A DNA stretch of 64,000 bases from Cyanophora paradoxa CCMP329 (taxonomy: Eukaryota > Plantae > Glaucophyta). The notes beneath the pieces are model-generated. The model saw only the letters and a list, made by a program, of their open reading frames with translations, ran no database searches and was not told the DNA's origin. Within the stretch, counting starts at the first letter, position 1. Every line of letters starts with the position of its first letter. Position numbers and translations under genes: made by a program. The stretch spans positions 372,001-436,000 of the forward strand of contig QPMI01000408.1 of the NCBI GenBank assembly GCA_004431415.1, in the 5' to 3' direction. Of this stretch, positions 1 to 64,000 are shown piece after piece.

Positions 1-1196
1 TGTTGTAGCCATTGAGGACCATAACATTGTGTCGTAGGGCATAGATATCAACCTGAACAGGAGCAGCATCAGTGCATCCCGAAACAGTGAGATCCATGTA
101 ACTGGAACTGCTGTTGAAGAAATCCTGGTAACCCATAACACTGTTCCGAAGCGAATCTTTTCCAGATTTGGAAAGAACGATTCCGTAAATATTTCCATTC
201 TCGAATCCATAAGTAGTATTGCCAACAGTAACACCCTTGTAATGAGAAGGAATGTGATTGATAGCCGAGAGGAAACCAGAAATGGGTTTGTTGGAGATAT
301 CCAGGGAGCGATTGTTGTGGAAGATCTGGAACTGATCGATCTTAACATCCGAAACATGACCACAGAAATCAGAGTGAGTGTAGGTGTTAAGTTTGTTCAC
401 CTCTCGAACTGTCATGAGAATCGAATGAACCAGACCAGAAACATTAGCGAGTGTCACCTCAACCGATTCACCAGCATCAGCGGTTTTGAGCGCTCGTGTC
501 TTCTTGTGGATGACCTCTGTGATCGGAATACGAATGCCACCTTGTTCATTTGCCATTTTCAAAAGTGTCTCAGCCTCAGCCGAAGCGATGTTTACAAATT
601 GACAGATCAGGGAGCAATCCGCAAATGTAACAGATCCACCAGCAGGAACTTTGACTATCCCAGCATCACGGAAATCAACCTCGATTGTTGGCATATCCGC
701 CAGTGTGCATAGTGGGAAGTAAGCATCATCCCAGAAAGCAGCGGGAATTTTCACAATGTATTCCATAGCCTCATCTGTGCTTTCACGATCAAGTTCTTTG
801 AAGTAACCAAGAGAAGCATACATGCTGCTCATGGTAGCATGATCATTATCAATCAGAGCGTTAACAGTTATCCAGTCACCAGGGATGATATACTTGAAAC
901 CACCATGAACAAAGCGGACCTCATTAATAAAGGAAGAACCACCATTGGGAGGGTGCAGGCTACACCACCACCAGTGGCAATCTTGAAATAGAGCGAAACA
1001 CCAGCAAGGAGTTGCTTGCGAGGTAGATCAAAGTAAGCGGTATTCTTAAAGCCAAAAGTATTGCCTCGGGGACGAACTTGCTCGAGGAATGGTTTGTACT
1101 TGGGTTGGTTCCGATTTGGAGACCAGGGGATAGATAAATTTGATCGGAACCGGGAGTTACGAGGAGTTCCTTAAGGGTAGTTCCAGTGAGTGCCAT
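1..1196 (-). CDS. Double jelly-roll major capsid protein (NCLDV/PLV-like); one frameshift near 1115; runs off window start
   Basis: Manual translation: MALTGTTLKELLVTPGSDQIYLSPGLQ/NRNQPKYKPFLEQVRPRGNTFGFKNTAYFDLPRKQLLAGVSLYFKI...FLINEVRFVHGG..IIPGDW...YIVKIPAAFWDDAYFPLCTL...VQVDIYALRHNVMVLNGYN. These match the N-terminal, FG..FDLPR, GG..I.GDW, FPL and C-terminal VYA..NV...NG motifs of DJR MCPs. The ORF track shows only the pre-frameshift piece (960..1196). Confidence 0.85.
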
Positions 1197-1248
1197 CTCT
1201 TATGTTTAAAATACCAAAAGAAATTTTTAAAATGCTTTATTAAACAGA

Positions 1249-2148
1249 ATGACGCGTCATTACCTTAATATTGATTCCAGGGACCGAGATGATGGAACCC
1301 CAACGAACTTTACTTACAAAATTCCCCATGCAATCCAAAATGTGAGAGCCTGCAGAGTGACTAACTTTGAGATGTTCAATAACATTTACAATCTTAGCGA
1401 GAATGGAAGTTTGATTACAGGAACCTATGATGCTGGAGATGTAATTAAAACTAAGAATAACACTATTTCAAAAGGGACATATACTTCGGATAGTTTGGTG
1501 AATCTTCTAAATGCCAAACTAGCTTCACAAGTGTATGGTGCAGCAGGAACTACCTATACTCGCCATTTCTACGTTACATATGATCCTGTTACCATGTTTC
1601 TAAGGTTCATGTGCGATGCAACATTTACCCTCACCTTTGGAAGTCGGATCTTAGCAAACTTCCTTGGGTTTCCAGATCGCAGACCTGACAGTTCAGAAAA
1701 TGGTTACGCTTCTGCCCTGCTGGATTCACCTGTAACAGTCGGAGCTAATACTTATAATTACTACATTGACAGTGTTATACCGCTCGATCTTCTGTTCAAC
1801 TCTTACATCCTTCTCCACGTTGACCCACTCAAAGGCAACTATGTAAGCAAGAACACAAGCGATGATAAAGCCCTCGCAAAAATCGAGATTGATCAAACGG
1901 TAGGCAGTCTCTTAAAATATGATTCATCGAATAATTCCATGATCCTGCATGAGCAAAACGGTTTGGTGGAAGTTGAAACGCTAAAAGTTCGTCTCACATA
2001 CTGGAATGGTGCCGAAACGGATATTACCACTGATTGGTCGATGACGCTTGAACTCATTACGGAAGATGATAAAGATCTGACAAAGAAAGCATTGAAGAAT
2101 GTCATTAAAGAGTTGGAGGGACTCTACTTGCCGTTCTCACGGTCATAG
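1249..2148 (+). CDS. Minor capsid (penton) protein, PLV/NCLDV type
   Basis: N-terminal LNIDSRDRD..TPTNF.Y.I...I.NV, N.YN, GTYT...L...LN..L, LA.FLGF and C-terminal LKVRL...NG...D...DWSMTLEL; divergently adjacent to the MCP with a 52-bp spacer. Confidence 0.8.
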   Translation: MTRHYLNIDSRDRDDGTPTNFTYKIPHAIQNVRACRVTNFEMFNNIYNLSENGSLITGTYDAGDVIKTKNNTISKGTYTSDSLVNLLNAKLASQVYGAAGTTYTRHFYVTYDPVTMFLRFMCDATFTLTFGSRILANFLGFPDRRPDSSENGYASALLDSPVTVGANTYNYYIDSVIPLDLLFNSYILLHVDPLKGNYVSKNTSDDKALAKIEIDQTVGSLLKYDSSNNSMILHEQNGLVEVETLKVRLTYWNGAETDITTDWSMTLELITEDDKDLTKKALKNVIKELEGLYLPFSRS

Positions 2149-2184
2149 GAAATACTGTAGAATAAATTTGTCTCGATATTACAA

Positions 2185-2934
2185 ATGGCAACTCGAAAGA
2201 CCCAGCCAAAGAATTTCTTAGCCAAACCAGTTGAGCAAGCGGAACCAGAACGGAAACAGTTTAAGAAATCGAAAGGAACTGCTGCATATGGAACTGGTGA
2301 TCTCGATAAAAATGTTCACCAGACCATGAATGCTCACACAATTGCGCTTACTTCAAACTCAAATGATGATAATGCCCTGGTTGACCAAGTCCCACTGAAC
2401 CGCATGCCTGGAGCCAAACGAGGAATCAAGAAAGGACAGTTCAAATCATCGACAAAGGACAAGGTTGCCTCATCATCAACACTGCTGAAACTGCTTGATG
2501 GTGGTGAGCGACTCTACTCAACCTATTCCGAGAAAGACCATCGCAACCGCTACTTTATTCGTTCAACCACTGGTGGACTGAAATCTGTGACATACCAGTA
2601 TGCTAAAAGTCTTGTTGATGGCATTGCAGCAGAGACCAAAAACGAAAACAAGATCAAGGAACAGCCAATCACAAAGGAAAAGGTTGAGAAGAAACCAGAA
2701 GTAACCCATGAAGTCATCCCTGAACCTGTTCATGTTGCAAAAGAATCACCAGCCGAATTGATTGCAAAGACCATCGATTATCAAGACTCCAACAAAACGG
2801 ATTTGCCGGTCCTCAATAAATCGATCCTCCGGGTTGCTACTTCGCAGGCTGATCCAGTCAACTCGATTCCAAATGCTGCCCCAATGGTCTCAGGGTTTGC
2901 CAAGCTCGGTATTAAACCTGGATATCGCCGTTAA
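2185..2934 (+). CDS. Hypothetical basic viral protein (249 aa)
   Basis: Clean ATG-started Lys-rich ORF with viral codon usage between mCP and the replication module; no recognisable motif. Confidence 0.6.
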   Translation: MATRKTQPKNFLAKPVEQAEPERKQFKKSKGTAAYGTGDLDKNVHQTMNAHTIALTSNSNDDNALVDQVPLNRMPGAKRGIKKGQFKSSTKDKVASSSTLLKLLDGGERLYSTYSEKDHRNRYFIRSTTGGLKSVTYQYAKSLVDGIAAETKNENKIKEQPITKEKVEKKPEVTHEVIPEPVHVAKESPAELIAKTIDYQDSNKTDLPVLNKSILRVATSQADPVNSIPNAAPMVSGFAKLGIKPGYRR

Positions 2935-3284
2935 GGATCAATGTGAATAATATAATTTCTCAAACATAGGTAGCGCTACGTAACCAATCCTATCCCGTAG
3001 GCTCAAAACTTCTTCATTTTTATGGAGGCGTTGTAGAGCGAAGTGAAATATCCATAGGTAAATCACTTTAATCACCTGTTCTACTGGGTTCAGTGGTAGA
3101 AACTTGCAGCCGACAAGTGAACCTTTTTGGGTATCGGTGGCTTTATCATTTTTCCAGCATCTTCTTTCGTACTGGATGCTCTGCAATCGGGACCAAAATT
3201 TGACAGGAGTTTAATCGCTATATACAGACAGAAAAACTACTTAAAGATTTCTTAACATATATTAAGAGAGTAGAAAGGGACAAA

Positions 3285-3542
3285 ATGCCAATCAGTGAGG
3301 CTCAGAAGCGTGCTACTTACCGTTATCGTAAAACTGAAAAAGGTCAGGAATATTTAAAAAAGTATAATGCGAAATTCGCGAAGCAAATGCGTGATTTATA
3401 TCATACTGATGATTGTTACAGAGCCAAGAGAATCGTTGAGAGTTCCCAGCGTCTCTATGTTTCCAATGCAGTCTGCTTTGTTAAGTATCTCTATGGTGTC
3501 CCCTATTCTAACCGTGGTCGCAAATCGAAATATGTCTGTTAA
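3285..3542 (+). CDS. Small basic putative DNA-binding protein (SEAQKRA..Y motif)
   Basis: MPISEAQKRATYRYRKTEKGQEYLKKYN resembles small basic helical proteins common in PLVs, NCLDVs and phages. Confidence 0.5.
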   Translation: MPISEAQKRATYRYRKTEKGQEYLKKYNAKFAKQMRDLYHTDDCYRAKRIVESSQRLYVSNAVCFVKYLYGVPYSNRGRKSKYVC

Positions 3543-3771
3543 TCGTTTTTCTCAGCGCGATCTGCTCTGAGAAACCCGCGGGAACCGCGCTGGAGCCACA
3601 AATAAAATCATTCTGTTATTTTTAGAGTTCGATCATCGAGCCAACCCTTTGTTATTTTTATAAATGCCCTCGACTAAATTTATTTTGTCGAAGACTTTCG
3701 GTTTTGCCGGTAAAAATTGACGCGAGTATAAAAGTATTTAAGGAAAACTTTTGTAGGTATATATTAAGACA

Positions 3772-6700
3772 GTGAACAAAGAAATGCCTCGTCCTTCAAA
3801 TCTAAGATTGAAGAAGCGCAAGACAAAGTTCCTTGGTAGTTTATCCTATGGATATGCCAATGACCTGCTCACAGAAGAGCAGTTCAACTATTTCCTTCAT
3901 GAGATAGCCTTCAAGAGACCGAGAGAGCAGAAGTTATTGGATCTTGAAGAAACTCTTGAGGGAATTCTCAGACCGAATGAAAGGGTGCAGAGATTTAATG
4001 ATGAATTCGATAGGTTGGGCAACATTGATGCTGAGAGGCCCCAAGGGAGAACCAGAGAGGAGAGGAAGCAAGCCAAAAGAGCGGAGCGCTTTGATCGCAA
4101 GCAGAATAAGAAGGCTAAACGTTCCGCTCGTTCCCAGAAGAATGTGGAAAAGCAGCAAAGTAAGCAGTTCAAAGCGCTGGTAAGGAGAATCATAAGGGAT
4201 ATTGAGGCCCAGGATGGCGATACAGTCTCGCTTCGTGTGAGGTTTTACCGAATTCCTGAAGACTTCAATAACCTCCCAAACAACTACGATGTTGTTATCC
4301 ACGAAGACACACCTTACATTGAAACACAAAAATCCGGAAAACGCGCATTGATGCTTTCCTGCCCCAAGCAAGTGCTGGTGAGATTGCTTGAACAGGTGCA
4401 AGAGGACTTTAATAACTTCCTTGCATTGTGGACTCTGAACGAGATTGCTTCCTTCCTGATTTCTATTGGGCAAAGCAACCCTCGCAATCGAGACTATCAA
4501 TTCGTTAAGGTTTTCACGAATGATGCGCCCAATGGATCAGACATCAAGTATCCAGAGGTGATGACAATCGAGGAGATTATTGTCAGCGATAACAAAACAG
4601 TATACCCTTTGAATGAACGAGTTCTGCGAGATGGGCAGGCTCCAAAAATCGTTTCTCGTTTCGTGAAATACACCCTCAATGGTCAGGCTAAGTGTGTGAT
4701 GGACCAAATATGTCCCGATGATTCACTTACCATCAAAGATTGTTTAATCGAAGCATTACATCAGGTTCTATACAAAGGGTTTGAGTATGCCCGCAGCATC
4801 AAGAAGTATAAGAAGGTCAACTACTCCAAAGACTGGCTCTTTGCTCAGATCAAGGGATATGAACCTAAGCCTGATTCCGATTGGGGAGTGAGTTTTGATG
4901 AGCTTCTTCCTTTCTTGAAAAAGTGGCGCATCAGGTTCATTGCAATTGGAAAGGATGACAAGGTTATTCATACTCTTTCCTTCAAACCGAATCGAACCAA
5001 CTCTCACTTAGTTCCCGCAAGTGTTTATGTGCAGATTGCAAACGACCACGTTTATGTATTAAATAAGGATCTCAGTAAACTGGTTCGTTCTTTCAATGGA
5101 ACTGGCGCCCGTGAAACCAAGAAGAGTATGGGTTCAGCAGCCATGAAATACAAGATCAAAACACAGTTCAACGATAACAGCTTCTTTGCTTACAGCGAGG
5201 AGGATATCATCAAGATCATTGCCAGAGAGAAAGATAGTATTTCTGAAAAAATTAAGATCACATACAACAAGCCACTACTTGAGTTGTTGGGAAGCTTCCG
5301 AAAGGCTAATCACGAGGTTCACACTTCCATTACTGATGAGGGAACAATAACCTACATTCACTACACAATAGAGGATAAAGATGTAATTATCCTTCCACCA
5401 GGCAACATGGTGGATATGGAAAATATTGATGTGAACCTTGCAGATGATGCGCATCGCAAGTTGTTTGATGAGATGAGTCAGATGATGTATAGGGCGCTTA
5501 TCAACAAACCCTACAAGAGCAAATATAATCCAGAAACATATGCAGCATTTACTAAAGGGCAACAGAGTGCATTGACTGGGTTCTTTGGATCTGCCTCTGA
5601 GGTCCGAACAATGGTAGAGAACATTGCCTATGGATCCATTGATACTCACAAGCTCGACATTTCCAAAGCATACACACACATCGTTTCGAAAGTGCTTAAG
5701 GTGTTTCCAGTTTTCAGTTCATTTGATAGATTCGAAAAAGTCAAAGTGTCTTGCAGCTCGGACATCGAAGACAATTCGTTCTATTCCGTGAAAGTGAAAG
5801 CCAAACACTTCAAAGCATTCAGAAATTATGGTGAGGCGAATACCTTGAATCAATACAAGAGGATTCTCGTCGATTCAAAGTATAACCTGATGTATGGTGA
5901 GGTTTTGAAAGAGTTTTACGAGGATATTAAGGATGATATCAGCATTGAGGCAGTTCTAAGACCTTATCGGATTGCCGAGAATGTCACCTTGCAGGCTTTC
6001 AAGCAGTTGTATGCAAGTCAGCTTTCGACCAAGGAGAAGAAAGACATTGCCAACCATCACATTGGTCTATTTGGTAAGAAGTCCCAGCGAAAAGCAACCA
6101 CCTACACCTTTTTCAATAAAAATGATGCTCTGAATTTCATTGAAGAGAATGGAGGGACCCTGAAGTTTATAAGTTTCGATCAAGAGAAGCCAACACACAC
6201 ATCAGTTAAGAATGAGAAGGACATTAAATCGCCCATGATTTGGTATGTGAACCAGGAAGAACAAGAACGGGCTTTCATTGATGGTTTCCTGCCAATGCAG
6301 TGCGTGATTTACTCCACCATGCGAGGCATCATGTATCGCCTATGCAAGAAATTGCTCTCTGAGGGAGTGGGAGTCCTTGCAATCAAGACCGATGAGCTGA
6401 CAATCGATAGACCATATCCATTCGAGCAGTTTGACCGAAACCTATTCGAGAACACTGGAAAGTTTGATGTGAAGCCAGCAAACATGAACTCGATAACCCA
6501 CAGTAAGAGGACTTCCAAAAAACCAAAGAGCCACATGATCACATTTGATCGACTCAAAACTCGCTCCAAACCTTTCATCAATGTTGAAAAGATTGTTCAC
6601 AAGGTTCACAAGTTCCAGGATGAGTATGACCTCCCAGCAATTGTTAATGCTTTGGATGGGCAAGGTAATGTGCTGATTAAAGGAGTGAAACCGGGAACTG

Positions 6701-7977
6701 GTAAGACTACTTTGGCAAAGGCAATGGCCAAGAAGTATGGTAAGAAATGCTTGTTTGTTGCGCCTACTAATAAGAGATGCAAGGATTTGCGAATGGAACT
6801 AAAAGCAGAGTGGGGCCAAGATGCTCCCGAGGTGATGACTATTTATCGAGCCTTGAATTTGAATGTTGATGATGAGAGAATGAAGGGAAATGTAGGGAAG
6901 AAGGTATCGGAATTATCGAAGTACGATTGCTTTGTTATTGATGAGATCTACCAGTTTGAGATTAGGGAATTGGAATCTCTGTGCGATGTGATGACTGTGC
7001 AGTTCCCAGACAAACTCTACATCGCAACAGGCGACCCCTACCAGAACCCACCCATCCAATTCATAACAGTCAATCAACGAGATTACTACAACAAGATCTT
7101 CGATAGACTTTTCAAGAACGAGGTTTACCTGCAGGTTGGAAAGCGTCATAAACTGGCTGCAGATCAGAAGAAATTAGACCAGTTATGGGAGGACTTATTC
7201 AGGACTGAACTACCAGTTTCTATTGCTGCCAGACGATTGGGCTTGAAAGTAGTTGATACATTGGAGAAGGGTGATATCTCAGTATGCAATTCAAACCGCA
7301 AGTGTGCAGAGGTGAACAACAAAATGCATAAAATGATTCATGGAGAGGATCCTGTATATAAGACAGGTGTGGAGCTGATTGCAAAGGTGCGAATGACAAC
7401 AAGTGAGGGCATCATTCAGCGGGGCTTTGTTTACGAAGTGGTCGAATACAAAGCCAAGGAAATTCTCACTCTCAAAGACATTGATTCGGGTGAAGTGCAT
7501 ACTCTAAAAAGCGAAGATATCAAGTATTTCGCATTGACCCATGCTTTCACCTGTCACATCATTCAGGGTGACACAATCAGGGATTCTCGTGTTGTAATTC
7601 ACGAGACTGGGTCCCCATATGTTACTGCTGAGTGGTTCTATGTTGCAGCAACTCGAACCCAGAATCTCTCAGATACTGTGATTTTCGTTGATAAATCCGA
7701 GGCAGCCACAATGGTGAAAACGAAGGAGGATCAAGCTCAGAAAATCGATTCCTACAAATCCCAAGACAAACAAGCCAATCGGGAGTTCTCCTTGGCAGAG
7801 TATGTTGATTGGGACTGGTTCAAAAAGCAGTATGGGAAGCAATTGGGGCGATGCAGAAGGTGCTTTGATATTATGGATTTCGAAGAAGCCACTGTTGATC
7901 GGGAGAACAATGCTATCGCTCACATTTCTCGAAACTGTTTCTTGTCACATTGTAGGTGTAACTGTTCAGCCCAGTAA
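3772..7977 (+). CDS. Multidomain replication protein: putative OTU-like protease + divergent B-family polymerase + SF1 (Pif1/RecD-like) helicase + C-terminal HNH-like domain (likely ATG at 3784)
   Basis: Helicase motifs GVKPGTGKTT (~6682), VIDEIYQ (~6934), GDPYQNPP, HAFTCHIIQGDT, WFYVAATR. PolB-like motifs LDISKAY (D at 5656), KDIANHHIGLFGK (6040), IKTDE (6382). KDCLIEAL (C at 4741) with NDHVY (H at 5047). C-terminal CRRC...TVDRENN...H...NC...CN. Confidence 0.8.
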   Translation: MNKEMPRPSNLRLKKRKTKFLGSLSYGYANDLLTEEQFNYFLHEIAFKRPREQKLLDLEETLEGILRPNERVQRFNDEFDRLGNIDAERPQGRTREERKQAKRAERFDRKQNKKAKRSARSQKNVEKQQSKQFKALVRRIIRDIEAQDGDTVSLRVRFYRIPEDFNNLPNNYDVVIHEDTPYIETQKSGKRALMLSCPKQVLVRLLEQVQEDFNNFLALWTLNEIASFLISIGQSNPRNRDYQFVKVFTNDAPNGSDIKYPEVMTIEEIIVSDNKTVYPLNERVLRDGQAPKIVSRFVKYTLNGQAKCVMDQICPDDSLTIKDCLIEALHQVLYKGFEYARSIKKYKKVNYSKDWLFAQIKGYEPKPDSDWGVSFDELLPFLKKWRIRFIAIGKDDKVIHTLSFKPNRTNSHLVPASVYVQIANDHVYVLNKDLSKLVRSFNGTGARETKKSMGSAAMKYKIKTQFNDNSFFAYSEEDIIKIIAREKDSISEKIKITYNKPLLELLGSFRKANHEVHTSITDEGTITYIHYTIEDKDVIILPPGNMVDMENIDVNLADDAHRKLFDEMSQMMYRALINKPYKSKYNPETYAAFTKGQQSALTGFFGSASEVRTMVENIAYGSIDTHKLDISKAYTHIVSKVLKVFPVFSSFDRFEKVKVSCSSDIEDNSFYSVKVKAKHFKAFRNYGEANTLNQYKRILVDSKYNLMYGEVLKEFYEDIKDDISIEAVLRPYRIAENVTLQAFKQLYASQLSTKEKKDIANHHIGLFGKKSQRKATTYTFFNKNDALNFIEENGGTLKFISFDQEKPTHTSVKNEKDIKSPMIWYVNQEEQERAFIDGFLPMQCVIYSTMRGIMYRLCKKLLSEGVGVLAIKTDELTIDRPYPFEQFDRNLFENTGKFDVKPANMNSITHSKRTSKKPKSHMITFDRLKTRSKPFINVEKIVHKVHKFQDEYDLPAIVNALDGQGNVLIKGVKPGTGKTTLAKAMAKKYGKKCLFVAPTNKRCKDLRMELKAEWGQDAPEVMTIYRALNLNVDDERMKGNVGKKVSELSKYDCFVIDEIYQFEIRELESLCDVMTVQFPDKLYIATGDPYQNPPIQFITVNQRDYYNKIFDRLFKNEVYLQVGKRHKLAADQKKLDQLWEDLFRTELPVSIAARRLGLKVVDTLEKGDISVCNSNRKCAEVNNKMHKMIHGEDPVYKTGVELIAKVRMTTSEGIIQRGFVYEVVEYKAKEILTLKDIDSGEVHTLKSEDIKYFALTHAFTCHIIQGDTIRDSRVVIHETGSPYVTAEWFYVAATRTQNLSDTVIFVDKSEAATMVKTKEDQAQKIDSYKSQDKQANREFSLAEYVDWDWFKKQYGKQLGRCRRCFDIMDFEEATVDRENNAIAHISRNCFLSHCRCNCSAQ

Positions 7978-9035
7978 TGGAGAATATTCTATCATACAAA
8001 AAATACAAACAGAAGCTCATTAGTGAAGGGAAGGAATTTGATGAGGCGGAACTGAGAAACAAGTATAAGAATTCCGAACTGCATCAAATTTTCAAGAAGC
8101 CTAGGAAAAAGACTACGTTTTTAAGAATAGTTGCCCAGCCATACTCATTTCAGGTTGATGTCATGTTTTTCAGAAAGTTTAAGACAGCAAATTATGGATA
8201 CATTAAAGCGCTTAGTTTCATTGACATTCTAAGTAGAAAGGCATTTGTGTATGCTTTCAAGACCAGCGAAGAGATTCCGGGAATACTTAATAAATTCAAG
8301 GGCGAAGCAGGTAAGGTTGTAGGATTGGCAGGGGATAATGAGTTTTCCAGTGCGGTTTATCGAACTTGGTGCAGTGAAAATGGTGTCGAATTGTATACAG
8401 ATGTTGCGAAAGAAGATCACATTTCTGCTGGGAATAAACTTGGGATAATCGATCGATTCACTCGAACCTTCAAACAATACATGAACAAACTCATGGTCTC
8501 GAGGAATACTTCGAAGTGGGTCGAATTAATCCCAGATGTGCTAAAGGCTTACAATAACTCGCCTCATTCATCACTGAACAATGATTCCCCAAACCAAGTG
8601 TTTGCAAGTCCACAGAAGCAAATGTTTATTTTCCTAAAAACCACCAAGCATAACATGGATGTTAAAGAGAATCAACCCGATAAAATCAAACCAGGAGATA
8701 CTGTAAGAGTTTTAGAGGAGAGAGGTGCATTCTCAAAGGAAGGCCCCAGGTTCAGTCAGAAGATTTACAAAGTAGCTGGGAAAGATGCTAATCGATTCAA
8801 GGTGCTTGAAGATAATGGAGATGATGCAGAGGAATTAAAGAGACGTTTTAAGCAACAAGAGTTACAGAAAGTGAAACGAGATGAGATAATGAAAATTCCA
8901 CAGCAAATGAGGATTCAAGCTGTAAAGAAAACAAACACAGTGAATCGAAAAGTTGCAAAAGAGGGAATCAAACCAAATCGCAGCAAAGTTGTTAGAAAAA
9001 GGTATCAATTAAGAAGCGGATTAACTAAAAGGTAG
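7977..9035 (+). CDS. Retroviral-like (rve) integrase of element A
   Basis: FQVDVM, IDILSRKAF, GDNEF, IIDRFTRTFK, YNNSPHSSL...P, GDTVRV...FS..IYKV; start overlaps the upstream stop (TAATG). Confidence 0.9.
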   Translation: MENILSYKKYKQKLISEGKEFDEAELRNKYKNSELHQIFKKPRKKTTFLRIVAQPYSFQVDVMFFRKFKTANYGYIKALSFIDILSRKAFVYAFKTSEEIPGILNKFKGEAGKVVGLAGDNEFSSAVYRTWCSENGVELYTDVAKEDHISAGNKLGIIDRFTRTFKQYMNKLMVSRNTSKWVELIPDVLKAYNNSPHSSLNNDSPNQVFASPQKQMFIFLKTTKHNMDVKENQPDKIKPGDTVRVLEERGAFSKEGPRFSQKIYKVAGKDANRFKVLEDNGDDAEELKRRFKQQELQKVKRDEIMKIPQQMRIQAVKKTNTVNRKVAKEGIKPNRSKVVRKRYQLRSGLTKR

Positions 9036-9226
9036 TTGGGTGTAATGCATATAACTTCGATTGATTAGATTTTAGATATAACTTCGATTAAATAAAATAG
9101 ATTGTGACTGAGGCTTACTGAGATTTACTGAGATTGGGGATTGGGTTACTGGGAATCATGCGGATATTGCTTGAAGGGGCAAATTATATTGGGGTAATTT
9201 TTGGGTGTAATGCTCACAGCTCAGCT
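9036..9226. repeat. Putative right terminal (TIR) region of element A
   Basis: ATATAACTTCGATT twice (9049-9062, 9076-9089); ACTGAGGCTTACTGAGATTT (9107-9126) identical to 13021-13040; TTGGGTGTAATGC direct repeat (9036-9048, 9201-9213); ends CAGCT-CAGCT (9217-9226). Confidence 0.65.
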
Positions 9227-11515
9227 TACATCTGCGGAGATGAGTTTGGAGCTACTATAACTGATGACAATGGTAACACATATCAAGTTAAAAAGGTTAG
9301 AGACCACGATCACATTACAGGAGATTACCTTGGAGCAGCTTGCAATACTTGCAATCTGAAACGAAAGATCAATCCAAAGATCCCAGTTGTGTTCCACAAT
9401 CTAAAAGGTTACGATGGACACTACATTCTGAAGGCTTTGAATTTCAATGAACCTGGTAAGGAAATTCGTTGCATTGCCCAGAATTTTGAGAAGTTCATAG
9501 CATTCGATATGGGACCATACAAGTTCATGGACTCTTTGAATTTCATGGCTTCGAGCCTTGATGGTCTGGTAAAGAATCTCAGTAAGAATAATTTCAAATT
9601 CACCAATGAGTGGTGTGATTCTGTAAATTACTCACAGGAACAGCGAGAGCTACTGATGCAAAAGGGACACTTCCCTTACGACTACCTGGATAGCTTCGAG
9701 AAACTCAGTGAGACCCAATTACCTCCCAAAGAAGCTTTCTACTCGAAACTCAATGATACTGAATTAAGTGACTCCGACTACAAGCATTGCCAGAGGGTAT
9801 GGGACGCTTTCAACTGCAAAACTCTCGGAGATTATCACGATATCTATCTTTCTACTGATGTTGCTCTGCTTGCTGACGTTTTCAATACATTCCGCAATGT
9901 TTGCTACAGTAATTATAAGATCGATCCTATCCATTTCATTTCAGCTCCTCACCTGTCATGGTTCGCGATGTTGAAATATACAGGTGTGGAGTTGGAGCAA
10001 TTGAGTGACCCTGAAATGTATAGATTCTTTGAACTTGGAATTCGTGGAGGTGTTTGCATGGTTCCCAATCGTTATGCAGAGGCTAATAACCCCTACATGA
10101 AGTCTTATGATCCATCAAAGTCAACAAAGTATATCACCACTTGGGATGCCAACAATCTGTATGGGAAAGCGATGAGTTTCAAGCTACCCAGAGGTGGATT
10201 TGAGTGGATTGATGACATCGAGAATTTCGATTATATGGGCTTTGATGTGGAAGGTGATAGAGGTGCAACTTTGGAGGTTGACTTGGAATATCCAGAACAC
10301 CTACATGATCTTCACAGTGATTTACCTCTTGCTCCCGAATCTCTAATAATCACCAAGTCAATGATTTCACCAACACAGCTTGAAATGATTGGTGATGAAA
10401 AACTACCCCAGACTCGTAAGTTGGTTCCCAATCTGATGAACAAGACCAATTACATCCTACACATCAAAAACTTGCAGTACTACATCTCAAAAGGATTGAA
10501 GGTAACAAAGGTTCATCGTGGGATTATGTATGATCAATCTGAGTGGCTGAGACCATACATCGATTTCAATACCGGACTGCGGACGCAAGCTCGTAATGAT
10601 TTCGAGAAAGATTTCTACAAACTCATGAATAACTCAGTTTTCGGAAAGACCATGGAGAACGTTCGCAAGCGAAGTAACATAAAGCTTTGCAACGATCCCA
10701 GGGTGCAGCTCAAACACAACGGCAATCCATTGTTGAAGACAGTGAAGATTATCAATGAGAATCTTACTGCTTTAGAGTTCTATAAGGGTTCTATTATGTT
10801 GGATAAACCCATTTATGTTGGTCAGGCTATCTTGGATCTGTCCAAACTAATCATGTATCGTTTCCATTACGATTACATCATGGTGAAGTATGGACCTGGA
10901 TCAGCCAAGCTGCTCATGACTGATACAGATTCCCTGTATTATCTGATTGAGACTGACGATATCTACAAAGACATGATTGAGGATTCTCATTGGTTTGATC
11001 AGTCTGATTACAGCAAATCCCACATCTGTTACAACCCTAAAAATAAAAAGGTTCCCGGTTTGTTCAAGGATGATTGTGGTGATTATCTCGTTACAAGGTT
11101 TGCTGGTTACAAACCAAAAGCATACTCCTACGAGAAGGAGTTGAATGTTAAGGCTCTGGGATCAGAAGAAAATGTAAAACAGGTGATTGCTGACAAGTTG
11201 AAGGATTTGTTAAGAGTGAAGTCGAATGCTACGGAAGCTGATGTTATTGATAGTAAGGTTAAGAAGTTGAAGGGAGTTCAGCGGTCAGTAGTGCAGAATA
11301 GGTTAGAGTTCCTACAATTCTACAACACTGTCATGTATCCAATGAAGGAGCGGGAGAAAGTAACAGTTCGAGGTTTCCGATCAAAGAACCACGAGGTAAC
11401 AACGCAGGAAATGAAGAAAAGGGCATTCAATGCGCTCGATACTAAGAGGTATCTTTGTGAGGACCTCTATACTACTCTTGCGATTGGACACTATAAAACA
11501 AAAACAACACTATAA
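9227..11515 (+). pseudogene. Protein-primed B-family DNA polymerase (pPolB), lacking its N-terminal part
   Basis: Begins mid-motif at (C)YIC...VRDHDHITGDYLGAACNTCN (EndoVII-like insertion), then ExoII FHNLKGYDGHYI, FMDSLNF, KGHFPYDY, ExoIII Y..TDV.LLADVF, motif A WDANNLYG, B KLMNNSVFGK, C MTDTDSL. No ExoI or N-terminal region upstream. Confidence 0.9.
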
Positions 11516-11520
11516 TAAGG

Positions 11521-12578
11521 ATGGACCAGGTTCTGAGTTATACCAAGTATCGACAGAAATTGATTAAAGAAGGTATCACATTTGATGAGGAAGAACTAAG
11601 AAAGCGTTTTAAAAATCAAGAGCTTGAGCAGATCTTTAAGAAGCCCAAAAAGCAAAAGTCTTTCTTGCGGATCATTGCTCCACCCAATTCCTTTCAGGTT
11701 GATGTGATTTATTTCAAAAGCTACAAGACAGCAACACATGGAGTGGATAGGATGCTGGGATTTGTCGATATATTGAGTCGGAAAGCATTTGTATACCCTT
11801 TCAAGCCAAAGGATTCGAAAATCGATATTTTCAACAGGTTCAAAGTTGAGGCAGGCAAGGTTAGTGCTATCTCAGGAGACAATGAGTTCTCTGCTGAGAT
11901 TTATAGGAAATGGTGTGAGGAAAACAATGTTACACTCTACACTGATGTAGCTAAGAATGACCACATCACAGTAGGTGATAAACTTGGTATTATCGATAGG
12001 TTCACCAGAACTTTTAAACAATATTTGAGAAAAGCAATAGTTTCGAGTGGGAACCCAAAATGGACTGATTATTACAAACAGGTTCTGGCAACTTACAACA
12101 ACAGTCCACACACTTCCCTAAAGAATGATTCACCCAATGCAGTGTATGGGAATAACGAGAAAGAATCGTTCATATATTTGCGTGATGCATTGCATAACAA
12201 ACGTATTAAAGAAGGTAGCCCAACAGTAAAGGAGGGAGATTATGTTCGAGCTGTAACTGAAAAGAAGACTTTCGATAAAGAAGGAGCAAGATACAGCAAA
12301 CAAGTGTATAAAGTAGCAGGCAAGGTAGGTAATCGATTTAGTTTATTGGAAGAGAATGAGGGAGAGAGTCCAAAGGAAGTAAAACGAAACTTTAAACTGA
12401 ACGAGTTGCAAAAAGTAGATAAGGCAGCAATTGTTAAGATTCCCACACAGAAGCGTGTGGAGCGAGTGAAAAAAAAACGAAGGTAAATAGATTAGTAGCA
12501 AAAGAGGGTATCAAGCCCAATAGGAGCAAAGTAGTTAGGAAGAGGTATAATTTACGAAGCGGGTTGACTAGACGTTAG
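11521..12578 (+). CDS. rve integrase of element B (frameshift in A9 run at 12469-12477; true stop TAG 12576-12578)
   Basis: Colinear paralog of 7977..9035 (FQVDVI, VDILSRKAF, GDNEF, IIDRFTRTFK). The -1 frame after the A-run encodes VNRLVAKEGIKPNRSKVVRKRYNLRSGLTRR*, matching the tail of integrase A. Confidence 0.9.
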
Positions 12579-12937
12579 GCTGTGAGGTATGAACCATCTT
12601 TCGATTCAACAATTTTCGTGATAGGTCTGAACACTTTGAAAATTTCTTTATAATGGATTCCTTTAACATACCAACCCTTATGAATTGGGTCCCATCTGAG
12701 ACCATAAGATTTCGCTAATTGGATGTCTTTGAAAGCAACTTGACAAAACATTTTAACATTAATGTATTTGATTTCGTCTTCTGTTAGTTTTCGGAATTCT
12801 TTGAAGATCTCACTGTTTTCATCTTCAACAAACCATAGCTTCTTTTCAAAATCCCATTTTGCTCCTTTTGATTTCACGGATTCACGATCATCATATCGAG
12901 AGAAAATGTAAAAGCGTTGTTGTGGCTTGGTTTCCAT
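12575..12937 (-). CDS. DUF5710-like protein with two repeats
   Basis: Two copies of the K..G(A/L)(K/R)WD...K.W(F/Y)V pattern: KSKGAKWDFEKKLWFV and AKSYGLRWDPIHKGWYV. Confidence 0.7.
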   Translation of the reverse strand: METKPQQRFYIFSRYDDRESVKSKGAKWDFEKKLWFVEDENSEIFKEFRKLTEDEIKYINVKMFCQVAFKDIQLAKSYGLRWDPIHKGWYVKGIHYKEIFKVFRPITKIVESKDGSYLTA

Positions 12938-12989
12938 TTTTATTCAGATTATCAGATTATTTTTATATGAAACAATCAATGAGGAATAA

Positions 12990-13209
12990 CCGAGATTATG
13001 ATATAACATCGATTGTTGTTACTGAGGCTTACTGAGATTTTACGTTTTGTTTTGTGTGGTTACTGTGAATGGTTTGTTTTTGATTTGGTTTTGTCGAAAC
13101 GTTTGTGGAATATCGAAAAGTTTAAAGTTTATTCGATTTTATTACCATATATAATTTCGTGGGGCAGTATGCCCATTTTACATTTTTTTGATCATGCATA
13201 TGCTAAGCT
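12990..13209. repeat. Putative right terminal region of element B
   Basis: ATATAACATCGATT (13001-13014) and ACTGAGGCTTACTGAGATTT (13021-13040) match element A's terminal motifs; T-rich non-coding DNA up to the GC shift. Confidence 0.55.
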
Positions 13210-15440
13210 GCAGACGTCGACCCACACTCGGGCGGTGTCTTGCTTGCTGCTGTCCTACCCGCTCGCGCTGGTCCACAGAGCCCTGCCAGGCGTGCTGGCG
13301 CGGCACCTCTTTTCCATCGCGATCGGCGGCGCATTCGTTCTCTTCTGCTACAGCGATGCCATGCCCGACTTTATCGGCGTGTCGGTCATCGCATATGTAA
13401 TCATGCGGTGCTCGCCCCTCCGATCGCGCGCATGCGCCCGCGGCCGTACGGTGGGGCGCCGACAGCGTGATGCGCACGCGCAGATACGGCCCCCCGCGCT
13501 TCGCGCCTCTGCTCGTATCTCTGGCGGCCCTCTCCCCCCTCTGGCTCTCCCTGACCTGTCGCACGTGTACCCGTCGGGGTCCTGTGTTCACGTGTGCGCC
13601 CGGGCTTCCGATTGCTGATTCGGAAGTCTCGAGCTCTTTTATTCAAGATTGAGTTTGAGACGCCGAGCTGCGCATGCGACAGCCCCGCAGGGATTCCTCG
13701 CCTTTAAGCTAATAAGCGCCGCGTTCAACCTGTACGAAGGGGCGGCGAACAAGGATCCGACTGCCGGGCAGCGCGCCCGCGCAATCGGCAGGGTGCCACC
13801 CCCCCTCGAGGTCCGTCCGTAAACGTACGCGTACGCACGGGTCGCCCTCTGTGGCACCCGCCTCGCGATCGCGTTCTCACATGTACGCTTAAACGCGCCC
13901 CGGAAGTTCTTCTCGTATGTCTGCTTCTTTCCCGCGGTTCTATTCGGGCCCCTGCTTGAGGCGCGTTTCTGGCCCTCTCTCAGCATATCCCAAATATTTC
14001 TCCGCACACTCTTAACTCGTAATGAATCGCGCCTGCTTCCGACAGCTGAAGGAGTACCTCACGTTTGCGGACCGCTCCGCGTTCAAGGGCCGCGTCCCCG
14101 TGCACAGCCGCAGCCGAACCGACGCCGCTCGCCCCACGAAACAGGTGCGCATGTGTGCCTTTCTGTTTTGAATATATTCGCCGTAATCTCTTAAATTATT
14201 TAGCGATATCGATCCGCTGCGCACACCCATGCGCAGGTCGGGGCTCCGTTGAGCGCGGTCTCGCGGTTTCTTGCCGGGGGCCTCTGCTACATCATGCACT
14301 CTTTGCTAGAGGTCGCCAGCGCCTGCTCGCGCAATTTTCCGTTGACCTCATCTCCTCGCGCAATTTATTCTTTCCTGGCGCTCTCGCTTTATGTATCCAT
14401 AGGAACTGGCGGCGCTTATTTCCGAGCGGCACAAAGAGGTGCGGCCAGCGAGTCGACGTCGGCCCCATTCAAGTTTTCGAATCAATCTGATCATGAATAT
14501 TAATTCCAATCCTCGCACGCCAGATTGGACACGCTCCCATCCCCCTCTACCTTCACGTTGCGTTCGCGGGCCTCCAAATGCACCTTCGGTACGGGGCCGG
14601 GCTCATCGGATGAGTCTTGAAGCCCTTTAATTTCTTCGACTCTTAACGCCGCAAATTCGAACGCGCGGCAGGCACTACCAGCTCTGGAAGACCACGGAGG
14701 GCGCTTGCCTCATGGCCGGCGTTGGGCTCAGCCCCGATCCCACGACGGGCGCCGTGCGTAAAGTTCTTTGATTTGATTTGAGCGACTCGGCGATTTCTGA
14801 GGAACTCGGATTTATTCCGCTCTTCGAATTTTTCTTCGCATTTTCAGGAGCGGTGGGAGGGCGCGGCCGACGTGCGCATTCGGCACACGCTGCTCGGGGC
14901 AAGCATCCGCGAGCTGGTCGGTGAGCTCTCGAGGACGCGAGCTGTCGGCGTGCTCGTGTCACGTCATCTAAATTAAAACTACTGGCACTGATCACGAAAT
15001 CCTTTTTGATCATCACTGTCAGCGAACTGGCACATCAGCTTGGCAAACTGGTTGAGGCGCTACGGGTGCATTTTCGAAAATTCTCCTTTAGCCATTTCAA
15101 ACCTGCGCATGCCGCAGTGCGGGCCCATGGATACTCAGATTGCCTTGCACAGGTACGAGCGCCTCCGCCTACTCGGGCTGCCCCAGCCTTTGGGGTACGC
15201 CCCAACCCGAGCGACGTCCGCTACTGCCAAATCAAGTTCGATGCCGACTTTGCTCTTCGAATTCGCAGCGTGGCGGCGACGTTCCTCGCCTCGGGACTCC
15301 TCCACGGGCTCCGGGCCCGCTTCTTCGCCAGGCGAGCCTCGGAGCCGCCCGCCGCCTATAGCTACGCGCCAGGCGCCCCGGCCCGCGCCAGGCGCCCTCG
15401 TCCGATCCTCGACCTCGACCCTGTCCATGGCCATTAATAC
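13210..15440 (+). CDS. MBOAT-family lysophospholipid acyltransferase (multi-exon; 5' end cut off by the viral insertion; may be degenerate)
   Basis: Exon fragments in MBOAT order: CLLLSYPLALVHRALP..RHLFS; FLAFKLISAAFNLYEG; FFSYVCFFPAVLFGPLLE; RHYQLWKTTEGACLMAGVG; NWHISLANWLRRY..YERL; ATFLASGLLHG (catalytic His). 3' end approximate. Confidence 0.75.
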
Positions 15441-16875
15441 AGAACTCGCAGCGCGATCCTGGCTTCCCTCGCGGTGGAGGCCAGCCGCGCGACGTGCCGG
15501 CGGCTCTGGCCTCTTTTCGAGGGGCGCCGCGCCACGCGAATCGTTTACCTGCTCTCGGGCATCATCGCGACGCAGGCACGTCTCGTTTTAAATTCGAAGC
15601 TTTAGCGCTGATTGTCATGATTAATATTACGCATGCACTCACCTGACCCTAGGCTTGCAAATAGTCTCTAGGCTAGAATGCCATATTTATTTGAAATCCA
15701 GTCGCCTTGATTTAAATGGTTTTCTTGTCATGATCACAGGTCGCCTTCGTGATGGCGCTCCTGCCGGTGATTTTCAACCTTGACACCGATGGCATTATGG
15801 TGACCTGGACAACCTGGAGAATATTAACAGTCTAGATCTGATCTCCGCATCGCATGGATGACCCACGCCCCGTCCCGCCCCGCCCCGCACGCGCGCAGCG
15901 CTGGAAGGGGCCGCTGCTCGCGTTTGCGGGCGTCTGTGCAGCGGCTGTGGCCACCGACAAGGCGCTGCCCGCCCCCGGAGTGCGCGCGAGGCCGCGGGCG
16001 CATTTGCAGTTGAATCTGGCACGGGAACCGGCCGCGGATCGTACGGCGCTGCGCATGCAGCTGGAAATGGCCGGCGCCATTCGAGAGAACTCGAAGGTCA
16101 AGGTCCCGTGAACTTGGTATAGATAGAGAATTCGCAGAGAATAGTTTCAACAGAGGTGTATACGTAGGTGCCGATGCACACTGCGAGGCCGGGCCAGGGC
16201 CAAACGCTTAAAGCTTAATTATATATAAGGGAAGTCTCAAGTCACGATCGATATCATGCATATGGGCGCGGGCTCGGGCAACCGCATGCGCAAGTCACGC
16301 CTGCTGCAGGGATCATGATCATGGGCGCGCGGAGCCCGCGCACAGCTGCGCATGCAGGGGCTAGCGCTGGTCATGAAGTTTTTGGAAGGGCATGCGCAAG
16401 TTATGCCAGGGTCGGCGGCCCTGCCCCGGCCGGCCGCGGCGCCGCGCGCCGCGCCGGCGCCGCGCCGGCGCGGGTTCGCGGTACGGGCCGAATCGAATGG
16501 GCCGAACTTGATCATGCAGATGATCATGATCATGAGCTGTACCCGGCCGTCGCCATTTGACCTGTACCCGGTCGGCGCGGCAAAACTTGGGCAAATTAAA
16601 TCCGAGCGCCTTCACGCGTCCGATCGGCGATCGACAGGTCAAAGCAGCGGTACTGCACGCCCGCGCGGAACGAGAGGAGCGCGCCGGGACCGGCGCCGTC
16701 GCATTCGCAGCTGCAGTCGGCCGCGCGGGGTTGGCCTGGATTCTTCGACAGCCTTGGGGTTGCTGCCGGGCGCCCCAGGTTGATCGCTTTGCCGCCGGGC
16801 GCCCCAGGCCAGCGGCAGGCCCAGCTGCAGGCCGCGCGCGTCGAACGGTCCCACGCCCGCCGGCCGCGGCGAGCG

Positions 16876-19800
16876 ATGGTCCTCAGCCTGTCGTGCGTGC
16901 GCGTGCTTTCCTTTTGGGCGTGGGTGACACCGCCGACGATTCCCTCACGCCCCCCATTTGCATACGCAGCGGTTTTGGCGCCGGCTGCCACCAGAACCAG
17001 CCCCGGGAGCCAGCTGCAAGCGCGGGCGGCACTGCGGAGGAAGAGCGAGCTGCCGCGACGCAGACGGAAGAGTGCGCTCCGGGCGCCCTCGGGCGCCCCT
17101 CGGCGCCGCTGACCTGCCTCCGGCATGCGCAGCTGCAGGCGTCGCGGCGAGCGCTGCGCGCGGCGGCGGCTGAGCGGGAGGAAGCGGAGCCGCGGCGCGT
17201 GCGAGCTCGAGTCCCCGACCGAGACCGCGGCGCCCGAGGAGGGGGCCGCGGCCTCGGACGAGGCGGGGCGGCTGCGGGCGGCTCTCGCGCGCGCGCGCGC
17301 CGAGCTCGCGGCGGAGCGCGCCCTCCGGGGGACGCGGTACGTGTACGTGTACCCCGAGGTGCAGGTTCCCGCCGCCCTTCGGTGCGCCCCGGCCCCGACC
17401 CGGCCCGCCCATCTCGACAGCTGATTGGGCGCCAGTCACAGCACCCCGGCGAGCAGGAAGGCGCTGGCGGAGGGCGCTACGGTGCCGGCGGGGCAGCTTG
17501 CGGAGCTGCGAGGGGAGCTCCGCCGGGTGGAGGGGGCGCGGCGGCGGTACCTTCGGCGACGGACGGGCGTCTTTGTGGCGGCGACGGCGGCGGAGGAGGA
17601 GGAGGAGGAGGCGGAGGCGGAGGAGGCGACGGGCGCTCTGCCGGATGAACTCCTCCTGCGCGTCTTCGAGCTGCTTGCCGAGGTCCGCCCGGCCCCGCCC
17701 GCCCCAGCGGCCCGCCCCGGCGCCTGCCGAGGCCGAGGCGGGGCGCCGGTGCAGCGGGGCTGGGCGGAGGGGGCGCTGCCGGAGGCGCACCGGCAGCTGT
17801 GCGCGGCGATGCGCGTCTGCCGCCGCTGGCGCCGCCTCGCCTCAGAGCCTCGCCTCTGGTCCACGTTCCACCTCCGGCGCGCCCGCCCGCCCGCCCCGCA
17901 GCCCCACGCTTCGCCCCGCGACCGCTCACCGCCCCGAACGCTGCAGGGCGCACGCGCTGCAGCTGCCGTGGGCCCTCCACGCGCTGGCGGCGCTCCCGCG
18001 CTTCGCGTCCCTGTCTCACCTGAGCCTGGACCTCGTGGTCGGGGGCGTACCCCCCGACTTCCGCGAGGCCGCCGCCGACATCGCGGGCGAGATGGGCGCC
18101 TGCCTCTCCGCCCTCGCCTCGAGCTCCGGCGCGAATTCGAAGCGGGCGGGCCCGCCGCCCCTGCCGGACCTCCGGGAGCTCGACCTTCGCATCCTCGAGG
18201 CGCGCCCCATCGCCGCCCCCGCGCCGCCTGCGCCCGCCTGCGAAGCTGAGCGAGCGCAGGCCAAGCGGAGCGTGCTCGCGCTCGACCGGGAGGGCGTGCT
18301 GGCGCCGGCGGCGGCCCGCCTGCCCTGGCTCCCCGCCTGCACTCCGGACGACCTGCGCAGCGCCCTGCGGCCCCTCCCCAAGGACTCCGCGTGGAACCTC
18401 TTCGGCGAGATTGGTGCGATCAATATCGGCCCCCGCGAATCGAGATCCGCTCCGCCAGCGACCCGCGCGCCCCCTCCGCAGCCGCCCGCCTGCGCCTGTC
18501 GGAGCGGTTCCCGGGCCTGCGGCGCCTCTCGCTGCCGGGCGACGACGTCGGCCGCTGGGCCGCCCTCTGCCGCCTGGGGGCCCCCTCCAGCTCCCTCGAG
18601 GAGTGAGCGCCCGCCCCCTACCCCCCCTCCCTCCCCTTCCCCCCCTCCCCCTGCCCTGAGCCTCGGCCCCGGCCGGCAGGCTGGACGCGCGCGTCGACTT
18701 TTCGCGCGGCGTCGCGCACGACCCGCGCGATTCCTTCCTCCGCGCCGTCCGCCCCGCCCCGCCCCGCCCCGCCCCGCCCCGCCCCGCCCGGCCCCCCGCT
18801 CGAGCTCGCGGCTCATCGGCTGTGCGCCCGCCAGTTCCCGCGGCTCCGATGGCTGCGCAGCGCCTCGGCGAGCACGGGCGAGGCGCTGGAGCAGCTGCGC
18901 GCGCAGCTCGCGCCGGCGGGGCCCGCCGGCCGGCCGCCCCCCGGGCTCGAGCTCGGGCGGCTGAAGGTTGCCAACGTCGAGTTCGGGCGGGGGCCGGAAT
19001 GCGGTCGGCTGGCGGACGTAATTCGAGCCTGCATCGAGCGGCTGCGTCCCCGCGTCCTCTCCCTGAACGGGTGCTCCGGCCTCGACCGCCTCGCCGGCGC
19101 CATCGGCCCCTCCGTCCAGTGCGGCCACGCACTGTACCCCCCCACGGCACCGTACCCCGGCCCTGACCGCTGTACCCCGCTCCGGCAGGGAACTCGTGCT
19201 CGGGCCGGGCACGCTCTCCCTCACGCGGCCCGAGGACTTCGCGCGGCTCGCCGGTGCGGTGTATACCCCCCCCCCCCGCCGAAATATCGCGCCCACGCCT
19301 TTCCGCCTGACCCGTACTTCACCCCTAGGCTCCCTGCCTTCGGTCCGCGAGCTGACCCTCGCGTGCCATACGTACGAGGCGTACGATGCGTATGAGTGCG
19401 CCCCCCCCCCCCCCCCCCCCCCCCCTCCCTCCCTTCCCCCCTTCCCCCCCTCCACCCCCTCCCTCCCCTCCCCCTCCTCCCCACCCCCCCATCTCCCCCA
19501 CCTCCCTCGAGCTCCCACCCCACTCCCCCTCCCACCCCCACCTCCCCCATCCACTCCCCTCCCCCTCCCCCCACTTCCTCCCCACATACTCTCCACCCTT
19601 CTTTCCGTTCTCCGTGCCCTGAGCCGGTCGCGGGCGGCAGGCGGGATCGCGACGCGGAGATGCTGCAGCTCGCCGAGGCGGCGATGGCGCTGCCGGCCCT
19701 GCGCCGCCTGCGCCTCCGGGGCCCCGCGCCGGCGACCCTGGGCGGCGCCCGCCGCCTGGCCGCCCTGCGCGCCGCCGGCGGCCTCGGGCCCGTCGCCGTC

Positions 19801-20163
19801 GCCCGGGGCCGCCCGTGGACCGCGCAGTGGGGCAGCGAGGCGGGGGAGGCCTCGGTGCGCCCCCGCCACGCGTGCGCAGCGGCTCCAAAGCTTCGCTGAG
19901 TCGTCGACTCGCAGGACGGGGGCGAGGGCGAGGCGGGGGGCGGGGACGGGGAAGAAGGGGAGGGCGAGGAGGAGGACGAGGAGGACGAGGAGGAGGACGA
20001 GGAGGAAGAGGAGAAGGATGACGAGGCCCCGCCCTCCGAGGACTCGGACGGGTACCCGATCTGCCGTTCCTGGGACGAGCTCGAGCGGCCCGAGGCGGGG
20101 GGGTACGCGTACGATCTAGACTCGGAAGACGAGGAGAAGTACATGGCCATGTTCTATCAATGA
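16876..20163 (+). CDS. F-box protein with degenerate LRR-like region and acidic C-terminus (multi-exon)
   Basis: GALPDELLLRVFELL...MRVCRRWRRLASEPRLW F-box signature (~17630-17860), L..L.L repeats, E/D-rich tail, stop TGA 20161-20163; start codon uncertain. Confidence 0.7.
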
Positions 20164-21060
20164 ACTTCTGGAAAGATCTAGACTCTTGACTGAGATGCCA
20201 CCTCACTAAATTGTAACTGCTGTCCGACTCGGCGATGATCCGATGATCGCCGATATCGGATTTCATGGGGTTGATCATGCATATGATTTGCCCGTTTCGC
20301 ATAGGAATTCGAAGCCCCTGCGCATGCATGCGCAGATCTAGAGCAATTAAATTTAAGCGAATCATCGCGTACTAGGCCTGCGCATGCAGGTGAACTCCGA
20401 AGCCGCAGATCATCGGATCTAGACGTCTATATATATAGCTAGGCCTGCACATGCGCAGCTAGCGCTGCCGCAGTACTAGCTATAGTGCAGCTGGATGCAT
20501 GCAGCCGCTGATCATGATCATGAGCTGCGCGCGGCGCCGGCCCGGCGGCGCTGGCCGCGGCTGTACGCGTACGTATACGTATACGCGCGTGTGCGCTAGC
20601 GCTGCAGCTGGGCGCGGGCGCGCCTGGGCCGGCGCGGGCCGCGCGGCCGGCCGGGCGGCCCGGGCCGCGCGCGTGGAAGAGAAAAAAAGTGTGACTCAGT
20701 GAACCAGGGCTGTCCGCGTACCCGTCCGCGCAGCATCGCCCTCGCATTTCAGCGCGGTAAGCGGCCCTCCGGCACGGCCATACGGCTCTACAAGCTTTCT
20801 GACTATCGCACAGCCGTTCAGCGGTCGCTGTTCAACGGTTCGCAGCCGACGCGTTTCCGGCGGGCTTCCGAGTTCCGACGGGCTTCCGGCACAACGGGAG
20901 AGCCATCCACGCGTTCAAGAGAGCATTGAAGGTGCGCAGGGCGTGCCGCCCCTGACGCTGGCCGCGGGCCTCGCGCTGACCATGGAACCTCGCGGCAGTC
21001 GCATAGGTGACGCCGGCGTCCCACTACCGGAGCAGTTATTCACCACAGATTCTCGTCAAC

Positions 21061-22637
21061 ATGAGCGCCAGCCCCTCAACCGTCCCGGCGACGAAGACCA
21101 CGACGCCGACGCCCGCGGCCAACGCCGGCGCCGCGGTGCGCCTCCTCGTAACGCGTTCTTGCCTTGCGCTCATGACCACCTTTATTCGCTGCAGGCCCCC
21201 GCGCCGGCCGCCCCCTCGCCCGCGGAGGTGGAGCTCGCCAAGGCGCAGGCGGACCTTGCCAAAGCCCAAGTGCGCCCCTCCCGACTCGGCGAAGCTTCGC
21301 CGCCTCTGTGTTCGGCGTCGGCTCAGCCGCGCCCGCGCGCAGGCGGACGCCAAGGCCGCGAAGGACACTCTGGCTTCGAAGCAGCAGGCCGCCAGCACCG
21401 CCAAGGCCGCCGCCGACCAGGCGCGGGGCGCCTCCGCCGCCTCTCAGAAGGAGGTCGAGAAAGCGGTGGCGGACGAGGCCAAGGCCGTTAAGGAGGCCCA
21501 GGCTGCCCACTTGGAGCTCGAGAAGGCCAATGCGGTGCTGAAGGCTGCCGAGGAGAAGGCGGCGGCGGCCAAGGTGGTGGCCGACAAGGCCACGGAGGCG
21601 AGCAAGGCGGCGGCGGCGCAGGCTGCGACGGCCAAGGCGGCGGCGGACAAGGCGGCCAACGACAAACAGGCGGCCCAGTCGAAGGCGACCGGCGCGAAGG
21701 CGAAGCTCATCAAGTCTTCGGATGCGTCGAAGAAGGCGGCGGCGAAGGCGGCTGCCGCGAAGGAGAAGGCCGCCAAGGCCGCCAAGGCTGTCACGGAGAA
21801 GACGGCGACGGAGAAGGCGACGGCGGCGGAGCGGGCGGCGGCGAAGGAGGCGGCGGCCAAGGCGCAGAAGGAGGCGACGCAGCGGAAGGAGAAGGTCCTG
21901 GCGGCGAAGAAGGCGGTAGCGGAGGAGAAGGCCAAGGCGGCGGCCGCGGCGGAGAAGGCCGCGGCCGCGGCGAAAGCGGCGGCGGAGAAGGCTGCAAAGG
22001 CGGCGGCCGCGCCGGTCCGCAGCGCCTGCCTAGCCTCTCCGCAAGGATCACTGACCGGCCCCGCAGGAGCAGACGCAGCAGCAGAAGGACGCGGCGGCGG
22101 CGGCGGCCAAGGCGCAGGCTACCGTGGCCAAGGTCCAGGTACGCCCGCCCATCCCGAGCTCGCCTGCGCGCCCGCCTGCGCGTCTGCGTCCGGCTCCGAA
22201 GCTCAACCGCCCCGCCCCGCCCCGCCCCGCGAGCAGGCGACGGTGGCGGCCGCCGCGCAGCAGAAGGCGGCGACCGTCACCAGCACCACCACCACCGTCG
22301 GCCCCAAGACCATCCTCGACGCCTACAAGTTCGCGGCGCACGAGGCCGACGGCGAGGCCGACGACGACGCGGTGCCCAGCGCCGCCCATCTCGCGTATCG
22401 GCTTTCGCAATGGGTGGGTTGATTGCTATTTTCAGGACGCGCCGGCGACGGGCGACGACGACGCGATCGACGGCGATCACCACGCCCAGGTCCGGAAATT
22501 CGTTTCGATTTCCGAATTCCGAATCTGAGGCCGCTTCCTCCCAGTTCGCCGACGGCCTGTACGCCGACGCGGCCGACCACTACGCGTACGCGGGGGCCGA
22601 GGCCGGCTTTGGCTTCTCCTCCGGCCAGCTCCTGTAA
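21061..22637 (+). CDS. Ala/Lys/Glu-rich coiled-coil protein (multi-exon)
   Basis: ATG 21061; long exon of AAKA/AEKA repeats with GC3-biased codons; six GT-AG introns join in frame to TAA at 22637. Confidence 0.7.
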
Positions 22638-23058
22638 CTACGTATACGGATTGTGCAAGAACCAGATCGATCATGATAGAACCAGCTGGCCGCGGAGCAG
22701 GCCGCAGGGCCTTTCGTTAACGTCTAGATCTCGTTCTCGCGCCGGCGCCTCGCGCGGCGCGCGCGGGGCGCGCCCGGATTGGAGTGGCGTATACGTAGGG
22801 CAGCTGGGACTCGCCGAGTCGTACTCGCGAAGGCTACAGCGAAAGTGCTATAGCTAGCCTGCAGCTGCAGGCCGCCGCGTCGGTCCTATTGAGCTAGCCG
22901 GGGGGTACAAATACAGGGCGGGGGGGGGGGAGGACTTGAGGAATCGCCGCGGCACTTTGAGGAACCGCGGCGGCTCCTCCAGGAACCGCGGCGGTTCCTC
23001 GGCTGCGCCTTCCACCAGCGAGCGATCATCGGATCCCAGCAGGCCTAGGCGGAACCGC

Positions 23059-23130
23059 GCTAGTTCACGCTAGTTCTCGATAGTATTCACGCTAGTTCGC
23101 GCTAGTTCGCGATACGTTTGCGATACTTGC
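23059..23130. repeat. ~10-bp minisatellite (GCTAGTTCRC-like)
   Basis: gctagttcac/gctagttctc/gatagtattcac/gctagttcgc/gctagttcgc/gatacgtttgc/gatacttgc. Confidence 0.6.
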
Positions 23131-23363
23131 GGCACTCGGCGCCACCTTGAAGTATCGCAACAGGCGGGACATTTGCATGGCTCCGGTAGCGCGCTTCCAT
23201 CAGCGCCGCTAGCGTACGACGTCGACGTCGCCGGCCGCAGCGCTTTCGCCTGCGCCCTCGCGGGCGCGCCTCGCAGTCGCCTCCAGCTCCAGGGTACCTC
23301 GACTTGCATTTGAATTCGAATCAGCCCGGAGCGCCCTGCCACCTGCGAGCTGCAGCCAGAAGC

Positions 23364-25321
23364 ATGGAGAACGCCAGTTTGCCGTGGCCGCTCGGCCTCG
23401 CCTGGGGCCGTGACTGCGCGCCGGAAGACGATGAGTGGGAGACGATGGTCATGATGGGCCCGGGCTATCAGCCGCGGAGCAACGCTCGGCGGTCCGACGA
23501 GCTGCGGGCAGACAAGCCGCCGCGCGTGGGCCAGACGGTGGCGCTGCAGCTGAAGATGCACGCGCCCGACGGCGAGCGCGACGCGCACGTCGACCCGTGC
23601 GAGCTCGACGTGAACGAGCCGTGGGAATCCGACTGCGTCGTCCGCGGGACCGTCGAGCGCGTCTTCGCCGCCCCGCGGATCGCCGCCGTCGCCGTCGCGC
23701 GGGTGCGTCCGGCCCCGATTTCAAATTCACATACGGAGGTCGTGCCCGGTGGCCTCCGCTCACGCCGTGCGCAGGTCAGCGTCTCGGCGAACGCGTCGAG
23801 GGACCTGCGGCAGGCCTTCGACGACGGCAGCGAAGATGGCGAGGAGAACGACGGCAGCGAGGGGAGCGACGGCGGCGCGGGCAACGCGGGCCCCGCGGAG
23901 GAGTGGATCGCCGTCCTGCGCCACGAGCGCACGAAGCGCATGGTGCGGGCGCTGCCCATCCCTCCGAGGCTCTTCCGCCGCCGCCCCCCGCTGAGGCCGC
24001 GGCGCCCGGCTGGCGATCGGCAGCACCGGCTGGTGGCGCTGGCTCCGGCCTTTGACCCCGCGGCCGCCCCGCTGCTGGACCCGTGCTCAGACCTCCACCT
24101 CCGCCTCGACCGTCTCGCCAAGGACCTGGGTGCGCCCGCCCCGCCCCGTCCGCCCGCCCCGCCCCGGACTCGAGCCCGAGCCTTGAGCCTGGCACCCCGC
24201 CCCGCCCCGCCCTCTCGCAGCGCGCGAGGCGAAGTCGATGATCCTGCGCCTGCGGATCCGCCTCCTCGGCATCGACCCCCCGATTCACCGCACCGTCGAG
24301 ATCCGCGGTACCCCCCTCCCCTCGCCCTCTTTCCCGTACCCGGGGGCGCTCGCCGACGCCCACCCGCCCTCGGCAGGGGACTCGCCGCTCTTGGTCGCCC
24401 ACAGCGTTCTCAACGAGGCGATGGGCTGGAACGACAGTACGCCCCTCGTACCCCGTACACAGCTGGGACCTCCGGTACCCCCCTGAAATCGCGTACCCGC
24501 AGGCCACATGCACCAGTTCCACGTTAAGGGGCTACACGCCGTCGACGAGCTTCCCTTCGACGAGGGACAGGTGGAGGTACCCCCCCGCATGCAACTGCGC
24601 CGTACCCCCAGTTCGGGCTCGCCCGTGCTCCGCTGATGTCCCGCCAGGAGAACAAGCTCAAGCTGTGCGACCTGGGGCTCGTGAAGGGGGACCGCTTCTG
24701 GTACCACTACGACAGCGGTGCGCCCGTGCCCCTCTGGTATTTTTCCCATCTAACCCGCGGCGGTACCCCATAGGGGACAACTGGTACCACGAGGTGGAGG
24801 TGGAGGCGGTCTTTCCCCCCCAGCGCGGCATCTCGTACCCCCGCTGCACGGACGGGGCGCGGGCGTGCCCGCCCGAGGACTCCGGGGGCGCGGGGGGGTA
24901 CGAGGAATTCCTCGCTGCGGCGACGGACCGCTCGTCACCCCGTGCGGCCGCGCGCGCCGTTTCGCCCCTGTACCCCCTTGAGCGCCCGCCGGGCGATGCG
25001 CAGGGTACGAGGCGTGGCGCGTGGAGTGGGCGGCCGACCAGGTGCCCGCCACCCCGCCTCCTCCCCCTCGATCCACGCCGACGCGGGTACCCCGCAGGCG
25101 GCGCGGACGCGGACGAACCGGGGCGCGGTGGCGGGGGGCGTCTGGCGCCCCGAGCACTTCGACGTCGCCGCCGTCAACGCCGTCCTGCCCCAGGCCCGCC
25201 CGCCCGCCCGCCCGCCCGCCCTCCCGCCCGGGCCCTGACGCCGCGGCAGGCGGTGCGGCGGGGGAAGCAGCGGCAGACGGGGGCGTTCTGTGAGCCGGAG
25301 GGCATGTACATGGGGCTCTGA
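23364..25321 (+). CDS. Plasmid pRiA4b ORF-3-like domain protein (multi-exon)
   Basis: LRIRLLGIDPPIHRTVEI, AMGWND.HMHQFHV, YHYD.GDNWYHEVEVE, YPRCTDGARACPPEDSGGAGGYEEFL, PEHFDVAAVNAVL. Confidence 0.8.
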
Positions 25322-25711
25322 TCATGAGCGGCGGGGCCCGCCCCGCGTTGCGCTCGACCCTCGACCCGAGAGTGCTTCTCCTCCGGGACCCCCAGCGGCG
25401 CATATCCATTACGGCACGTTGACTCCTAGCCGCAGCAGCTCATGATCAGTATGTAGGCTCCGGCGCTATGGCCTTCGCGACGCTCCGATTTCGGTGCCAG
25501 CATTAGGTGTTAGTGCTATGGTGTTTGTACGGGACTCCCGGGAAGGTGGCATTGTACGGAAGCCAACTAACGTGCGTTAGTTAGTCAACACTCTGCAAAT
25601 GCAGTGCACACACACACACCAAAGCCAACACTAACGGAGCTATTAGGTGTTGGTTGGCATTTGCAGAGTGCGCAGCGCACGCGCGCGCGCATACGGAGTG
25701 CATCCGATGAT

Positions 25712-26200
25712 CGATAACATACCAATTCGAGGCGACTAACGATGAAAAGATACGGAGGCGAGGAAGACAGAGAAGCGCCAGGGAAAAAAAAGGGCAGGCG
25801 CTCGGCCCGGCCCGCGAGCTGCAGCTGGCGGGCGCCAGCTTATACATCTGTGCACACAGAAGCGAAAAAAAAGGCACGCGCAGCCGGCGCCGGCTCGGCC
25901 CGCGAGCTGCCTAGCGCTGGGGCTCGGCTCTAGGCGGCGGCGAGGTCCTCGGCACTAGCTAGCGCTGGGGCTCGGCTCTAGGCGGCGGCGCTGGAGCTCG
26001 GCTCCGCCGCTTTCCCGCGAAAGGACAGCCGGCGCCGGCTCCGATAACATATCAATTCGAGGCGACTAACGATGAAAAGATAAGGAGGCCCGAGGCGAGG
26101 AAGACAGAGGAGCGATAAAAAGGGCAGCGGGCGCCGGCTAGCTTGTCTCTAGGCGGCGGCGAGCTCATCTATCTCGCTTGCCCTAGGCGGCGGCGAGGTC
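25712..26200. repeat. Local duplications in the region downstream of the FYR gene
   Basis: CGATAACATAYCAATTCGAGGCGACTAACGATGAAAAGATA at ~25712 and ~26042; CTAGGCGGCGGCG at ~25930, ~25978, 26149 and 26183. Confidence 0.7.
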
Positions 26201-29200
26201 CTCGGGGGTGACGGCGTAGTAGACGAGGCCCGAGGCGGTCTCCACCTCCTCCGCGCTCTCCACGCAGCCCCACGCCGCGTCCCTGTACCCCCCCGGCCCT
26301 CAGCCGCGTCCTGGGGGGGGGGGAAGCGGGGGAGGGGGGTACCATATCTCGGCGACCTCGCGCTCGAAGAGGCGGGAGGCGGTCCGCACGAGCTCGTGGA
26401 GCGTCGCCGGCACCTGCCGCGGGGCATGAGGCGGGGCGGGCCGGCGGGTAGAGAGGCGCTGGAGGACGAGAGCGCTGTCTCTCTCAAAATTAGGTGAGAG
26501 CTCTAGGTCCACTTAGCCCCGCTTAGCTCCAGATTAGAGCTCTAGATCTAGGCCACTGGGGCGGATTGGGAGGGCGGGCAGACGCGCGCCCTCTTCATAG
26601 CTCTAGATTGAAGCTCTGCAGCGTGGTGGGTCTAAAATTAGATCCGAGCTCTAGGTCCACTCGGCTCCGAGGAGGGGCGGCTAGGACGCGAAAAAAATTT
26701 GCTCGGATAGGTCCGGCCAGGCAGGGAGGGGGTTGCCGCTGTTTCCAGCGGCTCGGCCGGACCCTAGGGCGGCTAGGACGCGGTCTTGTCCTGGGGGAGG
26801 GGGGGGGTACCTGAACGCCGACGCGGGGGCCCCGCGGGCCCTGCGAGAGCAGCCGCAGCTGCACCGTCCGCCCGAACGCCGGCAGCGGCGGCGCCGGCGC
26901 CTCTGCGCAGGCGACGTGAGGGCGGGGCGAGGGTGCGGCGGGACGAGATGGGGGGCGCGCACCGTCGTCGTGTGCGCCCGGGGGCGGGGGAACGGGGGGG
27001 TACGGCGGCTCGGCGAGCCAGGGCCAGGGGCACACGGTCTGCGTCTCGACGGAGCGGCGCCCGTGCGCGTCCGGCACCTCCCACCCGGGCGACCTGGCGC
27101 TCAGATCAGATCAGATCAGATCAGATCGGATCAGGTCAGATCAGGTGAGAGGGGGAGAGCACGCACCGCTGGGCGCGGCGCTGGGCGCGGGCGGCGGCGG
27201 CGTGGAGGGAGAGGGCCGCCGAGTGGGACACGAGGCTCGCGAAGTCGATGCGGGGCGGGGGCCCGGCGGCCGCCGCGCACGGGCCGCCCCCCAGCGGCCC
27301 GTCCTCCTCGTGGAACGACGAGGGCGAGGGCGCCGGCGGGGCCGAGGCCGAGGCCGAGGCGGAGGCGGAGGAGGCGGAGTAGGGGTTGGGGGAGGGCCGC
27401 GGCGCCGGACGCTTCCTCCTCCGCCCCCCCTCCCGCCCCTCCTCCTCCTCACCTGACTCGGAGTCCGAGGAGGCCTCCGAGTCCTCGAAACTGCGCGCGC
27501 GCGGGCCAGGGTGGGGCGGGGCGGGGCGAGGCCGCAGTCAGCGGGGCCGCCCCTTGCGCCCCAGGCTCGAGGAGACGGCTCGAGGGCCGGGGCGGCCGGC
27601 GCTCGGGCCGTCTCGCCCCCTATGGATTTCGCGACGCTCACGGCTCTTCGAGCCTCTTCTGCAAGAGGCGCACCGCTGGCACTTGTCGACGTTCGGGAGG
27701 GCCTTGATCCGCCTCCGAATCTATCCCCGCCCGGAGTATTAGAGGAGAAGAGAAGAGGAGAAGAGGGGAGAAGGGGCGCGGGCGCACCTCGGGGTGGCGG
27801 AGGCCGAACATGTACCCGTCCAGCTTCGTAAAGTGGACTGGAGGAAAGGGGTCAAACAAACAGAGGACAAGAAGCGAGGTGAAGGTGCGGGAAAGGGGCG
27901 GGGGCGGACGGCGGTCGGCGCGGGGGACGCCCGGCAGGGAGAGGAGGCTCTCCGGGATCGCCTTCACGCGGCTCCACAGCTGCTCCAGGTCCGCGCTCTT
28001 GGGTGGGGGGGGGGGGGGGTCAAAGAGGGGAGGGGGGGGGGTGGAGCGGTGGAGGGGCACCAGGTCGACGCTCTTCGGATCGTTCAGGGGGACGGCCTGA
28101 GATGCAAGGGACGGGGGAAGGAAGGGAGCGGTCAGGGGCGGGCGGCGGGCCTCGGGGAGGGGCCGGATGGGGGTACCTTGAACATCGGGTTGAAGTCGCC
28201 GACGTCCATAATCTCTGTACGGGGGTGAGGGGGGAGAAGCGGGGGGTACGAGGGGCCGAGGGGCACCGAAGAGCCAGGTGGTGCGGTTGGTCGGGAGGGT
28301 GGGCCCCGGCAAGTCGAATTCGCAGCGGTACCCCGCCGGGTAGATCAACTTCTCGTCGTGGAAACCGGGCTGAAGCGGAGGGGGGGTACGTCAGCCGGGG
28401 CGGGCCGGGAGGGTCGCGGGGGGTACGACCTTGTTCCAGACGACGCGGCCCCACTGGCGTACGAGGATGCCGTCGAACTCCTCGCCCCCCCCCTCGGCGC
28501 GGGCCGCCGAGGCCGCAGCGCTCTCCTCCTCCCGCTTCTGCGGTCGCCGTCAGAGAGAACGAGGGAAAGAGGCCCGACGAGGATTCGAAGCGAGGCCAAG
28601 GGAGGGGGGCGCGAGCCTTCTGCTGGTTGAGGGCCGCTCGCAGCGGGTCCGCCATGTGGACCTTCGCGGAAAAGAGGTCCTAAGAGTCGAAGGAGGACGG
28701 CGGAGGGGGGAAGGAGCCTCCGGGGGGTGTACCTTCGCGACCTTTGCGACCTTGCGGCGGCCGGCGCCGCGCCTCTTGCCGAAGCCGCGGCTCGGAGCCG
28801 CCGCCGGCTTGAAGTAGGGCCCGGAGCCGGCCTCGGTCGAGGAGGCCGGCTCGAGGGGCGGCGGGCCCGGCTCGAGGCCGTCGGCGGGGGAAGCCGCGGC
28901 CGGCGTGGGCGGCGCGGGGTGCGTGACGACCAGGGAGGGGTTGCTGTGGCCGGGCCGGGGCGGGCTCGGCGCCGAGAAGGCAGAGGCGGCCGAGAGCGGG
29001 CGCCCGCCCGGGAGGCCCGAGCGGGCGGCAATGGCGGCCGCCGCGGCGGCCGCGGCCGCGCGCTCGGCGCCCGTCGACGGTGCGATCTGCGCCGGCGGGA
29101 GGTGCGGCGCGGGGTGGGCGGCGTGCCCGGGGGGCCGGGCCGCGGGGACCTTGGGCTCCAGGGGAGGGATCGTGCCGCCGGCAGCGCCGCCGGCGGCGGC

Positions 29201-29637
29201 GATCGCGGCGGCGGCGCGCTCGGCGCCGGTGGACGGGGCGAGCGGCGGGTGCAGGAGGTGCTGGCGCTGCGGCGAGGACGCGGAGTGCCCTACAGGCCGG
29301 GCCCCGGCCCCGGCGCCCCGGCGCCTACAGCCACGGACGGAGCGGGACGCGCGGGGGCGCCCGCGGAGGGCGGTGCGGGGCCCGAAGTGTAGCCGGGAGC
29401 GCCCGCCCTACCAGCTGCGGCATGCGCGTGGACGGCACCGGGGGTCTGGGGCGCCAGCGACGTGCCGGCGGGCGCCGCCGCCGCGCCGACGCCGGGCGCC
29501 GAAGCCGGGGCGGATCCGGGCGAAACTCCCGCGAGTTTGTGCTCTTGGTTCGTCGAGGGATGCGCCGTGGTCGCGGCGTGAGCGCGCGACGGGTCGCTGG
29601 TGCGCGCGCCGACCGAAGTCGCCGAGCTCGACGACAT
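26183..29637 (-). CDS. FYRN/FYRC-domain protein with possible C-terminal KHA/ubiquitin-like domain (multi-exon)
   Basis: Spliced motifs GRVVWNK-PGFHDEKLIYPAGYRCEF...TWLFEIMD (FYRN) and LEQLWSRV...DGYMFGLRHPE...IKALPNVDKC (FYRC); tail VPATLHELVRTASRLF. Confidence 0.7.
27101..27145. repeat. (TCAGA)n microsatellite in an intron
   Basis: tcagatcagatcagatcagatcagatcggatcaggtcagatcagg. Confidence 0.85.
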
Positions 29638-31457
29638 GCGTGTACGCAGATGCTCCGGTGCGTGCCGGACCGTCTCCGACCCCCTCGCGGCGATGTGACG
29701 CGACTCAGATATGTCGGGACTGCTGTTCGGCGCGTGCGCTCGCGCCCCGCGCTTGCAGCTGTCGGTCGACGTTAAACGCGCCAATGGCTACTTGCTGTTT
29801 CGCCGCAGGTTCATCTGGCGCCGATGCGTTGTCGATAAACTCACAAAATGAACACGATGTAGAAGTTCGCTTCAACCTGCGATGCCCGGACGACGTTAGC
29901 TAGATATCGCGAGCGACTGCCAGATAAAGACGCGCGGCGGGCTTCAACTTCCACAAATTGTAGTGCAGCACGCCATCGCTCACCAGGATCTCGCGCAAAT
30001 GAAGCAAAGTCGAGGCGTGGAGGCCCGAATTCGGACGTTCCGTCGACCTCGACAACCGGGGTACAGGTTATCGACGCATTTCGTCGCACGCTTCAAGGCT
30101 TGCTTGCATGCGCGGAAGTCGGGATTTCAACAAAATCAAAGCACCCTAACTCGCAGGCGTAGCTGATCACGAGTCTGACCGTCGGACATGAAATGCGCAC
30201 TGACACATGCGCCGTGCCACGGTGTACCGGCCGCGCGCGCTCGCGTCCGACCGTCGGACTCGGCGATGGTCGATTCACGGCGCACGTGCACGTGGCACTA
30301 AAGCATGTACTGCGGCCGGCAGCCCGCGCGCGGCCGGAGCGTTACAGATCTAGACTCTCAGAGTCTAATATAAGAACTTCGGAAGGTATAGGCTCGCCCA
30401 CGGCGCCCGGCGGCCTGAAGTCTAAAACCCAAGCCCCTGAGCCTCTTCTGGGGTCGGCCTGTGCCGCGCGCGCGCCTGCGCAGCTGCCAGGCTGCAGTGT
30501 ATTGCCGCAAGTTGCGTTTGCGCATGCCAGTTTAACGGCTTAATTTAAGCTGGCAATTGGCACCGCCGGGCCGGTTAACGTTCACGCGTAGCTGCGCGGC
30601 ACTGGCACATCGATATCATGGCATGTACAGCGGCTCTGCCGCATGCGCAGATCTAGATCTAGACTGCAGCTGAGAGCGCGCGGCCCGCGGCCCGGCTGGG
30701 GCATCATCTAGATCTAGATCTCGAGCTCAGTCTCATATTTAATTCAATGATTCACCAACGTTAACACCTGCCAGGCTGGCGCGTGGAGCCTCACAGCATT
30801 ATATAAATGATATCGATATCGATATTGATCATGACCATCGATGATATCGATCACCCCGAACGTGCACCCGTGGCCGGGCTGCAAATATAAATATATAAGA
30901 ACTCCAGAAAATATTATATTTAGAAATGGGGCACTCCATATGTAAGAACAATGCAGCGCGGCGCATACTCAAAAGTTTCATTTCTTTTATTTACGGGCGC
31001 TAACACAGCACTAGCTATTGAGTGCTTGCTCGAGCTCGGCGCCTGGCATGCGCCGAAAATTGCGACGAACTTGGAGAGGACAAGCAGATCTAGACAATTT
31101 CTTGCCAACTTGGCAAGTTGAAGACTCGAACATATAGATCTAGACAGATGCATAGAATACCATATCTAAATCCAGACGGACTGGGGGAAAGCGAACTAAG
31201 AATATTACAAAGCGATGAGGCCTTGGGGAATGATATCCTTATATAATTATAAGGAGTCTACAGCGAATGCGAGGCAGTAATGTAAACGTTTAAAGTTGAA
31301 TAGACTTTCAAAGGGGCCTATGGGCTACGAAGCGTGTGAGCCTATATGCGAAACCAACAAGCGAGCCCTAATCCTGAAAGAGTGGTTCGATGGCCGCTCA
31401 CCGGTAGCCGCTCTTGTTGTGGTCGACAAACGTCGTCTGCGGGGGACAGGCGGGGCG

Positions 31458-32041
31458 TCAGGCGGGGGGTACACGCGGCGAGGCGGCGGGGGGTACAGGA
31501 GGGCGCACCCGGTACATGGTTTGGAAGGGGTTGTACTTGTAGACGGGCGGCGCCGGCGCGGCGGAGGCGTGCCGGTCGGGGGCCGGGGCCGGCGCGGGGG
31601 ATCCGGAGGGGGAGGCTGCCGGCGGGGGGGAGGGGCTGGCGTGGGCGGCCGGCGCCTTGGCCGCCTCCGACTTGGCGGTCGAGCCGAGGTTCAGATACAT
31701 CCTCCGCTGCGCAGGGCGGCCGGCCGCTTCTCGTCAGCGGCGGGGAGGCGGGGGCGCGGCGCGCTCGCAATTTGATCAGGCCCCCAGGCCCGGCCGCGCG
31801 CGCGCCTCACCTTCTCGTCGGGATCAGCGAACTCGTAGGAGTAGGTGCTCCTGCGCGAGAGATATAAGCAAGCAACGCCGAACGGAGGAAAGCTTAGGCC
31901 CGCCGCGCCCCCGCCGTCTCCCTCGAAGCTCGAGTCGAGAAGCTTCCGGATCCGCGCGCGGGTCCGGACACACGCGCGGCTCGGGCCCCGCGGGGAACGC
32001 CGAAAGGCGAAAACGCACCGGAAGTGGTTGTATGCCGGCAT
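31458..32041 (-). CDS. Small Pro-rich hypothetical protein (copy 1; copy 2 at 39855-40436)
   Basis: Exon-like segments MPAYNHFR, STYSYEFADPDEK and ...PPVYKYNPFQTMYRVRPPVPP* bounded by GT/AG; structure uncertain. Confidence 0.35.
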
Positions 32042-32720
32042 TGTATCGTTGAAACGCTCGTGGACCGCGAGCTGGGACTTCACCTGCCGAGACGTCGACG
32101 ATAAGGCGGCGGCCGGGCCTTGCGGGCTTCGCGGTGGGATGCGAGTGACACAAAGATCGTCTAGCAGTCGTTTCGCGACTTCCGCTCACCACAGGAGGCT
32201 GGGCTTGGGCTGTTCTCGGTCTGCGGGGCTGCCGGCCGTGCGATGCAAAGGACGCGGAAGGCGACTGCAGGTTTAACAACTGATCAGCACGATGAAGCAG
32301 GCGCACACCGGAGGGCACAGCAGCGGACCTGGAAGTTTCGTCGACTTTTTTTCCACGCCCGTCAGCTGTACCCAGACTGCTCCATTCTTGCGGACCCCCT
32401 CGCGAGCAGCTGGCGATGGAGCCGAGGCCGCCTCCCTCTAGGGAGGCATCTCTTTCGGCACGCCAGCCGTGGGTTTCCAGGTCGCTGGCCGAGTACGTGC
32501 TGTCCGCGCCTGCGCTTCACGAGCAAGCGCCGCAAGACACACGGTGAGACGCAATCTGTAGGCCAGGCGTCCCAGGCGACGACCCCGCTCGAGCCGAGCG
32601 CGACGGCCAGGCTGCGATTGCGGTCTGATAACCGCCGCGTCGCGCAGCCGCCTGCCGCCGCATCTACCGCTCCCGCCTCTGAAGCTACCGATCCCCGAAA
32701 AGCCGTTCGAGGACCCGCGC

Positions 32721-33442
32721 ATGGCCCCGCACCTGCCTATGTCCTCGAACTTGCCCGCGCCACGCTGGATCACCACGCCGAACCTCTCGGACGTCCGGCA
32801 CAACCCGCAGTGCGTCTCCTCTTCGCTTGCGATTCCCTGCGCCGAGCAGGCCCCAGCGCCGTCCCCGGCGCCCCGCCCCGGGCGCGCGGCCCTCCGAGTC
32901 CCCTTCCGCACCGACCGTTCCCGCTGCTCCAAGCCTTCGCTAGCTCCAGAAGTCCCCGGGTCCCGCTGCGCGCCTATACTGCGATGCGGGGCCGCTCCTC
33001 CTTCCCCGCCACCCTAGGCGAGCCCCGCGCGCGTCCTGACCGAAGCCGCGCGCGCGGCCGCAGGTGGGCGCACCACTACGCCTTTGGGTGGGGCCCCACG
33101 ACGAAGGCGCCCCCGAACCACTTCCCCGTGAAGGCGAGCCGGAGCCCGCCCCCGCCCCGACCCGCCGCCGCCCCCGCCGCGGCCCGGGGTCTGAAGCCGC
33201 CGGGGGCGCCAGGTCGTGCGGGGCGACGCGCACGCGTACGTCGAGAACATTCGGTTCACGCACGCGAAGATCAAGCGGAGGAGCACGAGCTCCCGCCCCG
33301 TGCCCCCCGTCCACCCCCAGTGCGCAGCTTGCAGCCTCCCCGCGCAGCGCCCCGCCCCGCCGCGCCCCGCCGCGCCGACCCCGGCGCCCGCAGATACACC
33401 CGATGCGTCCCGGGGCTGCCCCTCGCCCTCCGAAGCCCCTAA
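32721..33442 (+). CDS. Small hypothetical protein (copy 1; copy 2 at 41112-41833)
   Basis: Exons ...PRWITTPNLSDVRHNPQ, WAHHYAFGWGPTTKAPPNHFPVK, VVRGDAHAYVENIRFTHAKIKRR, YTRCVPGLPLALRSP* separated by short C-rich introns. Confidence 0.5.
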
Positions 33443-33750
33443 AAAAAGTCCCTTTTACATACTGTCGCCCCGACTGGGCGCTCTTTTTCGTTTTTCCCTC
33501 GCTTTTTCCACGTGTGACATGCGTTCCGACTCTTTTTCACGTAGGCAGATTATCAGGTAGACTTAGGCAGATCGCAGATGCTGTGCATTCACGTAATAGA
33601 TACGTTTTCACCATTGCCGGCGATGCGGGCCCGGGGAGGGAGGGCGCGGAGGAGGGGCCTCGGCGGGACGCTGGGGCCGGGGGCGTGGAAGCTTGGGCGC
33701 GTGGAGGGGAGATTGATTGAGAGGGGTGCGCGCTCATCTAGATCTCGAGC

Positions 33751-34275
33751 TCATTGCTGCGTCTTCTGCTGCTCTTGTGCCTTCTGCTGCTGTGCGAGCG
33801 CGAGCGCCGCTCTCCTGCCCGCCTCCTCCGCAGCTGCAGTCCGGTGGTCCTGGTCAGCGCTGCTTCGAGGCGAGGGGCGGGCCGCGAGCGCTGCGGCCGC
33901 CCACACCTTTCCTGCGCTCGATGAGCTGCAGGGCCTCTTCCTCCGCCGCGCGCTCTGCCCGCCGCTCCGCTTCTTTCTGCGTCACGATCTTGTCTGAGCG
34001 GCGCGGCGACGTCAGCGGCCGCCGCGCGAGTGCAGTCGTTCGGAGGATCTCAGCGCACAGAAGCCCGTCACGTTCACTGCGCGGAAGGTTGGCGTCGCGC
34101 AAGGGCGAAATGGAGCAGCGCGCCGCGGCGCACTGAACCACTCGATGCCAGCGCCGATGACGAAGAAGACGGGGACGACTCGCAGCGTCTGCCGCATCAA
34201 GGAGGGCGGCGGCGGCGAGGCCGGGCCGGCCGCGGTGCCGGTGCCAGGAGAGCGGCCGCCAAGCGGCGAGCGCAT
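33751..34275 (-). CDS. UQCC5/SMIM4 (UPF0640)-like small membrane protein, copy 1
   Basis: Spliced product LRVVPVFFVIGAGIEWFMNVTGFYKIVTQKEAERR fits the FF..GA..E..M...(TG)FY family pattern; uses an 18-nt microexon at 34059-34076. Confidence 0.7.
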
Positions 34276-34462
34276 CGCTGATGGTCTGGGGCGTCGGCTG
34301 TCGATCAAGCGTCTATAGCTAAGGTTGCTGTGTCGATCTTCTTCTTCGCGCCGGCTGCGGGCACTCAAACTGCTGCTCGCTCCAAAAATCCGGTATCCGG
34401 CTGATCAAGGCGCGAAATCAACTGGGACTGCGGCACGCGACGGCCGACGGGCGCGTTCGGAC

Positions 34463-35133
34463 ATGGAGCGGGAGAATGGACCGGCCTGGCCCTGGGCCGC
34501 CGCCACGCTGGCCGGCATGAGCCTGGAGGAGAAAGTGCGGCAGCTCTTTATGATGGGCGCGGTGTCGAGCTACAGCGATCAGGAGGTGAACGACACGATA
34601 AGCCTCGTTCGTGACGGCCGGATCGGGTGCGCCGGGTCCTCTGTCCAGATTGCCGTGTGTCACGTGGCGCCGCTGACGAAGACCGCCCCGCGTGGCGCTC
34701 GGGGCGCGCGTACGATCATCTCACACGCGCGTACGTGCAGCGGTCTCATCTTCATGGTGGGCGAGCCCGTGCGGCAGGTGGAGATGACGAACGCGTTCCA
34801 GCGCGCGGCCGCCGTCCCGCTGCTCGTCGCCCAGGACAGCGAGTGGGGCCTCTCGATGCGCCTCCGCGGCACGCCGGTCTTCCCCCGCAACGCGGCCCTC
34901 GGCGCCATCCCGGCGCACCGCGAGCGGCTGCTGCTGGAATTCGGGCGGGCGGTCGGGGAGCAGTGCCGCCGCATCGGCGTGCACGTCAACTTCGCGCCCG
35001 TCGTCGACGTGAACAACAACCCGCGGAACCCGGTCATCGGCGACCGTTCCTTCGGCGAGCGGCCCGACGAAGTCGCGCGCTGCGCCGCCGCCGTCGCGCG
35101 CGGCATGCGCGAGGGCGGCGCCGTCAACTGCGC

Positions 35134-35164
<31 letters not shown>

Positions 35165-36624
35165 GTCGACTCCCACCTCGACCTCCCCGTTCGTCCCGGC
35201 CCCGTACCCCTCGCCCCCTCCCCGCCGCTCCCCGATCGCCGTACCCCGTCGGACAGGTCATCCGCCACAGCCTGGAGCGCCTCAGGGCCGTCGAGATGGC
35301 CCCGTTCCGCGCGCTGGTACCCCCCCAGCGAGCCCGGGTACGCGAAGTGAATTCGATCCGCGGCGCAGGTCCGTGACGTGGACTCCGTCATGGTGGCCCA
35401 CCTCCACGTACCCTCCGTGGACCCTACGGAGGGCCTACCCCTCTCCCTCTCCCGCCCCTGCGTCACCGGCCTCCTCCGGTGCGGCGAAGGTGGCGGCGTG
35501 ATGGAAGGGGGTACCCTCTTCTCTGAATATCGACGCCCGTACCCCCGCAGGGAGGAGCTCGGGTTCGACGGCCTCGTCTTCACTGATTCGCTCACGATGA
35601 TGGGCGTCGCCAAGCGGTGCGCGATTGCCATACCCCCGCTCGTCGGAGAGTATCCCCCGTCCGACGCGGGGGTACAGCTACGGAATGGCCGAGGCGGGGC
35701 TCATGGCTCTCCTCGCTGGCTCGGACGTCCTCCTCTACACCGTACCCCACCCGGACCCGAAGGAGCAGGCTCGCGCTCATTCTTCGACCCCTGTGCCCCA
35801 ATCGAGGATCGCTTATCCCCCTTTCGCCGCAGGCGCGCATCGTCGACGAGGCGACGGCGCTGATCCTCGCGGCCGTCAAGGTGCGCCGTACCCCCCGCCG
35901 CCCGCGGACCCACCCCGTATCCCCCTCTGAGCCGCCCTCCGGCAGGACGGGAGGCTCGCGGAGTCCGAAGTGAACCGGCGGGCGGCGCGCGTGCTGGAGA
36001 CGAAGGAGCGATTGGGGCTCCCCTCCTCCCGCCTCGTCCCGGGGCTCGAATCCGCACAGGAGCTCTTCTCCGACACCCAGCGCCGCCTCAAGCGCGGTCC
36101 GCGCCCCCGTACCCCCCTTCCCGCGCTTACGTACCCCCCTGAAACCCGCTCCAGAGCTGTACCGGGCGGCCGTGACGCTGGTCTCGGACCCCGCGCGCGC
36201 CGTACCCCTCAAGTCCGCCCTCCACCTGCTGGCCCTGGGGCACCCGCAGGCCGGCGAGCCGCGCCTCGCCTCCGCGCTGGCCCGCCTCCTCCCTTACCCC
36301 GTGTCCGTCTCCTCCTCCCCCGCGGACGCGGGGGTACGCCCCATCGTCGCCGCCCTCTTCCTCGAGAAGGAGAAGCTCTCGGCGCTGCCGGGGAGCCCCC
36401 TCCTGCAGGGGGTACAGGCGCAGCTGGCGGCCCTCCCCGCGCCGCCGGCGGCCCTCGTGCTCTTCGGGAGCCCGTACCTCCTAGCGCTGGCCCCGGCGGC
36501 CCTGCGCTCGGCCGCCGCAGTCCTCGTGGCCTACGACGAGGACGGGGAGGCCCAGGAGGCGGCCGCCCAGGTCCTGGCGGGGGTGCACGCCCCCTCCGGC
36601 TCCCTCCCCGTCACCGTCGACTAG
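34463..36624 (+). CDS. Glycoside hydrolase family 3, NagZ-type beta-N-acetylhexosaminidase, copy 1 (8 exons)
   Basis: MSLEEKVRQLF, AQDSEWG, NFAPVVDVNNNPRNPVIGDRSFGE, KHFPGHGDTDVDSH (NagZ signature), VMVAH, FDGLVFTDSL, PSGSLPVTV*. Confidence 0.9.
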
Positions 36625-36661
36625 GGGACATAACTTAGTAAATACAGAAACAAAAGCGAGG

Positions 36662-37430
36662 CTAGCTGGAGGACTTGGGGCCGTCGTCGCCGCCGAGCTT
36701 GGCGCGGAGGCTGTCGATGCACCAGGCGCCCTTGCCGGCCCCCAGGTTCACGGCGAAGTGGGGGAGGAGGCCCCTCGGGTCCACGCACGCCACGTAGTGC
36801 ACCAGCGTGTGCTGCGCGGAGCATCAGAACTGATAGCGAGTCGACGATGCGGCCGGAGCGGATCGGACCTGCGCCTCGCTGCCGCCGGCGCCGTCGGGGG
36901 GTACGGGGTCCAGCACCAGCCCCGCGATGATGACCTGCGGCCCGACCGGGGGGGGGGGGGGGGGGGATGAGAGGGCCCCCGGGAGGGGGGGGGGGGGGGG
37001 CAAGGGAGGGGGGGGGGGGGGGGAAGAAGGGCGCCGGGGCGGGCCTGGCTGCGGATGTGGCCCGGCTCGACGGGAACGTCGGGCAGGTCGGCCTCCGCGC
37101 TCCCGACGACCCAGGCGCCGCCCGGCAGGCGCCGCCGCCCGAAGGTGCAGAGGACCTCTCGCTGGCTGATCACCGGCCGCAGGCCGTAGAAGGACCACTG
37201 CGGGGCCGAAGCGCGATCAAATTCGAGTCCGAGCGGGCGCGGGGCGCGACAGCGTACCCAGACGAGAGCGTGGGCGTCGTCGATGCGCTTCAGGAGGCGC
37301 CCGCCGCTGCAGAGCGGGTCCCACTCCGGCCGCCGCTCCAGCAGCGAGCACACCGCCAGCACATCCTCCGGCGGGTGCCGTATCCGCCCGTGCGCTGCGC
37401 TCGCAAGCGGCGCGCTCGTCAGCGGCGCGC
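36662..37430 (-). pseudogene. 5'-truncated copy of the START-domain gene
   Basis: Matches 45053-45818 but is cut at the duplication junction inside an intron; no start or first exons. Confidence 0.85.
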
Positions 37431-38539
37431 AAATGAAGCAAAGTCGAGGCGTGGAGGCCCGAATTCGGACGTTCCGTCGACCTCGACAACCGGGGTACAG
37501 GTTATCGACGCATTTCGTCGCACGCTTCAAGGCTTGCTTGCATGCGCGGAAGTCGGGATTTCAACAAAATCAAAGCACCCTAACTCGCAGGCGTAGCTGA
37601 TCACGAGTCTGACCGTCGGACATGAAATGCGCACTGACACATGCGCCGTGCCACGGTGTACCGGCCGCGCGCGCTCGCGTCCGACCGTCGGACTCGGCGA
37701 TGGTCGATTCACGGCGCACGTGCACGTGGCACTAAAGCATGTACTGCGGCCGGCAGCCCGCGCGCGGCCGGAGCGTTACAGATCTAGACTCTCAGAGTCT
37801 AATATAAGAACTTCGGAAGGTATAGGCTCGCCCACGGCGCCCGGCGGCCTGAAGTCTAAAACCCAAGCCCCTGAGCCTCTTCTGGGGTCGGCCTGTGCCG
37901 CGCGCGCGCCTGCGCAGCTGCCAGGCTGCAGTGTATTGCCGCAAGTTGCGTTTGCGCATGCCAGTTTAACGGCTTAATTTAAGCTGGCAATTGGCACCGC
38001 CGGGCCGGTTAACGTTCACGCGTAGCTGCGCGGCACTGGCACATCGATATCATGGCATGTACAGCGGCTCTGCCGCATGCGCAGATCTAGATCTAGACTG
38101 CAGCTGAGAGCGCGCGGCCCGCGGCCCGGCTGGGGCATCATCTAGATCTAGATCTCGAGCTCAGTCTCATATTTAATTCAATGATTCACCAACGTTAACA
38201 CCTGCCAGGCTGGCGCGTGGAGCCTCACAGCATTATATAAATGATATCGATATCGATATTGATCATGACCATCGATGATATCGATCACCCCGAACGTGCA
38301 CCCGTGGCCGGGCTGCAAATATAAATATATAAGAACTCCAGAAAATATTATATTTAGAAATGGGGCACTCCATATGTAAGAACAATGCAGCGCGGCGCAT
38401 ACTCAAAAGTTTCATTTCTTTTATTTACGGGCGCTAACACAGCACTAGCTATTGAGTGCTTGCTCGAGCTCGGCGCCTGGCATGCGCCGAAAATTGCGAC
38501 GAACTTGGAGAGGACAAGCAGATCTAGACAATTTCTTGC

Positions 38540-39504
38540 CATCTGTTCGGTCCGGCTCGATTAAACTAGGGGGAGCGATTGGCGAGAGACCGAAGCACTA
38601 AACACGAGCTAGTACGTCTCTAAATGCATATTTGATGCTCAGTCTCTCGCGGACGCGGTACAAGATTTTCCTAGATGTATGGTCATACAAACGGGACGAG
38701 GAAAAGGCCAGTTTCGCGGCGAGCTAGCCGAGCTAGCAGCGCGCCCGGCCGGCGTCTTATTGCTCCAGCGTTCGAGTCCCGGGAAGGGCAGTTGGGGGGA
38801 GCGGGGGGGCCTGGGCGGGCCTTGAGCTGCCTTGCGCCGTCGAGGGCTGAAGAGGGGGCCGGGCGCAGCGACCTCCGAGGCCAACTTTCGCGCTGCGAGG
38901 TACTGGCGCGAGACCAAAAATGTTTTTCGTCTCTGCTCATCTAAAATGCACTTCCTACGTGCCCGGTCTCGCGCCAGTCACTCGCTGTGCTCCGCTTTAA
39001 TTTCGGCTGGATTGGTATGGCATCTGTTCGGTCCGGCTCGATTAAACTAGGGGGAGCGATTGGCGAGAGACCGAAGCACTAAACACGAGCTAGTACGTCT
39101 CTAAATGCATATTTGATGCTCAGTCTCTCGCGGACGCGGTACAAGATTTTCCTAGATGTATGGTCATACAAACGGGACGAGGAAAAGGCCAGTTTCGCGG
39201 CGAGCTAGCCGAGCTAGCAGCGCGCCCGGCCGGCGTCTTATTGCTCCAGCGTTCGAGTCCCGGGAAGGGCAGTTGGGGGGAGCGGGGGGGCCTGGGCGGG
39301 CCTTGAGCTGCCTTGCGCCGTCGAGGGCTGAAGAGGGGGCCGGGGCGCAGCGACCTCCGAGGCCAACTTTCGCGCTGCGAGGTACTGGCGCGAGACCAAA
39401 AATGTTTTTCGTCTCTGCTCATCTAAAATGCACTTCCTACGTGCCCGGTCTCGCGCCAGTCACTCGCTGTGCTCCGCTTTAATTTCGGCTGGATTGGTAT
39501 GGCA
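38540..39504. mobile_element. Head-to-tail dimer of a ~480-bp non-coding element (units 38542-39020 and 39023-39502)
   Basis: Absent from the matching site in duplication copy 1 (~31101-31117); all three junctions share only CA; hairpins near both ends. Confidence 0.9.
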
Positions 39505-42140
39505 ACTTGGCAAGTTGAAGACTCGAACATATAGATCTAGACAGATGCATAGAATACCATATCTAAATCCAGACGGACTGGGGGAAAGCGAACTAAGAAT
39601 ATTACAAAGCGATGAGGCCTTGGGGAATGATATCCTTATATAATTATAAGGAGTCTACAGCGAATGCGAGGCAGTAATGTAAACGTTTAAAGTTGAATAG
39701 ACTTTCAAAGGGGCCTATGGGCTACGAAGCGTGTGAGCCTATATGCGAAACCAACAAGCGAGCCCTAATCCTGAAAGAGTGGTTCGATGGCCGCTCACCG
39801 GTAGCCGCTCTTGTTGTGGTCGACAAACGTCGTCTGCGGGGGACAGGCGGGGCGTCAGGCGGGGGGTACACGCGGCGAGGCGGCGGGGGGTACAGGAGGG
39901 CGCACCCGGTACATGGTTTGGAAGGGGTTGTACTTGTAGACGGGCGGCGCCGGCGCGGCGGAGGCGTGCCGGTCGGGGGCCGGGGCCGGCGCGGGGGATC
40001 CGGAGGGGGAGGCTGCCGGCGGGGGGGAGGGGCTGGCGTGGGCGGCCGGCGCCTTGGCCGCCTCCGACTTGGCGGTCGAGCCGAGGTTCAGATACATCCT
40101 CCGCTGCGCAGGGCGGCCGGCCGCTTCTCGTCAGCGGCGGGGAGGCGGGGGCGCGGCGCGCTCGCAATTTGATCAGGCCCCAGGCCCGGCCGCGCGCGCG
40201 CCTCACCTTCTCGTCGGGATCAGCGAACTCGTAGGAGTAGGTGCTCCTGCGCGAGAGATATAAGCAAGCAACGCCGAACGGAGGAAAGCTTAGGCCCGCC
40301 GCGCCCCCGCCGTCTCCTCGAAGCTCGAGTCGAGAAGCTTCCGGATCCGCGCGCGGGTCCGGACACACGCGCGGCTCGGGCCCCGCGGGGAACGCCGAAA
40401 GGCGAAAACGCACCGGAAGTGGTTGTATGCCGGCATTGTATCGTTGAAACGCTCGTGGACCGCGAGCTGGGACTTCACCTGCCGAGACGTCGACGATAAG
40501 GCGGCGGCCGGCCTTGCGGGCTTCGCGGTGGGATGCGAGTGACACAAAGATCGTCTAGCAGTCGTTTCGCGACTTCCGCTCACCACAGGAGGCTGGGCTT
40601 GGGCTGTTCTCGGTCTGCGGGGCTGCCGGCCGTGCGATGCAAAGGACGCGGAAGGCGACTGCAGGTTTAACAACTGATCAGCACGATGAAGCAGGCGCAC
40701 ACCGGAGGGCACAGCAGCGGACCTGGAAGTTTCGTCGACTTTTTTCCACGCCCGTCAGCTGTACCCAGACTGCTCCATTCTTGCGGACCCCCTCGCGAGC
40801 AGCTGGCGATGGAGCCGAGGCCGCTCCCTCTAGGGAGGCATCTCTTTCGGCACGCCAGCCGTGGGTTTCCAGGTCGCTGGCCGAGTACGTGCTGTCCGCG
40901 CCTGCGCTTCACGAGCAAGCGCCGCAAGACACACGGTGAGACGCAATCTGTAGGCCAGGCGTCCCAGGCGACGACCCCGCTCGAGCCGAGCGCGACGGCC
41001 AGGCTGCGATTGCGGTCTGATAACCGCCGCGTCGCGCAGCCGCCTGCCGCCGCATCTACCGCTCCCGCCTCTGAAGCTACCGATCCCGAAAAGCCGTTCG
41101 AGGACCCGCGCATGGCCCCGCACCTGCCTATGTCCTCGAACTTGCCCGCGCCACGCTGGATCACCACGCCGAACCTCTCGGACGTCCGGCACAACCCGCA
41201 GTGCGTCTCCTCTTCGCTTGCGATTCCCTGCGCCGAGCAGGCCCCAGCGCCGTCCCCGGCGCCCCGCCCCGGGCGCGCGGCCCTCCGAGTCCCCTTCCGC
41301 ACCGACCGTTCCCGCTGCTCCAAGCCTTCGCTAGCTCCAGAAGTCCCCGGGTCCCGCTGCGCGCCTATACTGCGATGCGGGGCCGCTCCTCCTTCCCCGC
41401 CACCCTAGGCGAGCCCCGCGCGCGTCCTGACCGAAGCCGCGCGCGCGGCCGCAGGTGGGCGCACCACTACGCCTTTGGGTGGGGCCCCACGACGAAGGCG
41501 CCCCCGAACCACTTCCCCGTGAAGGCGAGCCGGAGCCCGCCCCCGCCCCGACCCGCCGCCGCCCCCGCCGCGGCCCGGGGTCTGAAGCCGCCGGGGGCGC
41601 CAGGTCGTGCGGGGCGACGCGCACGCGTACGTCGAGAACATTCGGTTCACGCACGCGAAGATCAAGCGGAGGAGCACGAGCTCCCGCCCCGTGCCCCCCG
41701 TCCACCCCCAGTGCGCAGCTTGCAGCCTCCCCGCGCAGCGCCCCGCCCCGCCGCGCCCCGCCGCGCCGACCCCGGCGCCCGCAGATACACCCGATGCGTC
41801 CCGGGGCTGCCCCTCGCCCTCCGAAGCCCCTAAAAAAAGTCCCTTTTACATACTGTCGCCCCGACTGGGCGCTCTTTTTCGTTTTTCCCTCGCTTTTTCC
41901 ACGTGTGACATGCGTTCCGACTCTTTTTCACGTAGGCAGATTATCAGGTAGACTTAGGCAGATCGCAGATGCTGTGCATTCACGTAATAGATACGTTTTC
42001 ACCATTGCCGGCGATGCGGGCCCGGGGAGGGAGGGCGCGGAGGAGGGGCCTCGGCGGGACGCTGGGGCCGGGGCGTGGAAGCTTGGGCGCGTGGAGGGGA
42101 GATTGATTGAGAGGGGTGCGCGCTCATCTAGATCTCGAGC

Positions 42141-42665
42141 TCATTGCTGCGTCTTCTGCTGCTCTTGTGCCTTCTGCTGCTGTGCGAGCGCGAGCGCCGC
42201 TCTCCTGCCCGCCTCCTCCGCAGCTGCAGTCCGGTGGTCCTGGTCAGCGCTGCTTCGAGGCGAGGGGCGGGCCGCGAGCGCTGCGGCCGCCCACACCTTT
42301 CCTGCGCTCGATGAGCTGCAGGGCCTCTTCCTCCGCCGCGCGCTCTGCCCGCCGCTCCGCTTCTTTCTGCGTCACGATCTTGTCTGAGCGGCGCGGCGAC
42401 GTCAGCGGCCGCCGCGCGAGTGCAGTCGTTCGGAGGATCTCAGCGCACAGAAGCCCGTCACGTTCACTGCGCGGAAGGTTGGCGTCGCGCAAGGGCGAAA
42501 TGGAGCAGCGCGCCGCGGCGCACTGAACCACTCGATGCCAGCGCCGATGACGAAGAAGACGGGGACGACTCGCAGCGTCTGCCGCATCAAGGAGGGCGGC
42601 GGCGGCGAGGCCGGGCCGGCCGCGGTGCCGGTGCCAGGAGAGCGGCCGCCAAGCGGCGAGCGCAT
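42141..42665 (-). CDS. UQCC5/SMIM4 (UPF0640)-like protein, copy 2
   Basis: Duplicate of 33751-34275. Confidence 0.7.
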
Positions 42666-42852
42666 CGCTGATGGTCTGGGGCGTCGGCTGTCGATCAAGC
42701 GTCTATAGCTAAGGTTGCTGTGTCGATCTTCTTCTTCGCGCCGGCTGCGGGCACTCAAACTGCTGCTCGCTCCAAAAATCCGGTATCCGGCTGATCAAGG
42801 CGCGAAATCAACTGGGACTGCGGCACGCGACGGCCGACGGGCGCGTTCGGAC

Positions 42853-43523
42853 ATGGAGCGGGAGAATGGACCGGCCTGGCCCTGGGCCGCCGCCACGCTG
42901 GCCGGCATGAGCCTGGAGGAGAAAGTGCGGCAGCTCTTTATGATGGGCGCGGTGTCGAGCTACAGCGATCAGGAGGTGAACGACACGATAAGCCTCGTTC
43001 GTGACGGCCGGATCGGGTGCGCCGGGTCCTCTGTCCAGATTGCCGTGTGTCACGTGGCGCCGCTGACGAAGACCGCCCCGCGTGGCGCTCGGGGCGCGCG
43101 TACGATCATCTCACACGCGCGTACGTGCAGCGGTCTCATCTTCATGGTGGGCGAGCCCATGCGGCAGGTGGAGATGACGAACGCGTTCCAGCGCGCGGCC
43201 GCCGTCCCGCTGCTCGTCGCCCAGGACAGCGAGTGGGGCCTCTCGATGCGCCTCCGCGGCACGCCGGTCTTCCCCCGCAACGCGGCCCTCGGCGCCATCC
43301 CGGCGCACCGCGAGCGGCTGCTGCTGGAATTCGGGCGGGCGGTCGGGGAGCAGTGCCGCCGCATCGGCGTGCACGTCAACTTCGCGCCCGTCGTCGACGT
43401 GAACAACAACCCGCGGAACCCGGTCATCGGCGACCGTTCCTTCGGCGAGCGGCCCGACGAAGTCGCGCGCTGCGCCGCCGCCGTCGCGCGCGGCATGCGC
43501 GAGGGCGGCGCCGTCAACTGCGC

Positions 43524-43554
<31 letters not shown>

Positions 43555-45015
43555 GTCGACTCCCACCTCGACCTCCCCGTTCGTCCCGGCCCCGTACCCC
43601 TCGCCCCCTCCCCGCCGCTCCCCGATCGCCGTACCCCGTCGGACAGGTCATCCGCCACAGCCTGGAGCGCCTCAGGGCCGTCGAGATGGCCCCGTTCCGC
43701 GCGCTGGTACCCCCCCCAGCGAGCCCGGGTACGCGAAGTGAATTCGATCCGCGGCGCAGGTCCGTGACGTGGACTCCGTCATGGTGGCCCACCTCCACGT
43801 ACCCTCCGTGGACCCTACGGAGGGCCTACCCCTCTCCCTCTCCCGCCCCTGCGTCACCGGCCTCCTCCGGTGCGGCGAAGGTGGCGGCGTGATGGAAGGG
43901 GGTACCCCTCTTCTCTGAATATCGACGCCCGTACCCCCGCAGGGAGGAGCTCGGGTTCGACGGCCTCGTCTTCACTGATTCGCTCACGATGATGGGCGTC
44001 GCCAAGCGGTGCGCGATTGCCATACCCCCGCTCGTCGGAGAGTATCCCCCGTCCGACGCGGGGGTACAGCTACGGAATGGCCGAGGCGGGGCTCATGGCT
44101 CTCCTCGCTGGCTCGGACGTCCTCCTCTACACCGTACCCCACCCGGACCCGAAGGAGCAGGCTCGCGCTCATTCTTCGACCCCTGTGCCCCAATCGAGGA
44201 TCGCTTATCCCCCTTTCGCCGCAGGCGCGCATCGTCGACGAGGCGACGGCGCTGATCCTCGCGGCCGTCAAGGTGCGCCGTACCCCCGCCGCCCGCGGAC
44301 CCACCCCGTATCCCCCTCTGAGCCGCCCTCCGGCAGGACGGGAGGCTCGCGGAGTCCGAAGTGAACCGGCGGGCGGCGCGCGTGCTGGAGACGAAGGAGC
44401 GATTGGGGCTCCCCTCCTCCCGCCTCGTCCCGGGGCTCGAATCCGCACAGGAGCTCTTCTCCGACACCCAGCGCCGCCTCAAGCGCGGTCCGCGCCCCCG
44501 TACCCCCCTTCCCGCGCTTACGTACCCCCCTGAAACCCGCTCCAGAGCTGTACCGGGCGGCCGTGACGCTGGTCTCGGACCCCGCGCGCGCCGTACCCCT
44601 CAAGTCCGCCCTCCACCTGCTGGCCCTGGGGCACCCGCAGGCCGGCGAGCCGCGCCTCGCCTCCGCGCTGGCCCGCCTCCTCCCTTACCCCGTGTCCGTC
44701 TCCTCCTCCCCCGCGGACGCGGGGGTACGCCCCATCGTCGCCGCCCTCTTCCTCGAGAAGGAGAAGCTCTCGGCGCTGCCGGGGAGCCCCCTCCTGCAGG
44801 GGGTACAGGCGCAGCTGGCGGCCCTCCCCGCGCCGCCGGCGGCCCTCGTGCTCTTCGGGAGCCCGTACCTCCTAGCGCTGGCCCCGGCGGCCCTGCGCTC
44901 GGCCGCCGCAGTCCTCGTGGCCTACGACGAGGACGGGGAGGCCCAGGAGGCGGCCGCCCAGGTCCTGGCGGGGGTGCACGCCCCCTCCGGCTCCCTCCCC
45001 GTCACCGTCGACTAG
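42853..45015 (+). CDS. GH3 NagZ-type beta-N-acetylhexosaminidase, copy 2
   Basis: Duplicate of 34463-36624, with one Val>Met difference (G34769 vs A43159). Confidence 0.9.
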
Positions 45016-45052
45016 GGGACATAACTTAGTAAATACAGAAACAAAAGCGAGG

Positions 45053-46144
45053 CTAGCTGGAGGACTTGGGGCCGTCGTCGCCGCCGAGCTTGGCGCGGAG
45101 GCTGTCGATGCACCAGGCGCCCTTGCCGGCCCCCAGGTTCACGGCGAAGTGGGGGAGGAGGCCCCTCGGGTCCACGCACGCCACGTAGTGCACCAGCGTG
45201 TGCTGCGCGGAGCATCAGAACTGATAGCGAGTCGACGATGCGGCCGGAGCGGATCGGACCTGCGCCTCGCTGCCGCCGGCGCCGTCGGGGGGTACGGGTC
45301 CAGCACCAGCCCCGCGATGATGACCTGCGGCCCGACCGGGGGGGGGGGGGGGGGATGAGAGGGCCCCGGGGAGGGGCGGGGGTGGGGGGCAAGGGAGGGG
45401 GGGGGGGGGGGAAGAAGGGCGCCGGGGCGGGCCTGGCTGCGGATGTGGCCCGGCTCGACGGGAACGTCGGGCAGGTCGGCCTCCGCGCTCCCGACGACCC
45501 AGGCGCCGCCCGGCAGGCGCCGCCGCCCGAAGGTGCAGAGGACCTCTCGCTGGCTGATCACCGGCCGCAGGCCGTAGAAGGACCACTGCGGGGCCGAAGC
45601 GCGATCAAATTCGAGTCCGAGCGGGCGCGGGGCGCGACAGCGTACCCAGACGAGAGCGTGGGCGTCGTCGATGCGCTTCAGGAGGCGCCCGCCGCTGCAG
45701 AGCGGGTCCCACTCCGGCCGCCGCTCCAGCAGCGAGCACACCGCCAGCACATCCTCCGGCGGGTGCCGTATCCGCCCGTGCGCTGCGCTCGCAAGCGGCG
45801 CGCTCGTCAGCGGCGCGCGGCCGCGCCCGCGCGGGCGGGCCGGGCCAGCGCGCGGCACGCGCCGGGCGCACCGCGGAAGACGTGCAGCGATTCCCGCCGG
45901 TTGCGGAACACGCGCACGCCGTCCGACTCTGCGCCGCACGAGTCAGGCGCGCCCGCTGCAGTCGACCAGGCGCGGCTCGGCAGTCGAGCGCTTGAGCGGC
46001 CGCACCCTTCCAGTACTCCCAGCCGTGGCTCTCGTCCTCCTCCTTGATGGCGCGCCAGATGCAGTCTAGCGCCGCCTCGCACGCCTCGACCTCCGCCGGC
46101 GCGGGCGCGGGCGCGGGCGCGGGATCCCCGGCCGCGGCCGCCAT
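45053..46144 (-). CDS. START/SRPBCC lipid-binding domain protein (multi-exon)
   Basis: GWEYWK..SDGVRVFR, RRPEWDPLC, RPVISQREVL, PVEPGHIRSQ, VHYVACVDPRGLLPHFAVN. Confidence 0.85.
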
Positions 46145-46712
46145 CCCAGCCCGACACGCAACGTCCTTAAGCTTTGGGTGACCTGTGAAAGATGGAATGC
46201 GACGGCCACGAAGCTGAGTCGGCCGTACCCCCTGGAAGCTCCTCACTGAGTCCTCAGCCTCCTCAGGCTCGTCAGCCTGCGCAGCAGCGCCTCCGCGAGC
46301 GAGCACGCGGCGATCAAGAGGGGTGCGGCAATTGCACCTGCAGGTGCGGTCGAAGGAGGCCAGGTCGCGATTCGCCGGCGCCATGGCCAGGCTGCGCGCG
46401 ACGCCTGCTAATATAAAAATTTTAATCTTCGACGCGCAGATCGGCGGAGGAAAGCTTCGAAGAGAGCGCACTGCAGCGGGACCATCGAAGGAGCCGGCGC
46501 CATCGAAGCTCATGATCAAGGCGCGCGCGCTACCATCGAGCGGAGGATACATCAATAACAGGTGCGCTGATAGCAATCATCATAGATCTGTCGACGCACG
46601 ACGTATCGGCACAAGACGTCGCGCGATATTGATTGTTCGGCGCCGCGGCCGCGCGCGCGCGCCGGCGCCGGCGCAGCAGCGAATTCGAAATCCGCAGCGG
46701 CGGGAGATATTG

Positions 46713-49135
46713 ATGTTGAGAGGGAGAAGTGTTCAGGACCGGCCGGCGAAGAGCGCGGAGAAGCGGCTGCGCGCCGCGGCCGGCGTTGATGATGAGAAGC
46801 CATTGCCATCGCCAGCTGTAGCTGCAGCGTTTCCAATTGATGCGCTCCCCGACGCGTTGATGATCGAAGTGTTCAAGGTGCTTGGGCTTCAGGCGAGCTG
46901 GCCCCTGCGCCGCGTGTGCAGGTCTGCGTCCCTCCGTGATCTCGATCCCGGCGCTATAGCTATAGCTATAGCTCTAGATCGCTCATGATCATCTTAGCCC
47001 GGAATAGTCGTAATCATCCTAGCCGATGTTGAGCGCGCCGGATCCGGATCCGGATCGCAGCCGATGGAGGCGGATGGTGGAGGACACGGAGTGGTCATGC
47101 TTCGAATTCAAGCTGAAGTGCAAGCAGGAGGTGGTTATCAAGTACGGGACAAGTACGGCGGATCCAGATCCAGAGCTAGATCCGGGGCTCGAGGCGAGCG
47201 ATGTCGACATGGACGTGTACAGTACAGCAGCTGCACTCTTCGAATTCGAGCAGCGGCGGCTCCGGCTCGCCGCGGGTGCCAGCGTTTCAGTTCGGTCGAA
47301 GCTCGTGCGATCGCTTGTGCGATACGCTAGGCGGCAGGAACCGCCGGGCATGATTATGTCACGGGATCCGGAGGAGTCGCAGAGGTTGAAGAATTTGCAA
47401 ATTCGAGAAGGCGAGCAAGCGCTACGGATTCGAAATCAGCGCACAGTTGCAGCGGCATGCAGCCTCCTCAAAGCGATTGTGCGCAGCTGCAGTGGTTCGC
47501 GATCGGGGCAGCCGCGGGAGGTGGCGGTATTTATCGATCATCAATTGGAACGGGCCAATCAAGAACGCCTACTTGACTCCTACCTTCTCGGGGTGCTGCG
47601 GGCGCTGGCGCCAACTGAACAAGCAGCCAGCCGTGTGGAAAGCTTGAGCATCGGTTTCAGCATCCGCACGTTTAATATCAATAGAAGCAGCAGCCGCAGC
47701 ACAGATCTAGAGTGGTTGCCATGGCCGGAAGCCCGCGCGCTGCGGGCCGCCCTCGCCCCCTTCGGCGGGCTGCGCTCCCTCAATCTCTTCTTCGGCTCTC
47801 AGGACAAGGGCATGGAGCCAGAGTCGGCAGCGGCCGTCGCCGCTGCCTGCCCTCTCCTGCGATCCGCCAGCCTCCGCCCCCGCTTTGACTCTTTCTCGAA
47901 AGTGCTGGCGGCCCTCGCTCCTCTGGAGCACCTCGAGGAGCTGCTCGCGTCGTCCTTCAAACCCGCCTCCGTCTCTGAAGGACTGGTGGCTCTTGCCGAC
48001 GGCCCCGCTGGCAGGAGCCTCCGCAGGATCGCTCTACTTGACGGGAAGTGGCTCTACGAGTTCGTTTTCTCTAGATCTCCATTGCGCACAAATTACGAAA
48101 CAATCCTCTTAATTGCATGAGCTGATGCTTTCTTTATCTTCACATCCAGGTACGGAGAGTTCCCAAAGCGGTCTGTAGCATCGCTCCGCTCAATCGAAGC
48201 GTTCACAACCTGCATCAACTCCGCTGCGATCGTCGCGCTCGGCCGCATGCCCAGGCTGGAGTGCTTTGAACCGCTGCGCGTGCGTGCGCCTGGATCGCTT
48301 TAATTTGACTCGCCTGCCAGGCTGGACCCCGATGATTGCGGTCGCGCGCCTCGCAGATGAATCCGCTGGTAAACCCTGAGGATATTCCTGCCATCGGTCG
48401 CATTGCGAATCTGCAAGAGGCACATGTCCATTTCGACTGCTTGAGCACTGGCAGGGCGATCGGCCCGCACCTGCGCGCCGTGGCGGAGGCACTCGCCTGC
48501 CTGCCCCGCCTGGCGAGGCTCAAGCTGAACCTGAACGGTGCACCCAACTTGAGTGTTTGGAGCCTATAGCTACACGCGGTACTCTGCATCTGACTGAAGG
48601 AAATGCAGACTATAGCCCAAGCGTCGACAGCGTGGTGGCCGCTCTCTCCAGCGCTGGCGTGCGGCGCGCCCTCACGTACCTGCGCCTCGCGCCCGGACGG
48701 CCGGCGCCGCTCTCCGAGGCGGAGGCGGAGGCGATCGTCGCGCTGCCGGCCCTCGAGCGCATCGAACTGGTCTGCACGCTCGATCGCGACTCTTCCTCTC
48801 GCCTGCGCCCTTTCGAGGTAATGTGCACGCCCCGTCCCGCCCCGCCCCGGCCAGGGGCCACCCCCTCCCGGCCCCCGGCCGCCCCGCTCAACTCTGGGAC
48901 CACCCGCGGACGGCAGGTTCTTCGAAACCTTAGCACCGAGATCGAAGTCGACGTTCGAGCGTGCCACAACGGGTCACTGAAGGAGGCGGAGGCCGAGATT
49001 CAGCGGATGTTCTCAGGGCACGGCCAGCGATCCCGACGTGAACGCCAGCCGCAGCCGCCTTGGTTCTTTGATTCTGATCCGCGTCTTTCGTCCTTGTGGT
49101 CATCATTAGAAAAGAATGTGCAGCCGCCGAGCTAG
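46713..49135 (+). CDS. F-box/LRR-like protein (multi-exon)
   Basis: PIDALPDALMIEVFKVLG...LRRVCR|RWRRMV F-box followed by LRSLNL, CPLLRSASL, LEHLEEL, LPRLARLKL repeats. Confidence 0.75.
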
Positions 49136-49484
49136 GTCAACGTGCGCGTTGACGTCGACTACGATTTCACAACATTTCTCTTCCTTCCTAAATATTCCTA
49201 GATAGTCTAGCCACGTCTTTGATCTTAAAATTATACTTGTTCGCACTCATTCCTAAATATCGATACCGATATCAGTCATATCACGCGAATTCATGCTCCC
49301 AATCGCTATATCTTAGTGTGTATACGTATAGTGTATGCGTCTTCGAAAATTCAGTTGCAGCTTGCACTTGGCAATCTCAACAGCACTGCGGTTCGGTTCG
49401 TTTAGCTACACAGGAAAGCATGCGCAGCGCTAGCAGAGAGGGCCAGGGCCCGGCCCCGGCCGGCTCGAACCGCGGGGCGCGCGC

Positions 49485-52400
49485 TCAGCCGCCGCAGTGC
49501 TCCAGCCGCGGCCGCTTCGGGTCGGGCGCCCCGGGCCCGCCCCCCGCCCCGCCCGCCGGGCCCGCCGCCTGCAGCTGCGGCTGCTGGTGCGGCCCCGCGG
49601 CCGGCGCGGCCTTCGCGGCCGAGGCGGCCGAACGGAACTGGGCCGGCGCCTGTCCCTGGCCCGGGCCCGCGCCCGGGGCGGCCCGCTGGGCGAAGGCGGC
49701 GGCCAGGGGCGCCCCCGAGGACCGCCCCGCCCGCAACGCCGCCACCGCCGGGTGCAGCTGCGGGGGGGGTGAGCCGGGCCGGGGCCCGGAGGGGCGCGGG
49801 GGGTATGACCTCGAGGGACTGCTCCCGGCGGACGAGCGAGTGGGGGATCTCCCGCAGGAAGACCGAAGGCTGCGCGGGGGTCGCCGGGGGGTACAGGCGC
49901 GGCGGGGCGGGGCGGGGCGGGGCGGGGCGGGCCTGCATCTGCCCCTTGTCCGGGGAGGAGATCGCGTGGGAGAGGTACAGCTCCGTGCGCGCCCGCGTCA
50001 TCGCCACGCTGCGTACCCCGGCCTCAGATGATCCCGTACCCCACCCCCTCGGGGGCAATCCGGCGGGGGGTACGCACAAGACGAGGCGCCGCTCGTCCTC
50101 GAGGTGCGTCGGGTCGACCTCGCCCTCCTCCCCGGGGTTTCGCACCGGGAACTCCCTGTTCCCCCCTCGGTCGGCGACCGCGTTCCATGCGCGCGCGGGC
50201 GGCGGCGGAAGGCCGTACCCGTCGTTCAGGCGGTACACGAAGACCGTGTCCCACTCGAGGCCCTTGGCCCCGTGCACCGTGCTGCGAACGAAGCGCGCTC
50301 CAGGGCCGCGGGGGGTACGACGCGGGCAGAAGGGGCGCGCCTGACGGTGACGGCGGCCGCCTGCGCCGCGCGGCTCGTCTTCTCGCGCTCCTCCTCCGCC
50401 TGCCGGGAACGGGTTCGAGCCCCGGCGGGGGAGAAAGAGGAGCCAGGGTACGGGACCTGCGTGAGGCGGTCGAGGAAGGCTCGGAGCACGGCCTCGGCGT
50501 GCTCGTCCCCCCTCGGGCCCTCGTACCCCGCCAGGAAGTCCTCTGGGCGGGGTTCGGGGCGGGCGGGGGCCGGGGTCGGAGGGGGGTACACCGCACCCGC
50601 GAAGGCGGCCATCTCGGAGCGGAGGGACTCCTCCCCCCCGCGCCCCGGCGCGTTGAACGAGATCCCTCTCCCGTGCGAGAGCTGGGGGGTACGCGTCAGA
50701 CCGAGGGCGCGCGCCCCGGCTGGATCTGGAGGGGACCCGCGCCTTCATCAGCACGTCGATGCAGACGCGGCCGACGGTCTCCGAGAGCTTGATGCGCGGG
50801 TAGCTGGGGGGGAGATGAGGCCGGGGGGTAGAGGGCGCGCCGGGGGTGCGGGGCCGGACCGGAAGCGGACGGTGTGGACGGCGTCGACGATGGCGGCCAG
50901 GCGGCCCCGCGCGTGGCTGCTGAACGGGCCCTCCTCTTCCCCCTCCCCCTCCGCCCCCCCCGCGCCCCCGGCGCCCCGGCCCTTGCCCTTCCCTTTGCCC
51001 TTGCCCCGCCCCTTCTTGCCGGCGGGGTGCATCTCCAGCAGCTCCCGCGCGGTCTGCGGGGGAGCCCGTCGTCAGTGGCCCTCGGGGGTACGCGGAAGGA
51101 AGGGCGGAGGGGTTACCTTGAGGAGGGGAATTTCGCGGGCGGCGGCGTGGGCGCTGATGGCCTCGCGCGCGCGCTTCTCGTGGAAGAGGCCGCTCGTCAG
51201 CGTCAGCGCCCGGAACGCCCCCTGTGCGGAGGATGAGAAGAGTAGGGGGGGGAAGGGGCGGGGGGTACGCACGTCGTCTTTCTCGTTGAGGACCAGGGCG
51301 AGGAGGTGGATCAGGTCCTGCACGGGCTTCCGGCTGCGCCCCAGGCGGGGTACAAGGAGCTGTCAGAGGAGGGGGGTACCGAAAAGGAAGGGGGCCGCGC
51401 CTGCAGCCGCGGACGGCGACGGGGATGCCGGCCGCGCCCAGGGCACTCTCCACCTCCTGGCAGGCTACCCGCGTCCGCGCCAGCACCGCCACCGAGCTGA
51501 GAGGGGGTACCGGATCGCGTGAGATGGGGGGAGGAGCCGGGAGGGGGTACGGCCGCACTCGAGGGACCTGCCCTGGCTCTTCAGCTCGGTGATCTTGCGG
51601 ATCAGGAACCTGGGAAGCGGGGTCGATTTTGGAGGAGGGAGGACGGGAGGACGGGAGGGGTAGGGGCGCTTACGAGGCCTCGCAGTCGGCGGTCCGCGCC
51701 TCGCAGACGACGGGCTGTATCCCCCCGCGCTTCTCGGGGGGTACCGCCACCCGCTTGAGCTCGCGCCGCTGGTTGTTCTTGATCAGCGCCGACGCCGCCT
51801 CCACGATGCAGCCTGCGCGGCTCGGCTCTCGGACCGCCGCGTTGCGGTCTCGGGGGTACAGGAGTACAGGATCCCGGCGCGCACCCGTGGACCGGTAGTT
51901 CGTGGAGAGGTGCATGGTCGTGACCGTGTGCGAGGAGCCCATCCCGATCCGCAGGCGCGCGAAGTTGTCGTCGCAGGCGCCCCTGGCGGGCACGGGCGCC
52001 CGTCAGAGCGGGGTACAAAGGAAAGAGCCGGGGGGGGGGGGAAGAAAGCCCGGGCACGAGAATCGGTAGATGGTCTGGTCGTCGTCTCCCACCGCCTGCG
52101 CGAGGCGAGCGAGCGACCCGCCCGGGCGGCTCAGCGCGCGGCGCCGCGGGCGAGGGCGGAGCGGGGCCGGCCGGCGGGCCAGCGGCTGACCGTGAGGTGG
52201 CCGTGCGAGGCGACGTGGGTGAGGAGGGTGAGCTGCGCCCGCGACGTGTCCTGCACCTCGTCCACTACCACGTCCCTGCGCCCCGCGCGCGGATCGAATC
52301 CCGCGTCGAGCGAGTCGCGGCGGGGGCCGGGCCGGGCGCCTGAAGCGGGAGGAGACGGCGGCGGCGATGTCGGGGCAGGAGACGAGGAGGTTGCGGGCGT

Positions 52401-53833
52401 GCTCGACCATGTCCACAAAGTCCTGCGCGGGGCAAGGCATTGGAACGGGACGGGGCCCGGCCCGGCCGGGCGGGGTTGAGGGTTGGGGGTTGGGGGACGG
52501 GGCAGGGCGGGGCGGGGCAGGCCGGAGCGGGGCGGGGGGACGCTGGCCGTTGCGCCTTCCTCTCGAAGCGCCCTCACAAGGAGGGTGGGGCAGGGCAGAG
52601 AGAGGCGGGGCGGGGCGGGGCGGTGCACGCGCTCCTCTGGGCGTCGTTTAGATGGGGCGGGGCGCAGGGGGCCGCACCATGCAGTTGCTCTCCTGCATGC
52701 GCCGCTCGTAGTGGGCCGCCACGAACGCCGCCTGCTCGTCCAGCTTCACGTACCCCCCGTTCCTGCGGGCGGTCAGGGTAGGAGGGGAGGAGGGGGGAAA
52801 GAGAGGGAGAAAGGGGGGTACTTCTTCCGCTGAATAGTGTCGAGCAGCCAGCGGGCCACCTTGTTCTCGAGGCGCGCGCGCTTCTCGGCCTGCATGCTGT
52901 TCTCCGCCGCGACGGCGACGACCTCCTCCTCGCTGCGCATCATCGTGCTCTTCCACACGAGGATGCCCTCCTTGACGAACTCGCGCTGCTGGAACCCCGA
53001 GGCGCAGGAGAAGTCCTTGGTGTAGCCGCCCGGGATTCGATCCACGAACTCGCGGCAGATGGAGAGCGCGAACGAGTGGAAGGTCGACGCCCGGATCCGC
53101 GAGGCCGCCCGCCCGATCTGTTTTTGGAGACGCGCCTTCAGCTCGCTCGCCGCCGCCGTCGAGAACCTGCAGACGCGGTCGGAAAAGCGGAGAGGAGGGT
53201 CCGCGGCGGGCGCCGAGAGGGAGCCCGCTCGCGCACGAGATGCAGAGGAGAGCTTCGGGGTTTTTCGTCTCCTCCACGATGCGCTGGATGCGGCGGACGA
53301 TGGTCGAGGTTTTCCTGCGGGGGCCGGGCCGGCGGGTTGAGCGAGGGCGTCGGTTCGGGCGAGGGAGCGAGGGAGCAAGCAGACCCCGATCCGGCGCTGG
53401 CGATGACGAGGAGCGGCTGGTCGAGGGGGGCCGCGACGACGGCTGCCTGCTCGTCGTTCAGGCCCTTCACCAGGTGCCCAGACACGGCCGCAGAGCCCGC
53501 GGAGGACGAGGCCGCGCTTCCGCTGCTGACTGCAGCACCGCTGAAGTTCGTTCGTGCGGATCGTGCCACGCTGGAGGTCCGCTGGTGCCCGCTGAAGGCT
53601 GCGCTCCCGTTCGCCTGCGGCTGGGTGTTGCTCGTTCGCACCGCAGCTTCCGTGCTCGCGGAGATCGGCGCGCTGTGGCTATTCGTTGCAGAAGCGACCG
53701 CGCCGTTCCCGGCGACCGAGCTCCCGCTGCTACGCCCAGCTGAGGTCGCTTTGAGCAGCTGCTCTTCCTCTTCGGGTGATAGATTGTTCCAGAAGGCGTC
53801 GTCATCGTCTAGATCTCCCTGCGCCGGCTCCAT
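49485..53833 (-). CDS. UvrD/PcrA/Srs2-like ATP-dependent DNA helicase (many exons)
   Basis: LNDEQAAVV..PLLVIASAGSGKT, STFHSFAL, VVVDEVQDT, VGDDDQTIYRF, LSTNYRS, VAVLART, VSTVHGAKGLEWDTVF, EDERRL..VAMTRAR, PSVFLREIP. Confidence 0.93.
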
Positions 53834-53891
53834 CGAATTTCAAAGGAGCTGGGTACGCGGTTATTTAAGCACGCCATCGAAGCACTCCGCC

Positions 53892-55108
53892 ATGATCCGC
53901 CAGGTGCATGTCTCCGGGCCGCCGCCGCCGCTCCGCTCGTTTGGCCGCCGCCGGCAGCGTCCCGCCCCCCCAACCCTTGACCGGCCGAGCGGCTGACGTC
54001 GATCCCTCCGCAGCTCGCGTCCCTCGCAGCGCGTCCCACTCGCGTCTCCGGAAGATATCTGCGACAGACAGCTGTTTATTCGGCTCTCGGTACGGTCCGC
54101 GGCGCGGGTCCGGAGATTTTGCCAATCCGACTGTCCGCGCAGGCTGCTCACCAGTCGCCGCGCTCCATCCAACGGCCGCGTGCCTTACTACGGTTTCTTC
54201 ACACGGCGCGTCCCATGGCGTCCTCGGCCACCACCATCACCGGCACGCGTGGGAGCCTCGGCTCGAGCGGCTTCAGCAAGGTGCCCCGCTTCTTTCGTGC
54301 CGGCGCGCGCGTACGTCGGCCTCTGAACCTCTCTTGAACCTATACAGACGCGGAGAACCTCTTGAAGCACTTTGGTAGGCACTCCTAACTGCCCAGTGGC
54401 CGGGCGGCCGGCGGCCGCGACCCTTGCTCGGTCGCGACTTCCGCTGCCTACTTTCGAGCGCGCCGCTAACCAGTGCGGCGCAGAGAACGTCGATTGGTAC
54501 GAGGTTCCGGAGGTGATGACCCACAGCGCCTCGAACACCTGGCACGCGTACGAACGGCTGCTTAGCGACCTTGTGACGGTCGGCGACAAGGCGAGCTTTT
54601 CCGCCGTCGAGCACTCCGAGGCCGCCAAGACCATCAAGAAGATGAAGCACACGATGGACCTCATCGAGCGCGTCGACGACCTCTGCGCACAGGTGACCGC
54701 AGCGCGGCGCCCGCCGCCGCCGCCGCCGCCGCCGCCGCCTCGTCTCTTACCTCCGCCCCGCGCGCGCGCAGGCGACGCTGCTTTTGGACGAGCTGGACCC
54801 GCCCCTCCACAACGTCGTCGGCGAGATGCGCGCCAAGGAGCTGCCGAAGGGCATCGAGCGGCGCATCCGCGAGTGCCTCACGTCCTACCAGCAGCTGCTC
54901 AGCAGCTCGAGCACCGACGACCGCCACACCATCGAGGACGTGCGCGCGTCCCCCTCCCGGTCTCTGCGCGTCGATCCGCCTCTGACCTTTCCTCTCCTTT
55001 CCTTTTCTTTCCTTTCCTCCCGCGCAGCACTGCAACCAGCGGATGAGCCACCTGCGCTCCCTCGTCAACATCAACGTCTCCCAGCTCGAGTTCCAGCACC
55101 ACCAGTGA
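53892..55108 (+). CDS. Putative mitochondrial protein resembling plant succinate dehydrogenase subunit 5
   Basis: Six exons splice to MIRQLASLAARPTRVSGRYLRQTAV (presequence-like)...AENLLKHFENVDWYEVPEVM...LDELDPPLHNVVGEMRAKELPKGIERRIRECLTSYQQLLSS...RMSHLRSL. Family call is by remembered pattern only. Confidence 0.55.
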
Positions 55109-55729
55109 GCTTGAATCCGAAGCCTTTCTGAGCCCTCGCCGAGGCCCTCGCGATCGGCCCTCGGGTTCGACCATAATTTCGTTTGAATAGTGGGGGGTAT
55201 CGGTATCCTTTCCTTTTCTTTTTTAAGGACGCTGGGGGTAGGTGTAGGTATACGGCGGGCCCAGGTCTTCTGGGCTTTTGAGCTCGAGCTTGAGCGACTG
55301 CTAGCGCGTGTGTTTCTTGCAAATGTGAGTGCCAGTCCGCAGTGGGTATACGTAGATACTTTAATGCTTGCAGAGCTGAGCAGCTGAAGCGGTTCGGCTG
55401 CTTTCGGCCCTATAGCTAGACCCGGGCCTTCGATCGCCGGGCTGATAGGCCTAGGCCTAGGGCGCCTGTTTGTGCCGCGTATCTAGACAAGACCGTGTTT
55501 CTGGAATCGAATCCACAGTCTCATGTCATGATGCCTGTAGCTAGGCCAAGGGGGCTGGAGGGACTAGCTATCATAGTATGGTAGCTAGGGACGAAAGCTG
55601 CAGATCGATAGAAGATCTAGAGGGGTGTGAGGGGTAACTGTAGGGGGTGAGGAGCCGCGCAGCGCTGGATTCGATCGGAGAATGCGAGAGGGGGGGGCGC
55701 CCGGCCCCGCCGGCGCCGGCCGGGGCCGG

Positions 55730-58700
55730 CTAGGGGCAGAGGATCTCGGCCTCCTGGTTGCTGAAGGCGTTGGCGCGGATGACGGGCACGCTGGGCACCG
55801 GGCCGCCCCGGTCCACCACGATGCCGCTCAGCACGCCGCCCCCGCCCTCCGCCTTCGCGTCCGCCCCGTTCGCGTCGAACTGGTTGTCCGAGTAGAGGCC
55901 CCGCCCCCCGTGCGCCACGTACACGCCCGCCCCGCCCTGCGAGGCACGGAGAAGCTCAGCCAACCTGGCCTGGCCTCTGCCCCGAAGGCTTGGGCGCCTC
56001 GCGCACGTTCTCGGTGAGCTTGTTGCCGATGACGTAGGGGTCGGCCCCCGTGTAGACGGCGACGCCGGGCCCCGCGTTGCCAAAGACGTCGTTGTCCGTG
56101 AGGCACGGCTCGGCCCCCGCGCCGCACACGCGCACCCCGGCCTGCCTCCCCCCGTACACCTTCCCAGGAGCCAAAGTAAGATCACGAGCTCGCGAACGGG
56201 ACGCGCTCAACGTTAACGCGGCGCGCCTTGTTTGAGCGGAAGAGGGTGCGGGCGCCGTCCTTGACGAGGAGGCCCGAGTGGCGGTGCCCGCAGACCTCGT
56301 TCCCCTCGACGACCCCCACGGCGCCGTGCCAGGCCAGCACGCCGGCCATGCGCCCCTCGTGGATCCGGTTGTTCCGCACTGTCGGGAACGACCGGTCGTC
56401 CACCTCCACCTGAGGGAGAGGGAGAGGGAGAGGCGTGAGCCCGGGGTGTCTGCTTAGCTCAGCCGATGTCTTGAGCTAGGAAAAGCTCCGTCTTTCATCT
56501 ATGTCTCTGCTAGCCGCGGGCGCTCGGGCCGGGCCAGGCCGGGCGGGGCGGACCTGCGCGGCGCCGTTCTCCCGCAGCTCGTTCCCCTCCATGAGGCCCG
56601 ATGCCCCCCGCGTGAACCTGCCGTACCCCGGCCCGCCTCAGGCGAGCCCGGCGGGGCGGGGCGGGGCGGGGCGGGGCGGCGGCGGCGGCGGACCAGACGG
56701 CGTTGCGGCCGTTGCGGGCGATGCGGTTGGAGCGGAGGAGCGGCCGGGCGCCGTTGCGGGCCACGACGCCGGCCCCCGCGTTCTCCGTGATCCGGCAGTT
56801 CTCCACACGAACCTTAGGCCGAAACGCGTCAGCCCCTACCCCTCCCCGCCCCCCGCCCTGCCTACGCCTCGGACCTGGTACAGCGCGGCTGCGGTGGAGC
56901 GCGCGCCGCCCTCCTGGCCATGGCCTCCCGCCTCGCCCGCCGCCGCCAGGAGGCCGCGCTCGGCCTCCTCGACGAGGGCATCCATGGCGGCCGAGGCGGC
57001 CGCCTCGCACTCCTCGGGCCTGGGGGCGTACAGGCCCCCGAACAGGTGCACGCCGACGCCGGCGCCGCCCCGCACGTCGCAGTCCCGCACGATCACGGGC
57101 CGCTGCGCGTGCAGCGGCACCTCCCCCGCCTCCACCCCCGAGCAGCAGTCCACGTACACCCCGGCCTGAGGAGGAGGCCGCTCAGGTGAGAAGGGAAGGC
57201 GTGGCTCAGACGGGCGCGCCTTGGCGTGGTCCCGGAGGGTGCAGTCCTCGATGAGGACGGGCTCCTCGCTGGCCCCGCGGGCCGCCACGTACACGCCGAC
57301 GTCCGCGCCCCCCGCCACCACGCACGCCGAGAGCGTCACCCGCGTCTGCAGGCCCGTCACCCGCACCTGCGCGCCCCCCCCCTCTCTCAGCGCCCCCGCC
57401 TCTCTCGGCGGTCGGGCCGGGGCGCGGGCGGACCACGGCGGCGGGCCCGCAGGAGCCCGAGGCTGCCACGCCCTCTAGGAGCGCCGCTCCCGACCGGATC
57501 TGACGGGAAGGCGGCGTGGGCGCCGGCGGGCAGGGCGGGGGAGGGGGCGAGAACCGCGTACCCAGACGCAGGGGGAGCGGGCCTGCTTCTCCTTCGGGAG
57601 GTGAACGTTCCCGTCCCGGGGCGCCGACGGCGACAGGAACGTCATACCCCTCACGGTCGCCACCGCCTCCTCCGCCTCGCCCGCCCGCCCGCCCTTGCCC
57701 TCCCTCCGGAAGCGGGCGGGCGGGGCGCAGAAGACCGCGGCGGGGCCCGGGGGGGTACGGGGCCCCAGCGTCGCGCCCTCCCCCTCCAGCGTCACCGCCT
57801 GCGCCGCCCGCCCCCGTGAAAAGGTCGTACCCGGGACGGGGAGGGGTACGGGACCTTGTCGACGACGATGCGCTCGTAGTAGCGGCCGGGCTTGACGCGG
57901 ATGACGTGCCCCGGGCGCGCCGCCGCCAGCGCCTCAGAGACGGTCCCGAAGAGTCGCCCCTCCAGCCTGCTCGCCGCCCGCCGGCGCGATTCAGATGGGA
58001 CGCGAAGGACGGGGAGGAACGCGGCGTACCCCGCCTCGAGAACCTCCTCCTCCAGGGCCCCCCAGCCCGTACCCCCTCCCCACTCCGCCTCCCGCTTCAT
58101 CCGCGCCGCCGCCTGCCGGTACCCCGCTCAGACGCGGCGCGCCCGTCAAACGCGGTACCCCGGCGCGCCTCGCGGGCGGCGCCCAGCTCTTCCCGAGAGC
58201 GCGTGTGCGCCCGCTGCGAAGCCTCCGGGTCCACGTACAGCGGCTTCTGCGGGGTACGGTGTTAACGTTTTTTCCTTTTTTTGGGGGGGGGGGGAAGGGG
58301 GCAGGGCACGCCAGCTGGGGCGGGGGGCCGACGCCGGGCTCGGGGCTCCGCTGGGCCCCTCGGGGCCGGGGCTCCTCCTTGCTCGCCTGAGGCGGGGTGA
58401 GGAGGGGGTTAGAAGATTCCCGGGGCCGGGCGTGCGGCTCGAGGGGGCGGCCCACCTCGGCGTCCTGGGAGGAGAGCATCCCGTCCTCGATGAACTCCAG
58501 GGCGGCCTGTACCCCCCCCGAGGCGTGAGGGGGTACGCGCAAGTCGGCGCTCTTTTCCCATCCCACCTGAAGGCCGGCCAGGAAGCGGGGGCCGGGCGGG
58601 GGCGGCAGGGCGGCCCACTGCGTGTCCCAGATCGCCTGCCTCACCTGAGCCAGCCCCGCGCGCGCGCGCGTGAGTTGAGAAAGGGCAGGTGAAGTGAGGT

Positions 58701-59343
58701 CGAGGGGGAGGGGCTCGCCTCGTCTGCGGCGGAGTCGAAGCCCGGGGGCAGGTGCGCGGGGCGGGCCCCGCGCTCGCCGCTGCCGGCGTCCCCGTCCGAC
58801 GGGAACGGGGCGTCCACAAGCAAGAGAGGCAGCACGGGCTTGCCTATGTCATGGGCGCTGCGCGGCCACAGGCGTCGGGAAGGCAGCGGCGGGCCGGGGG
58901 CGGGGTTTGCGGGCGCCGCGCCTCGCGAGGTTCTCGAGCATGTACGGGGCGCGCGCGGAGGCGGGCGAGAGGAAGAGGACGGCGGCGGAGGAGCGGGCGA
59001 GCGCCTCGTCTGTCTGATGGCGCCACGCGCACTCGGCCGCCGTCCCTTGCTGGAACTCTGCGGCCCCGCTTGAGCGCCGGGCGAAGCAGGCGGCGGCGCC
59101 CAGGGCGGCGCTGGTTCGAATCGCGCACCGTCAATCCAGCAGGTGAAGTTCCGCTCGAGAAGCTCCTGCGCGCGGGTCGGTTCGCGGGTACCGGTCCTGC
59201 GTTCCGCCCAAAGCGGCACGCGTACGGGGGCCGCGGGGCACCTTCACGACCTCAAAGGCGCGGTCCCTGTCCTCGCGCGTGAAGCTAAGGAAGAGATCAA
59301 TGGGTCCACGCTTCGGGCCGCCCGATTGCACCACCCACGCCAT
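55730..59343 (-). CDS. TIR-like domain + right-handed beta-helix (PbH1/FBXO11-like) protein (multi-exon)
   Basis: N-term IDLFLSFTREDRDRAFEVVKELLERNFTCWID...DEALARSSAAVLFLSPAS...KPVLPLLL; then TVSEALAAARPGHVIRVKPGRYYE and repeats such as VENCRITENAGAGVVA, VRNNRIHEGRMAGV, LTDNDVFGNAGPGVAV. Confidence 0.75.
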
Positions 59344-60202
59344 CGCAGCTGCCTGTCTATGCACACCGCCCCAGCGTCTCAGTGACTTGGCGCAAGAACT
59401 CCACGCTGGCGTGCCCTATCTGGCCGCTGGAGTGTCCTGTCGCTAGCCGCTGGCGTGGTCGACGGCGCGCGTGCCGTTGGCTCTACAAGTTCGTAACGCT
59501 AGCTATAGCAATCAGGACACGTCTGAACCTAGCTGGATGGCGTGCAGCGCGTGTCCCTTTTCGTTGCGAATGCGACGTACCCCAGAAACGTTGTACATGT
59601 GTGTACCCCCGCGCTCTGATCGGTACCGCCCGGCGCGCGCGGTGCGACCCCGCCATAATGCGGCGCCATTATGGCATCTGCAGCTGCCCGGCCGCGGGCG
59701 TACGCGTGTGCCCGCGCCGGCCCCGCGGTAGTACGTACGTAGCCGCTGAGCGCCTCGATCGCGAACAAGCCGCGTCACTGGCGCGGCCGGCCCGTCAAGC
59801 TTCAAGGCTAGCGCTTAAGCCGGCTCGCCGAGAGTACTACGTATACTCATGATCAGTAGTGCGAAGTCATGCACTGCGAGACTGTGCGAGTCTGCGCATG
59901 CGACTCATCGTCGAGTCATCGATCAAGCTTTAAGCTGCGAACGTTAACCTCGCCGAATTAAATTATATACTTAATATTGTTTTTTACAATTGCAAGCTCC
60001 GAATCAGAGCCTCCGAATCAGGCTCCGATTCCGCCTACCGGTAAGGGCCCGTAAGGCTCCGAAGCTCGATAAAAACGAAGATGAAGAGTCATGATCATGC
60101 ATGCGCATGAATTCTCATACATATACATTGAACTCGACTAATCAGGCCGGCGCCGCCAAAGGCTCCAAGTAGCCTCCAACTTGCCTCCAACGTGGCTCCA
60201 AG

Positions 60203-60306
60203 CAGTGATGGGAATGTTATTAATAAGGATTTTATTAATTCCATTAGTAATTAGTTAGTAATACATTATATAATGGTCCCCAGTTCAGCCATCCTTATTA
60301 ATAACA
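60203..60306. mobile_element. Possible end of a DNA transposon/MITE (AT-rich, internal 16-bp inverted repeat)
   Basis: Starts CAGTGATGGGA (hAT-like); TGTTATTAATAAGGAT (60215-60230) is perfectly inverted at 60291-60306. Confidence 0.35.
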
Positions 60307-60374
60307 AGTTATTTATTAGGGGGGTACATAGCATTGCACCATATTTCCACTTTGCTTCGCGCTGCTACGCATCT

Positions 60375-60713
60375 GCGAGCAGCGCATTTTTTATCAATGA
60401 ATTCGCACACACCGAGACAATACGGCTAATGATAGAACTGAGGTGTCCGTAAAGTGTCAAGTCGAAAGATGAGCCTACTGGTTACGCCGGGTAGGGAACC
60501 TATCAGCCATCGGACAGGGTGGAGCTAGTCAAGGAGACGTAAACTAAAGCAAAGCTAACCCAGAGCAGAGAGCTACTACCTATACATCTAGCCTAGCTTA
60601 GGACTAGGCTACAGAGAGGACTACCCAGGGGTCTACGAGTGCTGCCTGCTAGTGCTGCCTGCCTAGGGACCGTCGGGACGTCCGGAGCTCGCGGGCTGTT
60701 CGCGAGCAGCGCA
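60375..60713 (-). mobile_element. 315-bp retroposed fragment (3' end of a LINE/SINE) with 12-bp target-site duplication
   Basis: GCGAGCAGCGCA at 60375-60386 and 60702-60713; T6 (A6 tail on minus strand) directly adjacent at 60387-60392. Confidence 0.7.
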
Positions 60714-60959
60714 ATGATCTGGGAGCAATGTAGAAGCATTCCTAGCTGTTTCGGGGATGTTGTGGTAGCGCCCGGAGACGTTGTCGACGTTGCATCTGGT
60801 ACCCCTCTGCAAGGGACGGGTTTTATTTCATGCAAGCAGTAAGCATGCACTCGTTCATGCTGTGACTGCTTTATTGGAGAGTGTTTCTGCACCATCTTCC
60901 ACCGAAAAACGCCCTCGAACGCCCTCAAACTGCCTCGAACGGGTTTGTATGGGAAAGTG

Positions 60960-63900
60960 TGGTGGCGGCGCATCGTGATGAACGGGCTGAATGTGCGTCA
61001 CTGTATGCGCCTTATAAACTCATTCCGCGGGAGGCCGTGGATCTCGATACCCCACTGGCCGCCTATGAATTGTTGCAATCGTTTAAGGATATATCTGGGC
61101 TTAGAAAATCCCCTGGACTTGATGGTTTAGTACCTGAATTTTATAGTACTTTCTGGGGCGACATTGGTCCAGATTTTATGGAATACCTTAAGGCTATGCA
61201 TAATCGGAAGGCGGCCCCTGGCTCGCTACGAGATATCCTCATTGTCCCAATTCCGAAACCTGGTACGGATGCGACTTTGGTCACTAACCGTCGGCCTATC
61301 GCTCTATCGAATGTAGAGGAGCGAGCAGTCGAGCGGGCATTATCTAACCGCTTGACCCCTATCATGCCCCGCTTAATATCAAAATATCAGTCGGGTTTTA
61401 TCACCAAACGTTCTGCGGTGCATCAATTTATGCTCGTATATTTATTGATGTATTATGAGGGGGATAATCCCGATCTCGAGGAACTTTGTTTGGGGTTCCT
61501 TGATTTCTCCAAAGCCTATGATCGGGTGAATTGGGAGTTTCTTTTCTGGACCTTGAATCAATATGGATTTGGGTCATACTTTACTGACTGGGTCCGTCTT
61601 TTGTATTCTGATCTGTCGGGGATGATCCATATTAATGGCTGGACAACGCCTCGGTTTCCCATCCGGTGCGGAGTCCGGCAGGGTGGTCCTCTATCGCCAT
61701 ATCTATATAATTTGTGTGCGCATCTATTAATCATGTTAATCGATACTGAACCCCGTATACGCGGGGTGCAAATTTCTGGGCGGTCCATATGCAAGGTCCT
61801 CCAGTTTGCTGATGATACTGTTCCCCTTATTGCCTCCTTTGCGGAATTCCCCATTTGGGACGCTCTCATTAAGAAATTTCAACGGTTAACAGGGGCGAAA
61901 ATTAATCTCGAAAAATCGCATATACTACCCATGCACTCAAATTTATCTCTTCCACCTGATTGTCCTTTTGAGCGTATGAAGGTTGATCCTTCTGAGATTT
62001 CCGCAGATGCCAAGATCGCCAAATATCTCGGGTTCCCTCTGGAGCTAGTGCATGACCGGTTTTGGAATAAAAAGACTGCTGCTCTCGTTCTGCGCGCACA
62101 GTCAGTTAACCGGAATCGGATGCCTCTACGCTCTGGTGTTTTACTTGCGTGGGCTGCTATTGTGGGATCACTACATTATCCGCTGTATATTTTAGAACCG
62201 GGAGGTGATCGTTATAAAGCTTGGAGTAATTTAATCCGCAACTTTTCGGGTGTACGCGGCTCCGTATCTACATATGTTACGGCGCTTCCGTTTAAAGACG
62301 GTGGATTAAATTGCCCAGATATTGTTACGTTTTCGCTGGCTTTAAAATCTAAATGGCTTGCCTTCCTTAACGACCCGGCCTGTTCAGCTCCTTGGAAGGA
62401 ATATATTCAATACCAAATAGACCGTCAGTTGGCTCCATTCTCTTATGCTAATGTCATTTTGGGGCTTGATGTGTCTGCCATCTTGCCAAGATTGCATTTG
62501 CCACCGCTTTGGCAGATGCTGTTTGAGGCGTGGCGAGATCGTCAAGCCGTTGCATCTCCTACAACCGTGCATCAAATTTTGACCCAGCCTATTTTTCTTA
62601 ATCCTTTATATGTTCTTCCTAGTGACATTGCAGCACAGACACATACTGAGTTTGCGAGAGCCGGTGTACAGCGCGTCGCTGACATTTGGGATGTACAGTT
62701 GCACCGATTTCGTGCTCCCCCTGCAATGCTAGTTGATTATACTGCTGCCTTTGATCAAATTTGTCGTGCCCTGCCATCCAGTTGGCTTACAACGCTTACT
62801 GCTAATGCCGTACCGGAACGTTTCTTATGGTATAAATCGAAAGATGATAAATATGTGTATCTGAGGGGTCCCTCGGGCTTTTTTGTGGCCTTCCCTCTTT
62901 TTGAAGGTGAGATTGTCCCACGGGTGTTGGATTTCGTCCCGTGGCCCCGTGGCCGCCCTCCAGATCCGCTCTTGTACCCTGGCGTACCAGCTGGCCTCTT
63001 GCCGCTTCATGTGCTCTCCTCCCAGTATTTTATTTCTTTGCGCAGAGGTTCGCGTCCAATTCTGGTTTCGCTTGGCACGGGTTCGACAGCTACGCTTTCC
63101 TACAGCAATTTTGCTTTCACATTCGATAAGATGCTCACGCTTCAGGGCTTTTCTGTTCGGCGCTTTTACCAGCTCGAGGTACAGCGACTGTGGCGGGTGC
63201 GGAGTAGGGCTAAGATGCCTTCAGAACACTGGGGTCTGGATCTCCCTCTTAATCGCGTGTCTCAGCTCGTCGCCCTTCGTGCCTTTCCTATGCTGTGGCT
63301 CGATGTCCTCTTCCGTCTCCGATATAAGGCTTTCCCATCTTTACAACGGCCGCCGGTCGCGGCTATTTTTTGCCGCGCTTGTAATGATGGGCAGCATCGT
63401 TCAGTGCGGCACGTTTTCTTTGATTGCCCTGTGGTGCAGGGTTTTTGGCGGGCCATGCATGCTGAGCTCACATCCTTAGCAGAGGCTTTGCCCGAGGACG
63501 TGCAGCCCTCTTTACCATTGCCTCCTATTACGTTCTCCGCTATTCTAGATCCACAAGTTCCCGGTGTTGCGGGGACATTGATCACATCTTCTGTGGATGC
63601 CGATTTCTGTGTTCGGTATCTCGGTTATATTTTGGCGGGCATTTACGCAATTTTTCAGCTGTCCCGTGCATATCTCTCACCCGATAATTTACTTGCTGAG
63701 CGGGTACCAGTGTACTCCGTTAATGCTCTGCTAAACCTGTGGAAACGTTTTCTGGATATTCTCGAGATTACGTTGCCTCCTGCTGTCGAGCGCATTGAGC
63801 TTCTTCGTTTACGGCATTTAGGGGAGGGCTCTGATTACGATGGTTCAAACCCTGAGTCACGTGACCGCCCTAGCCCCCCTCAATCTATTTTTGATGCGAG

Positions 63901-64000
63901 CTTCTTTTCTGTGCGCGGAGCTATCCCTCTACAGCGCTCGGGCCCCCCAGCAGTCGCGGTCCCGGGCCCCCCTACAGTCGCTACCCCTAGGCCTGCTACT
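60960..64000 (+). mobile_element. L1/Tx1-type non-LTR retrotransposon ORF2 (RT + zinc knuckle), 5'-truncated, open to the window end
   Basis: Open frame (absent from ORF track because it has no stop): KSPGLDG..PEFY (~61105), RPIALSN, QSGF, LDFSKAYDRVNW, GVRQGGPLSP, QFADD (~61802), KINLEKS, KYLG, GGLNCP, CRAC-x9-HVFFDC (~63371-63427). No endonuclease or ORF1 upstream; 5' boundary approximate. Confidence 0.92.

What the first reader, a model, noticed from the sequence alone, without database searches (positions are those of the whole stretch)
38540..39504. 480-bp non-coding element integrated as a tandem dimer through a 2-bp CA core into a palindromic target
Seen: the duplication supplies the empty site CTTGC-CA-ACTTGGCAAG (31101-31117), itself a palindrome (CTTGCCAA-C-TTGGCAAG). 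The filled site reads CTTGC-CA-[unit]-CA-[unit]-CA-ACTTGG. The unit has no true TIR, no poly(A) and no convincing ORF. It has an imperfect subterminal IR (TCCGGCTCGATTAAA / TTTAATTTCGGCTGGA) and related hairpins near each end: GCGAGAGAC..GTCTCTCGC (38582-38650) and ACTGGCGCGAGACC..GGTCTCGCGCCAGT (38902-38978), both loops containing TCTAAA(A)TGCA. Established: 2-bp cores and circle junctions typify recombinase-mobilised elements (IS607-like serine recombinases; Crypton tyrosine recombinases also use circles). Inference: a non-autonomous element moving via a circular or rolling intermediate; possibly a derivative of a Fanzor/TnpB-type element retaining a structured end RNA.
Basis: partly seen in the sequence, partly recalled or inferred. 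Interest (0 to 1): 0.7.

Follow-up and report, generated by a model that had tools for sequence, protein, structure and literature searches.

The report
Jumping satellite repeat with fixed ends
This 481-letter non-coding DNA piece occurs about 200-300 times in this organism's genome, mostly end-to-end, and a two-copy block sits at a spot that is empty in other samples, likely inserted recently through a five-letter matching site by a borrowed recombinase enzyme, which would make it a satellite repeat that spreads like a jumping gene.

Summary
In detail: CA-unit-CA-unit-CA (38540-39504), with the empty site at 31101-31117. Public runs change the picture. The unit has about 180-310 copies per genome in two subfamilies (about 1:3). 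About 94-97% of left ends follow a right end, so it lives mainly in head-to-tail arrays. Outside flanks join at the same CA (within about 5 bp), and four runs show only the empty site, so the dimer is likely recent. Donor junction (TGG-CA-TCTG) and targets (about TGN-CA-NNT) resemble each other. Each end carries a 69-bp module of two inverted 9-mers. A Pol III A/B box lies inside, but its RNA is no more structured than chance. IS607 (GG core), Helitron, Replitron and Fanzor end-RNA features were tested and not met. Best reading: a non-autonomous, Crypton-like element whose right end (TGGCA) is itself a target, so it builds and seeds arrays, i.e. a mobile satellite with precise ends. No mobilising enzyme was found and circles are not shown. 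Rivals: rolling-circle HUH, serine recombinase, DDE double insertion, passive satellite spread. New variant of a known kind; interest 0.55.

The parts
38540..38541 (+). CA at the left junction; last two bases of target pentamer TGCCA (38537-38541)
38542..39022 (+). Unit 1 (TCTG...GGTATGG plus CA), 481-bp period; exact match to the minor (22-26%) subfamily at the junction
39023..39504 (+). Unit 2 plus CA, identical to unit 1 except one extra G
39018..39026 (+). Head-to-tail junction TGG-CA-TCTG; the commonest context of the ends in other runs
   Evidence: table 8
38551..38565 (+). Left imperfect subterminal inverted repeat; two subfamily variants fall in it, so it is weakly conserved
38996..39011 (+). 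Right imperfect subterminal inverted repeat; its arms pair best about the C|A axis of the junction (13 of 30 positions, best of the centres tried)
38582..38650 (+). Left 69-bp module: GCGAGAGAC ... TCTAAATGCA ... GTCTCTCGC, 40 bp from the core; inferred protein-binding sites
38906..38974 (+). Right 69-bp module: GCGCGAGAC ... CATCTAAAATGCA ... GTCTCGCGC, 46 bp from the core, same orientation as the left module
38725..38736 (+). Pol III type-2 A box match (consensus TRGCNNARYNNG, recalled)
   Evidence: A+B pair in 15 of 20000 shuffles; the only A+B pairs in the 64-kb window are in the two units
38770..38778 (+). Pol III B box match GTTCGAGTC, 45 bp after the A box start (tRNA-like spacing, recalled)
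38923..38927 (+). TTTTT, first T-run after the B box; possible Pol III terminator (RNA of about 210 nt from about 38718; transcription not shown)
31101..31117 (.). Empty target site in duplicate copy 1; CA at 31106-07
29992..45818 (+). Recent 7.4-kb tandem duplication (GH3 gene region) whose second copy carries the insertion

Best explanation
The 481-bp unit is a non-coding repeat with about 200-300 copies, mostly end-to-end and with fixed ends, that likely moves as circles of one or more units which a Crypton-type tyrosine recombinase, inferred to be encoded elsewhere in the genome, would recombine into short TGNCA-like sites. The unit ends in TGGCA, a near copy of the target (TGCCA here), so each integrated right end would be a fresh target and each array a source of multi-unit circles; unequal exchange probably lengthens the arrays further. 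The paired 69-bp modules 40-46 bp either side of the junction are inferred binding sites, giving a roughly 230-bp attP-like donor and a minimal target. Shown: anatomy, copy number, head-to-tail majority, shared ends, empty alleles elsewhere. Inferred: circles, the enzyme and its class, the role of the modules, recency.
For: Copy number 176-314 and head-to-tail share 94% (X4, two ways) and 97% (X6 major subfamily). Outside flanks meet the unit within about 5 bp of the CA in all 5 left-entry rows and all 7 right exits tallied. Donor junction TGG-CA-TCT and target TGC-CA-ACT match at 6 of 8 positions. T at +3 in 5 of 5 right flanks read directly, 7 of 7 with two deduced from two-contig consensus rows, vs 22-30% background. 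The empty joint runs through unbroken in 4 of 4 runs. CryptonF-1_cRei ends in CACCG, targets CAYCG (5 bp, variable middle base), excises cleanly yet gains copies, and favours gene-proximal DNA (PMC9977147 section 7). Non-autonomous CryptonS elements of 465-1656 bp exist and most CryptonS end in TATGG, which this right end contains (PMC3212892 passages and supplement 1). IS607, Helitron1/2 and Replitron end rules were not met.
Against: No recombinase or autonomous copy was found: no genome is held, none in the 60 of 161 long frames scanned, and no hits in viral, metagenome, prokaryote or plasmid collections. Sequence identity at the crossover is only 2 bp and the junctions are hybrids, which a canonical 6-8-bp tyrosine-recombinase overlap centred there would not give; there are no 11-13-bp inverted arms around a 6-8-bp spacer (rule). 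TATGG is not repeated at the left of this insertion (CTTGC), unlike CryptonS. One left and one right flank show CG in place of CA, and one left flank has C at -3. Cryptons are described as lacking TIRs, whereas these ends are imperfect inverted repeats. Long Crypton arrays were not found in print. Flanks are few, come from diverged copies, and bases inside aligned parts were not shown. High-depth junction records have 27-30 letters on the left side, short of the tool's 31-letter bridging rule.
Confidence: 0.45

Rival explanations
1. A non-autonomous HUH (Helitron-, Replitron- or IS200/IS605-like) element: unit TCTG...TGGCA is pasted 3' of a TGNCA-like target without duplication, and rolling-circle read-through gives dimers and arrays.
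For: Starts with TC after an A, as Helitron1 does. Insertion reads orientation-specific, as for all Rep transposons. Two related palindromic modules in direct orientation recall IS200/IS605 ends (recalled). Helitron rolling circles give tandem arrays (10.1101/2021.06.02.446622 passages).
Against: No CTRR 3' end; the base after the unit is T in only 3 of the 6 CA-type right flanks; no perfect hairpin (stem >=5, loop 3-10) within about 45 nt of either end. The inverted repeats are symmetric, not Helitron2 ATIRs at 0-2 and 20-30 bp. No terminal direct repeat, fuzzy end or variable duplication as in Replitron-1. Module loops are about 50 nt, unlike compact HUH hairpins (recalled).
Confidence: 0.2
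2. A serine-recombinase (IS607-like) element with a CA core in place of GG, moving as double-stranded circles.
For: The identity block is exactly 2 bp, and the best even-centred dyad of the junction falls between C and A (13 of 30). IS607 uses dsDNA circles and can leave non-matching dinucleotides at its two junctions.
Against: IS607 needs GG, lacks inverted or palindromic ends, and is the only eukaryotic serine-recombinase transposon known. The dyad is weak and two subfamily variants fall in it.
Confidence: 0.1
3. A MITE-like DDE element with degenerate inverted ends and a 2-bp CA duplication; double insertion made dimers that expanded into arrays.
For: Ends align as imperfect inverted repeats over about 45 bp (1 of 2000 shuffles). 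Double insertion leaves the duplication between units and seeds arrays (10.1101/158386 passages). CG on one left and one right flank would fit a CG duplication if they are one locus (not established). TGNCA is palindromic, so the fixed CA orientation does not exclude this.
Against: The outermost 9 bp are not inverted repeats, whereas DDE enzymes need matching tips (established knowledge). A recent dimer would need two hits on one site when TG.CA..T[GT] occurs 34 times in 44 kb.
Confidence: 0.1
4. An ordinary satellite or Pol III gene array whose pieces spread passively as extrachromosomal circles and insert by repair, as proposed for MSAT-11_cRei.
For: Arrays dominate; a Pol III A/B box is present; mobile satellites without TE features insert de novo in Chlamydomonas; internal loose ends show truncated or diverged relatives.
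Against: Passive circles would break anywhere in the unit, yet this insertion is two exact units with no loss of target bases and other flanks join at the same CA. The second laying covered only 76 bp around the junction, so it could only show ends there.
Confidence: 0.1
5. A derivative of a Fanzor/TnpB element that keeps a structured guide RNA, or an RNA-guided (bridge-RNA-like) element.
For: Internal Pol III promoter; GCCAACTT inside the candidate RNA matches the empty target across the core.
Against: Candidate RNA z = +0.73, 154 of 200 shuffles fold as well; 4 of 4 paired variants break their pairs; it ends about 95 bp before the right end, so it cannot take a guide from the flank; the 8-bp match is reached by 108 of 2000 shuffles and other targets differ there; no Rfam hit.
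Confidence: 0.05

Closest known systems
Non-autonomous Cryptons (CryptonS-N families; CryptonF-1_cRei as the active model)
   Same: Short donor motif at one end nearly identical to a 5-bp target with a variable middle base; no long duplication; right end contains TATGG; size near CryptonS-N6_PS (465 bp).
   Different: Imperfect inverted ends and paired 69-bp modules; TATGG not repeated at the left here; over 90% of copies head-to-tail; internal Pol III boxes; no recombinase linked.
MSAT-11_cRei mobile satellite of Chlamydomonas reinhardtii
   Same: Tandem arrays at several loci with new, strain-private insertions and no coding capacity.
   Different: MSAT-11 has a 1.9-kb monomer with no TE features and inserts 0.5 to over 21 kb; this unit has fixed ends, a target consensus and end modules.
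IS607 / IS607EU (Fanzor2) serine-recombinase elements
   Same: 2-bp shared block, no true TIR or duplication, circle junction expected.
   Different: GG core and no palindromic ends in IS607; CA core and inverted end similarity here; no TnpA, TnpB or omega RNA found.
Helitron1, Helitron2 and Replitron non-autonomous elements
   Same: Oriented insertion, 5' TC, tandem arrays, palindromes near ends.
   Different: No CTRR, no A^T or T^T rule, no compact terminal hairpin, no ATIR geometry, no terminal direct repeat or fuzzy end.

Membership tests
Crypton | Tyrosine recombinase encoded by the element or an autonomous partner with the same ends | not testable with these tools
   No genome held; none in the 60 window frames scanned; collection scans empty.
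Crypton | [quoted passage not shown] | tested here: met
   TGCCA at left (target), TGGCA at right (terminus), 4 of 5 identical. Other flanks fit only loosely.
Crypton | No terminal inverted repeats | tested here: inconclusive
   Tips are not inverted, but subterminal parts align as imperfect inverted repeats.
Crypton | Circular dsDNA intermediate and clean excision | not testable with these tools
   Contigs cannot tell circles from arrays.
CryptonS | TATGG at both termini | tested here: not met
   Right end has TATGG; the left flank here is CTTGC; only 1 of 5 left-entry rows aligns through TATGG (rule).
IS607 / IS607EU | GG core; integration at or after GG | tested here: not met
   Shared block is CA; GG precedes it in 1 of the 3 left flanks readable there (rule).
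IS607 / IS607EU | No inverted or palindromic ends | tested here: not met
   Imperfect inverted ends and palindromic modules (rule).
Helitron1 | 5' TC, 3' CTRR, 3' subterminal hairpin, A^T target | tested here: not met
   TC present; end is GGCA; no hairpin found near the end; T follows in 3 of 6 CA-type flanks (rule).
Helitron2 | Asymmetric inverted repeats at 0-2 and 20-30 bp, hairpins at both ends, T-rich target | tested here: not met
   Repeats start 9-11 bp from each end; no terminal hairpins; target not T-rich (rule).
Replitron | Short direct repeat belonging to both termini (plus RG target, fuzzy end, variable duplication in Replitron-1) | tested here: not met
   No such repeat inside the unit; ends sharp (rule).
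Fanzor/TnpB derivative | Structured omega RNA overlapping the right end | tested here: not met
   No Rfam hit at E<=10; the Pol III candidate is internal, z = +0.73. Expression not tested.
DIRS (non-autonomous) | Internal region complementary to the joined ends | tested here: not met
   Best internal match reached by 710 of 1000 shuffles.
tRNA-derived SINE | Pol III promoter at the 5' end, A-rich or simple-repeat tail, long variable duplication | tested here: not met
   A/B boxes lie about 180 bp inside; no tail; no long duplication.
Satellite DNA | Head-to-tail arrays of many monomers | tested here: inconclusive
   94-97% junctions and a steady 22-26% subfamily share in 4 runs fit chromosomal arrays, but array lengths and circles were not seen.

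The most novel reading that the evidence does not exclude
A satellite DNA that is a self-targeting integrative element: an undescribed eukaryotic recombinase family recognises the paired 69-bp modules as an attP-like site, crosses over at CA, and both seeds new loci and extends arrays, while the internal Pol III RNA is a functional cargo. It would be active in culture and give a direct mechanism for satellite spread.
Probability: 0.15. Interest if true: 0.85.

Novelty: new variant of a known kind. Interest (0 to 1): 0.55.

Why it matters
How satellites reach new chromosomal sites is described as unclear (PMC9940879 passage), and Crypton transposition has not been shown experimentally (PMC13565253 passage). 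A short unit with exact ends, a readable target, filled and empty alleles and 200-300 tandem copies in a much-sequenced organism would make both questions testable by PCR and long reads. If the partner is a small recombinase with a minimal target, it would also be a candidate integration tool.

Tried and rejected
No own genome. Exact or degenerate patterns found nothing in viral contigs, metagenome contigs (32, 40) or genome contigs (41); blastn of plasmids found nothing. Rfam and ARAGORN were blank. No RNA holder was listed; this says nothing on expression. Earlier findings gave nothing on this element. Rejected: single-copy sequence deleted from copy 1 (depth); assembly artefact (ends coincide with those at other loci; the unit count of two could not be checked in raw reads); structured Pol III RNA; DIRS internal complementary region (51); GCCAACTT as a guide (108 of 2000 shuffles, 51); hammerhead, SRP and Sm-site look-alikes noticed by eye, with no Rfam support (30). 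Protection of motifs from variants is only suggestive: 1 of 14 inside vs about 3 expected, p = 0.12. The X7 ratio of 0.94 printed was dropped because both records span the junction; for X5 a left-end record stood in for the major-subfamily junction, which was not shown. Searches used a host guess (Cyanophora, from recalled intron style and GC; unverified) as a search term and listed no paper on such a repeat. No protein-homology, fold or complex job was run, as the unit has no ORF.

Full report
Observation. The window reads TTGC-CA-[unit 1, 38542-39020]-CA-[unit 2, 39023-39502]-CA-ACTTGG. The units differ by one G in a G-run. The insert lies in the second copy of a 7.4-kb tandem duplication; the first copy has the empty site TTGC-CA-ACTTGG at 31101-31117 with no bases lost or gained, and the copies are 99.76% identical with 3 mismatches and 14 gap openings. 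The host is an intron-dense eukaryote of about 70% GC; it is not identified, and no genome is held.

Anatomy. Each end has a 69-bp module: a 9-mer GCG(A/C)GAGAC, about 50 bp holding TCTAAA(A)TGCA, then the inverted 9-mer. The modules lie 40 and 46 bp from the CA, so the junction block spans 228 bp. Left and right modules are related (8 of 2000 shuffles) and the two ends align as imperfect inverted repeats (1 of 2000), but the outermost 9 bp do not. In the major subfamily the left loop also reads CATCTAAA, like the right loop (variants at 38617-18). A Pol III A box and B box (consensus recalled) lie inside at tRNA spacing; 15 of 20000 shuffles have such a pair and the rest of the window has none. 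The predicted 210-nt RNA is not more structured than chance (z = +0.73), 4 of 4 paired variants break their pairs, and Rfam and ARAGORN find nothing.

Other runs. 20 of 24 listed runs of organism A, from 18 studies, hold half or more of the unit's words. I laid 4 runs on the whole locus and 4 on 76 bp around the junction; 6 different runs in all, contigs only. (a) Copy number: junction or end contigs reach depths of 2,800-19,900 against 36-122 for flank contigs, giving 176-314 units; the subfamily identical to the window's units is 22-26% in all four runs. (b) Arrangement: in X4, junction contigs carry 11,412 of 12,142 depth at the left end (94%), and 2,778 of 2,955 for right ends of the exact subfamily (94%); in X6 the major subfamily gives 97%. 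These high-depth records have 27-30 letters left of the junction, short of the tool's 31-letter rule; X7 record 27 (depth 7) meets it. Depth is a rough guide only. The steady shares across runs fit chromosomal arrays better than free circles (inference). (c) This site: in 4 of 4 runs one contig passes from 38539 to 39503 without a break, at the depth of the flank. Contigs drop rare variants, so absence of the filled allele is likely, not proven. (d) Ends: of the 23 loose-end rows shown (5 not shown), those that leave the unit into unrelated DNA do so at 39016-39025; 4 rows mark diverged unit sequence. (24 rows shown, 145 not) adds two left entries at 38537 and also internal breaks, so truncated or diverged relatives exist.

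Target. Right flanks read directly: CA-ACTT (window), CA-TATG, CA-AATG, CA-TCTT, CG-TGTA. Two more were deduced from two-contig consensus rows, assuming ties are printed alphabetically; both have T at +3. T at +3 is thus 5 of 5 or 7 of 7, against 22-30% of CA sites in the window; one case is favoured by alignment extension. Left flanks: TGC-CA (window), CGG-CA, TTT-CG, one aligned through TATGG, two aligned to the T at -3; bases inside aligned parts were not shown. The loose consensus TGN-CA-NNT resembles the junction TGG-CA-TCT (6 of 8 at this site). The long palindrome is not general.

Mechanism. Sequence alone places the crossover within the 2-bp identity block and cannot name the chemistry. 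The closest documented pattern is Crypton: a terminal donor motif and a near-identical 5-bp target with a variable middle base (CACCG / CAYCG), clean excision, rising copy number. Here the pair is TGGCA / TGCCA, and the right end holds TATGG, the usual CryptonS terminus, though not as a repeat. Since the right end is a target-like site, repeat integration and excision of multi-unit circles would explain both arrays and a recent exact dimer; two independent hits on one site are unlikely when TG.CA..T[GT] occurs 34 times in 44 kb. Against: the hybrid junctions do not fit a centred 6-8-bp overlap, Cryptons are said to lack TIRs, and no enzyme was found. I give Crypton-like 0.45, HUH rolling circle 0.2, serine 0.1, DDE double insertion 0.1, passive satellite 0.1, RNA-guided 0.05. 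It works like a Crypton-type integrative element; membership is unproven, and CryptonS, IS607, Helitron1/2, Replitron, DIRS and SINE features were tested and not met.

What I read. PMC10288648: parts 1-5 of 7 of the text. PMC9977147: passages and section 7. PMC3212892: passages and supplement 1. Passages only: PMC13565253, 10.1101/2023.11.20.567912, PMC3627910, 10.1101/158386, PMC9940879, 10.1101/2021.06.02.446622. Other papers were seen as search listings only. Preprint supplements were not seen, and Repbase/Dfam cannot be searched here, so the family may already be catalogued. IS200/IS605 end layout, attP architecture and Pol III consensus boxes are recalled.

Novelty. Searches listed no paper that, by title and abstract start, describes a Crypton-like element living mainly as tandem arrays or a mobile satellite with fixed ends and a target consensus; the library lacks most subscription papers. 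TE-derived arrays, Helitron arrays and a mobile satellite are known, so this is a new variant of a known kind. Interest 0.55: real, likely recently active and testable, but the enzyme is missing.

Noticed in passing
window 1-14000: AT-rich (39-47% GC) block of intronless, co-oriented ORFs: a 1406-aa protein with SF1-type helicase/AAA hits, two related rve-integrase-like ORFs (weak Pfam hits) either side of a 797-aa ORF with a weak endonuclease VII hit and, by eye, family B polymerase motifs; looks like an endogenous Polinton-like element.
   Followed up: partly
window 60866-64000 (+): Non-LTR retrotransposon ORF, RVT_1 E = 1.2e-29, running off the window.
   Followed up: partly
window 29992-45818: Recent tandem duplication of a GH3 gene region; flank depth in four runs suggests 2-3 copies there.
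   Followed up: partly
window 38711-38878 (contigs in X3, X5, X7, X11): A low-copy locus shares only the A/B-box part of the unit, lacks 56 bp of it and has a TATA-like motif just upstream (tables 5, 7, 8): either a host Pol III gene captured by the element or a decayed copy.
   Followed up: no
window 38537-38663 and 38985-39022 (X3 records 10, 13; X4 record 2): Low-depth relatives about 9-16% diverged with the same ends; candidates for the ends of an autonomous partner.
   Followed up: no
window 30300-31400: AT-rich, palindrome-rich intergenic stretch with 9 TG.CA..T[GT] sites in 1.1 kb, against 34 in 44 kb overall; one other left flank also holds CTTGCCAACT.
   Followed up: partly
window 49400-53900 (-); 24242-25321 (+): Intron-rich UvrD/REP-type helicase gene and a PRiA4_ORF3 domain exon; host genes with no shown link to the element.
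   Followed up: no
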